Origin: Gemmatimonadota bacterium
GTDB taxonomy: Bacteria > Gemmatimonadota > Gemmatimonadetes > Gemmatimonadales > GWC2-71-9
Assembly: GCA_011390645.1 (NCBI GenBank)
Contig: JAABRY010000004.1
Span: 1,608-65,607, forward strand
Reading direction: 5' to 3'
Length of the DNA: 64,000 bases
In this document: positions 1-64,000 of the stretch, piece after piece
How positions within the stretch are numbered: the stretch's first letter is position 1
Layout of the letters: every line of letters starts with the position of its first letter
Made by a program: the position numbers and the translations under genes
Notes under the pieces: generated by a model
Databases searched by the model: none
The model's input: only the letters and a program-made list of their open reading frames with translations
Told to the model about the DNA's origin: nothing

Positions 1-124
1 GGCCCCGATCACCGCCGGGATCGGCATGAAGGCCAGTTATGAAATTCGCTACGACGGCCTCCCGGAGCCAGGCTTCAAGACGACCGACCGCATCTTCACC
101 ACCGGTGTGCAGGTCACCTTCTGA
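1..124 (+). CDS. DUF481-type outer-membrane beta-barrel protein, C-terminal fragment (5' end outside window)
   Basis: Frame 2 reads ..APITAGIGMKASYEIRYDGLPEPGFKTTDRIFTTGVQVTF* with the stop at 122-124. The tail is a close paralog of the C-terminus of the next ORF and ends in an aromatic residue, as OM barrels do. Confidence 0.6.
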   Translation, partial: APITAGIGMKASYEIRYDGLPEPGFKTTDRIFTTGVQVTF

Positions 125-154
125 CCGGTTGAGGGACGGCGGTACGGGGTTACC

Positions 155-925
155 TTGGGGACGGCAGATGTCAGTGCCGACTGTCCCCAAGGAGCGTGTC
201 TCGCGATGGTGTTTGCCGTCCTTCCCCTGCTGTTCCAGCTCACGGCCGACACCGTGCCGAAGCGCACCCCGCTCGAGATGAAGTTCGCGGGCGACGTCGG
301 TTTCGTCAGCACCTCAGGCAACACTTCCGTGCAGACGCTCAACTTCGGTGACAAGATCACGGCCAAGCTGGGCGACCTTACCGTGGCCCAGACGTTCAAC
401 GGGGTGTACGGTCGCAGCAAGGGCAAGTCGGTCACCTCGATCTGGCGCGGCAGTTTTCGGGTGGACCTCTCGGTGCTGGGCGCGATCAGCGTCTACAACC
501 TGAGCAATTACGAGCGCAACGTTTTCGCTGGTCTGGCTTCGCGTATCGCCACCTCCACCGGGCTCTCGTTCCCGGTCGTGCGCAATGCCAAGCATCGCCT
601 GACCCTTGAGGGGGGGGCAACGCTCACCCGGCAGCGGGGCACCGTCGCCGGGCGTCGGGATCTCGACTTCCTCGGCGGGCGCGCCGCCTCCACCTATGTG
701 TATCAATTCGGGCCCCGCGCGCAGGCGGCCCAATCGATGGAGCTGCTGCCCAATTTCCGCGAGCCCGAGGATCTCCGCATCAACACCGAGACCAGCGTCA
801 CCGCCCCGATCACCAAACAGGTCGGCGTCAAGCTCTCGTATGTGATCCGCTACGACGGCTTGCCGCAACCCGGCTTCGAGACGACTGATCGACTCTTCAC
901 GTCCGGCCTGCAGATCTCCCTGTGA
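155..925 (+). CDS. DUF481-family outer-membrane protein
   Basis: 256-aa track ORF. It is beta-strand-rich with alternating hydrophobic residues, and the C-terminus ..SYVIRYDGLPQPGFETTDRLFTSGLQISL is paralogous to the upstream fragment. The start is ambiguous (TTG 155 or ATG 206). Confidence 0.7.
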   Translation: MGTADVSADCPQGACLAMVFAVLPLLFQLTADTVPKRTPLEMKFAGDVGFVSTSGNTSVQTLNFGDKITAKLGDLTVAQTFNGVYGRSKGKSVTSIWRGSFRVDLSVLGAISVYNLSNYERNVFAGLASRIATSTGLSFPVVRNAKHRLTLEGGATLTRQRGTVAGRRDLDFLGGRAASTYVYQFGPRAQAAQSMELLPNFREPEDLRINTETSVTAPITKQVGVKLSYVIRYDGLPQPGFETTDRLFTSGLQISL

Positions 926-2106
926 GCCGCGTGATGTGCGGGATGGCGCTGACGGTCACCCTCGCGGGTTGCGGCACCGGCCGCCCCGAGGGGAATGGCG
1001 TCGTGGTCGATTCCCTCGGCGTGCAGATCGTCACCTCCAGCGTACCGGCCTGGCGCGATGGCACCGACTGGCGCGTGGACAGCATTCCGGAGCAGGTGGC
1101 CGGTGATGCCTCGCGCACCGATGGCGCCTTGCTGATCGATGTCGTCGGCGTGCACCGATTCGCCGATGGACGTCTCGCGGTGGTGGTGGGTGAGGATCGT
1201 CAGGTCGTGTATTTCACGCCGGAAGGCGCCGTGGCAGCGCGCGTCGGTGGCGCAGAGACCTTCGCCCGCCCGCGCATGGTGGCGACCGCCGGCGATTCCT
1301 TGTGGATCTGGGACGGTGCCGTCAACCGGCTCACCGTGCTCGATGCCGCCGGCGCGGTGGTGCGGACCGCGGAGATTGTCGGAAGTGTCGCGCCAACCGG
1401 CCGCTTCGTCGATGGCACCCTCATCCTCACCGGTCGACCCACCATCGGGTTGGGCGAAGGAGTTGGCTTGCGCCGCGATGGCATTGCAGTGCTCGCGGCC
1501 GACGCGAATGGCACGGTGATCTCCGACACCCTCGCGATCGTGCCAGGCAGCGAAATGGTCGTGGCGAGCACGAGTGACTTCGTGGCGGCGTTCCCGCGGC
1601 CGTTCGGGGCGCAGACCTCGATTGCCGTCGCCGACCGCTGGGTGCAGGTGATGGCGGGGGACAGCGACGAGCTGTTGCGCATCACCCCCGAGGGACGTCT
1701 CGGCCAGATCTGGCGCCTCGCCCGTCCGCGGCGTGCGATTCCGCTTGAGGACATCCGCGAGCACGGCATGCGCCGCACGGAGCAGGTCGCCCAGCTCCCG
1801 CGGGCCGTGGCAGAACGTGTCGTCGATGCGATGGTGTCGGCCGGCCTGCCCGGCGAAATGCCGACCTTCGACCAGCAACTGATCGATGCGACCGGTCACA
1901 CCTGGTTGCGCGAGGATGCCGGGCCGGAGCGGCGGGATTCCGTGCCCCAGCGCTGGCAGGTGCTCGCCCCCGACGGGGCGTGGCTCGGCACCGTGATGAC
2001 GCCGCGTCGATTCACCCTGTGGCAGGTCACGCGCGATCGGATCGTTGGTGTCTGGCGCGATCCGAACGGCATCGAGGAAGCCCGCGTCTACCGCCTGCAT
2101 CGCTGA
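922..2106 (+). CDS. lipoprotein, probable beta-propeller fold, function unknown
   Basis: 394-aa ORF. The GTG start overlaps the previous stop (GTGA). It has a lipobox (LTVTLAGC) and repeated strand-rich segments like 6-bladed propeller lipoproteins. Confidence 0.6.
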   Translation: MSRVMCGMALTVTLAGCGTGRPEGNGVVVDSLGVQIVTSSVPAWRDGTDWRVDSIPEQVAGDASRTDGALLIDVVGVHRFADGRLAVVVGEDRQVVYFTPEGAVAARVGGAETFARPRMVATAGDSLWIWDGAVNRLTVLDAAGAVVRTAEIVGSVAPTGRFVDGTLILTGRPTIGLGEGVGLRRDGIAVLAADANGTVISDTLAIVPGSEMVVASTSDFVAAFPRPFGAQTSIAVADRWVQVMAGDSDELLRITPEGRLGQIWRLARPRRAIPLEDIREHGMRRTEQVAQLPRAVAERVVDAMVSAGLPGEMPTFDQQLIDATGHTWLREDAGPERRDSVPQRWQVLAPDGAWLGTVMTPRRFTLWQVTRDRIVGVWRDPNGIEEARVYRLHR

Positions 2107-2177
2107 GGCGACGATGCGTCCCCTTGACCTCGCATCGGACGCGACCAACTTCCGTCATCTCCCGTTGCGAGGCCATC

Positions 2178-2675
2178 ATGCGCCACCTGCCACTCGTCCT
2201 GCTGCCACTCCTCCTCCTCATGGCGTGTGGCGACGCGCCACCGGTCGTGGACGATCCCCCACCGGATCCGCCAGCCGTGACGACTGACGTCACCGTCGTG
2301 GCCACCAGCCAACAGTCGAGTTGGGAAGAAGTGCTCGAGGTGGTGCTGACGAGTGCCGACGATTGGGCCGCCGCGTGGAATCATCTGCACGATGGCGTCG
2401 CGCCGCCGCCGCCAATTCCCGACGTGGACTTCACCACGCAACGGGTGGTGATTGTCACTGCCGGCAGTCGCCCAAGTGGCGGCTTCGGTCTCCGCCACGA
2501 GCGCACGGCGATCGCCGGCGACACCCTCATGCTTGACGTCACCCTGACGGTCCCTGGTCCGACGTGCATGACGACCATGGCGCTCACGTCGCCCGCACTC
2601 GCGCTCGCCATCCCGCTCCTGCCCGCCGCCGTGCTGGTTCGGCGCACCGAGCAGGTCACGGAGTGCGAACCCTAG
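2178..2675 (+). CDS. PrcB-domain lipoprotein (protease-complex subunit PrcB-like)
   Basis: ATG 2178 inside track ORF 1980..2675 gives a signal peptide plus lipobox (LLLLMAC). The segment ..VDFTTQRVVIVTAGSRPSGGFGL..LTVPGPTCMTTMALTSP fits the PrcB C-terminal domain pattern. Confidence 0.6.
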   Translation: MRHLPLVLLPLLLLMACGDAPPVVDDPPPDPPAVTTDVTVVATSQQSSWEEVLEVVLTSADDWAAAWNHLHDGVAPPPPIPDVDFTTQRVVIVTAGSRPSGGFGLRHERTAIAGDTLMLDVTLTVPGPTCMTTMALTSPALALAIPLLPAAVLVRRTEQVTECEP

Positions 2676-2739
2676 TCCCCCCCCCCAGTCCGCCCGTCCT
2701 GCCTTCTTCCCTCTCCTTCTCACGCTACGGAGTCGCTGC

Positions 2740-3102
2740 ATGGATCGCCCCACAGTTGCCGGTCTTGGCGGTGTCGTCCTCTTCGCCGATCACGCCGATA
2801 CGCTCGCCCACTGGTACGAGCGCACCCTCGGGCTCTTCTTCACCCGCGAACCCGGGTCGCATGAATGGTGGAGTGAGGTGGGTGGCGGGCCGGCCTTCGC
2901 GATTCACCAGGCGAAGCATCCGCTCGGGCATGACCGACGCCACTGCGAGATCACCTGGCGCGTGACCGATCTCGATGCCTTCCTGGAGCACCTTGCCGAA
3001 ATCGGGATCACCGCGGAAGAGCGGCAAGAGACGCCCGACGGCGACTTCGCGTGGCTGGATGACCCGGAGGGGAACCGGATCGAGTTGTGGCAGGGGCGGT
3101 GA
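2740..3102 (+). CDS. VOC/glyoxalase-family protein
   Basis: 120 aa with a glyoxalase/bleomycin-resistance-like pattern (GGVVLFADHADTLAHWYERTLGL ... DPEGNRIELWQ). Confidence 0.8.
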   Translation: MDRPTVAGLGGVVLFADHADTLAHWYERTLGLFFTREPGSHEWWSEVGGGPAFAIHQAKHPLGHDRRHCEITWRVTDLDAFLEHLAEIGITAEERQETPDGDFAWLDDPEGNRIELWQGR

Positions 3103-3104
3103 AG

Positions 3105-3215
3105 GGGAGAGAGGGTGAAAGGTGAAAGGTGAAACGGGGTGCGATCTCGACATCGCCTTGTAGGGCACACACCGCTCCGCGGCGGGCCCCCCTTTCACCT
3201 TTCACCTTCTCTCCC
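3105..3215. repeat. hairpin whose arms are (GGTGAAA)n-type heptamer arrays
   Basis: Left arm 3105-3129 GGGAGAGAGGGTGAAAGGTGAAAGG pairs with right arm 3191-3215 CCTTTCACCTTTCACCTTCTCTCCC (24 Watson-Crick pairs plus 1 G.T out of 25). The loop is about 61 nt. The element exactly fills the gap between two convergent stop codons. Confidence 0.9.
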
Positions 3216-3709
3216 TACATCCGCGTCCGATCCGGGAACTCGCTCCGCAAGATCGCCGATCCCTCAAGCATGACCAGCATGCCGGATTCCGGCAGGGCCG
3301 CCACGCCGACCACGGTGAGCGTGGGGGGGGCATTGGGGTCCGTGGCGGCGAGCACCGCAGCGCGAATCGTCTCGACCGCCTCGGGCGTGAGGTCACGGAC
3401 ATACGCCGTGATCCGCACGACGTCACCCGATACGCCACGCGCCGCGCTCACCACCGACAAGAAATTCCGCATCGCCTGCCCCACCTGCGCGTCGAGCGTG
3501 GTACCGACGAGCTGCCCCTGTGCATTCACCGGAACCATTCCGCTGATCTGCACGCTGAGTCCGGCACGCACGGCGTGCGGCATGCCGTTGAGCTCCGGCA
3601 CGTCTGGCGCCGTGATGCGCTGCGGCACGGGGACGGGGGTCGGCGCCACGCGCGGAGGTGGGGCGGCGCAGGCGGTGAGGAGGGCGAGGGCAGGAATCAG
3701 GACGCGCAT
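3215..3709 (-). CDS. RidA/YjgF-family protein, lipoprotein form
   Basis: ATG 3709 gives a lipoprotein signal (ALALLTAC). RidA-like motifs are present (GMVPVNAQGQLVG, QVGQAMRNFLSVV, ITAYV). The longer track ORF to 3796 only translates heptamer repeats. Confidence 0.8.
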   Translation of the reverse strand: MRVLIPALALLTACAAPPPRVAPTPVPVPQRITAPDVPELNGMPHAVRAGLSVQISGMVPVNAQGQLVGTTLDAQVGQAMRNFLSVVSAARGVSGDVVRITAYVRDLTPEAVETIRAAVLAATDPNAPPTLTVVGVAALPESGMLVMLEGSAILRSEFPDRTRM

Positions 3710-3724
3710 GTGGTCCAATCTCGT

Positions 3725-3848
3725 GTCGTAGGTCGTAGGTCGTAGGTCGTACGATGCTGGATGTTGGATCTTGGAGTGGGCAAAGTCCCGTTTCACCTTT
3801 CACGTTTCACCTTGTTGCCCCTCACCCCTCACCCCTCACCCCTCACCC
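3725..3848. repeat. composite array of four different heptamer families, no inverted partner
   Basis: On the + strand it reads (GTCGTAG)x4 at 3725-3751, GGATGTT-like x2 at about 3757-3772, TTTCACC/TTTCACG x3 at 3791-3811, and (CCTCACC)x4 at 3818-3848. Confidence 0.9.
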
Positions 3849-3867
3849 GCGCGGCGGAGCCGCGCCC

Positions 3868-5358
3868 CTAGTCTTTTGGCCACCGCCGCGCCATCTCGTC
3901 AATCACGGCGCGCCGGATGTCGCGAAACTCGGTGATCGGCCCGAGGCCGGCAGTGCCTGGCGCAAGGTAGTCGAGGCCCCGCTCCCGCCCGGTGAGCAGG
4001 AAGTCGGTGGTCGCCACCACATACACACGCTCTGGGCGAATCGGTTCCCCCGCCACCATCCAGCCAGCATTGGTGCGGGTGACGTTGTCGGCGTGCAGGA
4101 AGCCGCCGCTGCCCCGGTTCGCGATCCCCTGTTCGAGGACACGGGTGAGGAGCTCGCCGGTCATTGTTGTCCGGCTCACGAGCCCACCAAAGGGCAACAC
4201 CCGGATCACATCGTACTGGCTCACCGCGCCGGCGGGGAGCACGTCGTCGATCCGGATCGAGCCACCATTCATGAGGCCGACCTCTGCGTCAGGCACTTCA
4301 CCTCGCAATGCGGCCGCGATCAACGCCGTGAGGTTCCCCTCGCGCACGCGCACCGTCGCCTCCCGCCCGTCGAGCGCCTCCGGTATCGTCGCCACCGTCG
4401 CAGTGGGGTCAAGCCCTTCAGCGACATACGCTGCGAAAACGCGATCGACCCACCGCTGCACCTGTGCCGCGACCCCAGGGTGCTCTGGAATCGAAGCGTC
4501 CACCGCCACGAAGCGGATATCGGTCACCACGGCTGGGGCGTCGGGGTTCAGGGTGATCAGCGCCACGGTGCGCACATTGGCGTCGGCCTTCACGATCGGC
4601 GTGAAGCCGGGCCCTCGTCGCAGCAGGTAGTTCTCGTGCTCGTGCCCGCCCACCAGCAGGTCCAGCTCCGGGAAGAGTTCCACGGCGCGTTGATCCTCGG
4701 CGAGCGTCTGGTGGGTGAGGGCCACCAGCAGGTCCACCGAATCTCGCAGGGCAGTGATGTCGCGGCGGAGCGCCTCGACCGGGTCGGCGTAACGCACCCA
4801 CGGCACCCGGTTCGCATCAAGGGTGACGCCCACCAGGCCGATGCGGACTGACCCACCCGGAGTCGCCACGGTCACGATCGCCCGCGGGACGGTATTGGGG
4901 AAAAGGCGGCCTGCCGAGTCGGTGACATTGCCTGCGATGTGGCCAAAACGGGATTCGCCCAGGCGGGCACGGAATTCCGCCTCGCGGATGTCGAACTCGT
5001 GGTTCCCCAGCACGGCCCAATCGAGCCCGACCGCGTTGAGGATCTCCACCATCTGGCGACCGGCGAGGCGGCTGCCGTCGATCTGGGCGAGGCCCATCGC
5101 CGAGGGGGAATAGAAGTCACCGCCGAGCAGCGTCAGGAGCGGGGTCCGATTGGTGAGAAGGCGTTCCCGAATGGTGGCGACACGAGCCAGCCCGCCACTC
5201 TTCCCCCCCTCCACCGGGGTGATCTCATAGACGTCGTTGAAGTGCAGGATGGTCACCTGACGGGACGGCACCGGCGAGGGGGTGGCCGCCGGCCGCGTCG
5301 GAGCGCAGGCGAGGGCGGCCACACTGGCGAGGGCAAGGAGGTGCAGGGAGGTGCGCAT
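3868..5358 (-). CDS. bifunctional metallophosphatase/5'-nucleotidase (UshA-like), lipoprotein
   Basis: 496 aa with signal plus lipobox (VAALAC). Calcineurin-like motifs are present (ILHFNDVYE, GGDF, GNHEFD, GGHEH), followed by a C-terminal 5'-nucleotidase substrate domain. Confidence 0.85.
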   Translation of the reverse strand: MRTSLHLLALASVAALACAPTRPAATPSPVPSRQVTILHFNDVYEITPVEGGKSGGLARVATIRERLLTNRTPLLTLLGGDFYSPSAMGLAQIDGSRLAGRQMVEILNAVGLDWAVLGNHEFDIREAEFRARLGESRFGHIAGNVTDSAGRLFPNTVPRAIVTVATPGGSVRIGLVGVTLDANRVPWVRYADPVEALRRDITALRDSVDLLVALTHQTLAEDQRAVELFPELDLLVGGHEHENYLLRRGPGFTPIVKADANVRTVALITLNPDAPAVVTDIRFVAVDASIPEHPGVAAQVQRWVDRVFAAYVAEGLDPTATVATIPEALDGREATVRVREGNLTALIAAALRGEVPDAEVGLMNGGSIRIDDVLPAGAVSQYDVIRVLPFGGLVSRTTMTGELLTRVLEQGIANRGSGGFLHADNVTRTNAGWMVAGEPIRPERVYVVATTDFLLTGRERGLDYLAPGTAGLGPITEFRDIRRAVIDEMARRWPKD

Positions 5359-5461
5359 CCCCCAAATCTACCCGCGCCAAGGGCTCCGGGGTGGTGATTC
5401 CCGCGCCTTTGTGCAACGTTTACGGCTTGGATCGTCAGTGAAAGTTGTCCCCAAACCAGGA

Positions 5462-6364
5462 ATGCGCATGATCCGCCACACTGTGCTGGCCCTCGTCACG
5501 ATCGGGATGCTCACGAGCTGCGTCAGCAAGAAGCGCTACGACGAGATGGTCGTCGAGCAGCAGCAGATCAACCAGCAGAAGGACTCGCTGGTCGCCGATG
5601 TCCTCGCCGCCTCGCAGATGGTCACGGAGATCAACGCCGACCTCGCGCGGGTGCAGGGTCTGGGTGTGAGTCCGGTCGCTTCCGGCGAGCGACCGGTGAC
5701 CGGTCGGGCCGAGGAGCGTGCGGTCCTCCTCGGCAAGATCCGCGAACTGATCTCCCGTCTCGAAGCTGCCGACGTGCAGATTGACGAGCAGCGCAAGCGG
5801 GTGAACGCACTGAGCGGCGAGCGCCGCCAGCTGCTCGCCCAGCTCGATGCGTTTCAGCGCACGATCGAAGAGCTGCGTGCCGCCGCCGTCGAGCAGGAGA
5901 GTGTGATGGCGCAGCAGCGCGAGCAGATCCAGGTGCTGACGTCGCGCGTGGACACGCTGACCACGCAGACCGAGGAACTGGCGGTTGCGCGTGAAGCCCT
6001 GACCGACACGCTCACGCAGGTCACTGACGAGGCCAACACCGTGTACTACGCGGTGGGCACCGAAGACGAGTTGATCGAGCGCGGCATCCTGGTGAAGGAG
6101 GGAAGCAAGTTCCTCGTCTTTGGCAGCAAGACGCTGCAGCCCGCTCGCGAGCTGCGCCCGGAGCTCTTCCAGAAGCTCGACAAGCGGACCGATCTGGTCC
6201 TCACGGTGCCGGAGCCGACGAAGGAGTACAAGATCGTCACGCGGCAAAGCGTCTCGTACCTGGCGAGCACGGTCACCAACGACGGCAAGGTGAAGGGTGA
6301 TCTGCAAGTCTCCTCGCCGGCCTTCTGGGACGGCGGCAAGTTCCTCATTCTGGTGCGCGACTGA
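5462..6364 (+). CDS. coiled-coil lipoprotein, function unknown
   Basis: ATG 5462 inside track ORF 5282..6364 gives a lipobox (IGMLTSC). A long heptad-like Q/E/L/R-rich middle is followed by a globular C-terminus. Confidence 0.6.
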   Translation: MRMIRHTVLALVTIGMLTSCVSKKRYDEMVVEQQQINQQKDSLVADVLAASQMVTEINADLARVQGLGVSPVASGERPVTGRAEERAVLLGKIRELISRLEAADVQIDEQRKRVNALSGERRQLLAQLDAFQRTIEELRAAAVEQESVMAQQREQIQVLTSRVDTLTTQTEELAVAREALTDTLTQVTDEANTVYYAVGTEDELIERGILVKEGSKFLVFGSKTLQPARELRPELFQKLDKRTDLVLTVPEPTKEYKIVTRQSVSYLASTVTNDGKVKGDLQVSSPAFWDGGKFLILVRD

Positions 6365-6819
6365 TGCGGCGTGGACTGATGGCCGTGGCGGCCGTGCTCG
6401 TCACCACAGTGCTCGTCGCCTGGCGCGCCGCGCCCGCGACAGACCAGCTGCCCGTGGTTCGGGTGGTGAAGTCGGCGAGCTGCGGATGTTGTCAGGCGTG
6501 GGTGGACTACATGAAGGCGCAGGGCTTCACGGTGGAAGTCGAGAATCGTGACGAGTTCACCGCGCTCAAGCGTGCCAACGGGGTCACCCGCGATCTCGAG
6601 TCGTGCCACACCGCGTTCGCGGGCGACCTCGTCATCGAGGGACACGTCCCGGCCGACCTGATCAAGAAGGTGCTCGCGGCCAAGACCCCCGGCGTGAAGG
6701 GGATTGCGGTGCCGGGGATGCCGATGGGGTCACCGGGCATGGAAGGGCCGACCAAGGATCGCTACACGGTCTTCACGTTTGATGCGCAGGGGCGGAAGAC
6801 GGCCTACGCGCAGCGGTGA
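6364..6819 (+). CDS. DUF411 (CopG-like) periplasmic metal-binding protein
   Basis: 151 aa with an N-terminal TM/signal. CGCC and GVPGMPMGSPGME motifs are typical of DUF411. The ATG overlaps the previous stop (TGATG). Confidence 0.8.
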   Translation: MRRGLMAVAAVLVTTVLVAWRAAPATDQLPVVRVVKSASCGCCQAWVDYMKAQGFTVEVENRDEFTALKRANGVTRDLESCHTAFAGDLVIEGHVPADLIKKVLAAKTPGVKGIAVPGMPMGSPGMEGPTKDRYTVFTFDAQGRKTAYAQR

Positions 6820-6952
6820 AGGGATGGAAGGTGAAAGGTGAAACGTGAAACGTGAAAGGGCACGGAAGCGTCGCCCCTGCGCAGGGAGCCTGGCTTCCAG
6901 CTGAGGCTCCCTTTCACGTTTCACGTTTCGCCTTCCGCGTTTCACCCTCACC
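6815..6952. repeat. hairpin built from GTGAAAG/GTGAAAC heptamers with a nested palindrome
   Basis: A perfect 21-bp core pairs 6840-6860 with 6909-6929, with imperfect extension over 6831-6938. Inside the loop, GGAAGC (6864-6869) pairs with GCTTCC (6893-6898), and there is a 12-bp palindrome CCCTGCGCAGGG at 6875-6886. Confidence 0.9.
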
Positions 6953-7690
6953 ACGTAGCTGATCTCGGGCGACTGCGATCCGTTCCCGCACCCGATCTCG
7001 CAGCGCCCCCACGTCATCCAGCGTGAGCCCCTCGGTCGGTTCAGGGGTGAGAATCTCCACCAGCGCGTGCGCGGGTCCGATGCGCCAGTCGTGCTTGGCG
7101 ATCGCGTTGCGCGTGCCGGTGAGCGCGATGGGCAGGATCGGTACGCCGGCCTCGATGGCGAGGCGGAAGGCGCCATCCTTGAAGGGCAGCATCTGCTCTG
7201 CTTTCGAGCGCGTCCCCTCCGGGAAGATCATCACTGACACATTGCCCGCCAGGCGCTGGCGGCATTCGTCCATCGCGGCCTTCGCACTGGTGACGCGCTC
7301 ACGGCGCACGGCGATATCGCGCACTGCCCACATCAGCCAGCCGAAGACCGGGATGCGGAAGATGCTCGCCTTGCTGAGCCACTTCATCTCCCACGGGAGG
7401 TGGGTCAGCACGATGATGTCGGCGAACGATTCGTGGTTGGCCACGACCACGTAGGGGTTGCGAGGATTCGCCGGTCGCGTGCCGCGGATCTCGAACTTCC
7501 AGCGCGGCGTGCCGCGTTCGACCAGGATCCCGAGGTGACGGAAGAGCCGGCCGCCGTAGTAGTTCCAGCGATCCACCGGCCAGCCGACAAATCGCCAGGC
7601 GACGACCACGGGGATGATGATCACGGCCCCGATGCCCAGGAGGCTCCAGGTCCAGGCGGAGGCAAGCGTCGTGCGGAGGGGGGCAGGCAT
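6914..7690 (-). CDS. plsC: 1-acyl-sn-glycerol-3-phosphate acyltransferase
   Basis: Acyltransferase motifs NHESFADI (HX4D) and FPEGTR are present, with an N-terminal TM. The start is taken at ATG 7690 (M78 of the track ORF). The last 12 codons lie in the repeat arm. Confidence 0.8.
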   Translation of the reverse strand: MPAPLRTTLASAWTWSLLGIGAVIIIPVVVAWRFVGWPVDRWNYYGGRLFRHLGILVERGTPRWKFEIRGTRPANPRNPYVVVANHESFADIIVLTHLPWEMKWLSKASIFRIPVFGWLMWAVRDIAVRRERVTSAKAAMDECRQRLAGNVSVMIFPEGTRSKAEQMLPFKDGAFRLAIEAGVPILPIALTGTRNAIAKHDWRIGPAHALVEILTPEPTEGLTLDDVGALRDRVRERIAVARDQLRGEGETRKAKRET

Positions 7691-7715
7691 GGTCGGGGAA
7701 GTATAGTTTCCATGC

Positions 7716-8792
7716 ATGACTCCCTCCCAATATGATCGCTTCATCCGCCTGCTCGACGCCCCCGGTCCATCGGGATTCGAACGCATTCCCGCTCGGCTGT
7801 GGCGCGAGGACGCCGCCTTTGCCGACGAAGTCCGCGCCGACGTCAACGGCAACTCCCTGGCAACCGTCTTCCCTGCTGGGGACCGCCGCGACGGACCACG
7901 CTTGATGTTCGCCGGCCACATCGACGAGATCGGCGTGATGCTCGTGCACGTGGATGACGACGGCTACTGCTATTTCGATCCGATTGGCGGCTGGGACCCC
8001 CAGGTCTTCGTGGGTCAACGCGTCACCCTCCTCGGCACCAACGGCCCCGTTGCTGGCGTGATCGGCAAGCAGGCGATTCACACGATGGACCAGGCCTCGC
8101 GCGACAAACTGTCGAAGCCGCAGGATCTCTGGATCGACATCGGGGCGAGGAACCGAGCCGAGGCGATCGCGCAGGTCGGACCTGGCACACCAGGCGTGCT
8201 GGGCAGCACGGTCACCCGCTTGCCGAATGATCGGGTCGTCTCCCGCTCGCTCGACAATCGCGTTGGCGCGTTCGTGGTCCTCGAGGCGCTGCGCCTGCTC
8301 TCGGAGACACGTCCCGCTGTTCCGGTAACGGCGGTCGCGACCACACAGGAGGAGATCGCCTACACAGGTGGGGGCGCGCGCACCTCGGCAACCTCCCTCG
8401 AGGCGGTTGCCGCGATCGTCGTGGACGTGACCCACGCCACCGATTCACCAGGCATCGAGAAGAAGCGTCATGGTGACGTGAAGCTGGGCAGTGGCGCGGT
8501 GATCACGCGTGGCGCCGCGGTGAATGGCGTGGTGTTCGAGCGGCTCGTGGCGGCGGCCGAAGCCGAGAAGATCCCGTACGTGGTGCAGGGGGCGGCGCGC
8601 TCCACCGGGACCGATGCCGACGCGATCTTCACGGCGCATCGCGGCGTCGCGACGGGTTTGGTCTCGGTACCGCTGCGCTACATGCACTCACCCAATGAAA
8701 TGGTCGCGCTGGATGATGTGCTCGCAGTGGCGCGGCTGCTGGCGGCCTTCGCGAAGGGGCTTGATGGAGAGACGGATTTTACGGAGAACTGA
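7716..8792 (+). CDS. M42-family metallopeptidase (glutamyl aminopeptidase/FrvX-like)
   Basis: 358 aa with an M42 pattern (PSGFE, FAGHIDEIG, SRSLDNRVG, TTQEEI, PLRYMHSPNE). Confidence 0.85.
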   Translation: MTPSQYDRFIRLLDAPGPSGFERIPARLWREDAAFADEVRADVNGNSLATVFPAGDRRDGPRLMFAGHIDEIGVMLVHVDDDGYCYFDPIGGWDPQVFVGQRVTLLGTNGPVAGVIGKQAIHTMDQASRDKLSKPQDLWIDIGARNRAEAIAQVGPGTPGVLGSTVTRLPNDRVVSRSLDNRVGAFVVLEALRLLSETRPAVPVTAVATTQEEIAYTGGGARTSATSLEAVAAIVVDVTHATDSPGIEKKRHGDVKLGSGAVITRGAAVNGVVFERLVAAAEAEKIPYVVQGAARSTGTDADAIFTAHRGVATGLVSVPLRYMHSPNEMVALDDVLAVARLLAAFAKGLDGETDFTEN

Positions 8793-8795
8793 GTG

Positions 8796-8939
8796 GGATG
8801 CTGGATGTTGGATGTTGGATGTTGGACCCTCGTCCCCACCGGAGGGAGGGACCTCGTCTAGCGCCACCTTCGGGACCTCCGCGGTGGGTGTTGCGGCAGA
8901 TCCAAAGCTCCAACATCCAACATCCAACATCCAACATCC
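8796..8939. repeat. hairpin built from (GGATGTT)n / (AACATCC)n arrays
   Basis: Left arm 8796-8826 pairs with right arm 8909-8939 over 31 bp with one mismatch. The loop is about 82 nt and contains CCCACCG/CGGTGGG. The element fills the gap between convergent stops at 8792 and 8941. Confidence 0.9.
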
Positions 8940-8940
8940 C

Positions 8941-10002
8941 TCACCGCAACGCCGCAATCGCCTCGGCCGTCCCGATATTCTCCAGCGCGCGCAATGCCGC
9001 GGTGCGCACCCGTTCATCGCTATGGCGGCGCAGCGCGGCGAGGGTCGGGATCGCGGCTTCGAGGCGCCGCCGCCCCACCACCGCGATGACATCCCGCAAC
9101 ACATTTGTCGGCGTGGTCGGGGTGAGGGCTTCCAGGAGCGCCGGCTCCGCGTGCCCGATGCTCTCGAGCGCCGCGACGTAGCTATGGCGCGCCTGCCGAC
9201 TCGGGTCGTCGGCGAGCGCCTCGAGGATCGCCTCGACGCCCTCGCGACCAAGTGTCGCGATCCCGCGCGAAAGTGGCGCGCCCGGGCTGAGGGTCGGCAG
9301 TTCTCCAACCATTCGCTTCAACATGTCCGGCGAGATGACCCGGTGACGTTCCTGCGCGATGATCCATCGCTCGGCGTCGTTGACTCGTTCTTCGATGGCG
9401 TGCAGCTCCAGGAGCATCTGGGCGATGCCGTCCCAGTCCCAGCGAGTTGCCGCTGCCATCCCCGCCTCGATCAACGGCTCGAGGCGCACGCTCAGGGCGG
9501 CGCGGTCGGCGGCCTCCGACACCAGGCCTGGCTCCGCTTCGGTGTATGGGCTGACTGGCGCACGCTGCTCCACGGCGCTGCTCGCTTCACCCTCCGGTGT
9601 CGCATCCTGCACGACGTCGGACGAGATGCTCACGTCGGTGCCAGGGACGGCCGCCTGTAGCGCGTGGGCGAACTGTTCGGGGGTCGGGTAGAGACCGGCT
9701 GCCGAGTCGAGGGTGGAGGCGAGTTCGCTCCAACGCGCGGCATCGATGTGGTCAGGGATCGTGAGCTGGCGGATGTGGTGGCGCGTGAGTGCGGCACGGA
9801 CGATGGCCACGCCGGGGGCGCCGTTGGGAACCGGGACGCCATTGACGATCAGGCGGTGGGGTTCGATTTCCCAGCTGCTCGGGCCCGGACCGGCGGCGCG
9901 CGCCAGCAGGTCCGCGGCACGCGCCAGCGCGGCCGGGTCAGACGTCGCGCTGCGGATCTGCTGGAGCGTCGCGGCGAAGAGGGCGGTCAGGGGAATCGGC
10001 AC
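8941..10002 (-). CDS. HEAT-repeat protein, function unknown
   Basis: The C-terminal third has HEAT/PBS-lyase-like repeats (..ALESIGHAEPALLEAL.., ..HSDERVRTAALRALENIGTAEAI..). Third-position GC becomes strongly coding only from GTG 10002. The track start TTG 10080 is the alternative. Confidence 0.6.
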   Translation of the reverse strand: MPIPLTALFAATLQQIRSATSDPAALARAADLLARAAGPGPSSWEIEPHRLIVNGVPVPNGAPGVAIVRAALTRHHIRQLTIPDHIDAARWSELASTLDSAAGLYPTPEQFAHALQAAVPGTDVSISSDVVQDATPEGEASSAVEQRAPVSPYTEAEPGLVSEAADRAALSVRLEPLIEAGMAAATRWDWDGIAQMLLELHAIEERVNDAERWIIAQERHRVISPDMLKRMVGELPTLSPGAPLSRGIATLGREGVEAILEALADDPSRQARHSYVAALESIGHAEPALLEALTPTTPTNVLRDVIAVVGRRRLEAAIPTLAALRRHSDERVRTAALRALENIGTAEAIAALR

Positions 10003-11677
10003 GTTGTGACCCGGGCTGATGGAATTCCGAGAGGATACCTGCAATCGCGTCCCGGCGGCAGGGGGTAGCCCCCACACCAAGATGCTGTCCGATCGCCAGC
10101 GCGGCGGGGGACGTCAACCCGGTCGCTGGCCAGTGATTGGTGAGCACGCCGATCTCGTGCACCGCGCCATCGCCCACCAACACGCCCTGATCCAGCGCCT
10201 CGTGTGCGAAGGTCGCGTCATGTGTCACTGCAAGAATCGTGGCGCCTTCCGCCTGCGCCGCTCGCACCGACGCGATCACCCGGTCACGCGAGCGGGCATC
10301 CAACGCGGCGGTCGGTTCATCGAGCAGCAGCAATCGCGGTCGGGTCACCAACACGGTCGCCAGCGCGACCAGTCGCCGCAGCGGCAGCGGCAGGTCCCAC
10401 GGATGCTCCTCGGCCAGTTCCGTGAGTCCCAGCGCGTCGAGTACTTCCGCGACGGCGGCTGCCGTATCGGCGGCACTCCACCCGGCGAGCCGCGGACCCA
10501 TGCCACATTCCGCCCGCACTGACGAGGCGAAGAGTTGGCGCTCGGGCTGCTGGAAGAGGAAGCCCGTCGCTGGGGCGAGGTCCTCCGGCCCGCGGCCCGT
10601 AGTGAGCTGGTCGAGCGTGTGGACGGTCCCCCCCCCAGGGTGCTCGAGCGCCATCGCCAGCCGCAACAAGGTGGACTTGCCCGCACCATTGGGGCCGAGT
10701 GCCGCCGTGCTGGTGCCTGCGGCGAGTTGGAGCGTGGCCTCGCGGAAAACGGGGGGTCGGCCGGGGTAGCCGAACGTCACGCCGTTGAGGACCAAGGGGG
10801 GCGCCGCTCTCACGATGGGGGTGGGGGCCGGTGCGCCATCAGGCATCGAGGTGCGGGGTGAAGGGGGGAGCATCCCGACCAGGTCCGCCACCTCGAGTGG
10901 GCGGGGGGCGGGCCAGCCTGCGCGGGAGGCAAGGTCCGCCGCGCCGGTCGTCGCGGCCCCGAGCGTACGGAGGGCATCTCCTGCCAGCAGCTCGTCGGGT
11001 GTCCCATCCAGTGCGATGCGCCCGTCGTGCAGCACGATCAGGCGATCAGCGCGGGCCCGCATGGTGTCGGCGTCGTCGCAGGCGACCACGACCGTGCATC
11101 CCTCGCGCGCCAGCACCACGAGCAGCTCGGCCATCGCCTGGCGAGCGGTCTGATCAAGCGCGGAGAAGGGCTCGTCGAGGAGGAGGACGCTGGGTGCGGT
11201 CACCAGCAGTCCTGCGAGGAGGACGCGTTGGGTCTCACCACCGGAGAGGTGATCAGGGGCACGGTCAGCCAGCGCTTCGATGCCGGTGCGAGCGATCGTC
11301 GCTGCGGTCGCCTCGAGAATCCGCATGCGCGGCCATCCGAGGTTCACCGCGCCCATGGCGACTTCATCGTGGACGGTCCGGGCGATCCCGCTGAGCTGCA
11401 GGGCCGGCGAAGGGCCGAGATAGCCAATCCCCTCCCCAAGTGGGGCGCGGGTGGCGGGGTCATGCGCTCCGCAGCGCACCTCTCCCTCGCGCTCGCCGCC
11501 GGTCAGTCTCGGCAGGAGCCCAGCCAACGCGAGCAGCAATGTGCTGCTGCCAGCGCCCAGTGGCCCGTGCAGCCAGGTGAGCTCGCCCGGACGGATCGTG
11601 AGTGACACCCCGTCCAGTGCCCAATGGGGTTGCGCCGGCCAACGGGCGCGCAGGTCACGAGTGACCAGCGGTGTCAT
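9938..11677 (-). CDS. ECF-transporter fused double ATPase (EcfA-EcfA', YkoD-like)
   Basis: Starting at ATG 11677 (M282 of the track ORF) gives 579 aa. It has two Walker A sites (GPLGAGSST, GPNGAGKST), the signature LSGGETQR and Walker B motifs LLLDEP (twice). The start overlaps the EcfT stop (ATGA). Confidence 0.85.
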   Translation of the reverse strand: MTPLVTRDLRARWPAQPHWALDGVSLTIRPGELTWLHGPLGAGSSTLLLALAGLLPRLTGGEREGEVRCGAHDPATRAPLGEGIGYLGPSPALQLSGIARTVHDEVAMGAVNLGWPRMRILEATAATIARTGIEALADRAPDHLSGGETQRVLLAGLLVTAPSVLLLDEPFSALDQTARQAMAELLVVLAREGCTVVVACDDADTMRARADRLIVLHDGRIALDGTPDELLAGDALRTLGAATTGAADLASRAGWPAPRPLEVADLVGMLPPSPRTSMPDGAPAPTPIVRAAPPLVLNGVTFGYPGRPPVFREATLQLAAGTSTAALGPNGAGKSTLLRLAMALEHPGGGTVHTLDQLTTGRGPEDLAPATGFLFQQPERQLFASSVRAECGMGPRLAGWSAADTAAAVAEVLDALGLTELAEEHPWDLPLPLRRLVALATVLVTRPRLLLLDEPTAALDARSRDRVIASVRAAQAEGATILAVTHDATFAHEALDQGVLVGDGAVHEIGVLTNHWPATGLTSPAALAIGQHLGVGATPCRRDAIAGILSEFHQPGSQRADSPDRPLRRDAPADPQRDV

Positions 11678-12414
11678 GCGATCGTGCCGATGCGCCAGAC
11701 AATGGCGGCGAGCACCGCCGCGAGCGCGGCCCACCGAATCATCCGATCGATCGCCGTGTCTGGCGGTGGGTCGAGCGCGGTGCGCTGTCCGGGCAGGGTG
11801 AGTCCTCGTGTCTCGAGGGCAAGCGCGTGCTCGTCCGCCTCGGTCAACGCCGCCAGCATCAGCGGAAAGGCGAGCGCGGGTATGGCGCGTGCTCGTGTCG
11901 CCAGGGACCCGCGGACACGGAGCCCTCTGGTGCGCTGTGCCTCGCGCAGTCGTCGTGCCTGTCCGCCAAAGCGCTCGGCGGCGTCGAGCGTTGCCACCAC
12001 CAGGAAGGCCGCGGTCCATGGCCACCGTCGCGCGATCGCTGCCTGCAGGAAGCGGTGTGGGTCGAAGGTGACGGCGAACGCGAGGGAGGCGGTGATGATC
12101 GCCCCCAATCGCGTCCCCTGCCCGATGGCCCACTCCAGTCCCTCCGCGGAGAGCGTCCCCCCCCCAATGAAGGACACCCGCGGTCCCTCGCCCAGCACGC
12201 CATGCATCACGAAGAGCAGCAGCCAGAGTGGTCCCGCGATGATCAGGGCGAGCCAGACACCCCGCGCGGCGCCGGTGAGGAGTGCGAGCGCCACGGTCAC
12301 GGCATAGAGCCATGCCGTGCCGAGTGGGGCAGGGGCCAGCACGCCGAGGGTCGCCAGGGCGAGCGCCACGGCGCCGGTCGTGAAGGGATGGGCCTGTCGT
12401 GCGAGCGCGGTCAT
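11674..12414 (-). CDS. ECF-transporter transmembrane T component (EcfT/CbiQ family)
   Basis: 246 aa and polytopic, with a conserved Arg-rich coupling segment (..ERFGGQARRLREAQRTRGL..). It is overlap-coupled to both neighbours. Confidence 0.8.
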   Translation of the reverse strand: MTALARQAHPFTTGAVALALATLGVLAPAPLGTAWLYAVTVALALLTGAARGVWLALIIAGPLWLLLFVMHGVLGEGPRVSFIGGGTLSAEGLEWAIGQGTRLGAIITASLAFAVTFDPHRFLQAAIARRWPWTAAFLVVATLDAAERFGGQARRLREAQRTRGLRVRGSLATRARAIPALAFPLMLAALTEADEHALALETRGLTLPGQRTALDPPPDTAIDRMIRWAALAAVLAAIVWRIGTIA

Positions 12415-12989
12415 CGACCGACTGCTCGGGCCGCCAGCGGAAACCGACCCAGCACGCGGCGGGGCAGGGCGCGCAACAGCATGCCGACCACCACGAAGGC
12501 GATCGTCTTGTCGACCACATCGGTGCCCACCGAGGCGGCGGTCACCGAGGCCTCAAGCGAGAAGCCCATCGACCGGAAGAGGGCGCTGATCATGGTCACT
12601 CCGCCAGCGGTGACCCCGCGGAACAGCACGTACGAGATCACCGCCGATGTCGCGCCGCAGAGGGCGCCGCAGGCCGCCCCCCATGCGGCGCTGCGCCAGG
12701 TCCCGGCGAAACCGCCACGCCACGCCGCCACGGCGGCCAGCACGGCAATCAGCCACTGGATGGGCGTGAAGGCGAGCCAGATGTAGCCGGAGAGCATCCC
12801 GGAGAGCACCTGGCTCACCGTCCCCACCAGCAAGCCGCCGGAGAGCCCAGCCAGTACCGCCACCAGCATCGTCCCGAGGGTGTCGAGATAGACCGGGAGG
12901 GCGAGCTCCGCGACGATTCGCCCGATCACCAGATTGATGGCGACCGCGGCGGGGATCAGGGCGAAGAGGCGAGGGGACACGGCGTCCAC
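12411..12989 (-). CDS. ECF-transporter substrate-binding S component (YkoE-like?)
   Basis: 192 aa and polytopic. The segment ..LPVYLDTLGTMLVAVLAG.. resembles YkoE-type S components. It is the first gene of the S-T-AA operon. Confidence 0.7.
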   Translation of the reverse strand: MDAVSPRLFALIPAAVAINLVIGRIVAELALPVYLDTLGTMLVAVLAGLSGGLLVGTVSQVLSGMLSGYIWLAFTPIQWLIAVLAAVAAWRGGFAGTWRSAAWGAACGALCGATSAVISYVLFRGVTAGGVTMISALFRSMGFSLEASVTAASVGTDVVDKTIAFVVVGMLLRALPRRVLGRFPLAARAVGR

Positions 12990-13039
12990 ACGGGGATAGG
13001 GGGGAGATTAGAATGTAAGGGTCTCTCAACCCGGATGTC

Positions 13040-13420
13040 GTGATGCGTATCACCCTGTCGGTCCTCGTGCTCCTCGCCGCCGCCGCCCCGCTGGCGGCTC
13101 AGGCCACCCCGCCCGCTCCGCCGGCAGCAGCGCCGGTGCAGACCGGGTACGGTTCGTGGTTCGGCTCGATTCCTGACACCGATCAAGACGGGCAGGGCAT
13201 TGTGCTGACCGGTGTGAGTTCGGGGTCACCGGCCGAAAAGGCCGGGCTCAAGGCCAACGACATCATCGTGATGATGGCCGGCAAGGAGACGCCCGGGCTC
13301 GCCGAGATGGTCGCGGTGCTCCGCACCCACAAGCCCGGTGAGACCATCGAGGTCGTCTACTGGCGCGGTGAGGAGAAGAAGACGGTGAAGGTCACCCTCG
13401 CCCTGCGTCCGGGCGCGTGA
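13040..13420 (+). CDS. secreted PDZ-domain protein
   Basis: 126 aa with a signal peptide (LAAAAPLAAQA) and a PDZ core (GIVLTGVSSGSPAEKAGLKANDIIVMMAG). Confidence 0.7.
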   Translation: MMRITLSVLVLLAAAAPLAAQATPPAPPAAAPVQTGYGSWFGSIPDTDQDGQGIVLTGVSSGSPAEKAGLKANDIIVMMAGKETPGLAEMVAVLRTHKPGETIEVVYWRGEEKKTVKVTLALRPGA

Positions 13421-13878
13421 GCGCGACCGTACTGCATGCGGAACCGGTGATCACCCGGTTGCGCAGCGCGTTCAACCACGGCTCTGATCGGACGCGGTTG
13501 CTCACCCTCGCCGCCGAACTGATGCGCGAGGCGGGTGAGCCGTACACCTCCGTGTACCTGTACATGCTGCACGGCGATGATCTCGTGCTCGAGGGGTTCG
13601 CGGGTCGTGAGACCGACCATACCCGCATCCCGGTGGGCAAGGGGGTCTGCGGGACCGCAGTGGCCACCGGCGAAGACCAGAATGTCGGCGACGTGCGCGG
13701 GCGCGAGAACTACATCGCCTGCAACACCTTCACCCGTTCCGAGCTGGTCGTGCTGATTCGTCGCGGCGACAAGATCCTCGGTCAGATTGATGTGGATTCC
13801 GACGTGCTCGATCCGTTCACCGCGGCCGAGGAGCGCGAGGTGCGCCTGGTGGCCGACGCCCTCGCGGCGCTGCTCTGA
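13417..13878 (+). CDS. GAF-domain protein (free Met-R-sulfoxide reductase-like)
   Basis: 153 aa. The segment ..VGKGVCGTAVATGEDQNVGDV..YIACNTFTRSELVV..GQIDVDS is typical of single-domain GAF/MsrC-like proteins. The GTG start overlaps the previous stop. Confidence 0.8.
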   Translation: MSATVLHAEPVITRLRSAFNHGSDRTRLLTLAAELMREAGEPYTSVYLYMLHGDDLVLEGFAGRETDHTRIPVGKGVCGTAVATGEDQNVGDVRGRENYIACNTFTRSELVVLIRRGDKILGQIDVDSDVLDPFTAAEEREVRLVADALAALL

Positions 13879-13952
13879 GCGAGGCGCACACCACCGAGCG
13901 GCAGGTCCGCGGCGTCACCCTCTTCGAGCGACGCATCGGCGAGGGCCCGGAG

Positions 13953-14720
13953 GTGATCGTCCTCCACGGCGGTCCCGGCGCGCATCACGACTACCTCCTC
14001 CCCGGCTTCGACACCCTCGCCACGGGGCGCACCCTGGTCTATTACGACCAGCGTGGGGGGGGGAGAAGCGCGGTCGGTCGCGACGTCCCCGTCGGCTGGC
14101 GGGAGCAGGTGCACGACCTCGAGGCGCTTCGGGATGTCTGGGGACTCGAGCAGCTCCACCTCTGCGGCTATTCGTGGGGCGCGCTGCTTGCGATGCTCTA
14201 TGCGACGACCTTTCCCGCCCGTGTCGCCTCGCTCGCACTGGTCTCGCCGGCCCCGGCCGCGCGCGCCGAACGCACGCAGTACGAGGCCGCACTGGCAGCA
14301 CGCGGTGCCACGCCCGAGTTGGTGGCGGAGCGCGCGGCCCTGCAGGCCAGCGGACTGCGCGAGCGTGACCTCCCGGCCTATCAGCAGCGGCTTTTCGAGC
14401 TGGCCGTCGCGGGCTACTTCCACGACCCATCGCGGGCGAGCGACCTCACCCCGTTCCGGGTGACGGGTCGCACGCAGCAGGCGGTGTGGGATTCGCTCGG
14501 TGACGACTTCGACTTGCGACCGGCGCTGCGCGAACTCGATGTCCCTGCCATCGTCGTGCACGGCGACGATGATCCCATCCCGGTGGCAACGGCCCAGGCG
14601 ACCGCCGATGCCCTGCGTGCTCGCTGCGTCATCCTCCCAGCGAGTGGGCACGTGCCGTACGTCGAAGCGCTGGAGCCGTTCCGCGCCACCCTCGATGGTT
14701 TCCTTCCGGCTGCCAGATGA
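13953..14720 (+). CDS. alpha/beta hydrolase (proline iminopeptidase-like)
   Basis: HGGPG oxyanion motif, nucleophile elbow GYSWGA and C-terminal ..SGHVPY. The true start is probably upstream of the track GTG (see finding at 13875). Confidence 0.8.
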   Translation: MIVLHGGPGAHHDYLLPGFDTLATGRTLVYYDQRGGGRSAVGRDVPVGWREQVHDLEALRDVWGLEQLHLCGYSWGALLAMLYATTFPARVASLALVSPAPAARAERTQYEAALAARGATPELVAERAALQASGLRERDLPAYQQRLFELAVAGYFHDPSRASDLTPFRVTGRTQQAVWDSLGDDFDLRPALRELDVPAIVVHGDDDPIPVATAQATADALRARCVILPASGHVPYVEALEPFRATLDGFLPAAR

Positions 14721-15355
14721 ACGACGTCGCCCGCCCGCATCCGTTCGAGTTGGTCTTCGGCTCGCTGGTGGACGTGCACTTCCCGGCGATTCGCGAGGCG
14801 TTGCCCGCCGATGCGGCGCTCGATGCCTTCCTCGTCTGCACGCCCGCGATCGAACTGCTGCACGAGCTGCGTCCCGATGACGGGCTCGGCGAGGCGGTCG
14901 ATGATTTCGTCGCCTTCGTGCATGCGGCATGGCGTTTCTGGGCGGACGGTGCGGCCACCACACCACTCGATGCGGATGCGACCCGCGCGCTCTGCGCCCT
15001 GGACGCGCCCGCGGCGCTGACCGCCTCTCGCACGACCCAGTACATTCAGGTGGCGCCGCGGCTGGTGTGGGGCCAGTTGGCCGATGGCGAGCAGTGGGAA
15101 CCACTCGATGGCTGGTTCGCGCTCCCGGATCCTGCTGGCCTCCGTATCGTGGCATGCTTCGGGTTGCACGCCGACCGTCCGGGGCTCACGGTGGCTGTGG
15201 TGACGGGAACAGCCCCGCCTGCTGCGGCACGCCCGGATGGATCCGCGCCGTTCGCACCACAGATGCCTGGGGGCGACCTGGCTGGCCTGCACGCCCTCGC
15301 CGATACGGGTGAACTCCTGCTGCTCGCATGGCGTGCCACCGCCACCCCTTCGTGA
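14717..15355 (+). CDS. hypothetical protein
   Basis: 212-aa ORF, overlap-coupled (ATGA) to the hydrolase and ending 8 nt before polX. Third-position GC is high. I recognise no motif. Confidence 0.55.
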   Translation: MNDVARPHPFELVFGSLVDVHFPAIREALPADAALDAFLVCTPAIELLHELRPDDGLGEAVDDFVAFVHAAWRFWADGAATTPLDADATRALCALDAPAALTASRTTQYIQVAPRLVWGQLADGEQWEPLDGWFALPDPAGLRIVACFGLHADRPGLTVAVVTGTAPPAAARPDGSAPFAPQMPGGDLAGLHALADTGELLLLAWRATATPS

Positions 15356-15362
15356 GGACGCG

Positions 15363-17084
15363 ATGACGATCGTGATGGATCGGGCAGGCGTGGCCGCCGC
15401 GATCGAGCGGCTCGCCGAATACCTCGAACTGAAGGGCGAGAACACCTTCCGTGTGCGCGCCTTCCGCGCCGCCGCGAAAACGGTGGACGGCTACGCCGGT
15501 GACTTCGCCGCTGCCGTCGCGGATGGGTCCTTTGCGCAGATGAAGGGGATCGGCCCCGCGCTGCGAGATGTCATCACCGAGTTGGCCACGACGGGCCGCT
15601 CCGAGTTGTTCGAGTCGCTGCGCGCCGAAGTACCGCCCGGCCTGGTCGACATGCTCGGCATCTCGGGCCTTGGCGTGGCGCGCATTCGCCAGATCCACGA
15701 GACCCTCGGCATCGATACGCTGCCCGATCTCGAAGCGGCCGCGCGCGACGGCCGGCTTGCCACGTTGCCGCGCTTCGGGGCTCGCACCGCCGAGAACATT
15801 CTCAAGGGCATCGCCTTCCTGCGGCAGGCGAGCCAATGGCGGCTCTGCCATCACGCCGCGGAGGAGGCACGCGCGTTGGCGGAGGCACTCAGCCGGGTGC
15901 CGCACGTGCTGGCGGCGCACCCGGCCGGCGAGGTGCGGCGTCGCACCGAGGTGGTGCGCGAGCTGGTGATGGTGGTGGTCGCCGATGTGGCTCCCGAGGA
16001 GCTGTTTCGCCTGATCAGTGATGCCATCGGGGTGCGCGAGATCGCCGGACAGGATGAGCGCCACGCCACCCTCAAGCTTGGGGGAGGGACGTCGGTGCAA
16101 GTGGTGGTGACGCCACCGCAGAACCTCGGGGCGGTCCTCGTGCAGGCGACCGGCAGCGACGCGCATCTCGCCGCCCTCGCCGAGCATGCGCGGACCAACG
16201 GCTTCACGCTCGCCGGGACGGCATTGTGGGAGGGGAGTCGCTTCGTCCCGACCCCCGACGAGCAGACGCTGTACCGCGCCCTCGGACTGCCATGGATTCC
16301 GCCTGAACTGCGCGAAGATGGCAGCGAAGTCGGGCGCCCGGTCCCGCGGTTGGTCGAGCGCGCCGACCTCAAGGGCTTCCTCCACTGCCACACGACGTAT
16401 TCCGACGGCAGCAACTCGGTCGAGGAGCTCGCCCGCGGCGTGCGCGAGGCGGGTTACGACTGGCTCGGCATCACCGATCATTCGCGCTCGGCGGGATACG
16501 CGGGCGGGATGCAGCCCGACGATCTGCGCCGTCAGTGGGACGAGATCGACGCAGTCAACGCACTGCAACTGGGGATCACGGTCTTCAAGGGGATCGAGAG
16601 CGACATCCTTGCGGATGGTGCACTCGACTACCCGGACGACGTGCTCGACGGCTTCGATTTCATCATTGCCAGCGTCCACTCGCGCTTCACCATGAGCGAG
16701 CAGGAGATGACGGCGCGCTTCCTTCGGGCGATTGCGCACCCGGCCGTCACGATCCTCGGCCACCCGACAGGACGACTGCTCCTGCAGCGCGACGCGTATG
16801 CGCTGGACCTGGACGCGATCTTCGACGCGGCGGGGGCCGCCGGGGTCGGCATCGAGATCAACGCCGACCCGCACCGGTTGGATCTCGACTGGCGGGTGCT
16901 GCGGCGTGCACGCGAAGCCGGGGTGATGATCAGCATCGGGGCCGACGCGCACAACCTCGGGGGGCTTGCGAACGTCGAGTACGGCGTCGCGATCGCGCGA
17001 AAGGGTGGCCTCGGTCCGGACGAGATCCTCAACGCCCGTGATGCGGCCGGCTTCCGCGCCTTCGTCGCCGCGCGCCGAGCCTGA
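15363..17084 (+). CDS. polX: DNA polymerase X family protein with C-terminal PHP domain
   Basis: ATG 15363 is M43 of the track ORF. It has N-terminal HhH/PolX motifs (ENTFRVRAFRAAAKTV, MKGIGPALRDVI, GLGVARIRQI) and PHP motifs (LHCHTTYSDG, SVHS, GADAH). Confidence 0.85.
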   Translation: MTIVMDRAGVAAAIERLAEYLELKGENTFRVRAFRAAAKTVDGYAGDFAAAVADGSFAQMKGIGPALRDVITELATTGRSELFESLRAEVPPGLVDMLGISGLGVARIRQIHETLGIDTLPDLEAAARDGRLATLPRFGARTAENILKGIAFLRQASQWRLCHHAAEEARALAEALSRVPHVLAAHPAGEVRRRTEVVRELVMVVVADVAPEELFRLISDAIGVREIAGQDERHATLKLGGGTSVQVVVTPPQNLGAVLVQATGSDAHLAALAEHARTNGFTLAGTALWEGSRFVPTPDEQTLYRALGLPWIPPELREDGSEVGRPVPRLVERADLKGFLHCHTTYSDGSNSVEELARGVREAGYDWLGITDHSRSAGYAGGMQPDDLRRQWDEIDAVNALQLGITVFKGIESDILADGALDYPDDVLDGFDFIIASVHSRFTMSEQEMTARFLRAIAHPAVTILGHPTGRLLLQRDAYALDLDAIFDAAGAAGVGIEINADPHRLDLDWRVLRRAREAGVMISIGADAHNLGGLANVEYGVAIARKGGLGPDEILNARDAAGFRAFVAARRA

Positions 17085-17746
17085 TGCCGCGAGAAAGTCG
17101 CGCGGCGAAGCTCGCCCGTGTCGAGCGCATCCTCGCCGCCCTGCACGCCCAGCACCCGGACGCCCATTGCGAACTCGACCATCGCAACGCCTTCGAGTTG
17201 CTCTGCGCAACGATTCTCTCGGCCCAGTGTACTGATGCGCGCGTGAACATGGTGACGCCGGCGCTCTTCGCCCGATTCCCGGATGCCCATGCCCTCGCGG
17301 CCGCGAAGCAGGAGGATGTCGAGGAATTGGTGCGCTCCACGGGCTTCTTCCGCAACAAGGCGAAGTCGCTGATCGGGATGGCGCGTGCCCTGGTCGCCGA
17401 GCATGACGGCGAGGTGCCACGGAGCATGGAGGCGCTTCGGCCGCTCCCAGGTGTGGGACGCAAGACCGCCAACGTCATCCTTGGTAACGCCTTTGGATTG
17501 AACGAGGGGATCACCGTCGATACCCATGTCAAGCGGATTGCCAAGCTGCTTCGGCTCACCCGCTCCGACAATCCGGAGCAGGTGGAACGCGATCTGATGC
17601 CGCTGGTGCCGCGCGATGACTGGACTGTGGTGAGCCATCTCCTGATCTTCCACGGTCGACGGACCTGCATTGCGAATCGGCCGCGGTGTGGGGAGTGTGT
17701 TGTTGCTGATGACTGTCCCAGTAGAGTCGTAGGTCGTAGGTCGTAG
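17084..17746 (+). CDS. nth: endonuclease III
   Basis: HhH-GPD motif (LPGVGRKTANVILG), catalytic region and a 4Fe-4S cluster loop (CIANRPRCGECVVADDC). The ATG shares one base with the polX stop (TGATG). Confidence 0.9.
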   Translation: MPRESRAAKLARVERILAALHAQHPDAHCELDHRNAFELLCATILSAQCTDARVNMVTPALFARFPDAHALAAAKQEDVEELVRSTGFFRNKAKSLIGMARALVAEHDGEVPRSMEALRPLPGVGRKTANVILGNAFGLNEGITVDTHVKRIAKLLRLTRSDNPEQVERDLMPLVPRDDWTVVSHLLIFHGRRTCIANRPRCGECVVADDCPSRVVGRRS

Positions 17747-17857
17747 GTCGTAAGTCTTGTGCAACTAGCCCCCTCGCTGGTTCTCTGGTTTGCGACCTCC
17801 TACGACCTGTGACCTACGACCTACGACATTGAGACCTACGACCTACGACCTACGACC
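17727..17857. repeat. hairpin built from (GTCGTAG)n / (CTACGAC)n arrays
   Basis: Left array 17727-17757 pairs perfectly over 24 bp (17727-17750 with 17833-17856). A second, degenerate right-hand array at 17792-17828 offers alternative pairings. Confidence 0.9.
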
Positions 17858-17875
17858 TTCCAAGGAGCTTTCCGA

Positions 17876-18322
17876 ATGAAGACAGCCACCATCATCACCG
17901 ACCGCGGCACCATCACTGCCGACCTCTTCCCCGATGCCGCCCCCGGCACCGTCGAGAACTTCGAGAAGCTCGCCAACAGCGAGTTCTATGACGGCACGCG
18001 CTTCCACCGGGTCATCAAGAACTTTGTGATCCAGGGCGGCGATCCGCTCTCGAAGGATCCCTCCAATCCGCGCGTCGGCACGGGTGGGCCGGGGTGGAAG
18101 ATCAAGTGCGAGACGGCCGGGAATCCGCACAAGCACAATGCCGGCTCGCTTTCGATGGCGCATGCAGGCAAGGACACCGGCGGGAGCCAGTTCTTCATCG
18201 CCCACTCGCCGCAGCCACACCTCGACGGGGTGCACACCGTGTTCGGTCAGGTGACCGAAGGGCTCGACGTGGTCAATGCGATCAAGCAGGGTGATGTCAT
18301 CACGTCGATTCGGGTGAGCTGA
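17876..18322 (+). CDS. peptidyl-prolyl cis-trans isomerase, cyclophilin type
   Basis: 148 aa with [15 protein letters not shown] and [18 protein letters not shown] motifs. Confidence 0.9.
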
Positions 18323-18363
18323 GCATCAAAGTCGAACTCGCGCTCCTCTGCGACCACGCGCTC

Positions 18364-18741
18364 GTGGACACGCAAGGCAAGCTCTCGGTGATCGGGATCT
18401 GGCGGCAGGTGATGCTGAGCCAGTTCCCCGGGATCCACCCGCGCGCCACCCTGGTGGTGGTGTTGCGGGGGGGACGCACCGAGGTGGGCAAGCATCGCGT
18501 CGCATTCCGACTGGTGGATACCGACGACACCGTCCTGCTCGAGCACAGCGGCGAGATGCAGTTCACCGAGCCGCCCGCCGGGATCACCGAAGTGGAGGCG
18601 CCGGGGATCGTCGTCTTCGATCTCCCCTTCCAGCGGCCCGGGGCACATGCGATCGTCGTCCAGATTGATGGCAACGAGGCCGCACGTGTGCCGCTGAACG
18701 CGGCCCTCGCGATCGCCCAGTCGTCGTCGGGACTGCACTGA
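18364..18741 (+). CDS. hypothetical protein (DUF6941-like?)
   Basis: The track ORF starts at GTG 18364, but the open frame upstream encodes a plausible N-terminus (IKVELALLCDHAL). See finding at 18319. Confidence 0.55.
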   Translation: MDTQGKLSVIGIWRQVMLSQFPGIHPRATLVVVLRGGRTEVGKHRVAFRLVDTDDTVLLEHSGEMQFTEPPAGITEVEAPGIVVFDLPFQRPGAHAIVVQIDGNEAARVPLNAALAIAQSSSGLH

Positions 18742-18743
18742 CA

Positions 18744-18814
18744 GCGAACGGCGAGCCGCGAGCAGCGAACAGAGGGTGTGCAGCACCGATCGCCGTTCGC
18801 GGCTCGCCGTTCGC
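18744..18814. repeat. 18-bp perfect hairpin with 7-nt periodic arms (GCGAACG/GCGAGCC type)
   Basis: GCGAACGGCGAGCCGCGA at 18744-18761 pairs perfectly with TCGCGGCTCGCCGTTCGC at 18797-18814. The loop is 35 nt. The hairpin starts 3 nt after the stop at 18741. Confidence 0.85.
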
Positions 18815-18844
18815 CGATGACGTCCCTCGCCTTAGCTTTGTGAC

Positions 18845-19438
18845 ATGACCACCCCCACAGACTGGCCCCGGGCACGCGCTGCGGCGCTCCTCGAGGAATG
18901 GACCGACTCGCCGGCGCTGCGCGGGCACATGCGTGCCGTCGAGTTGGTGATGCGTCACCTTGCCCCGCGGTACGGGGGGGATCCCGAGTGGTGGGGCGTC
19001 GTCGGGCTCCTTCATGACTATGACTACGAGCGTTTTCCCAATGATGCGCGGGCCGCCGACGCCGAGCATCCGACGGAGGGCGTGCGCCACTTGCGAAGCC
19101 TCGGCTTTCCGGAGGAGGGGTGCGAGGCGATCCTCGGGCATGCGGAGTTCACCGGGGTGGCGCGCACCACGCCGCTCGCCAAGGTCCTCTTCGCCGCCGA
19201 TGAGTTGGCCGGCTTCGTCGTGGCGTGCGCGCTGGTGCGTCCCTCACGGTCACTCGCCGACCTCGAGGTCGCGTCGGTGAAGAAGAAGCTCAAGGACAAG
19301 GCCTTTGCCCGCGGCGTCAACCGCGACGATGTGCGCAATGGCGCGGAGCAGCTCGGGGTCCCCCTCGACGAGATGATCGCTGAGGTGATTCTCGCCCTGC
19401 GTCCGCACGAACGGGAGCTGGGACTCGGCGGCGTCTGA
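18845..19438 (+). CDS. HD/HDIG-domain metal-dependent phosphohydrolase
   Basis: 197 aa with H..HD motifs (RGHMRAVE, GLLHDYDYE) and downstream His/Asp residues (ILGHAEF, FAADEL). Confidence 0.8.
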   Translation: MTTPTDWPRARAAALLEEWTDSPALRGHMRAVELVMRHLAPRYGGDPEWWGVVGLLHDYDYERFPNDARAADAEHPTEGVRHLRSLGFPEEGCEAILGHAEFTGVARTTPLAKVLFAADELAGFVVACALVRPSRSLADLEVASVKKKLKDKAFARGVNRDDVRNGAEQLGVPLDEMIAEVILALRPHERELGLGGV

Positions 19439-19439
19439 G

Positions 19440-20840
19440 ATGAACGTCCGTCCGGTTCGGATGGGGGCCGACAGCCCGGTCGTCCGCGCGATGGACCGCG
19501 CGTCGGCGGCCCCGGCCATTCCCGGGAACCGCGTCACCCTCCTGTACGATGGCCCCGACACCTTCGCGGCGATGCTCGAGCGCATCGCTGCGGCCCGTTC
19601 GCGCATCCACCTCGAGAACTACATCATCCGCGACGACGCCACGGGGCAGCGCTTTGCGGATGCGCTGATCGCAGCGGCCCGTCGCGGCGTGCGGGTGCGG
19701 GTGCTCTACGATTGGATCGGTTCGTTCACGACCCGCAGGAGCTTCTGGGAGCAGATGCGAGTCGAGGGGGTCGAGGTGCGAGCCTTTGGGCCGCCACGCT
19801 GGGACGATCCGCTGCTGATCTTTGCGCGCGACCATCGCAAGCTCCTCGTGGTCGATGGTGACACCATGGTGGCAGGCGGGCTGTGCCTCGGTGATGAGTG
19901 GGTCGGGGATCCGGAGCGCCGTCGACAGCCATGGCGGGACACCGCCCTTGCCGTCGACGGGCCCGCCGCTCGCGCCGCCGATACGGCGTTTCGGAGGGCG
20001 TGGCAGTTCAGCGGTGCCCCCCCCTTCGACGACGGCGAGGAGCTCCCCTCAGACGTCGCGGCGCAGGGCGACGTCGCGGTGCGTGTGGTGGCGACCGAAC
20101 CGGGGCAGGAACGAAACTTCCGGACCATCGACCTGCTGCTGGGGATCAGTGCCGACCGGATCTGGATCACAGAGGCGTACCTCGCTGCCCCGCAGCGGAT
20201 GTACCAGGCGATCGTGGATGCTGCCCGTGGGGGAGTGGATGTGCGGTTGCTGCTTCCCGGTGCGAGCGACATTCGCGTGGTGCGGAATCTCTCCCGCGTG
20301 GGATACCGGGGGCTGTTGGCGGCCGGTGTCCGGGTATACGAATGGCACGGCCCGATGCTGCATGCCAAGACCTCGGTCATGGATGGCCGATTTCTTCGAG
20401 TGGGCTCGACCAACCTCAATCCCTCCTCGCTGCTGGCGAATTGGGAGTTGGACGTCTTCGTGGATGATGAATCGCTGGCCACCGCCCTCGAGCACCGGTT
20501 TCTTCAGGACCTTTCCCACGCGGGGGAGGTGGTCCGCCGCGTCCGCCGCGTGCCAGGGCTCCCCGCGGCACTCGAGGAGAAGGCCCCCGTCGAGACCGAG
20601 CACCTCCCGACCCACATCCCCTCCCGCCGCGAACGGCGGCGCCAGGCGCTGGTCACCGCAGCCTCGCTGGCGCAGGGGGCCCGGGCGGCGGTCTTCGGTC
20701 CCCTCGCGCTGCTCGCCTTCCTCGCCTCGGCCCTTTTTGTCGCCTTTCCGGTCCCGACGGCCTATGTGGCGGCCCTCGGGACCCTCGCCCTCGGTGGCGC
20801 TTTGGCGGTCCGGGCATTGGGGCATCGTGCCCGCAGCTGA
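19440..20840 (+). CDS. phospholipase D / cardiolipin synthase-like protein
   Basis: Two HKD motifs (HRKLLVVDG and HAKTSVMDGRFLRVGSTNLN) and C-terminal TM segments. Confidence 0.8.
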   Translation: MNVRPVRMGADSPVVRAMDRASAAPAIPGNRVTLLYDGPDTFAAMLERIAAARSRIHLENYIIRDDATGQRFADALIAAARRGVRVRVLYDWIGSFTTRRSFWEQMRVEGVEVRAFGPPRWDDPLLIFARDHRKLLVVDGDTMVAGGLCLGDEWVGDPERRRQPWRDTALAVDGPAARAADTAFRRAWQFSGAPPFDDGEELPSDVAAQGDVAVRVVATEPGQERNFRTIDLLLGISADRIWITEAYLAAPQRMYQAIVDAARGGVDVRLLLPGASDIRVVRNLSRVGYRGLLAAGVRVYEWHGPMLHAKTSVMDGRFLRVGSTNLNPSSLLANWELDVFVDDESLATALEHRFLQDLSHAGEVVRRVRRVPGLPAALEEKAPVETEHLPTHIPSRRERRRQALVTAASLAQGARAAVFGPLALLAFLASALFVAFPVPTAYVAALGTLALGGALAVRALGHRARS

Positions 20841-20867
20841 CCTCAACCTCGCCTCGCGAGGCCGCGT

Positions 20868-21422
20868 ATGACGGGCGTGGACGAGACCGAGCTCGCTGCC
20901 AGGGCTGCCAGCGGCAGTGAGGAGGCTTTCGGTGAACTCGTGGCCCTCCACGCACCGATGGCCCGACGTGTGGCGTACACGATCCTCGAGGACCAGGAGG
21001 ATGCCGATGATGCCGCGCAGGAAGGGTTCCTCTCGGCATGGCAGGCGATCGGGCGCTACGACCCGAAACGGGCGTTCCGGCCCTGGTTGATGCAGATCGT
21101 GGTGAATGCGGCGCGGGACCTCAGGCGTCGAAGGCGGGTACGGGCGGCAGAACCACTCGACAACGTGGCCGCCGCAGCACGGGATGACCCGGCACGGGAT
21201 ATGGGGGCAATGGATCTGGGCGAAAAGCTCAACGCGGCCCTCGCCACCCTGCCCGAACGACAACGGCTCGCCGTGGTGCTCTTCGATGCCGAAGGGTATC
21301 CGCAGGCCGAAATCGCGAAGATGCTCGGGATTCCTGAAGGTACGGTCAAGTCGGATGTGTTTCACGGACGCCGGGCACTGCGCAAGGTGCTCGAAAGCGT
21401 CAAGGAGGAATGGGATGAGTGA
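20868..21422 (+). CDS. ECF-type RNA polymerase sigma factor
   Basis: 184 aa with sigma-70 region 2 (..AQEGFLSAWQAIGRYDPKRAFRPWLMQIVVNAARD) and a region 4 HTH (..YPQAEIAKMLGIPEGTVKSDVFHGRRAL). Confidence 0.85.
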   Translation: MTGVDETELAARAASGSEEAFGELVALHAPMARRVAYTILEDQEDADDAAQEGFLSAWQAIGRYDPKRAFRPWLMQIVVNAARDLRRRRRVRAAEPLDNVAAAARDDPARDMGAMDLGEKLNAALATLPERQRLAVVLFDAEGYPQAEIAKMLGIPEGTVKSDVFHGRRALRKVLESVKEEWDE

Positions 21423-21744
21423 TTTGTCGCCGTTTGATGCCATGCCAGACCCCGTGCTCGGGGCGGCGCTGCGTGATGCCCTGACGTTGCCGCACGACGG
21501 CGCCTTCGTGGCGCGGGTCCGGGCACGCCTCGGCTCGCGTGACCGTGGCTGGGACGACGTCCTCGCCGGCTGGTTCTGGCAAGGGTTGGTGGCGGCCTCG
21601 CTCGTCGCGTTCATGGCGGGCTGGGCGGCGATGTCGCCCGGCACCGTGATGGGCGAGTTGCCGGAGTCGGTCGGGGCGCAGCTCCTCGATGGCGCGCGCC
21701 CGGGCTCCGATCTGCTCCTCACGGCCATGGCGGGGAACCGATGA
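21415..21744 (+). CDS. putative membrane anti-sigma factor
   Basis: 109 aa from ATG 21415, overlapping the sigma stop by 8 nt. It has a single TM (GLVAASLVAFMAGWAAM). The assignment is by position only; there is no zf-HC2 motif. Confidence 0.5.
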   Translation: MSDLSPFDAMPDPVLGAALRDALTLPHDGAFVARVRARLGSRDRGWDDVLAGWFWQGLVAASLVAFMAGWAAMSPGTVMGELPESVGAQLLDGARPGSDLLLTAMAGNR

Positions 21745-22196
21745 CCACCTCACGCACCCGCGCGATGATGTTGCTCGGGCTTGCCTTCGGGTTGGGACTC
21801 TTTGCCGGGGGTGCCGGCATGGCGGTCGCGGCACGGTCTGGCAAGGTCGAAATCGACCGCCGTGGCACCAGCAATCGTGGTGGCGGTCCGGGCTGGATGC
21901 GTGAGCTGGGCCTGAACGACACGCAACGCGACTCGATCATGGGCATTTACCGGCGGGACGGCCAGGGGGTCGATTCCCTGATGCGGAGCATTCGTCCGCA
22001 GACCGACTCGCTCTACGATCTGATTCGGCCCGAGGTGGATGCTCGGCGTGCCGAGACCCGGCGCGAGGTGCGGTTGCTCCTCACGCCGATTCAACAGGAA
22101 AGGTATGACTCGATGGTGCAGGCCTACGATGCCGAACGTCAGAAGATGCGTGAACAGAGCCGCTCTGGTCAGGGAGGTCCGCGTGCGAATCGCTGA
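21741..22196 (+). CDS. Spy/CpxP-family periplasmic protein (LTXXQ motifs)
   Basis: 151 aa with a signal/TM and LNDTQ and LTPIQ motifs. It is overlap-coupled upstream (ATGA). Confidence 0.65.
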   Translation: MTTSRTRAMMLLGLAFGLGLFAGGAGMAVAARSGKVEIDRRGTSNRGGGPGWMRELGLNDTQRDSIMGIYRRDGQGVDSLMRSIRPQTDSLYDLIRPEVDARRAETRREVRLLLTPIQQERYDSMVQAYDAERQKMREQSRSGQGGPRANR

Positions 22197-23496
22197 TCGG
22201 TCGTTCCTGGTGGCGGTGGCTGCCTCTGCGCTCCTCGTGATGCCCGCGGCAGCGCAGGAGGCGCGTGAAGTGACACTGGCCGAGGCGCTCCGTCGCGCCG
22301 AAGTCGTGACGCCGGCCATCATCCAGGCCCGCGGCGCCTTGCGCAGCGCGGAGCTGCAGACGCGCACCAACGTCATGCGCTACATCCCGGAACTGACCTT
22401 CCCGATTCGAGCCGACTACAACGTCTCGACCGGTCAGCAGCGTCTGGACCCGGTGACGGGGCTCCTCATCGGGGGCTCGGTGACCAACCCGTCGTACTCG
22501 GTTGGTGCTCGGGCCAACCTGACGCTTTTTGACGGATTCAACCGCGAGCGCACCCTCTCGGCGTCGCGTTCTCGCGAAGACGCCGCGGACGCGTCGCTGC
22601 GCAGCTCGCTCTTCCAGAGTCGGCTCTCCGTCACCAATGCCTTCTTCGACGTGCTCGCCAACCAGCAGTTGCTGCGCGTCAACGAGGCCGCGGTGGCCCG
22701 TGCACGCCAGCAGCTCGCCGTGGCCACCGCGCGATTCCAGAGCGGTGCCGGCCAGCGCGGTGACTCGCTCACGGCCGTGGTGCAGTTCGGCCAGGCCCGC
22801 CAGCAGTTGCTCACGGCGCAGGCGAACCTCGCGACCGCCGAAGCAGCGCTGGGGCGTCTGATCGGCGAGTCCGGCCGCGTCTCCGCTGCTGAGGATTCGT
22901 CCTTCTATCAGTCCGTCACCGTCCTTGACACCGCCAGTCTGCGCCAGGAGGCGATCGCCGCGTCGCCGGCCGTGCGCAGCGCCGAGGCCACGCTCGATGC
23001 CAACAAGATGGCGCTGCGCGCGTCGCGCTCGGGCTATTGGCCGACGATCACCGCGTCGGCGCAGTCCGACTGGACCGCCAACAAGTTCAACGACTACACG
23101 CTCGAGCCGCGCCGCAACCTGCTCTTCTCGATGAACTTCCAGCCCTGGAGCAACCTCCAGCGGGAGACGCAGATCGAGAACGCCGCGATCACGGTCGACA
23201 ACTCCGAAGCACAGCTCGCCGATCAGCGGCGGCTGGTGGCCTCGCAGTTGACGCAGCAGTTCGCCGCGCTCGCCAACGCGCAGGAGTCGATCGAGGTGGC
23301 CGGCCTCTCGGTGCAGGCCTCTGATGAGAACCTGCGCGTGGTCGAGCAGCGCTACCGCCTCGGCGTCGGCACCATCTTCGAACTCCTGCAGGCGCAAGAG
23401 CAGCTGACGCAGGCGCAGGTGACGGAAATTCAGGCTCGGTTCTCGTACCTGCGTGCCAAGGCGCAGATCGAAGCCCTTCTCGGAAGGACGATCTGA
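22183..23496 (+). CDS. TolC-family outer-membrane efflux protein
   Basis: GTG 22183 is preceded by AGGGAGG and gives a signal peptide ([17 protein letters not shown]). Two repeated alpha/beta halves are typical of the OEP family. Confidence 0.8.
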
Positions 23497-23498
23497 GC

Positions 23499-24260
23499 AT
23501 GGCCAAGGACATCAAGACCACGGCAGAGCGCATGGCGATGTTGCCAGCCGACATCCCCCGGGATGCGGTCATCGTGACGCGCAACCTGAAGCGCGAATAC
23601 GTGATGGGCTCCGAAGTGGTGCGTGCACTCCAGGGTGTGGACATCACCATTCGCCGCAACGAACTCGTGGCGATCATGGGCCCGTCCGGCTCCGGCAAGT
23701 CCACGCTGATGAACATGATCGGCTGCCTCGACACGCCGAGCGAGGGCGAGTACTGGCTCAACGGGCACCGCGTGAGCGAGCTCGACGATGACGCGCTCGC
23801 CCGGATCCGGAACAAGGAAATCGGCTTCGTCTTTCAGACCTTCAACCTGCTGCCCCGTGCCACGGCGCTCGCCAACGTCGAGCTGCCGATGGTGTATGCC
23901 GGCGCGTCGGGCAAGGAGCGTCGGCAGAAGGCCGAGCACGCCCTTGAGCAGGTCGGCCTGGGCAACCGCATGGACCACCGCCCGAACGAACTCTCGGGTG
24001 GCCAGCGGCAGCGCGTGGCCATTGCCCGTGCACTCGTGAACAACCCGTCCATCATCCTCGCCGACGAGCCGACGGGCAACCTCGACTCGGCCACGTCGGT
24101 CGAGATCATGGCGCTCTTCGAGACCCTGCACGATCAGGGTCAGACCATCATCCTCGTGACACACGAACCCGATATCGCCGCGCACGCCAAGCGCCAGATC
24201 GTCCTCCGGGACGGCAAGGTGGAGAGCGACGGCAGCACACTTGTGGAGGTTTCCGCGTGA
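23499..24260 (+). CDS. ABC transporter ATP-binding protein (MacB/LolD type)
   Basis: Walker [10 protein letters not shown], signature [15 protein letters not shown] and Walker [13 protein letters not shown]. Confidence 0.9.
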
Positions 24261-25624
24261 AGTCCGCCCGTATCGTCCCATTGTTCTTTCTTGCCGTCGC
24301 GTGCTCGGAACCCGAGCCGGCGCCGACCTATCAGGCCGTGCCGGTGCAAACGCGCGACATCATCGTGACGGCGCAGGCGGCGGGCTCGATCCTTCCCGAT
24401 ACCGTGGTCGAGGTCAAGTCGAAGGCTTCAGGCGAGATCCTCGAGTTCAACGTGCAGACCGGTCAGGTGGTCCAGCGTGGCCAGTTGCTGGCGCGCATCG
24501 ATCGTCGCGCCCCGCAGAACCAGTACTCGCAGGCCGAGGCACAGCTCGATGTCGCGCAGGCCCAGTTGCGGAACGCCGAGGCACAGTTGAAGCGCTCGGA
24601 GGAGCTCTTCGCGGCACAGGCGATCACCGAACAGGAGTTCGAGCAGGCCGCCCTCGCCGTGGCCAACTCGCGTGCATCGGTCATCAGTGGCCAGGTGCAG
24701 CTCGAGAACGCGAAGATTGCCCTTGACGACACGGAAGTGCGCGCGCCCATCACCGGCACGCTGATCGCCAAGAACGTCGAGCGCGGTGCGGTCATTTCCT
24801 CGCCGGTGAGCGACGTCGGCGGTGGCACCGCGATGGCCCGCATGGCCGATCTCTCGCTGGTGCAGGTCAAGACCTATGTGGACCAGACCGACATCGGGAA
24901 GATCCGCCCCGGGCTCGAGACCAACGTGCGCGTCGAGGCGTATCCGAACCGTCCGTTTCGTGGCACCGTGCTCAAGATCGAGCCGCAGGCCGATACGATC
25001 TCGAGCGTGGTGATGTTCGCGGTGCTGGTGCGCATCGACAATCGCGAGGGGCTGCTCAAGCCGGGGATGTCGGCCGAGGTGCAGATCTCCGTGGGCGACG
25101 CGATGGGCGTGCTCTCGGTACCGAACGCTGCGCTCCGCACCGAGCGTGACGCACCCTCCGCGGCCAGCGTCCTGGGGATTTCCCCCGAGGACTTCCAGCG
25201 TGAACTGGCACTCGCCAAGGAGGCCTTCACCCCGGCGCCGCCAGCCGCCGATACCGGCGCCACGGCCGCCGCGTTGCCGGCAGCGAACGGCCGGCCGGCC
25301 GGCGCACCGGGCGCGGCTCCGGCCGCGGGTGGGGCGGCGGCACGTGGGGGGCAGGGCGGTCAGGCCGGTGGCAGTCGCCGACCGAACAACGACGCGCTCT
25401 TCGGTGGCACCTACATCGTCTTCGCGATGCGCGAGGGGAAGCCGACACCGGTGTATGTCCGCACTGGGATCACCGACCTCGACTGGTCGGAAGTCCGCAG
25501 TGGCCTGGTCGAGGGTGACTCGGTGATGCTGCTGCCAAGTGCGTCGCTGATTCAGGCCCAGCAGGGGCTGCAGGAGCGCATGAGCCGGAACAGCGGCCTG
25601 CCAGGCCAGGGGGGGGGACGGTAA
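24257..25624 (+). CDS. efflux periplasmic adaptor (HlyD/MacA family), lipoprotein
   Basis: Lipobox (FLAVAC), a coiled-coil hairpin ([21 protein letters not shown]), a beta-barrel domain and a Gly/Ala-rich linker. Confidence 0.85.
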
Positions 25625-25625
25625 C

Positions 25626-26837
25626 ATGATGATCGGCGAAACGATCCGCGTCGCGTTCCAGAGCATTCGCGCGAACAAGCTGCGCGCCATGCTCACGATG
25701 CTCGGCGTGATCATCGGCGTCGCCGCGGTCATCACCGTCGTGGCGATGGGGACCGGCGCGCAGCGCTCGGTCGAGGCACGCATCAACTCCCTCGGCGCGA
25801 ACCTGATCCAGATTCAGGCGGGGCAGGACCGCTTCGCTGGCGTGGCGCGCGAGGGCGGCGCGCCACTGACCACGGACGATGCCGATGCGCTGCTGCGGGA
25901 AGTCTCGTCCATCACCGCGGTGGTCCCCGAGATGTCGCGCAATCAGCAGGTGGTGAGCGGCAACCAGAACATCAACGTGAGTGTCGTCGGTACCACGGCG
26001 AACTACCCCGACGCCCGCAACTACACGATCACCCACGGCGCGATGTTCACCGATGGCGACAACGGTTCCCGTCAGCGCTACGCCGTGGTCGGCTCCGAGG
26101 TCCCGAAGATGCTCGACGTGCCGCCCGCCGCGATCATCGGTCGGACGATCACGATTCGGGCGATTCCGTTCGAGGTGATCGGCGTGCTGAGCGAGAAGGG
26201 CTCCCAGGGATGGCAGAATCCCGACGAGCAGATCCTCATTCCGCTCAACACCGCGCGCTACCGCGTGATGGGCACCGATCGCCTGCGCTCGATTGCGGTG
26301 ACCGTGGCTGAGGACGTTCCGCAGGAACAGGCGATGGTGGACCTCGAGCGCATCATGCGCCGCGAGCACAAGATCCGCCCGGGCGGCGTCAACGACTTCC
26401 AGATCCGTTCGCCGCGCGAGTTCCTCGCCACCGCCGAGGAGACCACCAAGACCTTCTCGGCGCTGCTCCTGTCGATCGCCGGCGTGTCGCTCCTCGTGGG
26501 CGGCATCGGCATCATGAACATCATGCTGGTCTCCGTCACGGAGCGCACCAAGGAGATCGGGATCCGGAAGGCGCTCGGCGCCACCAAGATCGTGATCATG
26601 GGCCAGTTCCTCATCGAGGCCCTCGTGCTCTGCCTGACGGGCGGCGCGCTCGGCATCGTCCTGGGTTGGGTGATGTCGCAGGTGGTCTCCGACAAGCTTG
26701 GCTGGACCACCGAGATCTCGCCCACCGCCGTGATGGTCGCCTTCGGCTTCTCGGCCTTTGTTGGCCTCTTCTTCGGCCTCTGGCCGGCACGTCGCGCCGC
26801 GGGCCTCGATCCGATTCAGGCGCTGCGCTACGAGTGA
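25626..26837 (+). CDS. ABC transporter permease (MacB/FtsX type)
   Basis: 403 aa with an N-terminal TM, a large periplasmic MacB_PCD-like domain and a C-terminal FtsX 3-TM bundle (..TERTKEIGIRKALGA..). Confidence 0.9.
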   Translation: MMIGETIRVAFQSIRANKLRAMLTMLGVIIGVAAVITVVAMGTGAQRSVEARINSLGANLIQIQAGQDRFAGVAREGGAPLTTDDADALLREVSSITAVVPEMSRNQQVVSGNQNINVSVVGTTANYPDARNYTITHGAMFTDGDNGSRQRYAVVGSEVPKMLDVPPAAIIGRTITIRAIPFEVIGVLSEKGSQGWQNPDEQILIPLNTARYRVMGTDRLRSIAVTVAEDVPQEQAMVDLERIMRREHKIRPGGVNDFQIRSPREFLATAEETTKTFSALLLSIAGVSLLVGGIGIMNIMLVSVTERTKEIGIRKALGATKIVIMGQFLIEALVLCLTGGALGIVLGWVMSQVVSDKLGWTTEISPTAVMVAFGFSAFVGLFFGLWPARRAAGLDPIQALRYE

Positions 26838-26856
26838 CGGCGAGCAGCAACAAGGG

Positions 26857-26909
26857 AAACGTGAAAGGTGAAAGGGGCGCCAACGCTGCCCGTTTCACCT
26901 TTCACGTTT
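26857..26909. repeat. 17-bp perfect hairpin from GTGAAAG/GTGAAAC heptamers, followed by (CGTTCAC)x2
   Basis: AAACGTGAAAGGTGAAA at 26857-26873 pairs perfectly with TTTCACCTTTCACGTTT at 26893-26909. It starts about 20 nt after the permease stop. CGTTCAC x2 follows at about 26916-26929. Confidence 0.85.
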
Positions 26910-26952
26910 TGCCCCCGTTCACCGTTCACGCCACACCACTATCTTGGGCCCC

Positions 26953-29253
26953 ATGAAATCCTGTCTCCTGCTCGCCGTCCTGGTCCTCCCGTCCGTGCTC
27001 CCTGCGCAATCCCCTCCCCCCATGTTGCAGCCACCGCGGCTTGAGGTGGAGGTCACGATCGACGGGGTGCTGGACGAACCGGCCTGGCAACAGGCGGCTC
27101 GGGCAGATGGCTTCTTCCAGTTCCGGCCCGTGGACTCGCGCCCCGCCGAGGATTCGACGGTGGTCCTGGTCTGGTACTCGCCCACCGCGATCCATTTCGG
27201 CATCCTCGCCTATGACCAGGATCCTGCGTCGGTGCGTGCGACGCTCTCCGATCGCGACAACATCGGCAGCGACGATCAGGTCACCATCTTCCTGGACACC
27301 TTCAACGATCGCCGGCGCGCGTACTTCTTCGGCGTGAACCCCTACGGCGTGCAGGACGACGGCGTGCGCAGCGAGGGCGGCTTCTCGGCCTCGAGCGGCG
27401 GGTCGGGGAGCACCGATCGCAATCCGGACTTCGTCTGGCAGAGCAAGGGGATGAAGACCGACTTCGGCTGGGTCGCCGAACTGCGCGTGCCGTTCAAGTC
27501 GCTGCGCTGGAACGCCGGCGGGGAACTGACCTGGGGCTTCAACGTGCAGCGCGTGACCCGACGCACCGGGTATGAGGACACCTGGACCGACGTGCGTCGT
27601 GCCAACGCCTCGTTCCTCGCGCAGGCCGGTGCCCTCGCCGGGATCCGCGAGATTCAACGCGGCGTCGTCACCGAGGTCCAGCCGACCATCACGGCAGATT
27701 TTCCCGGGCAGCGGCTGGGGGATGGACGCTTTGACCGGGGCGACGTGCGGCATGATGTCGGCGTCAACTTCCGCTTCGGCTTCACCCAGACGACGCTGGA
27801 CGGCACCATCAATCCGGACTTCTCGCAGGTCGAGTCCGACGCGGGACTGGTGACGATCAACGAGCGCTTTGCGCTCTTCTTCCCGGAGCGGCGTCCGTTC
27901 TTCCTCGAGGGCGTCGAGCTCTTCGCCTCACCGAACAACCTCGTCTACACCCGTACCGTGGCGAACCCGCTGGGCGGTGCCAAGTTGACGGGGAAGTTCG
28001 GTGCGGTGACGGTGGCCCATCTCACCGCCCTCGATGAATTCGGCCAGGCCCGTGACGGTGGTGTCACCGGCGACACCCGTGCGCTGGTCAACATCACCCG
28101 ACTGCGCCGCGATGTCGGTGCGAACTCCATCGCCGGGGTGACCCTCACCAATCGCGACGAAGACGGCGACTACAACCGCGTGCTCTCGGCGGACACGCGG
28201 CTGGTCTTCAAGGAGCTGTACTATCTCCAGGCGCAGGTGGGCGCCTCGTTCACCCGCGATGGTCGTGATGATGACGTGCGGAGCGATCCGCTCTGGGAGG
28301 TCGAGGTCGACCGCACCGGTCGCGCCTTCGGTTTCAACTACAAGGTCACCTCGATCGGCGACGACTTCGAGACCTGGAGCGGTTTCGTTAATCGTACCGG
28401 CATCGTCACCGCACGCGCCTTCAATCGCTACTCAGCGTATGGGGCACGCGGGGCGCTGGTCGAACAGGCCTCGGTCTTCGGTGGCATCAGCCGGATCTGG
28501 CACGCAGGCGACCTGTTCGCCTCGCGCGCGCTCGAAGGCAGCAACGAGCTCAACTACTCGGCACGCGTGCGGGGTGGGTGGAACCTCTCCGGCAAGGTCG
28601 AGCAAAGCTTCGTGCGCTTCGATCCGAATGCCTATGTGAACTACACGGTCGCCTCCCCAGGGGGGGCGACGGCGTTCCGCCCCGCTGGCGGAGTGTTCGA
28701 TGCGCTGGCCACCAACATTTCCCTCTCCACGCCAACGTGGCGTCGGTGGGAGGGCTCGTTGCGGTTCGAGACCGGGGCGACGGCAATCTTCCCCGAGGCC
28801 GCAGAAGGGCGCGCCCAGTCGGCGACCGCCTCGGTCACCCTGCGGCCGAATGCCTCGGTGCGAGTCTTCGGTACGCTGCGCGCCCAGCGCCTCAAGCGCG
28901 CGACCGACGGTAGCGAATTCGCGCGCACGATTCTGCCGCGCCTCAAGGTCGAGGTGCAACCGAATCGCTACCTCTTCTTCCGGTTGGTGGCGGAATACCG
29001 CAGCGAACGTCAGGACGCGTTGCGCGACCCCACGACGGGGCAGGCGATCCTGATTGGCGGGACTCCGGCCGATCGCCGCCGCACCGATCGCCTGCGGATG
29101 GACTGGCTGGCGTCGTATGAGCCGACCCCGGGTACGATCGCCTTCATCGGCTATGGCTCCACGCTCGATGGCGACCGCGCGCTGACGCTCCGCTCACTGG
29201 AGCGTGTCGAGGACGGAATCTTCGTGAAGGTGGCGTACTTGTTCAGGAAGTAG
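26953..29253 (+). CDS. DUF5916 / carbohydrate-binding-family-9-like outer-membrane protein
   Basis: ATG 26953 gives a signal peptide (LLLAVLVLPSVLPAQS). An N-terminal CBM9-like region (IDGVLDEPAWQQA..FFQFRP) is followed by a long beta-rich C-terminus ending ..VKVAYLFRK. Confidence 0.7.
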   Translation: MKSCLLLAVLVLPSVLPAQSPPPMLQPPRLEVEVTIDGVLDEPAWQQAARADGFFQFRPVDSRPAEDSTVVLVWYSPTAIHFGILAYDQDPASVRATLSDRDNIGSDDQVTIFLDTFNDRRRAYFFGVNPYGVQDDGVRSEGGFSASSGGSGSTDRNPDFVWQSKGMKTDFGWVAELRVPFKSLRWNAGGELTWGFNVQRVTRRTGYEDTWTDVRRANASFLAQAGALAGIREIQRGVVTEVQPTITADFPGQRLGDGRFDRGDVRHDVGVNFRFGFTQTTLDGTINPDFSQVESDAGLVTINERFALFFPERRPFFLEGVELFASPNNLVYTRTVANPLGGAKLTGKFGAVTVAHLTALDEFGQARDGGVTGDTRALVNITRLRRDVGANSIAGVTLTNRDEDGDYNRVLSADTRLVFKELYYLQAQVGASFTRDGRDDDVRSDPLWEVEVDRTGRAFGFNYKVTSIGDDFETWSGFVNRTGIVTARAFNRYSAYGARGALVEQASVFGGISRIWHAGDLFASRALEGSNELNYSARVRGGWNLSGKVEQSFVRFDPNAYVNYTVASPGGATAFRPAGGVFDALATNISLSTPTWRRWEGSLRFETGATAIFPEAAEGRAQSATASVTLRPNASVRVFGTLRAQRLKRATDGSEFARTILPRLKVEVQPNRYLFFRLVAEYRSERQDALRDPTTGQAILIGGTPADRRRTDRLRMDWLASYEPTPGTIAFIGYGSTLDGDRALTLRSLERVEDGIFVKVAYLFRK

Positions 29254-29310
29254 TCTGCGGGCCGGCGGGCGCCGGGTCGGGCAAGGGTGTCGTGTCGCCT
29301 GCCGTCGTGT

Positions 29311-29538
29311 CTAGCGGGGGGCGCTGCGACGATCGGGGACGTGTTCAAGCAAGTCACCCGGCTGAATCTCGAGTGCGCCACAAATCCGGTCGAGCGTGTC
29401 GACGGTGAATCGCCCGAACTCCATCTTCGGATCGGCGAGGCGATACGTTGTCGGGGCAGACAACCCGGTCATCAGGGAGAGCCGGTAGGGAGTCCATCCC
29501 TTGGCCTTCAGCACCTCGGCCAGACGAAAGCGAATCAA
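29311..29538 (-). CDS. small XRE/Cro-C1-type HTH transcriptional regulator (copy 1)
   Basis: 75 aa with a TTG start supported by alignment to copy 2. HTH region is WTPYRLSLMTGLSAPTTYRL. The ..FTVDTLDRICGALEIQPGDLLE tail is typical of short YozG-like HTH proteins. Confidence 0.8.
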   Translation of the reverse strand: MIRFRLAEVLKAKGWTPYRLSLMTGLSAPTTYRLADPKMEFGRFTVDTLDRICGALEIQPGDLLEHVPDRRSAPR

Positions 29539-29610
29539 TTGGCTACCCCAAGGGGTTAATGCACACGGGCAAGATTGGTACGGAACCCCTATAATCTAAA
29601 GACGTATTAG

Positions 29611-29639
29611 TTGCTGGTAATAACACCCGGTGTAAGTAA
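29611..29639 (+). promoter_or_regulatory. candidate promoter of the glucan synthase gene (-35 TTGCTG, 17-nt spacer, -10 AAGTAA) with dyad ACACC-c-GGTGT in the spacer
   Basis: It sits in a locally AT-rich stretch (about 44% GC over 29551-29640 by hand count). Geometry matches the copy-2 promoter, with the dyad centre 17 nt from the -35 start. 22 of 31 positions are identical to 38530-38560. Confidence 0.4.
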
Positions 29640-29858
29640 CGACATGGAAGAGTGACGTGCCCTGAGCCCCGCCGTTGAGGGGGTGTTTCGGTCCCTCTGC
29701 CCCCCCCGACATCGACGAACCATCCTCGGCGTGCGCACAGCGGAGCCACCGTGATCGGGTTCTCCTGCCGTTGCGCGTGATCATGTGGGCTGTGCCTTGT
29801 GATGGGGATCACTCGTCCCCACCGACGCCATCTCTCGCCACAGAAGGTTCCGTTTGCC

Positions 29859-32800
29859 ATGCCAGTCACCTCGTGGATTGCCCGCCTCCTCCCTTCGCGG
29901 CGGGACGGCCCTGACGAGGTGCTTGCTGGACCGATCCGTGGCGACCTGCTCGGCCACGAGCACCTCGTGCAGCGCGCGCAAGCGGTGGCGCGTGGTCAAC
30001 AGCTCGCCCCTCGCCGCCGGGGTGGGCGCCGGCCGAAGCTTCTCGCCCGCCTGGATGACACGCGCCGGGTCATCGCTTCCGCACATTCGCGCCTCGTTGG
30101 CACGACCAGTGAAACCGACATCGGCCCTGCCGGGGCCTGGTTGCTCGACAACTTCCATGTGGTCGAGCAGCACATCCGTGAGGTCGAGGCCAGCCTCCCG
30201 CGCAACTACTACGCGGAACTCCCCGAACTGGCGACGGGTCCGCTCGCCGAATATCCGCGCGTGTATGAATTGGCCATCACACTCATTTCGCACACCGAGG
30301 GCCGGCTCGACCTGGAGAACATCGAGTCCTTCATCGAGGCGTTCCAGCACGAGGTAGCGCTCTCGATCGGCGAGCTGTGGGCCGTCCCGGCGATGTTGCG
30401 GCTGGGCCTGCTCGAGAGCGTGCGGCGCACCACCCTGCGGACGGTGGAGCGCCTTGGGGAGGTGGAGTCGGCCGATCGGTGGGTTGTGCGCCTCCTTGCC
30501 GCCGAGGCGGACGGGCCCGACGCCCTGCGCGCGGCGCTTCGGGACTTCACGGACTCATCCCCCGGGCTCACGCCGAGCTTCGTTGCGCACCTGCTGCAGC
30601 AGCTTCGGCACGCAGGTCATGAACCGCAGACCTTTGCCCGTCTCGAGGCGTGGATCGCGGAGCAAGGCGCCAGCGGCGAGGACGCGGAAGCCCTTGCCAC
30701 GCAACGGCTCGGACTGACCCAGTTGATCATGGCCAACAGCATCCTGTCGCTGCGCGCGATTGGGCGTCTGGATTGGCGGGCACTGGTCGAGCGCCAGAGT
30801 GCGATCGAGGCAATCCTCCGGGATGATCCGGCGGCCATCCACGCGCAGATGACCTTTGCCACGCGAGACCGCTACCGGCACGTGGTCGAGCGGGTGGCCC
30901 GGCGGACACAGCGCTCAGAGGAAGAGGTCGCCAGGACCACCTTGGCGCTGGCGCGCGACGCGGCCGCGACCCACCCGGAGGCACCGTGGCGTGCGCACAT
31001 CGGCTACTTCCTGGTCGACGACGGGTTCGAGACATTGGCGCAGGCCACCGGCTATCGTCGCGGCCCCCGCGAGCGACTGCATCATCTGGTGTGTCGCCAT
31101 CCCAATGTCGTCTTTGGGGGGGGGATTGCCCTGGGCACGGCCGCTGCCCTTGCCGCGCTCTTCGCGCTGGCCGGACCCGTCGCGGGTGACGCCTGGGCCC
31201 TGGTGGCGCTGGTCGCCTTCCTGCCGGCACTCGACATCGCGGTGCATGCCGTCAACCAGCTCGTCACCACCTTCCTGCCGCCGCGCATCCTGCCGAAGCT
31301 CGATCTGCGGACGGCGGGCATCCCGGCACACCTGCGGACTGCCGTCGTGATCCCCACCTTGTTCGACAATGTGGCGGCGGTGCACGAAGCGCTCGAGAAT
31401 GTCGAGGTGCAGTTCCTGGCGAATCGGGGTGAGCATCTTCACTTCGCGGTGCTGAGCGACTTCACCGATGCCGTCGCCGAGGTCATGCCCACGGATGATG
31501 CCATTCTCCGGGCAGCCGTCACCGGGATCGACGCGCTCAACGCGCGCTACGCACCGAAACATCGCGACGCGTTCTATCTCTTTCATCGTCCGCGGCAGTG
31601 GAATGCCTCGCAGGGCACGTGGATGGGGTGGGAGCGCAAGCGCGGCAAGCTGGGAGAGTTCAATCGATTCGTCCGTGGTGGGGCCGCGGCGGCATTCTCG
31701 ACGACGGTCGGCAACCTCACACCACTGCGTGGCATCCGTTACGTGATCACGTTGGATGCGGATACGATGCTCCCTGCCGAAGCGGCACCGTTGTTGATCG
31801 GCACAATCGCCCATCCGCTCAATCAGGCCGTCTTCGATGCGACGACCAGCCGTGTCGTGCGTGGGTATGGTGTGCTCCAACCCCGCGTCAGTGTTTCGCT
31901 CCCGAGCGCACACCAGACGCCCTTCGCGAAGATTCACTCGGGCCACCCCGGGGTGGACCCCTACACGACCGCGGTGTCGGATGTCTACCAGGACCTGTAC
32001 GGCGAGGGGAGCTACACGGGGAAGGGCATTTACGACCTGGATGTCTTCGAGCAGGCCACTGGTGGCCGCTTCCCCGAGAACACGCTGCTCTCGCACGACC
32101 TGATCGAGGGCAACTACGCGCGTGCGGGTCTGGTGACCGATATCACGCTGCATGATGACTACCCCGCACGCTACGCCACGCACAGCCGCCGCAAGCATCG
32201 CTGGATTCGGGGAGACTGGCAGCTCGTGGGGTGGTTGAGACGTCGGGTGCCCGGCCCCGCCGGGCCGCAACGCAACCGGCTCTCCCTCCTCTCGCGGTGG
32301 AAGCTGCTCGACAACCTGCGCCGCAGCACCACGGAGATCGCGCAACTCGCGTTTCTCATCGCAGGGTGGTGGTTGGTGCCTGGGTCACCATTGCGATGGA
32401 CCGCGCTGGCCTTGGCGGCGGTGGCGGCACCCTGGATCATCGGGTTCCTGCTCGCCGCCTTGCGACCGCCGCGTGACGCCTCGTGGCGTGCCTACTACAC
32501 GGCGATTGGCCGAGATCTGCGCGTCAGTGCGCAGCAGGTGGGGCTGGCCGTGGCCTTCCTGCCGCACCAGGCGTGGGTCTCGGTGGATGCCATCGTGCGC
32601 ACCTGGTACCGGCTGGGCGTCAGTCGCCGGCAACTCCTCGAGTGGCAGGCCGCAGCGCAGGCAGCGCACAGTGACCTGCTCCGTCCCCAAACGACGTGGC
32701 GGTTGATGCGACCCGCCGTGGTGCTGACCGCGATGCTTGCCGTGGTGGCGATGTTGCCCGGTGTGCATGGGCCGGACACCCTGCCGCCATGGCGACAAGC

Positions 32801-35800
32801 GTTGGCCGCGTTGCCTATTCTCGCACTCTGGGGCGCCGCCCCACTCCTGGCCCGTTTCCTCAGTGCTCCCGTGCGCCGGGGTCCGCGCCTCGCGCTCTCG
32901 CTCCAGGCGCAGGCTGCCCGGTACGCGCGGTACCACTGGGCCTACTTCGAGCGCTTCGCGACGGCGGAGACCCACTGGTTGATCCCCGACAACTTTCAGG
33001 ACGATCCCCTGCCGGTCGTCGCGATGCGCACCTCCCCAACCAACATCGGGTTGCAACTCCTCGCGACGGTCAGCGCCCGCGACCTGGGTTTCCTCTCCAC
33101 CGGGGAGATGGTCGAGCGACTGGAGGCGATCTTCGCGTCGATGGATCGGATGGACCGTCTCCGCGGGCACTTCTTCAACTGGTACGACCTGCACGATCTC
33201 CGGGTCCTCGCGCCGGCGTATGTCTCAACCGTCGACAGCGGCAATCTGGCCGGCCATCTCATTGCGCTGCGGCAAGCGTGCCTTGGCCTGCAGGACGGGA
33301 CGGAACTGGATGCACGACTCGCATCGCTCGCGGAACGGGCGTACACCTTCGCGATGGCGATGGACTTCTCGTTCCTCTATGACCCCCGCCGCAAGCTGCT
33401 CGCGATCGGCTATCAGCATGAGACCCACACTCTCGATGAGTCCTACTACGACTTGCTGGCGTCCGAAGCACGCCTCGCGTCGTTCATCGCCATCGCCAAA
33501 CGCGACCTCCCCGTGGAGCACTGGTTCCGCCTGGATCGCACCCTGACGCGTACCGATGGCGAGACAGCGCTCATCTCATGGAGCGGGAGCATGTTCGAGT
33601 ACCTGATGCCCACCCTGGTGATGCGCACGTATCCATCCACCCTGCTCGACCAGACCTGTCGCGCAGCCGTGCAGCGACACATCCGTCACGGTGCCGCGCA
33701 TGACGTGCCCTGGGGGGTCAGCGAGAGCGCCTACAATGTGCGTGATCGTCACCTCACCTATCAGTATCGCGCGTTCGGCGTGCCAGATCTGGCTCTCAAG
33801 CGCGGGCTCGGCCGTGACCTGGTGATTGCTCCGTATGCCTCGATCCTCGCGATGCAGGTGGAACCGGAGCGCGCCCTGGCGAATCTTGATCGCCTCGAAT
33901 CGGCGAAGACCCTCGGTCCGTATGGGTTCCGCGACGCGATCGATTTCACTCGTCCCGATCCGGACGGCTCGGGCGCGGTGGTGGCAACCGTGATGGCGCA
34001 CCATGCCGGAATGAGTCTGGTGGCGCTGACCAATACGCTCACGGCAGAGATCTGGCAGCGTCGATTTCACGACGACGCCCTGGTGCGCGCCGCCGAGCTG
34101 CTGTTGCACGAGCGCATCCCGCGTCGCTTCCTGCTGCAAGCCCCGCAGGCTCAACCGACACCGACCGCACGATCCACCCCCGAGGCAGCGCGACCGGTGG
34201 TGCGTGAGGTGGTCGACCCGGTGGGCGCGGCGTCGCGCATCGCCATGCTGGGCCGCGCGCCCTATACGGTCATGGTCAGCAGTGCCGGCGGAGGCCCGAG
34301 CCAGTTCGAGGACATCGCGGTCACCCGGTGGCGACCCGACGCCACGGCGGACGACACCGGACAGTTCTGCTACGTGCGGAACGTGACCGCTGGGCGAACC
34401 TGGTCGGTCGCGCACCAGCCGACTGGCGTTGCGGCTGACGCGCATCGCGTGGTACTGGCGAATGACCGGGCCACATTCGAGCGCGTCGACGGTGACATCG
34501 AGACCCGCACCGAGGTCGTGGTCGTGCCCGAGGACGCGGCTGAAGTTCGTCGCGTCACCGTCACCAACACTGGGGCCACGACGCAGACGGTCGAATTGAC
34601 CAGTTACGGCGAGATCGTCATGGCCCGCCAGAGTGCCGACCGCGCGCACCCCGCGTTCTCCAACCTCTTCGTCGAGACCGAGTGGCACGACTGGTGTTCA
34701 GCGATCACGGCCACGCGACGCCCGCGATCCGAGGGTGAACGACGGCTCTGGTGTGTGCATGTGGTGGATACCGCCGCGGCACGCGGGCACGAGGTCAGTT
34801 GCGAGACCGAGCGCGCCCGATTCCTGGGGCGAGGACGGTCCGTGCGCGATCCGATCGCGGTGGAGACGAGTGGTCCGCTCTCCGGGACGACCGGCTCCGT
34901 GCTGGACCCGATCTTCGCCCTGCGTGTCTCGGTCCGGCTCCAGCCGGGCGAGTCCACGACGATCACGTTCACCACGTTGGTCGCCACGACACGTGACCGC
35001 GCACTCGAGATGGCGGACCGCTACCACGATGTCCACGCCGCACAGCGCGCACTTGACCTCGCGGCGATGTCCACCCAGGCCGAGTTGCGCGACCTGGCCA
35101 TGACGCCCGCGGATGCCGCGCTGTTCCAGGATGTCGCGGCCCACCTGGTGCGCGGGACCGCGATGCTACGGGCCCCCCAGGAAGAAGGACAGTTGAATCG
35201 CGGCGGCCAACCGATGTTGTGGGCGCAGGGCATCTCCGGCGACCATCCCATCGTCCTCGCGACGATCGCGGGGGATGTCGGCCTGCCGACCCTGCGCCAA
35301 CTGCTTGCCGCGCACCGCTTCTGGCGGCTGCGCGGCATGACGGTGGATCTGGTGGTCCTCAATACACGCGCCACCGGCTACCTGCTCGACCTCGACCATG
35401 CCATCAGCGCAGGGATCTTTGCCGAGGGCGAGACGGCCGTGCGAGACCAGCCGGGCGGAGTGTTCGTGCGGCGTCAGGATCAACTTGGCAAGGACGAACT
35501 GCTGATGCTGCGCGCATCGGCCCGCATTGTTGTCCCGTGCGATGGCCGTGCCCTCGAGGCGTGGCTGCATGTCCAATCGGGAGACGCCGCGACCACGCCC
35601 GTTCGGGAGATCGAACGACGCGCAACCGTCCGGCTGGGCACCGACATGCTCTCCCCGCGTGCAGCGCATGCCCTGCGCTGGCTGCGCACACCGAAGCCTG
35701 CCCCCGTACCAGATGTGGAGGGCGATGCCACATCGATCATCGGCGTCGAGAGCACCACTCCGCCGCAGGTCATGCCTGCGCTGCGCTTCGACAACGGGAT

Positions 35801-38213
35801 CGGTGGCGTGACGGCCGAGGGCGACTACCTGATGCGCCTGCAGGGTGATGAGCTGCCCCCTGCGCCGTGGGCCAATGTCGTGGCCAATCCGCACGGTGGC
35901 TTCATCGTCACCGAACGTGGCGGGGGCAACACCTGGAGTGGCAACAGTCATTTCTACCGGCTCACACCATGGCACAACGACCCGGTGACGGATCCGTGCG
36001 GGGAGGCGATCTACCTTCGCGACGAATCGTCTGGTGCCGTATGGAGCACGACACCCGGACCGCGGGACAGCGGCGCGTCGCATCAGGTTCGACACGGCGC
36101 CGGATTCTCTGCCTTCACGCAGGTGCACCGCGGCCTGCGTGCCGTCACCACGCTCGGCATGGTTCCGGATGCTCCGATCAAGGTCACCCGCCTCGCACTG
36201 ACCAACACCAGTGACGTGCACCGTCGCATCACCGTCACGGCCTACGCCGAGTGGACGCTCGGTGCCCTGCGAGAACACGCCCGACACCACATCGCCACCC
36301 GATTCCTTCCCGGCCATGGGGCGATGGTGGCCCACAATGCATTCGACCCGCAGTTCGCCGATCGCGTCGCGTTTCATGCGCTCGACACGCACGTGACCGC
36401 ACACACCGGTGATCGCACCGAGTTTCTGGGTCGGCAGGGTTTCACCGGCGATCCGGTTGCCCTCAGGCATGGCGCTCCGTCCCTCCGGGGTACCACCGGC
36501 GTGGGCCATGATCCGTGCTCCGCGCTGCAGTGCGAGATCGAGCTGGCACCCGGTGAATCGCGCGAACTCGTCGTCCTGTTGGGTACTGCGCAGGGAGACG
36601 AGGAGGTGATGGCGGTCCTGACACACCATCGCGCGCCGGGCGTTGCCGCTGCGGCTCTCGCGGCCTCGATCGAGGCGTGGGAGGCACGACTCTCGGTGAT
36701 CAGGGTGACAACTCCCGAGCCCTCGTTCGATGCGATGGTCAATCAGTGGACGCTCTATCAAGCGCTCTCCTGCCGGATGTGGGCGCGATCAGCGGTGTAT
36801 CAGAGTGGTGGTGCGTACGGCTTCCGCGATCAGTTGCAGGATGTCATGGCCTTCGTGTATGCAGAACCCGGCATCGCACGGGAGCACATTCTGCGTGCCG
36901 CCGCCCGCCAGTTCGTCGAGGGCGACGTGCAGCACTGGTGGCATCCGGAGAGTGGTCGTGGCACCCGGACGAGATTCTCCGATGACCTGGTCTGGCTTCC
37001 GTACGTCGTGGATCACTACCTCCGCGTCACCGGCGACACGTCCATCCTCGATGCGACAGCGCCCTTCCTCGTGATGCGCGAGCTCGCACCCGGCGAGCAG
37101 GAGATCTACGACGCGCCTGCCGGCAATGCCGCGGAAGCAAGCATCCATGAGCACTGCCTGCGCGTCTTGCGGCGGGCGTGCACCGTCGGCCCGCACGGCC
37201 TGCCGCTGATCGGGTGTGGCGACTGGAACGACGGGATGAGTGATGTCGGCATCGAGGGCCGTGGTGAAAGCATCTGGCTGGCGTGGTTCCTGATCGCCAC
37301 GCTCCGCGGGTATGCGGAGCACGCCGCCGACCGGGGGGAGCACGAGGTGGTGACCGAGCTCACCGATCGCGCCAACGCGTATGTCGAGGCGGTCGAGCGC
37401 GAGGGGTGGGATGGGGCGTGGTATCGCCGCGCCTACTTCGATGATGGCACGCCGCTCGGTTCACGAGAGAACGCGGAGTGCATGATTGACGCAATCGCCC
37501 AGAGCTGGAGTGTGCTGTCAGGTGCTGGGGCACCCGCGCGTCAGGTGCAGGCGATGGACTCTCTCGCGACGCATCTGGTGCGCGATGAGCCGCGCGTGAT
37601 TGCACTGCTCACCCCCCCCTTCGACACGGCGCCGCTCAACCCCGGCTACATCAAGGGCTATCTGCCGGGGGTCCGAGAGAATGGGGCGCAGTACACCCAC
37701 GCCGCCCTCTGGGCAGTACTCGCCGCCGCAAAGAGCGGCGAGGGTGACCGAGCCTTCGAGTGGTTCCAGTACCTCAATCCGCTGACCCATACCGACACGC
37801 CGGACGGGGTGGCCACCTACAAGGTGGAGCCGTACGTGGTCGCGGCGGATGTGTATACGGCCGCTGGTCATCTCGGACGAGGTGGGTGGACCTGGTACAC
37901 CGGGGCCGCGAGCTGGATGTACCGCACCGCGCTGGAGGGGATTCTCGGCTTTACCAAGCGCGGCACGACGCTGACGCTGGCGCCGCAGGTGCCGGACGAT
38001 TGGCGCGAATTTCAGATCGACTATCGCTATGGCAGCAGCACCTATCGGATCGAGGTGCAGCTACCGGAACGTACCGCGGGTCTCGAAATGTCGATTACCG
38101 TGGATGGCGTCGCGAGGGATGACGGGATGATTGCGCTGGTCGACGACGGGGGAGTGCATCAAGTCGTCTGCCGAAGAGGCTCGACCAGATCTTCCGTCGG
38201 ATCAGGGACGTAG
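29859..38213 (+). CDS. ndvB: cyclic beta-1,2-glucan synthase (NdvB/Cgs/ChvB type; GT84 + GH94-like modules)
   Basis: 2,784 aa from ATG 29859 (track ORF from GTG 29799). It has N-terminal TM segments plus a glycosyltransferase region (ITLDADTMLP, HRWIRGDWQ), a central alpha/alpha-barrel-like region and a C-terminal GH94 phosphorylase-like region (GGAYGFRDQLQD, GDWNDGM, ENGAQYTHAA). Confidence 0.9.
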   Translation: MPVTSWIARLLPSRRDGPDEVLAGPIRGDLLGHEHLVQRAQAVARGQQLAPRRRGGRRPKLLARLDDTRRVIASAHSRLVGTTSETDIGPAGAWLLDNFHVVEQHIREVEASLPRNYYAELPELATGPLAEYPRVYELAITLISHTEGRLDLENIESFIEAFQHEVALSIGELWAVPAMLRLGLLESVRRTTLRTVERLGEVESADRWVVRLLAAEADGPDALRAALRDFTDSSPGLTPSFVAHLLQQLRHAGHEPQTFARLEAWIAEQGASGEDAEALATQRLGLTQLIMANSILSLRAIGRLDWRALVERQSAIEAILRDDPAAIHAQMTFATRDRYRHVVERVARRTQRSEEEVARTTLALARDAAATHPEAPWRAHIGYFLVDDGFETLAQATGYRRGPRERLHHLVCRHPNVVFGGGIALGTAAALAALFALAGPVAGDAWALVALVAFLPALDIAVHAVNQLVTTFLPPRILPKLDLRTAGIPAHLRTAVVIPTLFDNVAAVHEALENVEVQFLANRGEHLHFAVLSDFTDAVAEVMPTDDAILRAAVTGIDALNARYAPKHRDAFYLFHRPRQWNASQGTWMGWERKRGKLGEFNRFVRGGAAAAFSTTVGNLTPLRGIRYVITLDADTMLPAEAAPLLIGTIAHPLNQAVFDATTSRVVRGYGVLQPRVSVSLPSAHQTPFAKIHSGHPGVDPYTTAVSDVYQDLYGEGSYTGKGIYDLDVFEQATGGRFPENTLLSHDLIEGNYARAGLVTDITLHDDYPARYATHSRRKHRWIRGDWQLVGWLRRRVPGPAGPQRNRLSLLSRWKLLDNLRRSTTEIAQLAFLIAGWWLVPGSPLRWTALALAAVAAPWIIGFLLAALRPPRDASWRAYYTAIGRDLRVSAQQVGLAVAFLPHQAWVSVDAIVRTWYRLGVSRRQLLEWQAAAQAAHSDLLRPQTTWRLMRPAVVLTAMLAVVAMLPGVHGPDTLPPWRQALAALPILALWGAAPLLARFLSAPVRRGPRLALSLQAQAARYARYHWAYFERFATAETHWLIPDNFQDDPLPVVAMRTSPTNIGLQLLATVSARDLGFLSTGEMVERLEAIFASMDRMDRLRGHFFNWYDLHDLRVLAPAYVSTVDSGNLAGHLIALRQACLGLQDGTELDARLASLAERAYTFAMAMDFSFLYDPRRKLLAIGYQHETHTLDESYYDLLASEARLASFIAIAKRDLPVEHWFRLDRTLTRTDGETALISWSGSMFEYLMPTLVMRTYPSTLLDQTCRAAVQRHIRHGAAHDVPWGVSESAYNVRDRHLTYQYRAFGVPDLALKRGLGRDLVIAPYASILAMQVEPERALANLDRLESAKTLGPYGFRDAIDFTRPDPDGSGAVVATVMAHHAGMSLVALTNTLTAEIWQRRFHDDALVRAAELLLHERIPRRFLLQAPQAQPTPTARSTPEAARPVVREVVDPVGAASRIAMLGRAPYTVMVSSAGGGPSQFEDIAVTRWRPDATADDTGQFCYVRNVTAGRTWSVAHQPTGVAADAHRVVLANDRATFERVDGDIETRTEVVVVPEDAAEVRRVTVTNTGATTQTVELTSYGEIVMARQSADRAHPAFSNLFVETEWHDWCSAITATRRPRSEGERRLWCVHVVDTAAARGHEVSCETERARFLGRGRSVRDPIAVETSGPLSGTTGSVLDPIFALRVSVRLQPGESTTITFTTLVATTRDRALEMADRYHDVHAAQRALDLAAMSTQAELRDLAMTPADAALFQDVAAHLVRGTAMLRAPQEEGQLNRGGQPMLWAQGISGDHPIVLATIAGDVGLPTLRQLLAAHRFWRLRGMTVDLVVLNTRATGYLLDLDHAISAGIFAEGETAVRDQPGGVFVRRQDQLGKDELLMLRASARIVVPCDGRALEAWLHVQSGDAATTPVREIERRATVRLGTDMLSPRAAHALRWLRTPKPAPVPDVEGDATSIIGVESTTPPQVMPALRFDNGIGGVTAEGDYLMRLQGDELPPAPWANVVANPHGGFIVTERGGGNTWSGNSHFYRLTPWHNDPVTDPCGEAIYLRDESSGAVWSTTPGPRDSGASHQVRHGAGFSAFTQVHRGLRAVTTLGMVPDAPIKVTRLALTNTSDVHRRITVTAYAEWTLGALREHARHHIATRFLPGHGAMVAHNAFDPQFADRVAFHALDTHVTAHTGDRTEFLGRQGFTGDPVALRHGAPSLRGTTGVGHDPCSALQCEIELAPGESRELVVLLGTAQGDEEVMAVLTHHRAPGVAAAALAASIEAWEARLSVIRVTTPEPSFDAMVNQWTLYQALSCRMWARSAVYQSGGAYGFRDQLQDVMAFVYAEPGIAREHILRAAARQFVEGDVQHWWHPESGRGTRTRFSDDLVWLPYVVDHYLRVTGDTSILDATAPFLVMRELAPGEQEIYDAPAGNAAEASIHEHCLRVLRRACTVGPHGLPLIGCGDWNDGMSDVGIEGRGESIWLAWFLIATLRGYAEHAADRGEHEVVTELTDRANAYVEAVEREGWDGAWYRRAYFDDGTPLGSRENAECMIDAIAQSWSVLSGAGAPARQVQAMDSLATHLVRDEPRVIALLTPPFDTAPLNPGYIKGYLPGVRENGAQYTHAALWAVLAAAKSGEGDRAFEWFQYLNPLTHTDTPDGVATYKVEPYVVAADVYTAAGHLGRGGWTWYTGAASWMYRTALEGILGFTKRGTTLTLAPQVPDDWREFQIDYRYGSSTYRIEVQLPERTAGLEMSITVDGVARDDGMIALVDDGGVHQVVCRRGSTRSSVGSGT

Positions 38214-38407
38214 TCGAGGAGATCGCCAGGTTGGACGTCGAGGGCCTTGCAGATCCGATCGAGCGTGTCCGCGGTGAATCGCCCGAACTCCATCTTGGGA
38301 TCGGCGAGCCGATAGGCCGTGGGAGCGGTCAACCCGGTCACCACGGACAGTCGGTAGGGGGTCCATCCCTTGGACTTGAGGACTTCCCCCAAGCGAAACT
38401 GGATCAT
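38159..38407 (-). CDS. small XRE/Cro-C1-type HTH transcriptional regulator (copy 2)
   Basis: 82 aa from ATG 38407, with GAGG 5 nt upstream. 56 of 69 aligned residues are identical to copy 1. The 3' end overlaps the ndvB 3' end by 55 nt. Confidence 0.8.
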   Translation of the reverse strand: MIQFRLGEVLKSKGWTPYRLSVVTGLTAPTAYRLADPKMEFGRFTADTLDRICKALDVQPGDLLDYVPDPTEDLVEPLRQTT

Positions 38408-38460
38408 GGCGGCCTCAGGAGGAAAAAGTTGCTTGGGACGCGGAGGGAGTCCCTGTCGTG

Positions 38461-38519
38461 ATAATACCACACGAGATTATGTCACGCAAGATTAATATTT
38501 CCTAAAATTAATGTGTCAA
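38461..38519 (-). promoter_or_regulatory. two candidate tandem promoters for HTH copy 2
   Basis: On the minus strand, P1 is TTGACA (38519-38514), a 17-nt spacer and ATTAAT (38496-38491). P2 is TTGCGT (38489-38484), a 17-nt spacer and TATTAT (38466-38461). The P1 -35 lies inside the inverted repeat TTAATGT-N6-ACATTAA (38508-38527). Confidence 0.4.
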
Positions 38520-38530
38520 AACATTAAGAC

Positions 38531-38565
38531 TTGCAAATAATAAGACCCGGCGTTAGTATTTGCAA
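38531..38565 (+). promoter_or_regulatory. candidate promoter of the response-regulator cluster (-35 TTGCAA, 17-nt spacer, -10 TAGTAT) embedded in a 35-bp dyad
   Basis: TTGCAAATA (38531-38539) and TATTTGCAA (38557-38565) are perfect 9-bp inverted arms. 14 of 17 positions pair around centre C38548. The local region is about 31% GC (33/105 over 38461-38565 by hand count). Confidence 0.45.
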
Positions 38566-38620
38566 CAGAGGCGATGTGCACTGATCCCCGCCGTGGTGGT
38601 CGCGCCGTCGAGTAACTCCA

Positions 38621-39313
38621 ATGACTGACACTATTTCGCTGGTTCTGATTGACGACAACCGCCTGCTTCGCGAGGGGCTCACCCGATTGATTCGTGAGCA
38701 GCCCGGTTTCCTGATCCTTGCGGCCTCCGCCGACATCGACGAGGCACTCCAGAAAGTCCGCGAAGCCAAGCCCACCGTGGTCTTGCTCGACTTCTCGCTC
38801 GAGAACGACGACTCGCTGCGCGTCACCGCCACCGTCCACAAGGAAGTTCCGGCTGCCAAGGTCATTGTGATGGGACTGCTCCCTCTTCAGGAGGATGTGG
38901 CGGACTTCGTGACCGCGGGTGCGGCGGGCTTCATCATGAAGGACGCGACCTTCGATGAGTTCATTCGCACGATCCGCTTGGTGGCTGCGGGCGAGCAGGT
39001 CCTGCCCAGGGAGTTGACCGGATCGCTCTTCTCCCAGATCGCCCGAATCGCCGTTCGTCGTGGCAAGCCGCGTGAGCTGGAATCGATCGGCCTGACGGCC
39101 CGTGAGCGTCAGGTCGTGGACCTGATCAGCGAGGGGTTGAGCAACAAGGAAATCGCGGCGCGGCTGCACATCGCGATTCATACCGTCAAGAGCCACGTGC
39201 ACAATGTGCTCGAGAAACTCGCACTGCACACGCGGCTTGAGGTCGCTGCCTTCACTCGAGGGTTGACCCAACCGAATCCGGACGAGCCCGACGACGACCT
39301 GGACGACGACTAG
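38621..39313 (+). CDS. LuxR/NarL-family response regulator
   Basis: Receiver domain (LIDDN, VVLLDFSL, GFIMKDA) plus a LuxR HTH (LTARERQVVDLISEGLSNKEIAARLHIAIHTVKSHVHNVLEKL). It has an acidic C-terminal tail. No histidine kinase is present in the window. Confidence 0.85.
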   Translation: MTDTISLVLIDDNRLLREGLTRLIREQPGFLILAASADIDEALQKVREAKPTVVLLDFSLENDDSLRVTATVHKEVPAAKVIVMGLLPLQEDVADFVTAGAAGFIMKDATFDEFIRTIRLVAAGEQVLPRELTGSLFSQIARIAVRRGKPRELESIGLTARERQVVDLISEGLSNKEIAARLHIAIHTVKSHVHNVLEKLALHTRLEVAAFTRGLTQPNPDEPDDDLDDD

Positions 39314-39451
39314 TCCCTTCGAGCGGGATCCTTTGGTCTCGTTCGGTTGTGCATCTCCGGGCTGATTGCCCGTCCTCTGACCTCGCCATTGATTCCATTG
39401 GTACGCCATGTCAACTGCGACGCGGTGTCATGCAGGTACGGAGGTGGATTG

Positions 39452-39712
39452 ATGGATCTCGTCACATGGTTAGTCGTCGGATTGATTGCGGGGCTTCTCG
39501 CCAGCTTCGCGGTTGGTGGCGTCGGCTTCGGACTGCTTGGTGACATCGTCATTGGCATGGTGGGTGCCGTGATCGGCGGATGGTTGTTCGCCGAACTCGG
39601 ACTCCGCGCGCCGTTTGCTGGTCTCGCCGGCGTGATCTTCGTCGCCTTCATCGGGGCAGTGGTGCTGCTGTTGGTGCTCCGGGCCCTGCGACCACGCGGT
39701 CGCCGCACGTAA
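39452..39712 (+). CDS. GlsB/YeaQ/YmgE-family stress membrane protein
   Basis: 86 aa from ATG 39452, with GGAGGTGG upstream. Three Gly-rich TM segments are typical of the transglycosylase-associated family. Confidence 0.8.
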   Translation: MDLVTWLVVGLIAGLLASFAVGGVGFGLLGDIVIGMVGAVIGGWLFAELGLRAPFAGLAGVIFVAFIGAVVLLLVLRALRPRGRRT

Positions 39713-40224
39713 TGCCAGACTTCGGACTGCCCGACAGCCCCATCGACCACGAGTCGACGCCCGGTGGGGAGCACGCCTCCTCACCGGGACCGGAGAGCGA
39801 ACGGGAGTGGCCGACCACGGGGACCGATGATTCGGTGATCGCAGTGGCGAGTACCGGGACGGTGACCGCCATGAACGTGGCGGCGGTGTCCCTGCTCGGG
39901 CCGCCCGCGCCCCACCAATTCGGCTTGGGGATCGATCAGTTCATTCCGGCGCGATATCATCGCGTGATTGATGCGTGGGCCGATCGCCAACCAGGAGATG
40001 CCCGCGCCGCTCACCCGGATCGGCTCACCCTGAGCCTCGCAGCTGTACGTGCTGACGGCGGTGAGGTGTGGGTCCTGCTGACGCGGCGGATGCTGGGAGA
40101 GGGGCCGACGGCGCCCTATCTGGTCACGATGCGTGAGGTGGCAAATGGGTTCAGGTCGCGGATCCCCCCCGCGCCGCAGCATGTGCGACATTGGCTGGAC
40201 CGCCCGTCTCCAGTATTCGGGTAG
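39712..40224 (+). CDS. stand-alone PAS-like domain protein
   Basis: 170 aa. The ATG overlaps the previous stop (TAATG). The segment ..VIAVASTGTVTAMNVAAVSLLG..FIPARYH..RADGGEVWVLLT.. looks like a PAS core. No output domain is present. Confidence 0.5.
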   Translation: MPDFGLPDSPIDHESTPGGEHASSPGPESEREWPTTGTDDSVIAVASTGTVTAMNVAAVSLLGPPAPHQFGLGIDQFIPARYHRVIDAWADRQPGDARAAHPDRLTLSLAAVRADGGEVWVLLTRRMLGEGPTAPYLVTMREVANGFRSRIPPAPQHVRHWLDRPSPVFG

Positions 40225-40274
40225 ACCGCAGGCAACGATTCCGCGGGCTCCCTCAACGTCTTTCCGGAGCATCA

Positions 40275-40490
40275 ATGCGCGCACCACTCATCATTGGAAT
40301 CATCCTGATTGTTCTCGGGGGTATCGTGCTCGTGCGCGGCGGGAGCTTCACGACCAAGAAGAACGTGCTCGAAGTCGGGGACCTCTCGATCACGGCGGAC
40401 GAGAAGCAGACGATTCCCCCATGGGCGGGCATTCTGTCAATCGTGGCCGGGGCGGTGGTCATTGGTGCTGGCGCGCGGAAACAAGGCTGA
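40275..40490 (+). CDS. small two-TM membrane protein (DUF3185-like?)
   Basis: 71 aa from ATG 40275, with two hydrophobic segments flanking a short soluble loop. Confidence 0.5.
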   Translation: MRAPLIIGIILIVLGGIVLVRGGSFTTKKNVLEVGDLSITADEKQTIPPWAGILSIVAGAVVIGAGARKQG

Positions 40491-40583
40491 CGCATCTCCC
40501 CCTGCACCGTGTGTTGTCATGACGTGGCCTCCCGCACGATGCGGGGGCACGAGTCCAGAACAGAACTTGGCCGAGGAGGCCAG

Positions 40584-41258
40584 ATGTCCATGAACATTCG
40601 ATCGATTGCCCTTCCCCTGTTGGTGCTCGCCGGTGGCACGCTGGTCACTGGCTGCGCGACCAAGGCCCAGACTGGCGCCGCTGTGGGCGCGGGTGGGGGC
40701 GCCGTCGTGGGTGGGGTCATCGGCAAGGTGGCGGGTTCGACCGCCAAGGGCGCCATTGTTGGCGCGGTCATCGGCGGCATTGCCGGCGACATGATCGGGG
40801 CACGGATGGACCGACAGGCGCGCGAGCTGGAACAGAACATCAAGGGTGCGACCGTCGAGCGCGTTGGTGAGGGGATTCAGGTCACCTTCGCCTCCGGCCT
40901 GCTCTATGACTTCGATTCCGACGTCGTGAAGACGGATGCCCGCACCAACCTGCGCGAGTTGGCGTCTTCGCTCGACAAGTATCCTGGCACCGAACTGATC
41001 ATCATCGGCCACACCGATAACGTCGGGGCGGACAGCTACAATCAGAACCTGTCGGAGCAGCGGGCTCGGTCGGCGGCGGCCTACCTCATGACGCAGGGTG
41101 TGGCCAGCTCGCGCATCGGCACGCGTGGGCTCGGTGAGTCGGAGCCGATCGCCAGCAACGAGACCGAAGACGGTCGCGCGCGGAACCGCCGGGTGGAAGT
41201 GGCGATCTTTGCCAGTGAGGCGTATCGCCAGCAGGTCCAGCGGTCGGGGCAGCCGTGA
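40584..41258 (+). CDS. OmpA-family lipoprotein with N-terminal glycine-zipper region
   Basis: ATG 40584 is preceded by GAGGAGG. It has a lipobox (LVTGC), a Gly-zipper (GAAVGAGGGAVVGGVIGKVAG..GAVIGGIAGDMIG) and an OmpA_C motif (GHTDNVGADSYNQNLSEQRA..NRRVEV). Confidence 0.85.
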   Translation: MSMNIRSIALPLLVLAGGTLVTGCATKAQTGAAVGAGGGAVVGGVIGKVAGSTAKGAIVGAVIGGIAGDMIGARMDRQARELEQNIKGATVERVGEGIQVTFASGLLYDFDSDVVKTDARTNLRELASSLDKYPGTELIIIGHTDNVGADSYNQNLSEQRARSAAAYLMTQGVASSRIGTRGLGESEPIASNETEDGRARNRRVEVAIFASEAYRQQVQRSGQP

Positions 41259-42055
41259 ACCATCTGGTGAAGGGTGCACTCGCGGCCGGCGTGCTGGTGG
41301 CGAGTGCGTCCTGCGCCATTTCGCAGCAGCAGGAAGTGGCGATGGGTCGCGATTACAGCGCCCAGATCGCCGCGCAGTTGCCGCTCCTCAGCGATGCCCA
41401 GGTCAATCGGTACGTGACGACCTTGGGGGAGCGACTCGCGCGCGTCACCGACGCGCGCGGGCTGACGTGGCACTTCGCCGTCGTCAACAGCAGGGAAGTC
41501 AACGCCTTCGCCGTGCCGGGCGGGTGGATCTACGTCAATCGCGGCCTCATCGAGCGCGCGCAGAACATGAGTCAGTTGGCTGGTGTGCTCGCGCACGAGA
41601 TCGGCCACGTGACCCGCAGGCACTCCGTCGAACAGATGCAGCAAGCCCAGGGCGCCAACATCGGTGTGACACTCGCGTGCACGCTGACGGGCGTGTGTGG
41701 TGGCGCTGGCACGCAAGCGGCCATCAATGTTGGTGGCAGTGCGCTCTTCGCGAAGTTCAGCCGCAGCGATGAAGCCGAGGCCGATGCGGAAGCTGTCGCC
41801 ACGACCATTCGGGCGGGCATCTCGCCGACCGGCATTCCGGGCATGTTCCGGATCCTGCTTGCGGAGCGGCAAAGCAATCCCGGCGCGCTCGAGAAGTTCT
41901 TTCTGACGCACCCGCTCGCGGAAGACCGCATCACCTCGACCGAAGCGCTGATTGCCGGCTATCCCGCCGCCGAACTGCGCAATCTCGAGAAGGACGCGTC
42001 GGCGTTCCAGTCCATCCGACGTCGCTTGCTGGGGTTACCCGCCCCACCAAAGTAG
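41255..42055 (+). CDS. M48-family zinc metallopeptidase, lipoprotein
   Basis: Lipobox (VASASC), HEXXH (LAHEIGHVTRRH) and a downstream Glu (SDEAEAD). It is overlap-coupled to the OmpA-like gene (GTGA). Confidence 0.85.
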   Translation: MNHLVKGALAAGVLVASASCAISQQQEVAMGRDYSAQIAAQLPLLSDAQVNRYVTTLGERLARVTDARGLTWHFAVVNSREVNAFAVPGGWIYVNRGLIERAQNMSQLAGVLAHEIGHVTRRHSVEQMQQAQGANIGVTLACTLTGVCGGAGTQAAINVGGSALFAKFSRSDEAEADAEAVATTIRAGISPTGIPGMFRILLAERQSNPGALEKFFLTHPLAEDRITSTEALIAGYPAAELRNLEKDASAFQSIRRRLLGLPAPPK

Positions 42056-42329
42056 TTCTCGCGAGCGTTACACCTCCGTCGCAATTGTCACTCCTTCGAT
42101 CTAGCTCGAATGATCTCGCCTGGCGATCCATCGCTGGGCCGATTGCCCGCGCCGTGAATCTTCCGTAATCTCAGTCATCTGAGTCGCACGCGTGCGGTGC
42201 AGGCGGCGACATCCCTGATTGACACAGAGGAAGGTGCATGATGAATCCATTCATGGCGCGGGTAAGCGAATGGCTTGCCGCAGTACTTGGTCCGATGTCG
42301 GTGCCGCCCCTCTCACATGTGCGGAGGGA

Positions 42330-44528
42330 ATGATGCCTCGACGCACAGCAGCACTCCGCACCCGGGCGCATGCGTCTGCAGGGGAAACGTGTGTGAACGA
42401 TGAGGATCCGTCAGGCGTCGGCGCCGCCATCGTGGACTCGCTCCTGGATGGCGCGCGTGACGCCACCTTCGTGTTGAATCCGAAGGGTGACCTGACGGCT
42501 GCGAACACCGTTGGTGAGCGCTTGTTGGGATGGTCGTCGGATGAACTCCACGGCCGCCCCTTTCTGGCGTTCATTCCGGAGCGTTTCCACCGTGTCGTGG
42601 AGCATCGGCCGACGACGGTTCCCGCAGATTCGCCGACCGACCCACCGACCAGCACCACCATCACGCTTCGGGCGTTGCGCCGCGATGGCACGGAGGTGCC
42701 CGTCGAGATCACGCGGCATCCCCTGGGTGATGGGACCAGTCCGTGCACACTCGTCACGCTCCGTGACGTCAGTGCGAGTTATCGAGCGCGGGAGGCCTTG
42801 CTGCGCGAGAAGGAGGTGGCGGTCTCCACCCTCGCCTCCATCGGGGATGGTGTGGTGACGACGGACCTCGAGGGGAATGTCTCCTACCTCAACGCTGCTG
42901 CGGAACGACTCACCGGCTGGCGCATGTTCGAGGCGATGGGACATCCCATCATGGTGGTCATGCCGCTGATCTCGGAGGCGAGCCGGTTGCCGGTCGAGGG
43001 ACCGATCGCCCGATGCCTGCGTGAGGAGCGGTCGGTGGAGTCGCCCGAGGGGATGATGTTGCTCCGCCGCGACGGAACCGAGATGCCCTTCGGCGATTCG
43101 GCCTCACCGATCCGTGAGATTGGTGGTCGCATGACCGGTGCGGTCCTCGTCTTCCACGACACCAGCGAACGGCGCCGGATCTCGCGTGCGCTGGCCTACG
43201 ATGCCGCCCACGACCCGTTGACCGGGGTTGCCAACCGCACCGCGCTCGAGCGCCAGCTCGCGCGGGTCCTCGCCGAGGTGCGCACCAGTACCGGCACGGA
43301 GGTGCAACACGTCCTCTGCTACTTCGACCTCGATCGCTTCAAGGTCATCAACGACACCGGTGGGCATGCCGTCGGAGACGTGGTGTTGCGTCGGGTGGTC
43401 GAGGTGATCGGGACGCAACTGCGCCGCCGCGACACGCTGGCACGTGTCGGGGGCGACGAATTCGTGGCGTTGCTGGAGCATTGCACGCTCGAAGAGGCCG
43501 AGCGCATCACGACGGCCTGTTGTGCGGCGATCGATGCGCTCCGTGTCACCTCGGGCGACCACACGTTCTCCCTTGGCGTCAGCATCGGCATGGTCCCGAT
43601 CACGCGGGAGATCGAACGCACCGCCGATCTGTTGAAGCTGGCTGATGCGATGTGTTACCGTGCCAAGCACAGCGGTGGAAACCGGGTGCAGATGGCGAGC
43701 GACCATGATGCGGGGGTGGCTCAGGACGACCTCGAGGCACGCCGGGCGGTGCGTGCGGCACAGATGGCGCAGCAGGGCGAACTGGTCCTCCACGTGCGAC
43801 CCATTCTTTCGCTGCACCCAGAGCAGGACGCACGACCACGGTGTGAGTTGATCCTGCACGCACTCGGGGGACGGGTCGGCATGAACGGGCCGGAGAACGC
43901 CGACAATGGTGTCGTCCGCCTCCCGGTCGGCCCGGAAGCGAATCGGTGGATCGTGCATCAGGTCGTCCGCCTCCTGGCGAGGTGGCGCGCGACCCATCCC
44001 AGCGACACGTGGCCGCAATGCATCGTGCCCCTCACCTCCGCGGCCCTGCAGGACGACCGACTCGTGCCGTTGCTCGGCGAGGTACTGACAGAACACGGGG
44101 TGCCAGCGTCGGCGCTCTCCCTGCGCCTTTCCGAGGCAGATGCGCTCGGCAACGTGCCGGCCACGCTACGCCTCGCCACGTCCTTGACCGCGCTGGGATG
44201 CGGCCTGACCCTGAGCGAGTGCGGCAAGAGTCTCGATGCCTTCGCGCAGCTCTCCACCTTGCCGGTGAATCAACTCATCGTATGCGGGAGCCATGTCGCC
44301 AAGGCGGTACGGGATCCCATCCACGCCGGCATCGTCCGCGCCATCGCCGAAATCGGTGTCCACCGACGCATCACGACGATCGCGCCGCAGGTGGACACCC
44401 CTGAATTGCTGGCCGCGTTGCGTACCCTGGGCATCGGGTATGTGCTCGGCGATGCCGTGGCGCCGTTGCGGCCACTGGTGGGCGGGGATGGCGAGGTGGG
44501 GTTCTCGCAGGGAGTCGTGAGTCACTAG
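42330..44528 (+). CDS. PAS-PAS-GGDEF protein with degenerate EAL-like C-terminal domain
   Basis: It has two PAS modules, an intact GGDEF with an RxxD I-site (LRRRDTLARVGGDEF), and a C-terminal EAL-fold-like region lacking the canonical motifs. The start is taken at ATG 42330/42333 after GGAGGG. Confidence 0.85.
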   Translation: MMPRRTAALRTRAHASAGETCVNDEDPSGVGAAIVDSLLDGARDATFVLNPKGDLTAANTVGERLLGWSSDELHGRPFLAFIPERFHRVVEHRPTTVPADSPTDPPTSTTITLRALRRDGTEVPVEITRHPLGDGTSPCTLVTLRDVSASYRAREALLREKEVAVSTLASIGDGVVTTDLEGNVSYLNAAAERLTGWRMFEAMGHPIMVVMPLISEASRLPVEGPIARCLREERSVESPEGMMLLRRDGTEMPFGDSASPIREIGGRMTGAVLVFHDTSERRRISRALAYDAAHDPLTGVANRTALERQLARVLAEVRTSTGTEVQHVLCYFDLDRFKVINDTGGHAVGDVVLRRVVEVIGTQLRRRDTLARVGGDEFVALLEHCTLEEAERITTACCAAIDALRVTSGDHTFSLGVSIGMVPITREIERTADLLKLADAMCYRAKHSGGNRVQMASDHDAGVAQDDLEARRAVRAAQMAQQGELVLHVRPILSLHPEQDARPRCELILHALGGRVGMNGPENADNGVVRLPVGPEANRWIVHQVVRLLARWRATHPSDTWPQCIVPLTSAALQDDRLVPLLGEVLTEHGVPASALSLRLSEADALGNVPATLRLATSLTALGCGLTLSECGKSLDAFAQLSTLPVNQLIVCGSHVAKAVRDPIHAGIVRAIAEIGVHRRITTIAPQVDTPELLAALRTLGIGYVLGDAVAPLRPLVGGDGEVGFSQGVVSH

Positions 44529-44703
44529 TCGTTGGTCGTTGGTCGTTGGTCGTTAGTCATAGGTCGTAGGTCGTAGGTCGTAGGTCGCAAAGGGTGAAGC
44601 GTAAGGCGCAATAGGGGCTGTCGTACTGGTTCCCCTTTCACGTTTCACGTTTCACCTTTTACTAACGACTAACGACTAACGACTAACGACTAACGACTAA
44701 CGA
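44526..44703. repeat. nested composite of four heptamer families
   Basis: The element starts with 9 units at 44526-44588 (TAGTCGT, TGGTCGTx3, TAGTCAT, AGGTCGTx3, AGGTCGC), then a 47-nt centre, then TTTCACG/TTTCACC x3 (44636-44656) and (CTAACGA)x6 (44662-44703). The outer GTCGTTG/GTCGTTA units are complementary, with G.U pairs, to the TAACGAC units. The length was checked against the flanking stop codons. Confidence 0.9.
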
Positions 44704-44709
44704 CCCACC

Positions 44710-45384
44710 TCACCACTGCGCCAATTCCACCATCATCACGGCCGCACCGACCGCCAGCCACGGGTCGATCTCGTGTGCCCGCGCCTCACGCGTCAAGCAC
44801 CAGCCATGCGGTGCCGTGCGGCGCGCGATCGCGGCCCTCGCGCTAGCGGGGAGGATGCGGGTACCGAGTGCCGCCAATCTTGAGGGCGGTGCGGGGTCTG
44901 AATCACCGAATGGCAATGTCTTGCGGACCAGGGTGCCGATCGGCGTGCCATCAAGGACCCACACGAACCCCGACGGACCGGAGAGTTCAGAGCTGGTGCC
45001 ATCGCCGCCAAGCGCGGCCTCCAGCATCCCGGCCAGGAGACCCTCACCGGCACGCGATCGCATTGATCGTGCATCTCGGAACCGCCCGAATCGTGTCCCA
45101 TCGGCGCCACGCACCCGTCCGCTCCGATGACACCAGCCGAGGGCGTGCTGCTGCGGGTAACCGAGGATGTCGATGCGTCCGGTGAGTGGGAAGAGACGAC
45201 GCCGTCGCAACAACAGACCCTCACCGCCAGGAGCCTGCAGGCGCAGGTCGCGTCCCCAGTTGTCGGCCTGCCCGCGCAAGAGCACCGCACCATCGGGAAG
45301 ATGGACGGCATAGTCGCGCACACGACGTCTGCCATCGTGATGCCGTGTGACGACGATCCACAGTTCGGCGGATGCTACCTGCAT
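44710..45384 (-). CDS. hypothetical protein (possibly Tubby/LURP1-like fold)
   Basis: 224-aa ORF. It has more T/A-ending codons than its neighbours by eye. I recognise no motif with certainty. Confidence 0.5.
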   Translation of the reverse strand: MQVASAELWIVVTRHHDGRRRVRDYAVHLPDGAVLLRGQADNWGRDLRLQAPGGEGLLLRRRRLFPLTGRIDILGYPQQHALGWCHRSGRVRGADGTRFGRFRDARSMRSRAGEGLLAGMLEAALGGDGTSSELSGPSGFVWVLDGTPIGTLVRKTLPFGDSDPAPPSRLAALGTRILPASARAAIARRTAPHGWCLTREARAHEIDPWLAVGAAVMMVELAQW

Positions 45385-45433
45385 CTCGACCTTCCTCCGG
45401 TCACCGTTGACGGTGTGCCCTGCTGCTGACTTG

Positions 45434-45460
45434 CGACCTACGACCTACGACCTACGACCT
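45434..45460. repeat. (CGACCTA)x~4 heptamer array
   Basis: Lies immediately after the stop (45461) of the minus-strand ATPase gene. It is the reverse complement of the GGTCGTA family. Confidence 0.9.
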
Positions 45461-46012
45461 TCAAAACAGCTCCGTCTGTGGTCCATGCAATGGCAACCCG
45501 CACCGCACCAGTACCTCGTCGACCCACCCATCGCGTGCACCGGCGTCGAGCTGGTGGCACGGCACATCGAAGTGGATCAGCAATGCATCGATCGTCTGGT
45601 CGATGGCGGCCTGGAAGTCCTGGCTGACGTCGCGGCGACCATCAAAGGAGGGCGGGTGGATGATCGGCACCTTGAAGAGCGCGTCGTAGGTGCCGATCCA
45701 CTCGGTGATGAGTGCGTCATAGGCGGCCTGACGACCACCCTGATACACGAGGTAGGCATAGTTGTCGAGGACAGAACGATCGCAAATGACGATCTCCGCC
45801 TCGGCTGCCGCCGCGATCTCACTGGCCACCTGCGTGTGGAGGATCCACGCCTGCGCCTGTACCGTCGTGTCCCGATTGATCGGCAGGGGACAGCGCCGCG
45901 CCACCTCCATCACCAGTTCGATGACGCGGTCCTGCCGCTTCAGTCGCGCCGCCAGATCGTAGCAGAGCGTGGTCTTGCCGACGCCGTGCGACCCGATAAA
46001 AGCCAGCTTCAT
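45461..46012 (-). CDS. small P-loop NTPase (AAA_28/NadR-kinase-like)
   Basis: 183 aa with Walker A GSHGVGKTT at the N-terminus and a Walker B-like IVICDRS. Confidence 0.7.
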   Translation of the reverse strand: MKLAFIGSHGVGKTTLCYDLAARLKRQDRVIELVMEVARRCPLPINRDTTVQAQAWILHTQVASEIAAAAEAEIVICDRSVLDNYAYLVYQGGRQAAYDALITEWIGTYDALFKVPIIHPPSFDGRRDVSQDFQAAIDQTIDALLIHFDVPCHQLDAGARDGWVDEVLVRCGLPLHGPQTELF

Positions 46013-46023
46013 CTGTTGCGCCC

Positions 46024-46065
46024 CTAACGACTAACGACTAACGACTAACGACTAACGACTAACGA
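46024..46065. repeat. (CTAACGA)x6 heptamer array
   Basis: Six perfect units. The last unit supplies the stop (CTA at 46059-46061, which is TAG on the minus strand) and the final Arg codon of the S9 peptidase, whose final Gly codon straddles the array edge. It is identical to the array at 44662-44703. Confidence 0.9.
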
Positions 46066-48980
46066 CCATCAACCGGTGCGTCCTTCGCGATGAACGGGAC
46101 GCCGCTGGTCAGCCAGGTCGGCGCGGCCACGCCGCGCAGGTAGTGGTCGAAGAACTCGAAGTACCGGATCGTCAGGTCCTTTCGGTTCGCGAGGCCGCGC
46201 AAGCCATGGCCTTCACCGGGGTAGGCCAGCATCACCGCCGACTTCCCGTTGTAGCGCAGCGCATTGTAGAAATTCATCCCCTCGCTGAAGCCGACCGTGG
46301 GGTCGGCGGTACCATGCATGATCAGGAACGGTGCCTTCGCGTTGGGGGCATGCGTCATCGCCGACTCGAAACGGTAGCGTTCCGGGTTGTCCCACGGCGA
46401 GAAGCCCCAGCGACCCTGCCCATAGAGGTAATAGCCATTGCCGTTCTGTCCGCTGCCACCGGTGACCTGGTAGCTCCATCCCCAGCTCTGCGAGAAGTCG
46501 GTGGTGAGGTCGGTGACACCGGCGCCCATCCCGACGGCGGCGAAGAGATTCGAGCGCGTGCCGATGAATGCTGCGCCCTCGCCACCGTAGCTGTGGCCGT
46601 GCACGCCGATCCGCTTCGGGTCCACGTATCCCATCGCGATCACCTTCCGCGTGGCGGCCTCCACCGCGTCGAGCATGTCGCTGTGTGACGACCCGGTGTG
46701 GAAGTGCACGTCCGGCAGCATCGTCGCATACCCGCGGCTGACCGCTTCGACCGGCATCCCACCCATCCCGGTGAGGAACGAGGGGGTCGGATAGCGATGC
46801 ATCGTCTGCGAGTTCTTCTCGTAGAAGGTCACCAGCATCGGCAGCTTCTGGCCGCTGACATGGTCATCCGGCAGGGCGAGCACCCCCTGCAGCTTCACCC
46901 CGCGTCGGGTGGTGTAATCGAAGAGGATCCGGCGGCCCCAGCGGTATTCGGTCTGGTGCGGGTTGGCATCGCTGATCTTCACCGGGTCCGCGAGATCCTG
47001 ACGCGCCAGCAGCAGGTCGGGGAAGTCGCGGAAGGTCTGGCGCGTGAAGAGGACGCGGTCGCTCCCCGCCACACCGTTCGGGGTGCTGAACGCGGCATCG
47101 TCAAAGACGAGGGGCTGCATCTGACCGTCGGTCAGGCGATAGAAGCCGGACTTCTTGGTCCACTGCCCATAGGCAGACAGGGTGATCGGTGCGTCGAGGT
47201 CGATCTCGCGCGCCAGCCGGGCGGCGCGCTGCACGGTCGAGTCGATCGGCGTGATCCGTACCGGGCGGAAGACGATCTCCTCACGGGTACCAAGACCGTT
47301 GGTGAGATTGCGTGCCGGTGTTGCGCCGTTGAAGGGCAGGAGCCAAAGGTCGTACCGTGACTGCGCGATCACCCCGCTGCCATCGGCCGCGTAGCCGGCG
47401 ACGCCGTAGGAGGGCACGGGGCCCGGATAGTCGAACTCGCGGTTCACGAGGCTCGGCGCACCCGCGCCAAGCGGCCGGGTCGCGCCGGCCGCCAGATCGT
47501 AGGCATGCCACCGCGCGTCCTTCCAATAGAGGAATCGCGAACCATCAGGTGAGATCCCGCCAACATGCTGGCCGGTGAGCTGCCCCGTCAGCATCGGGGT
47601 CCGTTCACCGGTGACGGTGTTCACCCGGAAGAAATCCGCCGCCGATGGCTTGTAGTCGGAGATGTACGGCCGCGGGTCGCGACCGACGGCCCAGATGCCG
47701 GTCACCGGCAACTCGATGTCACGCATGGCGGAGTCCGTGAGCGTGATGTAGCGCCCAGCGCCGACATCAAACGCCTGGCGGAAGGTGCGGTTCCGCTCCA
47801 TCTCGGCCTGGATCATCTGCTGTGACTGGATCCGCTCGTCCTGCGTGAGCCAGACATCGACGTTCGCGAGGGAGTCCGTGCTCTTGCGGCGGCCGGTGTC
47901 GGGTGCGGTCGTCTGCGGAATGATGCCGAAGAAGACACGCGCGCCGTCCTCACTCCACTCGAGCGAGGCGCGCTCGCTCACTTCGAAGCCGGTCGGGAAG
48001 CCTTCGGTCGACGTCGGGTCGAGCACGACCGAGGTCGCAGGCGCCGTCACCTGGGGGAAGACGATCAATCGATTGGCGCGTTCCCGCTTCTTCTCCACTT
48101 CACTACCCTTGAGGACGGCGAGTGCCGTGCCCGCATCGTTCCAGGCCAGGCGACCATAGCGGAGGGTGTCATTGTCGAGTGCCTCGATCCGGCCCGTCGC
48201 CAGCGTCGCGAGGTAGACGCCATTGGCATCACGCACTGCGGCGTCCACAGTGTACGCGAGGTGAGACCCATTCTTGTTGAAGGCGATCTCGTTCACGCTG
48301 CCGAGGTAGAGCGAACGATCGGTGGTGAGATCATGCAGGATCGCATCGAGGCCGCGCGGGGCGTTCGGTCCCGGCGGACTCCCCCCCCCTGATGCCCCGG
48401 ACGTGGCGGGGCGACGGCGCAGGACCAGGTGACTCGAGGTGGTCGAGAAGGTCGCGCCCTGGATCTCCTGCCACGACCTCGTGACGCCGGTGGCCAGTTC
48501 ACGCAGCTCCCATCGCCGCGTCACCTTGGTGCCGGCAGCTCCGCGCGCGGCGGGCGTGGCGGGGGGTGCTGGCGTCGCAGGAGGAGACGTGGAATCCGCG
48601 GGCGTGGTGGTCGAGTCCGCGCGGCGCGGTGAGGGGCGCTTGGGCTGGATTTCGACCAGGTAGGTCAGCCACTTCCCGTCGGGTGAGAACGAGGGATCCG
48701 AGGCATCGGCAATCTCGATCTCCGTGCCGGCCCCCACGTCACGCAGGCGGAGCACCGGCTTCGCATCCGGCGCGAGGGTGTTGGCGTGACGCAGCCCATA
48801 CACGACCCACTTTCCGTCATGCGACAACTGGGCGTCCTGAATGGTCCGCCAACGGGCGTAGTCCTCGACACCGAGCACTTTCGTGCCGGGCGCGGCCGTG
48901 GTGTCCTGTGCGTGGACGAGGGCTGGGGCCGTGACCAGGAGCAGCACGCCGAGCAGCGTGGCGGAGCGGAGCAGGGACAT
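46059..48980 (-). CDS. S9-family serine peptidase (prolyl oligopeptidase/DPP type) with N-terminal beta-propellers
   Basis: 973 aa with a signal peptide. It has TolB/WD40-like repeats, the nucleophile motif GHSYGG and downstream Asp/His regions (MHGTADPTV, GEGHGL). Confidence 0.85.
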   Translation of the reverse strand: MSLLRSATLLGVLLLVTAPALVHAQDTTAAPGTKVLGVEDYARWRTIQDAQLSHDGKWVVYGLRHANTLAPDAKPVLRLRDVGAGTEIEIADASDPSFSPDGKWLTYLVEIQPKRPSPRRADSTTTPADSTSPPATPAPPATPAARGAAGTKVTRRWELRELATGVTRSWQEIQGATFSTTSSHLVLRRRPATSGASGGGSPPGPNAPRGLDAILHDLTTDRSLYLGSVNEIAFNKNGSHLAYTVDAAVRDANGVYLATLATGRIEALDNDTLRYGRLAWNDAGTALAVLKGSEVEKKRERANRLIVFPQVTAPATSVVLDPTSTEGFPTGFEVSERASLEWSEDGARVFFGIIPQTTAPDTGRRKSTDSLANVDVWLTQDERIQSQQMIQAEMERNRTFRQAFDVGAGRYITLTDSAMRDIELPVTGIWAVGRDPRPYISDYKPSAADFFRVNTVTGERTPMLTGQLTGQHVGGISPDGSRFLYWKDARWHAYDLAAGATRPLGAGAPSLVNREFDYPGPVPSYGVAGYAADGSGVIAQSRYDLWLLPFNGATPARNLTNGLGTREEIVFRPVRITPIDSTVQRAARLAREIDLDAPITLSAYGQWTKKSGFYRLTDGQMQPLVFDDAAFSTPNGVAGSDRVLFTRQTFRDFPDLLLARQDLADPVKISDANPHQTEYRWGRRILFDYTTRRGVKLQGVLALPDDHVSGQKLPMLVTFYEKNSQTMHRYPTPSFLTGMGGMPVEAVSRGYATMLPDVHFHTGSSHSDMLDAVEAATRKVIAMGYVDPKRIGVHGHSYGGEGAAFIGTRSNLFAAVGMGAGVTDLTTDFSQSWGWSYQVTGGSGQNGNGYYLYGQGRWGFSPWDNPERYRFESAMTHAPNAKAPFLIMHGTADPTVGFSEGMNFYNALRYNGKSAVMLAYPGEGHGLRGLANRKDLTIRYFEFFDHYLRGVAAPTWLTSGVPFIAKDAPVDGR

Positions 48981-49083
48981 GGTGGCGGTTTCCGGAATGG
49001 GACGTGGAGGTCGGGGGACAGCGGTGAAGGGTGACCGCGCCGGTGGTAAAGGTCAATTCACTCGTGCAGCAGGGGTGGGTGGT

Positions 49084-49560
49084 TCATGCCTCGGACCAGC
49101 TTCGGTAGGGGTGCCGCGCCAGCATCGCGTTGTGGTAGCGCGGGTCACCGGTCACTTCGCGGCCGAGCCACGGTGGCACCCTGAACGCCTCGTCCTCGTC
49201 CTCGAGCTCGACTTCCGCGAGGACGAGGCCTTCGTTTGCTCCATGGAATTGATCGACTTCGAACAGATGATCGCCGTAGGGTACTGCGTGACGTGTCTTG
49301 TCGATGACACCGGGCTCGCACAGTGCAAGCATTGCCTCGGCCTCCGCCACCGGAATCTCATATTCCCATTCGGACCGTGTCGTGCCAGCGGCATTCAGGG
49401 GTCCCTTGATCGTCACGAAGCCGCGATCACCGGCGCGGCGAATGCGCACGGTGCGCTCGGGTGTCGCGGTGAGGTATCCCTGGGTGATGCGCGTGCTGAC
49501 GTGGGCGTCAACCTGATAGACGCCATCCACAAGGAACTTTCGTTCGATCTCCAGTGCCAT
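49084..49560 (-). CDS. CYTH-domain protein (triphosphate tunnel metalloenzyme)
   Basis: ATG 49560 gives MALEIERKFLV, the EXEXK signature at the N-terminus. Length is 158 aa. Confidence 0.8.
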   Translation of the reverse strand: MALEIERKFLVDGVYQVDAHVSTRITQGYLTATPERTVRIRRAGDRGFVTIKGPLNAAGTTRSEWEYEIPVAEAEAMLALCEPGVIDKTRHAVPYGDHLFEVDQFHGANEGLVLAEVELEDEDEAFRVPPWLGREVTGDPRYHNAMLARHPYRSWSEA

Positions 49561-49712
49561 GCACCAACCTCGCCAACGACGTGGAGGAGGAACCCTCGGA
49601 TGAGTGCAAATTGGCGACATGCCGTCCGCGGCGCACCGGGAGGGGCAGGGAAGCGCTTAGCTTGCGGAGTCTCCACTCCCTTGGGCTCCCACTCACTGGG
49701 CAGGTCTGCCGC

Positions 49713-50189
49713 ATGACCGACGGCTCCCACGACATGACCATCTGGATCGATGCCGACGCGACACCGCGCGACGTGAAGGAGATCGTCTTCCGCGCGGCCA
49801 AGCGACTCGGCATTCCGACGATTCTGGTCGCGAATCAGCGGCTGGACCCGCCACTTGGCAATCCGATGATCACGGCAGTACGCGTGGAGGGCGGCCCGGA
49901 TGTTGCCGACCAGTACATCGTCGATCACGCGGTGGCGGGAGACCTCGTGGTAACGCAGGACATCCCGCTGGCCGCGCTGTTGGTGCCGTCGAGCATCGTG
50001 GTGCTTGACCCGCGAGGGGAGGAGCACACCGAGGAGACGATCGGGGAACGGCTGTCGGTGCGGAACCTGATGGAGTCGTTCCGGAGTGCGGGGGTCGTGA
50101 CCGGTGGTCCCCCCCCGTGGCATCCGCGAGACAAGGCCGCGTTCGCCTCCGCGCTGGATCGCGCGCTGACCCGACTCCGACGGCGCTAG
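49713..50189 (+). CDS. YaiI/YqxD-family protein (DUF188)
   Basis: ..IWIDADATPRDVKEIVFRAAKR..VVTQDIPLAA.. is typical of UPF0178. The start is ATG 49713 or 49734. Confidence 0.8.
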   Translation: MTDGSHDMTIWIDADATPRDVKEIVFRAAKRLGIPTILVANQRLDPPLGNPMITAVRVEGGPDVADQYIVDHAVAGDLVVTQDIPLAALLVPSSIVVLDPRGEEHTEETIGERLSVRNLMESFRSAGVVTGGPPPWHPRDKAAFASALDRALTRLRRR

Positions 50190-50227
50190 GGCACGGTATC
50201 TTTGGTGGACCTCGTGGGGGAGCTGGC

Positions 50228-51928
50228 ATGAAGAAGCGATTGGGTGAGGCGTTGGTGCAATCGGGGCTGGCCTCCGCCGAAGAGGTCGAGGCCGCCGCGG
50301 CCGAGGCAACGGTCAGTCATCACCGCATCGGCGAGGTCCTGGTCGCCCGCGGTATCCTCGAGGAGCGCGACATCTATCGTGCGCTCGCCACCCTCTACGG
50401 ACTCGGTTACCAGAGCAGCGACCAACTGCTGACCCTCATCGACCCGGCACTCGCCCACGCCGTCCCGCAACGCTTCCAGCAGTTCTACCAAGTGCTGCCC
50501 GTGGCACGCGAAGGGGATGGCCTCCTCGTCGCCACCAGCGATCCACTCCTGGAGGTGCCGGAACTCGGCGCGGCCCTCGGGGCCCGTACCGTGCGTCGTG
50601 TGATGGTCACGCCGACCGACCTCCGTCGTCTCCGCATGGCGATCGAACTGCGCCAGACCGACGGTGCCGGGGCAGCGCCGCCTGTGCTCCGTCAAGCCGA
50701 TGACCTCCTTGCCGGCGATCCGGGTGCCACCGAATCTGCACAACAACTGCTGGACGTCTTGCTGCTCGATGCCGTGGCCGAGCGCGCCAGTGACATCCAC
50801 ATCGAGACCTACCGCGGGTTGACCCGCGTGCGCATCCGCGTGGATGGGGACATGCGCGACCTGTCGCACTATCAGCTCACCGAGATGCAGCGCCTCGGGC
50901 TCATCAACGTGATCAAGGTCCGGGCACGGCTCGACATCGCGGAGCACCGGCTGCCGCAGGGTGGTCGCTTCGTCACCCGCGCCGGCAAGCAGGTCTTCGA
51001 CATCCGCACCCAGACGCAGCCGTGCCTGCATGGCGAGCACGTCGTGATGCGGTTGCTCCCGCAGGACAACAAGATGGTCGGCATCAACGAGCTGGGATTC
51101 CCCCCCCCAATCGCCGCGATCTACCGCCGCCTGCTCGACTCACCCGGCGGGCTGGTGCTGGTGGTGGGACCGACCGGATCGGGCAAGTCCACCACGCTCT
51201 ATGCCGGTTTGCAGGTGCTCGCGGCCGACGCGTCGCGCAAGGTGATCACCGTCGAGGATCCCATCGAGTACGCCCTCGACGGCATCCAGCAAACCCAGGT
51301 GCGACCGGAGATCGGCTTCGAGTTCGCCAATGCGATGCGCGCGTTCGTGCGCGAGGATCCTGACGTGATTCTCGTCGGCGAGATCCGCGACGGCGAGACG
51401 GCGCTCGAGGCGCTGCGCGCCTCGCAGACGGGGCACCTCGTCCTCTCGACGCTGCACTGCAACGACACGGTCGATGCCGTCCAGCGCTTGAGCGACCTCG
51501 GCATGCATCCGAACTCGATCGGCAGCGAGTTGCTCGCGGTCTTCTCCCAACGCCTCGCACGACGGATCTGCGAGACGTGCCGCGCTCCGACCTATCCGCC
51601 CGGCGACCTCGCCGCCGAGGTGTTTCCGGATGGCATCCCCGAGACGATGCACTTCTTCAAGGGGGAGGGGTGCGACCACTGCCGCGGGAGTGGGTGCTAC
51701 GGCCGCATCGCGGTGATCGAGTACCTGCCGGCCTCACCGGCGCTGCGCCTCGCCATCTCGCGGCGTGCCGCGGTCGATGAACTGCGCGAGCACGGCCTCA
51801 AGGCCGGCTTGATGCCGTTGCGGGATCATGCGCTGGAGTTGGTGTCGGCGGGCATCATCCCGCTCGAGGAGTTGCGCGCGATGCTCCCGCCAGAACGACT
51901 GGCGCCGGAGCACCGCGCCGACAGTTAA
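50228..51928 (+). CDS. GspE/PilB-family secretion ATPase with MshEN-like N-terminal domain
   Basis: Walker A GPTGSGKST, Walker B DPDVILVGEIRD, His box TGHLVLSTLH and a tetracysteine CETC..CDHC. There are no other T2SS/T4P genes in the window. Confidence 0.85.
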   Translation: MKKRLGEALVQSGLASAEEVEAAAAEATVSHHRIGEVLVARGILEERDIYRALATLYGLGYQSSDQLLTLIDPALAHAVPQRFQQFYQVLPVAREGDGLLVATSDPLLEVPELGAALGARTVRRVMVTPTDLRRLRMAIELRQTDGAGAAPPVLRQADDLLAGDPGATESAQQLLDVLLLDAVAERASDIHIETYRGLTRVRIRVDGDMRDLSHYQLTEMQRLGLINVIKVRARLDIAEHRLPQGGRFVTRAGKQVFDIRTQTQPCLHGEHVVMRLLPQDNKMVGINELGFPPPIAAIYRRLLDSPGGLVLVVGPTGSGKSTTLYAGLQVLAADASRKVITVEDPIEYALDGIQQTQVRPEIGFEFANAMRAFVREDPDVILVGEIRDGETALEALRASQTGHLVLSTLHCNDTVDAVQRLSDLGMHPNSIGSELLAVFSQRLARRICETCRAPTYPPGDLAAEVFPDGIPETMHFFKGEGCDHCRGSGCYGRIAVIEYLPASPALRLAISRRAAVDELREHGLKAGLMPLRDHALELVSAGIIPLEELRAMLPPERLAPEHRADS

Positions 51929-52443
51929 TTCGGCGCGGTCCATTCGTACCGGAGCACCTCGACCCCTGAGGGCAAGGTCATCGGTGCTTCGAGGGTGAAG
52001 CGCAGGTGCTCGAGCAGGCGGATCGATCGGCTGTTGTCAGGATTCACGATGGCCGCAATGCGAGTGAGGTGGAGCGTCGACTGTGCGTAGGCCATGACGG
52101 CCTCGGTCGCCTCGCGGGCCAATCCCTGCCCGACGTGCTCCGGCAACAAGGCGTATCCGAGGTCGGGGCAGTCCAGCGTGTCGCGTTTGAGCAGGCCAAC
52201 CATCCCGATCGGGATGGCGGTGGCCGCGAGTCGCACGTGCCAGAGGGCATGGCCGTGGTGTGCCTGGCTCGCGATCGGTCCATCGCGGAGGTAGCCCTCC
52301 GCATCAGCCATGGTGCGGACCCCGCGATCGGCGATGTTGGTGATGAAGCTCGGCTCGTTGAGCAGGCGCAGGATGAACGGCGCGTCCTCCAGCCCGAAGG
52401 GCCGGATCGTGAGGCGGGCCGTGCTGCAGAGGGTCGTGGTCAC
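51925..52443 (-). CDS. GNAT-family N-acetyltransferase (RimJ/RimL-like)
   Basis: 172 aa with an acetyl-CoA-binding region (..EHVGQGLAREATEAVMAYA..). Confidence 0.8.
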   Translation of the reverse strand: MTTTLCSTARLTIRPFGLEDAPFILRLLNEPSFITNIADRGVRTMADAEGYLRDGPIASQAHHGHALWHVRLAATAIPIGMVGLLKRDTLDCPDLGYALLPEHVGQGLAREATEAVMAYAQSTLHLTRIAAIVNPDNSRSIRLLEHLRFTLEAPMTLPSGVEVLRYEWTAPN

Positions 52444-52549
52444 CGCTCAAGTATCATCACGCAGAATGGGGCATCAAAGGGCCGCTGCCCTTCCGGACTG
52501 GTGTGGTGTGCACCACCTTTGTCGTATCCCCTCGCCATTCGGAGTCGCC

Positions 52550-53827
52550 ATGTCTTCGCGCCGCGCGTTCGTCCAGTCCCTCGCCGGGATGGGGGCTACC
52601 CTGCCGATGTTCCGCCCCGATGCCATCCGCCGTGCAGTGCGCGCGACCGGTCGTCTCGATGGGGCGCCTGACGACGAGCGCTACTGGGGCGAGATCCAGC
52701 GTGCCTTCGACACTGATCGCACGATGGTCAACCTCAACAACGGTGGCGTCTGTCCGACACCGACGCACGTGCTTGACCAGATGATCGGTGACCTGCGCTT
52801 CAGCAACGAACTGCCGGTCCACCACATGTGGAACGTGCTGGAGCCGCGCATCGAGAGCGTGCGCCGTGAACTGGCCATCGACTTCGGCTGTGACCCCGAG
52901 GAAATGGCGATCACGCGCAATGCCTCGGAGGCACTCGAGACGCTGATCCTCGGACGCGATCTGCAGCCGGGTGACGAGGTGCTCGTCACCAACCAGAACT
53001 ATGGCCGAATGCTCACCACCTGGGATCAGCGCGTCCGACGCGACGGCATCGTGGTGAATGCGGTCTCCTTTCCCGTGCCGCCGCCGTCACAAGAGCATCT
53101 GGTGGAGGTCTTCCGCCGCGCGATCACGCCGCGCACGAAGATCCTCGAGGTCACCCACATCACCAATCTCACGGGGCAGATCTTCCCGGTGCGCGAGATC
53201 ACCGCGATGGCGGCGGAGCGGGGTGTCGAGGTCTTCGTGGACGGCGCGCACGCGTATGCCCACTTCCCCTTCACGCGCGACGAACTCGGCGTGGACTTCT
53301 ACGGCACGTCGCTGCACAAGTGGCTGCTCGCCCCGATCGGTACGGGCTTTCTCTACGTGCGGAAGTCCAGGATCCCCGGGCTCTGGCCACTGATGGCCGC
53401 GCCGGAGAAGATGAACGATAACATTCGGAAGTACGAGGAAATCGGCACCCACCCCGCCGCCAACCACAATGCGATCGCCGCGGCGTTGGCCTTCCATCGG
53501 AGTATCGGCGGCGAGCGGAAGATTGCGCGCCTGCGCTACCTGCGGGATCGCTGGGCGAAGCGACTCCTCGCGTTCAGCCCACGGGTGCGCGTGCTTACCC
53601 CGCTCGATTCACCGCATGCCGGTGCGATCGGCCTGATCAGCGTGGAAGGGTTGGAGCCGAGCAAGCTCACGCCGTGGTTGATGGAGAAACACCGCATTGT
53701 CACCGTCGCCATCAACCACAAGGAATTCTCGGGGCTGCGGATCACCCCGAACGTCTACACAACCGTCGAAGAGGTGGACCGCTTCGGTGACATGATCGAA
53801 CGGGCGGTCACGCAGGGGATTGGGTGA
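52550..53827 (+). CDS. class-V aminotransferase-fold PLP enzyme with Tat-like signal
   Basis: ATG 52550 gives MSSRRAFVQSLAG (twin-Arg). The PLP-lysine region is GTSLHKWLLAP. It resembles isopenicillin-N-epimerase/cysteine-desulfurase-like enzymes. Confidence 0.8.
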   Translation: MSSRRAFVQSLAGMGATLPMFRPDAIRRAVRATGRLDGAPDDERYWGEIQRAFDTDRTMVNLNNGGVCPTPTHVLDQMIGDLRFSNELPVHHMWNVLEPRIESVRRELAIDFGCDPEEMAITRNASEALETLILGRDLQPGDEVLVTNQNYGRMLTTWDQRVRRDGIVVNAVSFPVPPPSQEHLVEVFRRAITPRTKILEVTHITNLTGQIFPVREITAMAAERGVEVFVDGAHAYAHFPFTRDELGVDFYGTSLHKWLLAPIGTGFLYVRKSRIPGLWPLMAAPEKMNDNIRKYEEIGTHPAANHNAIAAALAFHRSIGGERKIARLRYLRDRWAKRLLAFSPRVRVLTPLDSPHAGAIGLISVEGLEPSKLTPWLMEKHRIVTVAINHKEFSGLRITPNVYTTVEEVDRFGDMIERAVTQGIG

Positions 53828-53871
53828 GGGGTGAGGGGTGAGGGGGAAACGGTGAACTGTGAACGGGTGAG
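53823..53871. repeat. (GGTGAGG)x3 + GGGAAAC/GGTGAAC/TGTGAAC/GGGTGAG heptamer array
   Basis: Seven consecutive 7-nt units starting within the stop codon region of the aminotransferase gene. It lies between convergent stops 53827 and 53912. Confidence 0.9.
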
Positions 53872-53911
53872 GGGGACTTCGGTGCCCGTGGCGCCAGCGA
53901 GGGTCGGGGGG

Positions 53912-54742
53912 TCAGACCCCGTGGGTGAATCCCTCGCGGAACGATGGGAACTGCGGCTCCCAGCCCGTGGCACGCAGGGCGGCATTTGACACCCGCTGGT
54001 TGGAGCGACTGAGGGGTGCGTCGTTGTCGAAGACCAGGGTTGCAGGGTCCTGCCCGCGTTCGGCCGCGCACCACCGGGCGACATCCGCGGCAAGGGCGGG
54101 GTTGCCATCGCTCACGTTCAGGGCGCGTGGCGCACCCTCATGGGAGAGCGTGTGCAGGATGGCCCCGACGATGTCCGTCTGGTGGGCGAGGTTGGTCCAG
54201 TACTGACCGCGACTGGGGAGCATCGCTGGATGCGCGTAGCGGCTCCTGGGGTCCCGCCCAGGGCCATAGATCCCGGCCACTCGTAGGACCGTGACCCCTC
54301 CGCGCTCGGACTGCAGCAGCGTGTCTTCTGCCTCGATCAATGCCTGATTGCCTGGCCCCGCGCCGCGCCGCGGGGTGGCCTCTTCCACCCACCCCCCGTC
54401 GTGCTCCCCGTACACCCCCGTGCTCGAGGTGTAGACCACCGCCTTCGCGCCCGAGGCAGCGGCGATGGCCAGTGCGGTGCGTGCCGCCGGCGGGTAGGTG
54501 TCCTCGTAGCTGTCGGCGCCGCTCGAGGGCGCGACCGAGAGGATGACGGCATCGAGCTGCGTGGGAAGCCCCGCCACCTCGCCGGTGGCGAGATCGCCGG
54601 CAAGCCAGGTGATCCCGTGTGCGGGTGGGGAAGGCCGGCGGCGCACCGCCCACACAGCGGTGCCGTGGCTGGAAAGCGTGCGGGCCACGGCGGTTCCGAC
54701 GTAGCCGGCACCGAGGATGGCAACTTGGCGAATCGGGCTCAT
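53912..54742 (-). CDS. NAD(P)-binding epimerase/dehydratase-family (SDR-like) protein
   Basis: N-terminal Rossmann motif ILGAGYVG. 276 aa. Confidence 0.75.
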   Translation of the reverse strand: MSPIRQVAILGAGYVGTAVARTLSSHGTAVWAVRRRPSPPAHGITWLAGDLATGEVAGLPTQLDAVILSVAPSSGADSYEDTYPPAARTALAIAAASGAKAVVYTSSTGVYGEHDGGWVEEATPRRGAGPGNQALIEAEDTLLQSERGGVTVLRVAGIYGPGRDPRSRYAHPAMLPSRGQYWTNLAHQTDIVGAILHTLSHEGAPRALNVSDGNPALAADVARWCAAERGQDPATLVFDNDAPLSRSNQRVSNAALRATGWEPQFPSFREGFTHGV

Positions 54743-54803
54743 CCTTGAAACTACCCCACTGGGGAGCGAAGGATCACCGTATCATCCCGGTTAAATTTGG
54801 GGG

Positions 54804-55421
54804 ATGAACACGTCCGATCCGCCGCCGTCTCTTGACGACCATGCCGCAGAGCGGTTCTTCGAGCTCTCGATCGACATGCTGACCTTCGCGGACTTCACTG
54901 GCTACTTCCGCCGGTTGAGCCCGTCGTGGGAGCGTACGCTGGGTTGGTCGATCGGGCAACTCACCTCTCGCCCGATGATCGAGTTCGTCCATCCGGATGA
55001 TCGTGAGCGCACCCGTGCCAAGAATCTGGAAGTGCGTGCTGGAGGCGCCGCGATCTCCTTCGAGAACCGGTACCTCTGTCAGGATGGCTCGTACAAGTGG
55101 TTCCTCTGGAATGCCGTGGCGGACGTGGAGCAGCAGGTGATCTACTCGATCGCGCATGACATCACGCATCGCAAGGCCGCAGAGGCGGAGCGTGAGCGGC
55201 TGGTGGGCGAGTTGCAGGCCGCCCTGGCCGAAGTGCGCCAGTTGCAGGAAATCCTGCCGATCTGCTCCTACTGCCGGAAGGTGCGCGATCCCGAGGACTT
55301 CTGGCATAGTGTCGAGGACTACATCGCCCACCACACCGACTCCCGCTTCAGTCACGGCATCTGCCCGGAGTGTTACACCACCACGGTCGAGCCGATGCTC
55401 AAGGATACCGAACGCACCTAG
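54804..55421 (+). CDS. PAS-domain protein with C-terminal Cys/His-rich module
   Basis: PAS core (..FVHPDDRERT..FENRYLCQDGSYKWFLWNA..IYSIAHDITHRK), a coiled coil, then LPICSYCRKVRD..FSHGICPEC. Confidence 0.75.
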   Translation: MNTSDPPPSLDDHAAERFFELSIDMLTFADFTGYFRRLSPSWERTLGWSIGQLTSRPMIEFVHPDDRERTRAKNLEVRAGGAAISFENRYLCQDGSYKWFLWNAVADVEQQVIYSIAHDITHRKAAEAERERLVGELQAALAEVRQLQEILPICSYCRKVRDPEDFWHSVEDYIAHHTDSRFSHGICPECYTTTVEPMLKDTERT

Positions 55422-56656
55422 TTCCGATTCGCCGCACTCGGTCCAGCGGTGGCACGCATCGCCCACGAGGCGGTGGCACCGTGGAGGACGATCGAGGCGA
55501 GCACGATGCCCGCCGCAATGGCCCAGAGTTGTCCGGCGATCGCTGGGGTGAAGTGGCCCGATTGCAGCCCGTGCGCCAGATAGTAGAAGCTGCCGATGCC
55601 ACGGATCCCGTAGGTCGCGATCACCGCACGATGGCGATTGGCCACGCCGGCCCCCGTGAGCGCGATCCACCCGCTGATCGGCCTGACCACAAGCAGGAAT
55701 CCCAGCCCCAGCAGCATCCCCGGCACACCCAGGGGGTCCAGTACGCCGTGGACCACCGCGACGCCAAGCCCCATCAGCAACACCGCCATGAGCAACTGCT
55801 CGAGTTGCTCACTGAATGCGTGCAGCGCGGGGTGCAGCTCATGCCCCATCTCGTGACGTCGAAAGGCGAGCGCCGCCACAAAGACGGCCAGAAAGCCGTA
55901 CCCGTGGACCAGCTCGGTGACACCATAGGTGAAGAGCGTCAGTGCCAGCGCGAGGAAGCCATCCGTCACCGGCTTCGGTCGTCCGAATCGAAGCACGACT
56001 ACGGCCACGACTCGTCCCACGGCGAGTCCGACCGCTGCACCCGCCAGCAGCTTCCAGAGCACATCGACCAGCGCCCACTCCACGAGCGCCTTCTCGGCGA
56101 GACCGTGGACCGCGAGGACGATCGCGAGATTCACGAAGGGAAACGCGAGGCTGTCGTTGAGGCCGGCTTCGCTGGTGAGGGCGAATTCCGGTTCGTGCTC
56201 AGCGCCCTCACCCGGCGGACCCACCTGGACATCCGACGCGAGGACGGGGTCGGTGGGGGCCATGGAGGCGGCCAGCAACAGCGCACCGGCCAGTGGCAGT
56301 CCCAACCACGCGACGCCACCCCAGGCGAGTGCGATGATGCACAGCGGCATCGTGATCGCCAACAGGCGCCATGTCGACGTCCAGCTCTTCCAGCCGAGCG
56401 GTCGATCGATCTTGAGCCCTGCAGACATCAGCGAAAGGATGACGGCCAACTCGGCGAGACGCTCGATGGTCGCCCCGTGGACGATCGGATCCACTCGCGT
56501 TTCCACTGGCCACGCGGTGCCGACCACCATCCCGGCGGCCACATAGAACATCGGCAGGGTCAGGGGCGCCTTGCTCAGCCATCGCGGCAGAATCGCCGCC
56601 GCGAGGAACGCGACGCCCAGGATGGTGAGGACGATGATGTACTCGGTGTGCGGCAT
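55418..56656 (-). CDS. cation:proton antiporter (CPA1 Na+/H+ exchanger family)
   Basis: 412 aa and polytopic, with ..SMAPTDPV.. and ..SEAGLNDS.. motifs typical of NhaP-type exchangers. Confidence 0.85.
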   Translation of the reverse strand: MPHTEYIIVLTILGVAFLAAAILPRWLSKAPLTLPMFYVAAGMVVGTAWPVETRVDPIVHGATIERLAELAVILSLMSAGLKIDRPLGWKSWTSTWRLLAITMPLCIIALAWGGVAWLGLPLAGALLLAASMAPTDPVLASDVQVGPPGEGAEHEPEFALTSEAGLNDSLAFPFVNLAIVLAVHGLAEKALVEWALVDVLWKLLAGAAVGLAVGRVVAVVVLRFGRPKPVTDGFLALALTLFTYGVTELVHGYGFLAVFVAALAFRRHEMGHELHPALHAFSEQLEQLLMAVLLMGLGVAVVHGVLDPLGVPGMLLGLGFLLVVRPISGWIALTGAGVANRHRAVIATYGIRGIGSFYYLAHGLQSGHFTPAIAGQLWAIAAGIVLASIVLHGATASWAMRATAGPSAANRN

Positions 56657-56690
56657 CGCTAGGTGTCACCCGCGACGCACGGGCCACCGA

Positions 56691-58022
56691 TCATTGCGCG
56701 CCCGCCGTCGGGTGCGTTGCCATGTAGTGCAGTGCCATCGCAGTGAAGGCCCGCACGCCAAGGTTCAGCCCGCTGTCATCCACGAAGAATTCCGGCGTGT
56801 GGTGCGACGGGGCGTCCTCCTTGGCCACGTTGGCGGGACGACCACCCAGTCCGATGTAGACGCTCGGCACCTTGGCCGCGATGAACGCGAAGTCCTCTGC
56901 GCCGGTCACCGGGCGTTGCGCATGAGCGCGGCCCGGCCCCGCCACCGCCTCGAGAATCGGAATCATCCGCGCCGTCAGGTCCGGGTCGTTGTAGGTCACC
57001 GGATACGCTGTGGTCACCGGGATCTGCACGGTGGCGGTGGCACCCATGCCTTCGGCGACCTTGGTGGCGATCTCCCGAACGCGACGATGGATCAGCTCGC
57101 GATCGCTCGGGCTGAGGGCGCGCAGGGTGCCGACCATCTCGACTTCCGCGGGGACGATATTGGAGCGGACGCCGCCGCGAATCATCCCGACGGTCACGAC
57201 CGCGGGATTGTCCAGCAACTTGATGTTGCGTGAGGTGATGGTCTGGAGCGCGGTGATGATATGCGCGGAGGCGACGATCGGATCCACGCCATCCCAGGGG
57301 TAGCCGCCGTGCGATTGCTTGCCGCGCACGGTGATCCGGAAGTCATCGGCGCTCGCATACACGCCACCGGAGGTGTAGAAGAGATTGTGCACCGCATCGT
57401 CCGCACCGATGTGGAGGGCGAAGGCCGCATCGACCGTCGGGTTGTCGAGGATTCCCTCGCGCACCATCATCTCTGCGCCGCCCTGCTCACCTTCCGGCGG
57501 GCCCTCCTCCGCGGGCTGGAAGACGAACTTGATCGTGCCCTGCAAGTCGTCGCGCATCGCCGCCATCGCACTGGCCACGCCCATCAGGATCGCCACGTGG
57601 GTGTCGTGGCCGCAGGCATGACTCACACCGACCTCCTGCCCGTTGAACATCGCGCGCGCGGTGGACTTGAACGGCAGGTCAGAGGACTCGGTGACCGGGA
57701 GCGCGTCCATGTCGGCGCGCAGCAGCACGACCGGCCCCGGCTTGCCGCCGCGGAGGATGCCCACCACCCCCGTATGCGCTACACCCGTCTGCACCTCGAT
57801 GCCAAGACTGCGCAGGTGGTCGGCGACGAGGTTGGCGGTACGATGTTCACGGTTGCTGAGTTCCGGGTGTTGATGGATGTCGCGCCGCCAGGCGATGATC
57901 TGCTGCTCCAGCTTCGCGATATGCGCTTCGGTCGCTGCTGGCAGGACGGGGCGTTGCGCGACGACGGGGGCGGTGACGAGGCCGACAAGCATGACGAGGC
58001 GGATGAACGGGCGCAGCGACAT
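56691..58022 (-). CDS. M20-family amidohydrolase (hippurate hydrolase-like), secreted
   Basis: Signal peptide, metal ligands (..HACGHDTH.., ..FQPAEEG..) and a dimerisation insert. Confidence 0.85.
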   Translation of the reverse strand: MSLRPFIRLVMLVGLVTAPVVAQRPVLPAATEAHIAKLEQQIIAWRRDIHQHPELSNREHRTANLVADHLRSLGIEVQTGVAHTGVVGILRGGKPGPVVLLRADMDALPVTESSDLPFKSTARAMFNGQEVGVSHACGHDTHVAILMGVASAMAAMRDDLQGTIKFVFQPAEEGPPEGEQGGAEMMVREGILDNPTVDAAFALHIGADDAVHNLFYTSGGVYASADDFRITVRGKQSHGGYPWDGVDPIVASAHIITALQTITSRNIKLLDNPAVVTVGMIRGGVRSNIVPAEVEMVGTLRALSPSDRELIHRRVREIATKVAEGMGATATVQIPVTTAYPVTYNDPDLTARMIPILEAVAGPGRAHAQRPVTGAEDFAFIAAKVPSVYIGLGGRPANVAKEDAPSHHTPEFFVDDSGLNLGVRAFTAMALHYMATHPTAGAQ

Positions 58023-58088
58023 CGGGACGCTCCGGGTGAGCTGGGCGAGGAGAGAGGTTGGCGAAAGGTATCCTCGCCATGAAACGGC

Positions 58089-58120
58089 GCGAGCCCCTGC
58101 CGGGAATGGCAGGGGCTCGC
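58089..58120 (-). terminator. GC-rich hairpin downstream of the nuclease gene
   Basis: GCGAGCCCCTGCC at 58089-58101 pairs perfectly (13 bp) with GGCAGGGGCTCGC at 58108-58120, with a 6-nt loop. On the minus strand it is followed by GCCGTTTCA, only a short T run. Confidence 0.5.
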
Positions 58121-58153
58121 GGTCGTCCCGATCTAGCGCAGGGCGGGGGCGGC

Positions 58154-61027
58154 TCAGTTGCGGAAGTCGATGACCACCGTCTCCTGTGTCTCATCCTGGA
58201 ATCGGAGCACCAACTCGCGGCAGCTGCCGCTCCAGGTTGTTTCGGTCTTCCATCCGAAGGTGTAGACGCGGTTGCCACGCGCATAGCTCAGCGCGCTCTT
58301 GCCCGGGGAGCCAGCGGAGATGAAGCCACCGAGCACGTCACCGGTGGTGCACGACACGAGGCGCGATGCGGGGAAGCCCGGGAGGAAGATCTTCGTCCCC
58401 TGATCGCCCCCAAGTGAGAATCGCACCGGGATGTTGCTGCCGGCGCTGGCAGGCATCATGCCCTGGCCGCCACCGATCGGCGCCAGGAAACCGCCAAAGG
58501 TGTAGCGCACCGGCGGGGGCGTGAGGTTGAGGCCGATGATCACCGGATCATGGTCCGAGCTACGGAAGGGGTCCGGGGCAAATAGTGACGCCTGCAGGCC
58601 GGCGCTCTTGAACTCGACGTTGTAATCCAGCACGGCGGGCTCATCGGCGTTGATGTGCCACTCGGTCGCCCCCGTCACCTGCGCGGCGAGGCTCGCCGAG
58701 GCGAGGGCGTGGTCGAGATACCCCCACTGACCGTCGAAGGCGTAGCCATACGCGCCCTGACCACCGAAGGTCGCGAGCAGGTTGGTGTAGCCGGCATTGC
58801 GGATCGCCGTGATCGGATCTTCCTTGGCGTACGCGTTGAGGTCGCCGATGATCAGGGCGTCCTGCTCACCGGTGTCAGTCGGATCGAGTGCGAGCCATGC
58901 TGCGAGCTCCGCGGCGGCGGCAGTGCGGACGGCAGCGCAATTCCCCTGCCCATCGCCGAGGTCGGGGGCATCACACGCACTCCCCTTGCTCTTGAGGTGA
59001 TTCACGGCAACAACCAGACGGCCACCATCAGCCCGCAGGAAGGCCTGTGCGAGTGCCGGGCGATTGCGTGCGTCACCATCGCCACCCGTCACGAAGCTCA
59101 CGGTGTTGAGTGCCGCGGTGCGGCCCGTCGGGGTCACCTTCGCGGGCTGGTAAATGAGTGCGACCTTGATGGCGTCGGTGCCGAGAGCATTCAGCATGCC
59201 AGTGCCGGCATCGGCATCGATGAAGGCCCACTGCCCAGGAGATGTGGCATTGTTCAGGCCATTGATGAGGTCCTGCACGGCGCTGGTGGCTCCGTAGCCG
59301 TCATTCTCGATTTCCATCAAGCCGACAATGGCAGCGTTCATCGTCGCGAGCGCCGCGATGATCTTGGCGCGCTGGCGCTGGAATTCCGCGGCGTTGTTCG
59401 CCCCGCGACAATTGGTCACCGCGCTGGAGACGCCGGTGGCGCAGTTCCCGTTGCCGAAGGTGTTGAAGTAATTGAGGACATTGAACGACGCGACGGTCAT
59501 CGTGCCCCCCACCGGTGCGGGTGAGGCGGGCCGCGGGTTTGCGGCGACGAAGTTCGGCACCTCGCCACCCAGCGCACCGATCGGACGGAGGCGGTAAGCG
59601 TTGCCGCTCGCCGCATTGCCAGCCCATGTGTATGTCAACACGCCAACGATCCCGCTCGCCTGGTCGCCGCCGCGGAGGGTGTTGCTCGCGCTCAGCGGAT
59701 TGCCGCTGCGGCCGAAGAGAATCGGGTCGGCATTCTGGTTCTGGAGCGCGTCATCCACAATGATGCGATTCAGATCGTTCTGCGCCTGGAGCGCGAGCGC
59801 GGCAGCACCCGGCGCAAACACGTTGGTCGGCTGCGCCAAACGGCCATTGGACGACATCACGACCTGCCCGAAGCGGCCGAGCTGGAAGTGCTCAGTCACC
59901 GTGAGCGTCTGCGGAAAGCGGACCAGCATGCCCTCATAGCGCTCGAGGTATTCCGCCGAGGGCACCGGGAGGGTGACATCCACCGGGGTGACGGTGCCGG
60001 TGCCGCATACGGTGACCGTGGTGGCGCTGATCTGCGTCTGGTTCTGGAACTCCGCCGCGGAGCCCGACACGAGCACCACGTCACCGAGCGAGACGCTGTT
60101 GTTGTTGCCGTTGAAGACGAAGATGCCGTCGGAGGTCGCCGCGTTGCCGTCGCCGGTGGCATCCTGGAGGTAGAAGCCGCGCAGCGCCGGGGAAGCACCC
60201 TCGTAGTCGCCGACCACGACGCCCCGCGTGACCACCGGACCGGTGATGGCGGCGGCGGCGCCGTTGCCCTGGATCGTGAAGATGGGCGTGAAGGGGGTGG
60301 CGCAGGCAATCGGATCCGAGTCGTCATCGTCGTCACCACCGCCGCCGCCAAAGCCGCTGTTGCGCGGCGTCGGGGCACCGACCTCGAAGTCGGCGGCATT
60401 GTTGCCGGTATCCTGTGCGCCATTGCCCTTGCGGAGCGCCGCCGTCGTGTTGCTCAGCGTCGGGGTGGCCGTGCCTTCGAAGAAGTTTGCGCTGCCAAAG
60501 CCGACCAGGTCCTCAATGAGGGCGAGCTGGGCCGCGTCGCAGGGGGTGGACCCTCCGTTGCAGCCGAGGCCGGTGGCCTGCCGAACCAGCGCCACCTTGC
60601 CGCTGCTGGCGGACATGTTGATCGTGCCGGTGGCATCCGGCGTCGGCAGGGCCACGCCGGTCGCCCCCCCGCCAAGCTGAACCAGGTGATACTTGCCCGG
60701 GGCGATGCTTCCCGCCAGGGCGACCAGTTGGCCTGCGTTTGCGCCGAGCGCTCCCGTGCCGGTGGCCGAGGCGTACTGGATCGACCACCCGGCGATCGAG
60801 ACCGGGCCCGTCCCGGCGTTGAACAGCTCGACAAAGTCGTTGGTGTAGGGTGCGCCCGAGTTCCCCCCCCCACCATACACCTGCGAGATCACCACGCCGG
60901 ACGTGGAGGCGACGCCGAGCGACGCCGCCAGTTGCGGCTCCGCAGCGGACGGGTCAACGGGCAAGGGGCGATCGCTGCAACCGGAGGCGAGCAGGATGGT
61001 GGTGACCAGCGCGACGGACCGTCGCAT
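58154..61027 (-). CDS. ExeM/NucH-family extracellular endonuclease, lipoprotein
   Basis: ATG 61027 gives a lipobox (LLASGC). It has an N-terminal lamin-tail-like domain (VISQVYGGGGNSGAPYTNDFVELFN), a central region and an endonuclease/exonuclease/phosphatase domain (..SFNVLNYF.., ..SSDHDPV..). Confidence 0.8.
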   Translation of the reverse strand: MRRSVALVTTILLASGCSDRPLPVDPSAAEPQLAASLGVASTSGVVISQVYGGGGNSGAPYTNDFVELFNAGTGPVSIAGWSIQYASATGTGALGANAGQLVALAGSIAPGKYHLVQLGGGATGVALPTPDATGTINMSASSGKVALVRQATGLGCNGGSTPCDAAQLALIEDLVGFGSANFFEGTATPTLSNTTAALRKGNGAQDTGNNAADFEVGAPTPRNSGFGGGGGDDDDDSDPIACATPFTPIFTIQGNGAAAAITGPVVTRGVVVGDYEGASPALRGFYLQDATGDGNAATSDGIFVFNGNNNSVSLGDVVLVSGSAAEFQNQTQISATTVTVCGTGTVTPVDVTLPVPSAEYLERYEGMLVRFPQTLTVTEHFQLGRFGQVVMSSNGRLAQPTNVFAPGAAALALQAQNDLNRIIVDDALQNQNADPILFGRSGNPLSASNTLRGGDQASGIVGVLTYTWAGNAASGNAYRLRPIGALGGEVPNFVAANPRPASPAPVGGTMTVASFNVLNYFNTFGNGNCATGVSSAVTNCRGANNAAEFQRQRAKIIAALATMNAAIVGLMEIENDGYGATSAVQDLINGLNNATSPGQWAFIDADAGTGMLNALGTDAIKVALIYQPAKVTPTGRTAALNTVSFVTGGDGDARNRPALAQAFLRADGGRLVVAVNHLKSKGSACDAPDLGDGQGNCAAVRTAAAAELAAWLALDPTDTGEQDALIIGDLNAYAKEDPITAIRNAGYTNLLATFGGQGAYGYAFDGQWGYLDHALASASLAAQVTGATEWHINADEPAVLDYNVEFKSAGLQASLFAPDPFRSSDHDPVIIGLNLTPPPVRYTFGGFLAPIGGGQGMMPASAGSNIPVRFSLGGDQGTKIFLPGFPASRLVSCTTGDVLGGFISAGSPGKSALSYARGNRVYTFGWKTETTWSGSCRELVLRFQDETQETVVIDFRN

Positions 61028-61190
61028 GGCCAGCAAGACACGGGAGAGGGGCATCAGTTGTTCCGGGATCATGGGAGTCGTGCGATGGGCGATCTGCTCG
61101 CCGCGGGGACGGGGAGAAGCTACGGCTCGCGCGCCAATCGGCAAGCCGTGTTGCCGAACTGTTGCAGGTGTGGCGCGGGCGCCACGCGGG

Positions 61191-62618
61191 TCAGTTCAGC
61201 ACCAGCGCACGGATGCTCGCGATGACATCGCCCTCGAGGATCCCGTCGACCACTTCGATCCCCTCAATGACTTCTCCGAAGACCGTGTAGTCACGGCCGA
61301 GTCGGAGATTGTCGCGGAGGTTGATGAACCACTGGGCATCGCCCGTGTCATGGCCCCGCGTGCTCATGCCGATCGTCCCTCGGACGTGCGGCACCAACCC
61401 GAGTTCGTCACGCAGGAAGTGCGGGAGGCCGATGTACTCGTCACTGCCGGGGGAGCCGCCCTGAATCACGAAGTCGTGCTCGACGCGATGCCAGGAGAGC
61501 CCGTCGTAGTAGCCGGTCCGTGCGAGTTCGTAGATGTGTGCCGCCATGATCGGGGCGACATCGCCGCGAAGACGCACCGTGAAGCTTCCGCCACCACTCG
61601 ACGCTGCCATCGCGACGTGCAGGTGTCGGTCGGCTCCGAGTGCAAGGTCCACAGCCGTGGGCGAGATGGTGGTTTCCGTGGGGGGGGGACGGTCGTCGCT
61701 CGCCGGTCGACCCGCCACGGCGAGCAGTGCCTCCCGCACGTCGCGCTCCGTGGCGATGCCACGAGCCACCCAGTGGGTCCACGCGGCCGATGCTGCTCGA
61801 ACCGCCGCCGGTTCTGGGGCGTCCTTCAGTGCGCGCGCCGCGGCGAGCACCGTCGGCACATCGTTCTGGCGCAGGGCCGCGATGAAGCGACCGCGATCGA
61901 GCGGATTGGTGGACGCCGCCAGCGCGGTGATCGCCGCGGCGCGCACGTTCGGGTGGGTGTCCGCCACCGCGGCACGCAGCCGTAGCGAGTCGCCCAGCGC
62001 GGCTGCCGCGCGGACCGCATACTGTCGCACATGCCAGACCGGGTGTGCCTCGAAATGGCTCAACCGGCGCACCGCCTCGTCGGGGGCCACCCGGGCGAGT
62101 GCCACGATGGCGTGCGCTGCGCCGTGCCATGACACGCCGCCGGCCGGGCGCACCATCTCTCCGGTCGGAAGCGCATCGGCCCATGAGGTCAACGGGTCGA
62201 GGGACGCTCCGTCAGCGCAGGCGGGTGTCAGCGCTGCGGCGGCGCGAAAACGGACTGGCCACGCGCTGTCCGCCAGGCCGGCATGGACCAGTTCACAGGT
62301 CACGTTGCGGACGCCCAGCGCACGATAGCGCAGTCGCCAAGCGGGGTCGGCGTACGCTGGCGGTGCCGTGGGCGCCGGCAATGCGGTGCGCGCGACGAAG
62401 AGCGGATCCGCGATACGTCCCCGCGCGCGCTCCGCGAGCACGCGTATCCGCGCATCGGGGTGCGCTGCGCCAAGCCGCAGGCTGGCGTCAGTGGTATCGC
62501 GCCGATCCTCCGCGGTCAGGATGCGCCGCACCAGGTCGTTCTCGTCGTGCGTTTGCGCCATGAGGGATGCCGGACTGATCAACACCGCAGCTGCGATCCA
62601 CCCGAAACGCGTCATCAC
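61191..62618 (-). CDS. HEAT-repeat + cyclophilin-type PPIase fusion protein, secreted
   Basis: Signal peptide, HEAT-like repeats (HPDARIRVLA.., HPNVRAAAITALA..) and a C-terminal cyclophilin domain (WHRVEHDFVIQGGSP..GTIGMSTRGHDTGDAQWFI). Confidence 0.8.
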   Translation of the reverse strand: MMTRFGWIAAAVLISPASLMAQTHDENDLVRRILTAEDRRDTTDASLRLGAAHPDARIRVLAERARGRIADPLFVARTALPAPTAPPAYADPAWRLRYRALGVRNVTCELVHAGLADSAWPVRFRAAAALTPACADGASLDPLTSWADALPTGEMVRPAGGVSWHGAAHAIVALARVAPDEAVRRLSHFEAHPVWHVRQYAVRAAAALGDSLRLRAAVADTHPNVRAAAITALAASTNPLDRGRFIAALRQNDVPTVLAAARALKDAPEPAAVRAASAAWTHWVARGIATERDVREALLAVAGRPASDDRPPPTETTISPTAVDLALGADRHLHVAMAASSGGGSFTVRLRGDVAPIMAAHIYELARTGYYDGLSWHRVEHDFVIQGGSPGSDEYIGLPHFLRDELGLVPHVRGTIGMSTRGHDTGDAQWFINLRDNLRLGRDYTVFGEVIEGIEVVDGILEGDVIASIRALVLN

Positions 62619-62869
62619 GCGTCGTCCTCCTTCTCCATGTCCGCGAGGATCTCGAGCGCGTCTTCGGCATCGTCATCCGTGACCCGAATCTGCACCGGAC
62701 CGGTGATGAAGTTGGTCCCGCCGGTCAGCCGGCCGATGCCGAAGAGATCCTGCAGGCCATCACCCACGACGACGAACGGGATCTCACTCGCTTCCAGCAG
62801 CATCTTCGCGACGATGATCTTCGCGGAATCGCCCGAGGCGAACACCGTGACGAGCGGGGTCGCTCCCAT
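62615..62869 (-). CDS. DUF2007-like small protein
   Basis: 84 aa from ATG 62869. ..LVTVFASGDSAKIIVAKMLLEASEIPF.. is typical of DUF2007. It is overlap-coupled on both sides. Confidence 0.65.
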   Translation of the reverse strand: MGATPLVTVFASGDSAKIIVAKMLLEASEIPFVVVGDGLQDLFGIGRLTGGTNFITGPVQIRVTDDDAEDALEILADMEKEDDA

Positions 62870-63003
62870 CAGTGACTGAGCCGGATCACGCCGAGCATCT
62901 TCAGGTTGATGCGAATGAAGCGCCACACCTGCCAGGGCAGGAAGGTGCGCAGGAAGATGGTGCGACGGGTTGGCACCGTGACGTACGGATGTTTGGTGGC
63001 CAT
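62869..63003 (-). CDS. unannotated 44-aa ORF (putative small membrane-associated peptide)
   Basis: MATKHPYVTVPTRRTIFLRTFLPWQVWRFIRINLKMLGVIRLSH. The ATG is 4 nt after the SQR-like stop, with GGAG upstream. Its TGA shares a base with the next ATG (TGATG). Codons are mostly G/C-ending. It is too short for the ORF track. Confidence 0.4.
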   Translation of the reverse strand: MATKHPYVTVPTRRTIFLRTFLPWQVWRFIRINLKMLGVIRLSH

Positions 63004-63007
63004 GGAG

Positions 63008-64000
63008 CTACTCCGGGATCAGGGTCCAGCCCGGCCGGAGCCGTGCCTTGTGGAGGAAGAGGTGGTGCAACAGGATCTTGATCCAGTGCCCCGCCAGGCC
63101 GATCTCACCGAAGGTGCGTTCGATGTCACGACCGTACTCCGGGTAGCGTTCGAAGTCGGGCACGATCGGATAGACGACCATCGAGGCGGCGGTGCCCGTG
63201 AAGGGGTTGGCCCCCGCGGAGGCGACGCAGGCCGCGCCCATCTTGGCCATCGAGGCAGTGTGCATCGGCCCGGTGCGCCCCTGGATCTGGTCCACGACCG
63301 TGCGGGCGACCGTCTTGCCGATGATGGCCGACGGCATCCCGGTGCGGGGAGGAGCAGGGGCGATCGCCGCGCCTGAGGGTGCCGTGTAGGGGCGCGAAAT
63401 GGCGTGCGGCGGGGCGAAGGCGATGCCGACCGCGAAGATGTTGGCATACGCCGGCGACTGATACGTGCTCGGCCAGTCGCTCGCACGCCATTCCTCGTAC
63501 GGCTTCGCGGTGTAGTCAGCGTCGACCTTCATGAAGCCATTGGGCTGGAAGAGGCGCGCGGTGATGTCACCACCATCACGATCCACACCGGTGAGCCCGA
63601 CGCCGGTGAACGGTGGCAGGAGCATGGCAAAGTCGAAGTCCTGCTCGCGGACCGCACCGTCAAGGGTCTCGTAGTGCACACGACCGCGCTCCACTTCCCG
63701 AGGGTGGGCACGGCTGATCCAGTCAATGCCTCGTTCCGCGAACAAGGACTCGTTGAAGAGGCTGCTCGGCGTGATGTAGCCGCCGGTGTTGAAGTGCATC
63801 CCCCCCATGCCGAAGTCGCCGAGCTCGTACTCGTTTGTCAGCCAGACGACCTTGGCCTTGTCGCGCACACCGCGTTGCCGCAGTTCGAATTCGAGATTGA
63901 CGATGTACTCGAAGGCGGCGCCCTCGCAGGTGCAGGTGCCGTGTCCCACCCCGACAACGAACGTCTGCTGCTCGCCGCGCTTCATCCGTTCCACGGACTC
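63008..64000 (-). CDS. sulfide:quinone oxidoreductase-like FAD-dependent oxidoreductase (N-terminus outside window)
   Basis: The open frame runs to the window end. ..GHGTCTCEGAAFEY.. and ..PRTGMPSAIIGK.. segments and a C-terminal amphipathic tail resemble SQR-type flavoproteins. Confidence 0.75.
   Translation of the reverse strand, partial: ESVERMKRGEQQTFVVGVGHGTCTCEGAAFEYIVNLEFELRQRGVRDKAKVVWLTNEYELGDFGMGGMHFNTGGYITPSSLFNESLFAERGIDWISRAHPREVERGRVHYETLDGAVREQDFDFAMLLPPFTGVGLTGVDRDGGDITARLFQPNGFMKVDADYTAKPYEEWRASDWPSTYQSPAYANIFAVGIAFAPPHAISRPYTAPSGAAIAPAPPRTGMPSAIIGKTVARTVVDQIQGRTGPMHTASMAKMGAACVASAGANPFTGTAASMVVYPIVPDFERYPEYGRDIERTFGEIGLAGHWIKILLHHLFLHKARLRPGWTLIPE

What the first reader, a model, noticed from the sequence alone, without database searches (positions are those of the whole stretch)
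3105..3215. Hairpins whose arms are tandem heptanucleotide arrays: first of 11 or more post-stop heptamer sites
At this locus, 25-nt arms made of GGTGAAA units pair 24 Watson-Crick plus 1 G.T. They start 3 nt after one stop codon and end on the first base of the convergent stop. The same design recurs with other 7-mers at 6815-6952, 8796-8939, 17727-17857, 18744-18814, 26857-26909 and 44526-44703. Single-armed arrays occur at 3725-3848, 45434-45460, 46024-46065 and 53823-53871. The unit families are GGTGAAA/GGTGAAC, GGTCGTA, GGATGTT, GGTGAGG, GTCGTTA/GTCGTTG and GCGAACG/GCGAGCC, all with strict 7-nt period. Placement is strongly biased. Five of the 6 non-overlapping convergent gaps carry an array, as do 6 co-directional gaps (always right after the upstream stop). 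None of the 8 divergent promoter gaps has one. The loops are not conserved, so these are not copies of one MITE, and the arms look locally expanded. Stems are 17-31 bp with no real U-tract, which is long enough to be RNase III substrates. The closest analogue I know is the heptameric STRR repeats of heterocystous cyanobacteria. I do not know this inverted-array, stop-codon-anchored version from a high-GC genome.
Basis: partly seen in the sequence, partly recalled or inferred. Interest (0 to 1): 0.65.

Follow-up and report, generated by a model that had tools for sequence, protein, structure and literature searches.

The report
Heptamer-repeat hairpins after stop codons
In this Gemmatimonadales genome many gene 3' ends are followed by long hairpins whose arms are tandem 7-base repeats; the pattern is real and strongly non-random, but it matches the poorly understood intergenic heptamer repeats already described in Xanthomonas and cyanobacteria.

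Summary
The window (67% GC, order Gemmatimonadales) has 18 perfect period-7 runs of at least 17 nt, against 0.18 expected. All lie in the 6% of the window that is intergenic. They occupy 5 of 5 real convergent gaps, 6 of 16 co-directional gaps and 0 of 6 divergent gaps. Seven sites fold into 20-31 bp near-perfect stems that abut the stop codons.

Three results are new. First, the G-rich strand is the sense strand of the upstream gene in 53 of 59 post-stop arrays with unequal G and C, across the window and 80 related loci. Second, orthologous gaps in six related genomes keep a hairpin with repeat arms but use different 7-mers. Third, other Gemmatimonadales lineages show the same layout with 8- or 10-nt units, or a plain hairpin.

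Best reading: these are gene-end stem-loops without a U-tract (terminator or 3'-end protector). Their stems appear to grow by slippage of short units and to be kept complementary between arms. That function is inferred, not shown.

Rehm et al. 2015 described the same placement, strand polarity, inverted pairs and scarcity in divergent gaps for GGGAATC arrays in Xanthomonas. I file this as a new member of a known but unexplained kind.

The parts
3104..3216 (.). Hairpin in the convergent gap between the glyoxalase-like gene (+, stop 3100-3102) and the RidA/L-PSP-like gene (-, stop 3215-3217). The 5' arm is GGGGAGAGAG+(GGTGAAA)x3 at 3104-3134. The 3' arm is 3189-3216.
   Evidence: 26-bp stem (24 Watson-Crick + 2 G.T), -71.5 kcal/mol, z = -7.7.
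3725..3866 (-). Co-directional gap on the - strand carrying several unpaired arrays. Read on the - strand after the stop at 3868: a small GC hairpin (3849-3866), (GGTGAGG)x4.4 at 3818-3848, (GGTGAAA/CGTGAAA)x3.3 at 3791-3813, degenerate TCCAACA x2 at about 3757-3775, then (CTACGAC)x3.9 at 3725-3751.
6815..6952 (.). Hairpin in the convergent gap between DUF411 (+, TGA 6817-6819 inside the first degenerate unit) and the acyltransferase gene (-, ORF low end 6914, so its stop codon and last codons lie under the 3' arm). Arms are GGTGAAA/CGTGAAA x6.3 and TTTCACG x4.9, around an inner GC hairpin.
   Evidence: -91 kcal/mol; unit variants mirrored between arms.
8793..8940 (.). Hairpin in the convergent gap between the M42 peptidase gene (+, stop 8790-8792) and the HEAT-repeat gene (-, stop 8941-8943). 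Arms are (GGATGTT)x4.4 and (AACATCC)x4.4.
   Evidence: -87 and -96 kcal/mol; z = -7.8.
17721..17858 (+). Hairpin in the co-directional gap between nth-like and cyclophilin genes. (GTCGTAG)x5 overlaps the TAG stop at 17744-17746. The 3' arm is (CCTACGA)x8.4 and ends 3 nt before the AAGGAG Shine-Dalgarno sequence (17862-17867).
   Evidence: The Logan contig L081 breaks exactly at 17858-17860.
18742..18816 (+). Hairpin directly after the DUF6941 stop (18739-18741). The arrays are degenerate period-7 (GCGAACG/GCGAGCC/GCGAGCA), yet the arms pair over 20 bp with one G.U.
   Evidence: (z = -4.4). The sequence is identical in L081.
26852..26929 (+). Hairpin after the FtsX-type permease stop (26835-26837). 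The sequence AAACGTGAAAGGTGAAA is mirrored exactly in the 3' arm. An unpaired (CCGTTCA)x2.1 follows at 26915-26929.
   Evidence: (z = -4.1).
44526..44704 (.). Composite nested hairpin in the convergent gap after the PAS-GGDEF-EAL gene (TAG 44526-44528 is part of the first unit). The 5' side is (GTCGTTG)x4 plus (GTCGTAG)x4. The 3' side is (TTTCACG)x3.4 plus (ACTAACG)x6.3 and ends 5 nt before the stop of the - strand ORF at 44710.
   Evidence: -96 kcal/mol; z = -9.4.
45434..45460 (-). Single-armed array. On the - strand, TGA is followed directly by (AGGTCGT)x3.9, after the AAA_28 gene stop (45461-45463).
46024..46066 (-). Single-armed array (TCGTTAG)x6.1 on the - strand. The TAG stop of the S9 peptidase gene (46059-46061) is one of its units. 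The array ends 11 nt before the next start codon (46010-46012).
53822..53871 (+). Single-armed arrays (GGGTGAG)x3.4 then (AACGGTG)x2.7. The TGA stop of the aminotransferase gene (53825-53827) lies inside the first unit. There is no complementary arm in this convergent gap.

Best explanation
These are lineage-specific intergenic microsatellites with 7-nt units. They are the same kind of element as the Xanthomonas GGGAATC arrays and the cyanobacterial STRR repeats. Here they form, or extend outward, the stem of the stem-loop that sits at the 3' end of a gene or operon.

What is conserved is a U-tract-less 3' hairpin directly after the stop codon. It would act as a transcript 3'-end element: a terminator or pause hairpin, or a barrier to 3' exonucleases after Rho-dependent termination. 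In convergent gaps it would work in both directions.

In this clade the stems grow by replication slippage of short units on both arms. A mutated unit spreads quickly within an arm. The opposite arm then follows, either through selection for pairing or through template-switch correction between the arms. The architecture and position therefore persist while the 7-mer sequence turns over.

Shown: the arrays, the stems, their placement, the strand polarity, conservation of the architecture at orthologous gaps, unit turnover, and concerted change in both arms. Inferred: transcription through the sites, the terminator or stabiliser role, and slippage or template switching as the generating process. 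The G-rich-sense polarity is unexplained.
For: 1. Periodicity and placement are far beyond chance: 18 runs against 0.18 expected, all in the 6% intergenic fraction, at 3' ends and not in divergent gaps.

2. Stems are 20-31 bp with folding energies of -51 to -96 kcal/mol and z of -4 to -9.

3. Gaps without arrays carry ordinary GC-rich hairpins right after the stop, for example at 58023-58153, 39314-39448 and 40491-40583. Canonical hairpin-plus-T-run terminators are not above shuffled background: 5 found against 7.0 expected.

4. Orthologous gaps keep a hairpin but not its sequence.
- After the M42 peptidase gene: window GGATGTT, L001 ACGATAG, L002 GAGATCG, L006 and L011 a 10-nt unit GCGAATGAAC, and plain hairpins in L003, L017, L010 and L013.
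- In the nth/cyclophilin gap: GGTCGTA, GGCGACA, GGGCGAG, GAGTCGT and CAGTAAC in five genomes.

5. Most array hairpins enclose an inner unique GC hairpin. This fits outward extension of an older stem.

6. Arms stay complementary even where the arrays have decayed. At 18742-18816 unit identity is 79% but the stem is 20 bp. Unit variants are mirrored between arms.

7. Sister genomes L001 and L003 (82% amino-acid identity) differ by T/G in most units of both arms at one orthologous hairpin. L083 shows an apparent intermediate, with an A.C mismatch repeated in each unit.

8. Literature. High-GC species have shorter U-tracts and longer terminator stems, and Rho-dependent 3' ends fold into U-less stem-loops (PMC13613805). 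A slippage explanation for the excess of heptamer repeats has been proposed (as cited in PMC4692102 and PMC4679880).
Against: There are no transcript data, so termination or stabilisation is untested.

From memory, and not checked here: in vitro work on mycobacterial RNA polymerase found that hairpins without U-tracts terminate poorly.

Sense-strand folds are not more stable than antisense folds at the three co-directional hairpins. There is therefore no G.U signature of selection at the RNA level, and the palindromes look DNA-symmetric.

Four sites are single-armed or have non-complementary arrays (3725-3848, 45434, 46024, 53822), so hairpin formation cannot be the whole story.

The G>C polarity on the sense strand (53 against 6) is not predicted by a hairpin model.

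Gaps within one genome share a unit family more often than gaps from different genomes (26/96 against 61/465, p = 0.001). Whole modules also appear between genes that overlap in relatives (gap E). Local slippage alone explains neither point well.
Confidence: 0.55

Rival explanations
1. The arrays are a neutral by-product. Heptamer microsatellites expand wherever polymerase slippage is tolerated. They survive only in the least constrained DNA, the 3' gaps, and have no function. Inverted pairs arise because a slippage-prone 7-mer in one arm of an existing palindrome has an equally slippage-prone complement in the other arm.
For: Arrays are absent from coding sequence and from divergent promoter gaps. 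Unit sequence turns over quickly. Arm copy numbers can be unequal. Some arrays are single-armed. Heptamer excess is common across bacteria and has been attributed to slippage.
Against: The strand polarity is strong: 53 against 6, p = 2e-10. Non-array 3' flanks show no G-C skew (161 against 187). An array hairpin persists in the same gap across genomes at 70-90% amino-acid identity. Arm complementarity exceeds within-arm unit identity. Arrays start 0-10 nt from the stop rather than anywhere in the gap.
Confidence: 0.2
2. The arrays are REP/BIME-like or MITE-like elements. A trans-acting protein (a RAYT-type transposase, some other hairpin-binding enzyme, or an RNA/DNA-binding factor) recognises a genome-specific set of 7-mers and spreads, maintains or uses the arrays. 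This would explain why different gaps in one genome share units while orthologous gaps in other genomes do not.
For: Unit families recur within a genome. In the window, GGTGAAA/CGTGAAA is at 5 gaps and GGTCGTA at 4. L001 uses GGCGACA in two neighbouring gaps, and L004 uses GAGTCGT in two gaps. Same-genome sharing is 26/96 against 61/465 between genomes (p = 0.001). Whole hairpin modules are present or absent between genes that overlap in sister genomes (L004 against L005). REPs also lie after stop codons and are not found in promoters (PMC2817692).
Against: Loops and cores are not conserved. I saw no target-site duplication at filled versus empty sites (by eye). There is no single palindromic consensus. 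No transposase gene is present in the window. The sharing statistic allows one mismatch and is inflated by the clade-wide GGTGAAN family.
Confidence: 0.12
3. The G-rich sense-strand array is itself the functional part, and the hairpin is secondary. One option is a stop pad: because 7 is not a multiple of 3, a unit containing TGA or TAG presents a stop in all three frames within three units. A second option is a C-poor spacer that keeps Rho from loading in untranslated inter-cistronic RNA. A third is a repeated binding site for an RNA-binding protein or the ribosome, since AGGTGA resembles an extended Shine-Dalgarno sequence.
For: Polarity is 53 against 6. The stop codon of the upstream gene lies inside the first unit at 6817, 17744, 44526, 46059 and 53825. 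Units contain a sense-strand stop in 31 of 62 cases, against 9 of 62 on the antisense strand and 21.5 expected from shuffled units. Single-armed arrays in short operon gaps (45434, 46024) are always G-rich in the sense direction.
Against: Half the units carry no stop codon, including GGATGTT, GCGAACG and GAGATCG. Most sites also have a complementary C-rich arm, which this idea does not need. No data exist on Rho or on binding proteins. The Shine-Dalgarno resemblance applies to one unit family only.
Confidence: 0.08
4. The arrays form non-B DNA or RNA structures (G-quadruplex or i-motif, or cruciform) that act at the DNA level, as was proposed for the Xanthomonas GGGAATC arrays.
For: (GGTGAGG)n at 3818-3848 and 53822-53845 gives four or more G4 runs separated by TGA. 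Perfect DNA palindromes could extrude as cruciforms. G-quadruplex formation was shown in vitro for Xanthomonas oligonucleotides.
Against: Most unit families (GGTGAAA, GGTCGTA, GGATGTT, GTCGTTA) have no runs of three or more G and cannot form canonical quadruplexes.
Confidence: 0.03

Closest known systems
GGGAATC heptamer arrays of Xanthomonas campestris and X. axonopodis, and GGGGA(C/T)T arrays of Nostoc PCC 7120 (Rehm et al. 2015, PMC4692102)
   Same: Tandem 7-nt units in a high-GC genome. They are 89-93% intergenic and lie close to the upstream ORF. The G-rich strand is on the coding strand 0-50 bp after the stop, or overlapping it. About 40% form convergent inverted pairs able to make stem-loops. 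They are rare between divergent genes. Related species have them in the same gaps but with length and sequence variation. Their function is unknown.
   Different: Xanthomonas has one dominant unit (GGGANTN) with quadruplex potential and a modal array of 4 units. Here at least six unit families sit side by side, most of them unable to form quadruplexes. Arms make 20-31 bp near-perfect stems around an inner hairpin. Sister lineages use 8- or 10-nt units in the same layout.
STRR (short tandemly repeated repetitive) heptamers of heterocystous cyanobacteria
   Same: Several families of tandem heptanucleotides dispersed in intergenic DNA of one genome (and my own knowledge of Mazel et al. 1990).
   Different: Different phylum, GC content and unit sequences. 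In Nostoc only a few inverted pairs were seen for the GGGGA(C/T)T arrays. Anchoring to stop codons has not been reported as a defining feature.
REP/BIME extragenic palindromes and their RAYT transposases (Nunvar et al. 2010, PMC2817692)
   Same: Extragenic stem-loop-forming repeats at gene 3' ends, in alternating orientation, with genome-specific sequences. They have been linked to transcription termination and, from my own knowledge, to mRNA stabilisation.
   Different: A REP is one conserved 20-40 nt imperfect palindrome with a GT[AG]G head. It is present in hundreds of copies and tied to a RAYT gene. Here the arms are microsatellite arrays, loops are unrelated, and no RAYT is seen in the window.
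U-tract-less ('I-shaped') 3' stem-loops of high-GC bacteria, and stem-loops at Rho-dependent 3' ends
   Same: A GC-rich hairpin shortly after the stop with no T-run. Stems are longer in high-GC species (PMC13613805).
   Different: Ordinary examples have unique stems of about 8-15 bp. Here the stems are built from tandem 7-nt units and reach 31 bp.
TAACTGA direct repeats of marine Beggiatoaceae and some cyanobacteria (MacGregor 2015, PMC4679880)
   Same: Intergenic tandem heptamers whose unit contains stop codons.
   Different: Those lie mostly just upstream of start codons. They consist of a single unit, and only one inverted repeat was found among 170 sets.

Membership tests
Intergenic heptameric SSR arrays of the Xanthomonas/Nostoc type (Rehm 2015) | Tandem repeats with a 7-nt unit, at least 2 units, over-represented relative to other periods | tested here: met
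   There are 18 perfect runs at period 7 against 0-1 at other periods and 0.18 in simulations. Over 1.7 Mb of related DNA, intergenic arrays by period are 7: 70, 8: 18, 10: 9, 9: 8, 6: 3.
Intergenic heptameric SSR arrays of the Xanthomonas/Nostoc type (Rehm 2015) | Strong bias to non-coding DNA | tested here: met
   All 18 runs lie in the 6.1% of the window that is intergenic.
Intergenic heptameric SSR arrays of the Xanthomonas/Nostoc type (Rehm 2015) | Close to the upstream ORF, with the G-rich strand on its coding strand 0-50 bp after the stop or overlapping it | tested here: met
   Of 62 post-stop arrays in the window and 80 loci, 53 have G>C on the sense strand and 6 have C>G (p = 2e-10). 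Distances to the stop are mostly -12 to +10 nt.
Intergenic heptameric SSR arrays of the Xanthomonas/Nostoc type (Rehm 2015) | A substantial fraction occurs as convergent inverted pairs | tested here: met
   Seven of 11 sites in the window are inverted pairs that fold into stems.
Intergenic heptameric SSR arrays of the Xanthomonas/Nostoc type (Rehm 2015) | Under-represented between divergent genes | tested here: met
   The window has 0 of 6 divergent gaps against 5 of 5 convergent (p = 0.002). In relatives, 5 of 135 divergent gaps carry arrays against 6 of 55 convergent and 25 of 262 co-directional, using rough gene calls.
Intergenic heptameric SSR arrays of the Xanthomonas/Nostoc type (Rehm 2015) | One dominant G-tract unit (GGGANTN or GGGGAYT) able to form G-quadruplexes | tested here: not met
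   At least six families are present (GGTGAAA, GGTCGTA, GGATGTT, GTCGTTA, GGTGAGG, GCGAACG). Only GGTGAGG has G-runs.
STRR of heterocystous cyanobacteria | Specific heptamers (such as CCCCAGT) in heterocystous cyanobacteria | tested here: not met
   The organism belongs to Gemmatimonadales and the units are different.
REP/BIME (RAYT-associated) | A single conserved 20-40 nt imperfect palindrome with a GT[AG]G head, in many copies | tested here: not met
   The arms are arrays of varying units, and loops share only chance 8-mers.
REP/BIME (RAYT-associated) | A cognate RAYT (Y1 transposase) gene in the genome | not testable with these tools
   Only 64 kb of this genome is available. None of the 29 window proteins scanned against Pfam is a transposase.
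Canonical intrinsic (Rho-independent) terminator | GC-rich hairpin immediately followed by a U-tract | tested here: not met
   Hairpins are present but no T-run follows any of them. The consensus scan found 5 sites against 7.0 expected, none at the arrays.
MITE | Conserved core, terminal inverted repeats and a target-site duplication | tested here: not met
   Cores are unrelated. No clear duplication is visible at filled versus empty orthologous sites.
Any Rfam RNA family | Match at the gathering threshold | tested here: not met
   No matches in the whole window.

The most novel reading that the evidence does not exclude
The hairpins are not passive microsatellites. They would be the product of a dedicated, lineage-tunable mechanism that builds gene-end stem-loops from short repeat modules. 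Unit length (7, 8 or 10 nt) would be set by the lineage and unit sequence by the genome. The G-rich strand would be laid down in the sense direction starting at the stop codon. Candidate mechanisms include a trans-acting hairpin- or repeat-specific enzyme or binding protein that co-evolves with its units, or templated repeat addition coupled to transcription or translation termination. If so, this would be a previously unrecognised, modular class of bacterial 3'-end element.
Probability: 0.12. Interest if true: 0.8.

Novelty: new member of a known kind. Interest (0 to 1): 0.42.

Why it matters
Intergenic heptamer repeats have been known since 1990 in cyanobacteria, were shown in 2007 to be the most over-represented long microsatellite class in bacteria, and were mapped in Xanthomonas in 2015. 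Their function and the reason for the 7-nt unit are still unknown.

This Gemmatimonadales clade offers a clean comparative system. The same gene-end gaps in related genomes hold a plain hairpin, a hairpin with 7-nt array arms, or one with 8- or 10-nt array arms. The strand polarity is strong and unit turnover is fast.

That pattern points to the 3' stem-loop as the conserved feature and the repeats as its mode of growth. It gives concrete predictions for Term-seq, Rho-inhibition and RNase III experiments.

There is also a practical point. These arrays break short-read assemblies at gene ends, so they are under-represented in metagenome-assembled genomes.

Tried and rejected
1. Background skew. 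I tested whether the G-rich polarity reflects a general composition skew downstream of genes. It does not. Three hundred and sixty-six non-array 3' flanks have a GC skew of -0.016 (161 against 187), against +0.33 for array flanks.

2. Shared mobile core. Loops from 18 modules share only scattered 8-9-mers. No target-site duplication was evident at filled versus empty sites.

3. Known RNA families and tRNAs. None were found.

4. Canonical terminators. They are not enriched.

5. Strain-level copy-number variation.
- Exact-protein look-ups found only two Logan contigs from one run (SRR29699971), and both end inside arrays.
- A degenerate 29-mer scan of metagenome contigs found nothing.
- The protein-based metagenome scan gave a closest relative at 91% identity, not a conspecific.
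- The slippage-polymorphism prediction therefore remains untested.

6. RNA-level selection. Comparing sense and antisense fold energies at co-directional hairpins showed no asymmetry.

7. Stop-pad idea. Units carry sense-strand stops more often than shuffled units (31 against 21.5 of 62), but half carry none.

8. Literature on Gemmatimonadetes repeats. Nothing was found in the library.

9. Gene calling. My first automatic gene call wrongly placed a + strand ORF at 8884-9660. A GC-by-codon-position frame plot and the Pfam HEAT_2 hit showed that the - strand gene 8941-10080 is the real one.
Full report
**Observation**

The window is 67% GC. Its M42 peptidase gene has its best matches, 74% identity and below, in Gemmatimonadales metagenome-assembled genomes. 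The genes are ordinary housekeeping genes.

TRF and my own scan find 18 perfect period-7 runs of at least 17 nt. Periods 4-6 and 8-12 give 0-1 runs. First-order Markov simulations give a mean of 0.18 runs.

At the focal site, 3104-3129 pairs with 3191-3216 over 26 bp, 24 Watson-Crick plus 2 G.T. The stem starts 1 nt after the TGA of the glyoxalase-like gene. It ends on the first two bases of the convergent stop.

Seven sites fold into 20-31 bp stems with energies of -51 to -96 kcal/mol and z of -4 to -9.

**Placement**

I built a gene map from a codon log-likelihood model. I corrected it at 8.9-12.4 kb with a GC frame plot and Pfam hits.

- All 18 runs lie in the 6.1% of the window that is intergenic.
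- 5 of 5 real non-overlapping convergent gaps carry arrays.
- 6 of 16 co-directional gaps of at least 40 nt carry arrays.
- 0 of 6 divergent gaps carry arrays. Convergent against divergent gives p = 0.002.

Arrays begin at the stop codon. At 6817, 17744, 44526, 46059 and 53825 the stop is itself part of the first unit.

**Strand polarity**

Next to a stop, the G/T-rich strand of the array is always the sense strand of the upstream gene. The window and 80 related loci together hold 62 post-stop arrays of period 7, 8, 10 or 11. Of these, 53 have G>C on the sense strand and 6 have C>G (p = 2e-10).

This is not a background effect. The 366 array-free 3' flanks show no skew (161 against 187).

Units contain a sense-strand stop codon in 31 of 62 cases. 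The antisense figure is 9 and the shuffled expectation is 21.5. Stop content therefore explains only part of the polarity.

**Relatives**

The closest genomes (L001-L004, L007, L008; 69-75% M42 identity) are equally rich in heptamer arrays. L001 has 14 in 21 kb. Most other Gemmatimonadales loci have none.

Some lineages show the same post-stop, G-rich-sense, inverted layout with 8-nt units (L035, L067, L071) or 10-nt units (L006, L011).

Synteny allows a gap-by-gap comparison.

| Gap | Window | Relatives |
|---|---|---|
| Glyoxalase / RidA | GGTGAAA | L001 TGAGTCC; L002 GGTGAAC |
| DUF411 / acyltransferase | GGTGAAA and CGTGAAA | L001 GTCGATA; L003 plain hairpins |
| M42 / HEAT | GGATGTT | L001 ACGATAG; L002 GAGATCG; L006 and L011 10-nt arrays; L003, L017, L010, L013 plain hairpins |
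| nth / cyclophilin | GGTCGTA | L001 GGCGACA; L003 GGGCGAG; L004 GAGTCGT; L083 CAGTAAC/CAGTGAC |
| DUF6941 / HD | GCGAACG | L001 GGCGACA; L003 GGGCGAG |

A gene-end hairpin is thus conserved in position and architecture, while the repeat unit is not.

**How the arrays evolve**

- L001 and L003 are sisters (82% identity). At one orthologous hairpin they differ by T against G in most units of both arms, which is concerted change.
- L083 has an A.C mismatch repeated in each of three units. This looks like a unit variant that has swept one arm but not yet the other.
- Where arrays have decayed (18742-18816, 79% unit identity), the arms still pair over 20 bp. Unit variants are mirrored between arms.
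- Most modules enclose an inner unique GC hairpin.

Together these points fit stems that grow outward by unit slippage, homogenise quickly within an arm, and are then restored to complementarity.

**What local slippage does not explain**

- Gaps in one genome share unit families about twice as often as gaps from different genomes (26/96 against 61/465, p = 0.001).
- A whole module is present between two genes in L001, L003 and L004. Those genes overlap or abut in the window, L002 and L005, including the L004/L005 sister pair.
- Four sites are single-armed or carry non-complementary arrays.

These observations keep a REP-like or trans-factor model alive. However, loops are unrelated, no target-site duplication is visible, and no transposase is present in the window.

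**Function**

Nothing here measures RNA.

- In favour of a 3'-end role: array-free gaps carry ordinary GC hairpins just after the stop. Canonical hairpin-plus-T terminators are not above background. High-GC bacteria are reported to have longer stems and shorter U-tracts, and Rho-dependent 3' ends fold into U-less stem-loops (PMC13613805).
- Against a simple RNA-only reading: sense and antisense folds are equally stable.

I commit to a gene-end stem-loop (terminator or 3'-end protector) built and extended by short-unit slippage, at about 0.55. The polarity is left unexplained.

**Comparison with what is known**

A closer one exists. Rehm et al. 2015 (PMC4692102) described GGGAATC arrays in Xanthomonas (from my own knowledge about 65% GC) with these properties:

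- 89-93% are intergenic.
- They lie on average 28 nt from the upstream ORF against 160 nt from the downstream one.
- The G-strand is on the coding strand within 50 bp of the stop, or overlapping it.
- 70 of 186 form convergent inverted pairs.
- They are scarce between divergent genes.
- Related species have them in the same gaps but with variable length and sequence.
- No function was found.

All of those features are met here (see the membership table). The exception is the single quadruplex-prone unit. This clade has several unit families, most of them not quadruplex-forming, and sister lineages use 8- or 10-nt units.

I found no paper on such repeats in Gemmatimonadota. REP/BIME, MITE, canonical terminator and Rfam memberships each fail a defining feature.

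**Verdict**

It is a new member, in a new phylum and with a multi-unit repertoire, of a known but unexplained class of intergenic heptamer repeats.

Its value lies in the comparative evidence that the conserved entity is the 3' hairpin, and in the clear strand polarity. Interest is moderate.

Noticed in passing
L081 (matches window 17861-19968), L082 (ends about 38 nt past the stop at 6819), L039 positions 1-20 and 7297-7316: Short-read contigs of the same organism (Logan, SRR29699971; 3 SNPs in 2,108 nt) begin or end exactly inside heptamer arrays. Both ends of the L039 contig are also arrays. The repeats break k-mer assemblies at gene ends, so metagenome-assembled genomes probably under-report them.
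   Followed up: partly
L035 3276-3339 and 17111-17208; L067 3885-3934; L071 5767-5905; L006 11055-11211; L011 11035-11065 and 11995-12031: Other Gemmatimonadales lineages have the same post-stop, G-rich-sense, often inverted arrays, but with 8-nt units (for example GGGCGGTC, ACGACGGA, GGCGGTTG, GACGGTAG) or 10-nt units (GCGAATGAAC, GAGGGCGGGA). Unit length appears to be lineage-specific.
   Followed up: partly
Window 6361-6367; L001 8426-8569; L003 8529-8669; L004 1213-1400; L005 3131-3140; L002 4166-4169: The two genes that overlap at 6364 in the window (TGATG) are separated in L001, L003 and L004 by a 140-190 nt array-hairpin module. They abut in L002 and in L005, the sister of L004. This implies gain or loss of whole modules inside an operon.
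   Followed up: partly
L083 1197-1295: In the closest relative found (cyclophilin 91% identical), the nth/cyclophilin gap hairpin has a 5' arm of (CAGTAAC)n and a 3' arm complementary to (CAGTGAC)n and (CCGTGAC)n. The result is an A.C mismatch in every unit. The 5' arm here is C>G, one of the few exceptions to the polarity rule.
   Followed up: no
Window 3791-3813, 6830-6857, 26853-26913, 44636-44659: The alternating 14-mer GGTGAAACGTGAAA recurs at four separate gaps (17 matches with up to 2 mismatches, against 0.2 expected). AGGTGA resembles an extended Shine-Dalgarno sequence, and the complementary arm resembles the 16S 3' tail. This is a resemblance from memory and applies to this unit family only.
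   Followed up: no
Window 44526-46066: Three consecutive gaps within 1.6 kb use the same two unit families (GTCGTAG and GTCGTTA). The junction GGTCGTAGGTCGCAA is shared by 44576-44590 and 45432-45446. This suggests local copying between neighbouring gaps.
   Followed up: partly
L040 8689-8770: A very long array, (GGCACTG)x11.7, sits next to three other heptamer arrays in a single roughly 360-nt gap.
   Followed up: no
Window 29254-38620: A 2,804-aa ORF (29799-38213) carries GH94 supersandwich and catalytic domains plus a glucoamylase-like domain, resembling cyclic beta-1,2-glucan synthases. It is preceded by a 545-nt gap and followed by a gap of about 400 nt (213 nt if the doubtful ORF at 38159-38407 is counted). 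Both gaps are AT-richer and carry no arrays.
   Followed up: no
Window 1-20000: Canonical hairpin-plus-T-run terminator motifs are not above shuffled background (5 found against 7.0 expected). This suggests the organism does not rely on classical L-shaped intrinsic terminators.
   Followed up: no

Follow-up and report, generated by a model that had tools for sequence, protein, structure and literature searches.

Two small helix-turn-helix (HTH) genes of the XRE type bracket a cyclic-glucan synthase gene (ndvB/cgs) in the window, that is, the whole 64-kb stretch of Gemmatimonadota DNA that was analysed here. According to the original prediction, regulator, promoter block and initial transcribed sequence were duplicated as one unit around ndvB, and the two resulting cassettes form a two-node module with two outputs. 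We consider, with a probability of about 0.6, that both loci descend from an old duplication of a cassette distributed throughout Gemmatimonadota, with copy 1 placed before ndvB, and that dimers of the HTH proteins bind a conserved element in its promoters and thereby act as repressors. The features are listed in Table 1; the HTH1 cassette (copy 1) spans approximately 29288-29685, and the HTH2 cassette (copy 2), 38159-38620.

Table 1. Features of the window around the two cassettes (positions counted from its first nucleotide).
Feature	Position	Strand	Basis or remark
DUF5916/CBM9-like gene	26944..29253	+	Pfam DUF5916 and CBM9_1; convergent with HTH1; synteny marker
Spacer DUF5916/HTH1	29254..29310		57 nt
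HTH1, HTH_26/XRE regulator	29311..29538	-	75 aa, single domain; TTG start
Intergenic region 1	29539..29858		AT-rich at 29555-29645, then GC-rich ndvB leader of ~213 nt
Putative promoter/operator block P1, aimed at ndvB	29611..29639	+	Alignment with copy 2
Response-regulator leader relic	29654..29685	+	GACGTGCCCTGAGCCCCGCCGTTGAGGGGGTG; aligned to copy 2 and to the leaders of five orthologs
ndvB/cgs, cyclic beta-1,2-glucan synthase-like	29859..38213	+	2784 aa; Pfam
HTH2, HTH_26/XRE regulator	38159..38407	-	82 aa; ATG start
Intergenic region 2	38408..38620		AT-rich core at 38465-38565
Imperfect dyad	38531..38565		35 bp; TTGCAA-ATAATAAGACC-C-GGCGTTAGTAT-TTGCAA
Stem-loop, response-regulator leader	38573..38609	+	GATGTGC.C.GATCCCC...GGTGGTC.GCGCCGTC
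NarL/LuxR-type response regulator	38621..39313	+	REC and GerE, Pfam; heads the cluster facing HTH2
Remaining cluster	39347..42055	+	Transgly_assoc (GlsB/YmgE-like) membrane protein, two small proteins, OmpA-like Gly-zipper lipoprotein, M48 peptidase

Age and constraint of the two copies

HTH1 and HTH2 are identical at 56 of 69 residues, exactly the value first reported, when the TTG start is counted as Met. Both match the complete Pfam HTH_26 profile (PF13443, positions 1-63 of 63), with 54.9 and 57.5 bits, respectively, against a cut-off of 22, and both keep all 30 residues that are invariant in a 26-sequence alignment of the family. The AF2 model (pLDDT 74) adopts an XRE fold, with helices at residues 6-13, 17-24, 28-35, 46-56 and 60-63 and two short strands, and the top Foldseek matches are all XRE DNA-binding domains (the SaPI2 Stl repressor, CapH, C.AhdI, CylR2, SinR and DdrO). 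The HTH proteins finish 6-13 residues beyond the domain, in a short, variable and often basic tail, which in HTH2 has been lengthened by the loss of the ancestral stop and runs over the 3′ end of ndvB, so that the two genes overlap by 55 nt. A sensor domain is absent from both proteins.

The differences between the two HTH genes are distributed 11/4/33 over the three codon positions (dN 0.115, dS 1.18, dN/dS ~0.1). Both are under purifying selection, and they are old copies, with saturated synonymous sites (dS≈1.2). In addition, HTH1 is no nearer to HTH2 than to the HTH proteins of other lineages (57-61/69). Thus, the duplication that was read from the bracketing of ndvB is not a recent one.

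The similarity is not limited to the coding part. The AT-rich cores of the two intergenic regions (43% and 33% GC, compared with 67% in the window) had been singled out from the beginning, and local alignment of the two regions gives a score of 37, whereas 1000 dinucleotide shuffles have a mean of 17.5, a standard deviation of 2.4 and a maximum of 34. The matches proposed within these regions, 22/31 between 29610-29640 and 38530-38560 and 22/28 between 29652-29679 and 38571-38598, were recovered without change, the second of them falling in the leader relic. In all, the homology between the copies covers ~375-400 bp and ends within the response-regulator leader hairpin, of which the relic keeps the 5′ arm and the loop. 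Alignments and shuffles thus show that the paralogy of the two copies takes in the regulator gene, the promoter block and the initial ~35 nt of the transcript as a single unit. The non-coding blocks are 71-79% identical and the saturated third codon positions 51%, which implies that the blocks of both copies are under constraint.

In copy 2, the leader stem-loop is folded by RNAalifold with 13 pairs, and compensatory changes in 1-2 of them (5-8 orthologs) weakly suggest that it is conserved. No Rfam family matched at gathering score anywhere in the 64 kb.

A cassette family in Gemmatimonadota

HTH proteins of ~75 aa that are 75-85% identical across genera form more than 400 protein clusters, and all of the named sources among these clusters are Gemmatimonadota. 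For this family, we defined the protein as one of ~75-90 aa with the motif WTPYRL..TGL.xPTxYRLA.P...FGRFT.DTL, and the promoter as an AT-rich TTGaca-ATAGTAAT-N7-rTTAnTAT within ~150 nt of the HTH start. The 30 invariant columns include P29, T30, Y32, R33, L34 and A35 in helix 3, which is the recognition helix of the helix-turn-helix bundle in the XRE fold, and the recognition helix as a whole is nearly invariant. A match of at least 11/16 to the core ATAGTAAT-N7-ATTACTAT is present in 39 of 43 cassettes, mostly at the aligned promoter position. The element lies ~50-150 nt upstream of the HTH start, usually directly after a TTGACA-like hexamer, and its end is usually formed by a TAnTAT box at a spacing of 17 nt. 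At the aligned block, the core is matched at 12/16 positions in copy 2 and at 9/16 in copy 1, and both were scored as family promoters; few members are as degenerate as copy 1, and an equal-scoring match sits 22 nt upstream of its aligned block.

Elsewhere, the cassettes face response regulators, a small KGG-like protein, fatty-acid desaturases and oxidoreductases. An insensitive genome scan returned one cassette locus per genome. Neither this HTH_26 subfamily nor any XRE-type regulator of cgs/ndvB was the subject of a paper found in our literature search, in line with the earlier statement that no described regulator family of such a kind was known for this gene. Judging from the sequences, we regard the HTH_26/promoter cassette as an uncharacterised, phylum-wide family, and the window as one instance of a cassette that faces many different genes instead of a self-contained module of two nodes.

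We also considered, and rejected, an Xre-type antitoxin of a toxin-antitoxin pair. Such antitoxins are expected beside a small, co-transcribed toxin gene, and there is none next to the HTH genes, which are bordered by DUF5916, ndvB and the response regulator; the related loci are alike in this respect. Locus L053 has a PIN/PhD pair, which is a separate operon ~0.8-1.5 kb upstream.

The pairing of copy 2 with the cluster headed by the response regulator (Response_reg at residues 8-118 and GerE at 158-210, as in NarL/FixJ, or LuxR-type, regulators) recurs in at least 10 other loci (L013, L014, L021, L029, L031, L033, L034, L035, L039 and L057). The response-regulator orthologs of L033, L034, L035 and L039 are 89-100% identical and alike in position, and protein P0001 of L034, in the same context, is 95% identical to HTH2. 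The gene order of the cluster is shared with L031 and L033, and with L057 except for the M48 gene. No histidine kinase gene adjoins the response regulator, and the two small proteins of the cluster have no Pfam match. From these comparisons, copy 2 facing the response-regulator/envelope cluster is the conserved arrangement.

The situation of copy 1 is different. Its neighbour ndvB encodes a protein with Glycoamylase (residues 1196-1401, 4e-24), GH94 supersandwich (best stretch 2001-2242, 1e-145) and GH94 catalytic (2274-2697, 3e-118) Pfam domains, i.e., the size of ~2800 aa, central glucoamylase-like domain and C-terminal GH94 domain of Cgs/NdvB, and residues 1-1195 gave no Pfam family (these enzymes are further defined by an N-terminal, membrane-embedded GT84 glycosyltransferase domain and by the production of cyclic glucan). 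None of the 13 further ndvB loci whose upstream DNA could be used, namely L031 and 12 more distant ones with 1.4-2.5 kb of upstream sequence each, has an HTH gene upstream of ndvB, and relatives presumably express ndvB without any cassette. Since the HTH1 cassette stands before ndvB in this lineage only, among those sampled, ndvB seems to have acquired a promoter/operator like that of the response regulator. Of the two pairings, that with the response-regulator cluster is thus conserved, and that with ndvB was seen in the window alone.

How copy 1 arrived at this position may be approached through two arrangements in relatives, the union of which corresponds to the window. The order ndvB-HTH-response regulator is found in L031, L033, L034 and L035. 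By contrast, DUF5916 orthologs that are 89-96% identical to that of the window abut a single HTH gene in L036, L037 and L038; in L036 and L038 this gene faces a response regulator with no ndvB between, joining the flanks directly, and L037, which preserves the DUF5916-HTH junction, ends within the promoter block. Such a distribution would be expected if the cassettes served as direct repeats and homologous recombination between them led to the gain or loss of ndvB; the bracket would then be the insertion or excision footprint of an ndvB-HTH segment and not a designed circuit. The spacer stretch 29294-29314, left of HTH1, also resembles the ndvB 3′ end (GTCGCCTGCC..CTAG), with a register that agrees with L031 and copy 2, and may be a remnant of it, although the likeness is not significant in unconstrained local alignment (p 0.1-0.4). 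Nevertheless, the repeats are now 77% identical in DNA, too diverged for efficient recombination; the L036 regulator is 78% identical to that of the window, so that its locus may represent a paralog and not a deletion product; and the DUF5916-HTH relatives have a spacer of ~3 nt where the window has 57. Finally, HTH1 is a mosaic of characters of both arrangements, which is compatible with more than one order of events. We therefore consider this origin unlikely.

Promoters, dyad and the possible control of ndvB

Each cassette consists of a gene for an HTH_26-only protein of ~75 aa and an AT-rich stretch in which sigma-70-type promoters of both orientations can be read; the outward one carries the element TTGACA-ATAGTAAT-N7-rTTAnTAT over its spacer and −10 box. 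Under the reading that we prefer, old paralogs with a repressor function, HTH dimers would bind this element and keep RNA polymerase from the outward promoter, and they would also regulate their own, overlapping promoter. We infer repression because the element lies over the spacer and the −10 box of a promoter with the optimal 17-nt spacing. In addition, as the recognition helix is almost invariant, HTH1 and HTH2 probably both read both sites, and they may heterodimerise. The operators are then probably shared, and the two cassettes would belong to one regulon with two regulator genes, not to the separate nodes that were first envisaged. Because the HTH proteins lack a sensor domain, the input would have to come through their abundance, their turnover or a partner. 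The proposed link to osmoadaptation is a guess from gene names.

In copy 2, a candidate plus-strand promoter directed toward the response regulator (−35 at 38531-36; −10 TAGTAT at 38554-59, after 17 nt) and a minus-strand promoter, found by the scan, directed toward HTH2 (−35 at 38565-60; −10 TATTAT at 38542-37) are superimposed in the 35-bp dyad; intergenic region 2 contains additional sigma-70-like sites on both strands. The dyad is symmetric at 14/17 positions, which is matched by 0 of 500 shuffles, and its orthologs reach 14/17 in L034, 14/17 in L035 (p = 0.002), 13/17 in L031 and 12/17 in L033 (p = 0.026). A shorter symmetry (8-7-8) in the family element is observed only in the consensus and a few loci, being at chance level in most single loci (6/8 in both window copies), and the conserved block could for this reason be promoter sequence plus one half-site.

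It might be argued that the AT-rich block is merely a strong bidirectional promoter of the housekeeping type, and that the HTH protein acts elsewhere or as an activator. TTGACA-17-TAnTAT is near the sigma-70 consensus, the 8-7-8 dyad test fails at most single loci, and the copy 2 dyad is made of two overlapping promoters on opposite strands. Promoter spacer sequence is, however, normally not conserved, and ATAGTAAT is kept directly after the −35 across genera and in front of unrelated downstream genes, always beside an HTH gene. Similarly, the 64 kb contain just two occurrences of the common block TTGCnnnTAATAAnACCCGGnGTnAGTA (0 expected), each beside an HTH gene, and the optimal spacing with a site over the −10 suits repression, not activation. 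Thus, we find this alternative very unlikely.

Copy 1 departs from the architecture of copy 2 in several respects. P1 comprises a −35-like TTGCTG (29611-16), the spacer GTAATAACACCCGGTG and, at the same 17-nt spacing, only TAAGTA/AAGTAA as −10-like sequence (29633-39), and a simple scan found no sigma-70 promoter at threshold in this copy. Its dyad is symmetric at 11/17 positions (p≈0.13), the right arm having decayed. Promoter and dyad of copy 1 are thus degraded. The cassette probably controls ndvB less strongly or only in part, and it is doubtful that both outputs are controlled equally.

The same degradation raises the possibility that copy 1 is a scar of rearrangement, left by recombination, that does not control ndvB at all, with HTH1 serving the shared regulon and ndvB being transcribed from a promoter in its leader. 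The abrupt end of the homology inside the leader hairpin would agree with such an event, as would the lack of an upstream HTH gene at the other ndvB loci. Moreover, the ndvB start (ATG 29859, not GTG 29799) was set by alignment to L031, whose ndvB has no cassette before it, and the upstream match to this locus is confined to the final ~70 nt before the ATG. The ndvB leader, of 213 nt, could have room for a promoter of its own, but none was detected by the sigma-70 scan in 29650-29858. The fold of this leader is no better than that of shuffled sequences (z +0.97). Against the scar, the identity of P1 and the leader relic with copy 2 is far above that of the saturated third codon positions, which suggests that selection acts on copy 1 outside its coding part as well. 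In consequence, we judge a scar to be distinctly unlikely, and we favour a repressor cassette that still acts, perhaps weakly, on ndvB.

Wider meaning and known systems

To our knowledge, the control of transcription has hardly been described in Gemmatimonadota, a phylum that is common in soil and of which few members have been cultured. The cassette provides a concrete candidate pair of regulator and operator that recurs across the phylum, with a near-invariant helix and a conserved element, and the window would be a natural case of regulatory rewiring, in which a whole regulator-promoter-leader unit stands before a cyclic-glucan synthase gene. Should binding be confirmed, one could use the motif for regulon prediction across hundreds of uncultured genomes, and cgs/ndvB would gain a candidate transcriptional regulator, the first outside Proteobacteria. 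More tentatively, and with considerable doubt, the cassette may be a portable unit specific to Gemmatimonadota, with several local paralogs per genome, by whose copying a phylum-wide stress regulon takes in new genes and which is also a substrate for recombination. If so, each paralog would be welded to a symmetric bidirectional promoter before envelope or stress functions (the response-regulator/OmpA/M48 cluster, the KGG-like protein, fatty-acid desaturases and, here, the cyclic-glucan synthase), all under one ultra-conserved DNA-binding specificity, and the cassettes would additionally mediate the gain and loss of genes between them.

In Proteobacteria, cgs/ndvB is a target gene of the same kind (GH94 and glucoamylase-like domains, ~2800 aa); its control is reportedly largely post-translational or exerted via global factors, and our literature search found no paper on an adjacent XRE-type regulator.

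Among the regulators themselves, CylR2 of Enterococcus faecalis, the 66-aa XRE repressor of the cytolysin operon, is likewise a single-domain HTH of ~70 aa with short terminal β-strands (TM 0.67 to the window model), although sequence identity is 16% and it belongs to another family and phylum. It binds an inverted repeat in the promoter region between divergent operons, and works with a membrane partner, CylR1, and an autoinducer peptide; unlike that system, the present one encodes no CylR1-like partner. The C proteins of restriction-modification systems (C.AhdI, C.BclI) are also small XRE dimers and structural neighbours of the model, and autoregulate from an operator of ~35 bp beside their own promoter, a size similar to that of the copy 2 dyad, although the operator sequences are unrelated. 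Restriction endonuclease or methyltransferase genes are, however, absent beside both copies and in the related loci, and the candidate targets are chromosomal envelope and glucan genes, so that we rejected a controller of this type.

DdrO, which with IrrE forms the radiation-desiccation switch of Deinococcus, is an XRE-type repressor of stress genes with a palindromic motif and a similar HTH fold, and the metallopeptidase gene of the response-regulator cluster might suggest proteolytic control by analogy. IrrE belongs to the COG2856 family, whereas the sole peptidase of the cluster is of the M48 type; DdrO also has a cleavable C-terminal dimerisation domain, which the window HTH proteins lack, and a switch of the DdrO/IrrE type was accordingly discarded. 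The nearest solved relative, in sequence (E 7e-4) as well as in fold (TM 0.72, with an rmsd of 1.6 Å over 68 columns), is the N-terminal DNA-binding domain of Stl, the master repressor of SaPI2 (PDB 8Q86; PMC11846896), which shares the pattern MIRxRL...DxLxxxC...PxDLLE with the window proteins. Stl differs in its C-terminal part, some 160 aa that serve as sensor and oligomerisation domain and bind phage recombinases, and in belonging to a mobile element, which the window HTHs do not. A small XRE repressor whose site lies in a divergent promoter is a classical kind of system, and what the cassette adds is a new family and a new wiring rather than a new principle.

Paralogy and age of the two copies

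The two HTH units that flank ndvB are old paralogs within a family of XRE-type regulator/promoter cassettes that is phylum-wide and uncharacterised. Copy 2 lies in a conserved place before an envelope-related response regulator (RR) cluster; copy 1 has a degraded site and lies, uniquely so far, before a cyclic-glucan synthase gene. Both proteins, HTH1 and HTH2, match Pfam HTH_26 (PF13443) well over threshold, and the identities originally counted between the copies are reproduced exactly (56/69 aa for the proteins, 22/31 nt for the promoter block and 22/28 nt for the initial transcribed sequence). The likeness is not confined to the coding part, as the intergenic regions align locally with a score of 37, compared with 17.5±2.4 (maximum 34) in 1000 dinucleotide shuffles; since no shuffle reached this value, the non-coding similarity is not a product of chance. 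The common block, TTGCnnnTAATAAnACCCGGnGTnAGTA, has only two sites in the 64 kb, with 0 expected; allowing up to 3 mismatches in the block pattern adds no further site, and tblastn shows no HTH copy in the window besides these two. The GC content of the intergenic cores is 33–43%, while that of the window is 67%.

Copy 1 is homologous to copy 2 and its orthologs over the entire HTH gene and the promoter block. The match breaks off within a conserved stem-loop of the RR leader, of which copy 1 has kept no more than the 5′ arm and loop. A larger segmental duplication was considered and rejected, as the 769-aa ORFs at 26944-29253 and 42219-44528 are unrelated.

Between HTH1 and HTH2, 11 first, 4 second and 33 third codon positions are different (dN 0.115, dS 1.18), and the resulting dN/dS of ~0.1 implies that both genes are functional. 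Judged from these sequences, the split between them is old enough for synonymous sites to be saturated. In line with this age, HTH1 shares 56/69 residues with HTH2 and 57-61/69 with the HTHs of other lineages, so HTH2 is no closer to it. Identity amounts to 71% in the promoter block and 79% in the leader relic, as opposed to 51% at third codon positions, values that point to constraint in the non-coding part of each copy.

Features of the window (ORFs of HTH1 and HTH2 from ORF listing and translation)
Feature	Position	Strand	Remarks
HTH1	29311-29538	minus	75 aa, TTG start
Copy 1 homology to copy 2 and orthologs	29311 (HTH1 stop; perhaps ~29288) to ~29685		
Leader relic	29654-29685		copy 1 remnant of RR leader
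ndvB	29859-38213	plus	ATG start at 29859; large gene between HTH1 and HTH2; glucoamylase-like and GH94 domains, as in cyclic beta-1,2-glucan synthases
HTH2/ndvB overlap	38159-38213		convergent, 55 nt
HTH2	38159-38407	minus	82 aa, ATG start
Imperfect dyad, copy 2	38531-38565		35 bp
RR-leader stem-loop	38573-38609		in the leader of the LuxR-type RR
RR			faced by HTH2; REC and GerE domains
Genes behind RR			in order: Transgly_assoc protein, two small proteins, OmpA-like lipoprotein, M48 peptidase
Heptamer arrays	3114-3848, 6815-6945, 8796-8939, 17721-17858, 26852-26929, 44528-44704, 45434-45460, 46024-46066, 53822-53866		intergenic

Tandem repeats of 7-nt units also form many arrays between genes of the window, and they belong to several unit families (GGTGAAA, GTCGTAG, ACTAACG, GGATGTT, CCCCTCA, GGGTGAG). 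These arrays are often inverted pairs that flank short spacers or entire genes; for instance, 8796-8826 is 97% complementary to 8909-8939, and a further pair is 44541-44594 with 46021-46074. Intergenic heptamer repeats have been described in other phyla (PMC4679880, PMC4692102), and a literature search returned nothing on them in Gemmatimonadota.

Two arrangements and the history of the bracket

An HTH gene facing the RR cluster, as in copy 2, recurs in several genera, and in the nearer relatives (contigs L031-L035) ndvB is convergent to the HTH gene, as it is in the window. HTH2 gained 7 codons through the loss of the ancestral HTH stop (CTAG, common to the ndvB stop in L031 and L033), and the same extension is found in P0001, the HTH2-like protein of L034. 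The copy 2 block and its orthologs form an imperfect dyad, with 14/17 positions matching in the window, L034 and L035, 13/17 in L031 and 12/17 in L033. Its score was reached by 0/500 shuffles for the window, L034 and L031, and by fractions of 0.002 for L035 and 0.026 for L033. On both strands this dyad can be read as a sigma-70-like promoter, TTGCAA-17-TAGTAT towards RR and TTGCAA-17-TATTAT towards HTH2.

The stem-loop in the RR leader begins ~8-10 nt past the predicted transcript start and occupies the same position in L031, L033-L036 and L039, with a few compensatory changes in L036 and L039. It has no Rfam match, nor does Rfam match anything over the entire window. Such a structure may affect mRNA stability or serve as a binding site. 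A leader peptide, M[C/R]TDPRRG.., was also considered for this region and dropped, as its frame is not kept in L031 and its start codon is gone in copy 1; we tentatively prefer the stem-loop, itself weakly supported, as the element held by the leader.

Among the loci compared, an HTH gene facing ndvB, as in copy 1, occurs in the window only. L031 is the sole relative with a contig spanning the 5′ end of ndvB; the gene is preceded there by an efflux gene and an unrelated gene of 119 aa, and similarity to the window is confined to the last ~70 nt before the ATG. No HTH_26 gene accompanies ndvB at 13 more distant metagenome loci (12 of them with 1.4-2.5 kb upstream of ndvB), and the metagenome scan returned no close ndvB relatives, only genes of ≤63% identity, none with an upstream HTH. 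The copy 1 site is also the weaker one: the right arm of its dyad has decayed (11/17, p≈0.13), its -10 is TAAGTA and no promoter is called there at the threshold of a sigma-70 scan. The ndvB leader folds no better than its shuffles (z +0.97).

On three short contigs (L036, L037 and L038), an ortholog of the DUF5916 gene left of HTH1, 89-96% identical to that of the window, lies immediately next to a single HTH gene. This HTH faces an RR, with no ndvB between them, in L036 and L038, and L037 ends inside the promoter block; other contigs have the order ndvB-HTH-RR. The order in the window, DUF5916-HTH1-ndvB-HTH2-RR, is thus the union of the two arrangements. It is compatible with the gain of an ndvB-HTH segment, with the fusion of two paralogous loci and with a loss of ndvB through recombination between cassettes. 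Three observations block a choice among these histories. The RR of L036 is only 78% identical to that of the window, so its locus may be a paralog, and HTH1 is a mosaic of the characters of both arrangements, with saturated synonymous sites. Finally, a 3′ remnant of ndvB left of HTH1 is a possibility suggested by the register of the sequence, but it is not significant (p 0.1-0.4 in unconstrained local alignment).

The cassette across Gemmatimonadota

Searches matched 413 protein clusters with HTH2 as the query and 252 with HTH1, with identities of 65-95% among the matches listed, and the few matches that carry source names are all from Gemmatimonadota. The genome loci come from Gemmatimonadota MAGs, except for one contig labelled Actinomycetota (L030), which is probably mis-binned, since it is otherwise like Gemmatimonadaceae loci; at 3001-3205 of this contig, a frameshift splits the HTH gene into two tblastn segments. 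Among the 30 invariant columns of a 26-member alignment are P29, T30, Y32, R33, L34 and A35, all in the predicted recognition helix. Per genome, 30 loci in 30 genomes were obtained from only 44 pattern matches in an insensitive scan.

Nearly all of the 41 related loci looked at have the same AT-rich architecture upstream of the HTH gene. The block consists of a TTGACA-like hexamer directly followed by ATAGTAAT, 7 variable bases and rTTAnTAT, which is also the -10 box, with 17-nt spacing. Direct reading of the sequences places the promoter of the HTH gene itself back-to-back with the outward one, their -35 hexamers overlapping.

Beyond the block, different loci carry different genes. The RR cluster is found there in L013, L014, L021, L029, L031, L033-L035, L039 and L057; eight loci have a KGG-like hydrophilic protein of ~57 aa and three have fatty-acid desaturases. 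Elsewhere the block faces a REC-FAD oxidoreductase, a metallo-beta-lactamase-fold protein, a flavin monooxygenase or an AAA/DUF4143 protein. A further group has the HTH gene in first place, before a PAS-HisKA-REC hybrid kinase. Consequently, the original interpretation is supported in part: the paralogy of regulator, promoter and leader stands, but the cassette is phylum-wide and faces differing genes, so it is not a self-contained two-node module.

The conserved ~57-aa protein (MLDPKETKKGGFGAFAQRDRERREAE...) is encoded on the opposite strand, ~210-390 nt upstream of the HTH gene, in eight genomes (L006, L007, L009, L011, L020, L022, L023 and L030), and its gene is preceded by a conserved GC-rich leader of ~150 nt. 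It resembles KGG-type general stress proteins, for which it is a candidate. In L053-L056, L001, L002, L004 and L005, the hybrid kinase (~833 aa, PAS-HisKA-HATPase-REC) starts ~20 nt after the HTH gene on the same strand, and in L053 it is followed by a REC protein and a YkuD L,D-transpeptidase. This subgroup suggests that the family is tied to two-component signalling and cell-wall remodelling. Judged by gene context, membership in toxin-antitoxin, restriction-modification controller or DdrO/IrrE systems was rejected, and a literature search found no paper on this HTH subfamily and none on XRE-type regulation of cgs/ndvB.

Symmetry of the putative operator and proposed regulation

Taken locus by locus, a generic 8-7-8 dyad symmetry is mostly at chance level, as it is in both window copies; symmetry is seen in the consensus and in a few loci only. 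Support for a palindromic operator therefore comes from the consensus together with the 35-bp dyad found in the copy 2 group. The conserved element covers both the spacer and the -10, in a promoter whose 17-nt spacing is optimal, and this is a classical repressor position. From this placement, we infer that the HTH protein would act as a repressor at the conserved element, and the overlap of this element with the regulator's own promoter implies putative autoregulation. Additionally, HTH1 and HTH2 should each recognise both sites, given their almost invariant recognition helix. Both consist of a bare XRE-type DNA-binding domain and lack a sensor domain (AF2 model, pLDDT 74); the closest structures are DNA-binding domains too, namely those of the SaPI2 Stl repressor, CapH, C.AhdI, CylR2, SinR and DdrO. 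The kind of system is classical, and its family, motif and wiring are new to description.
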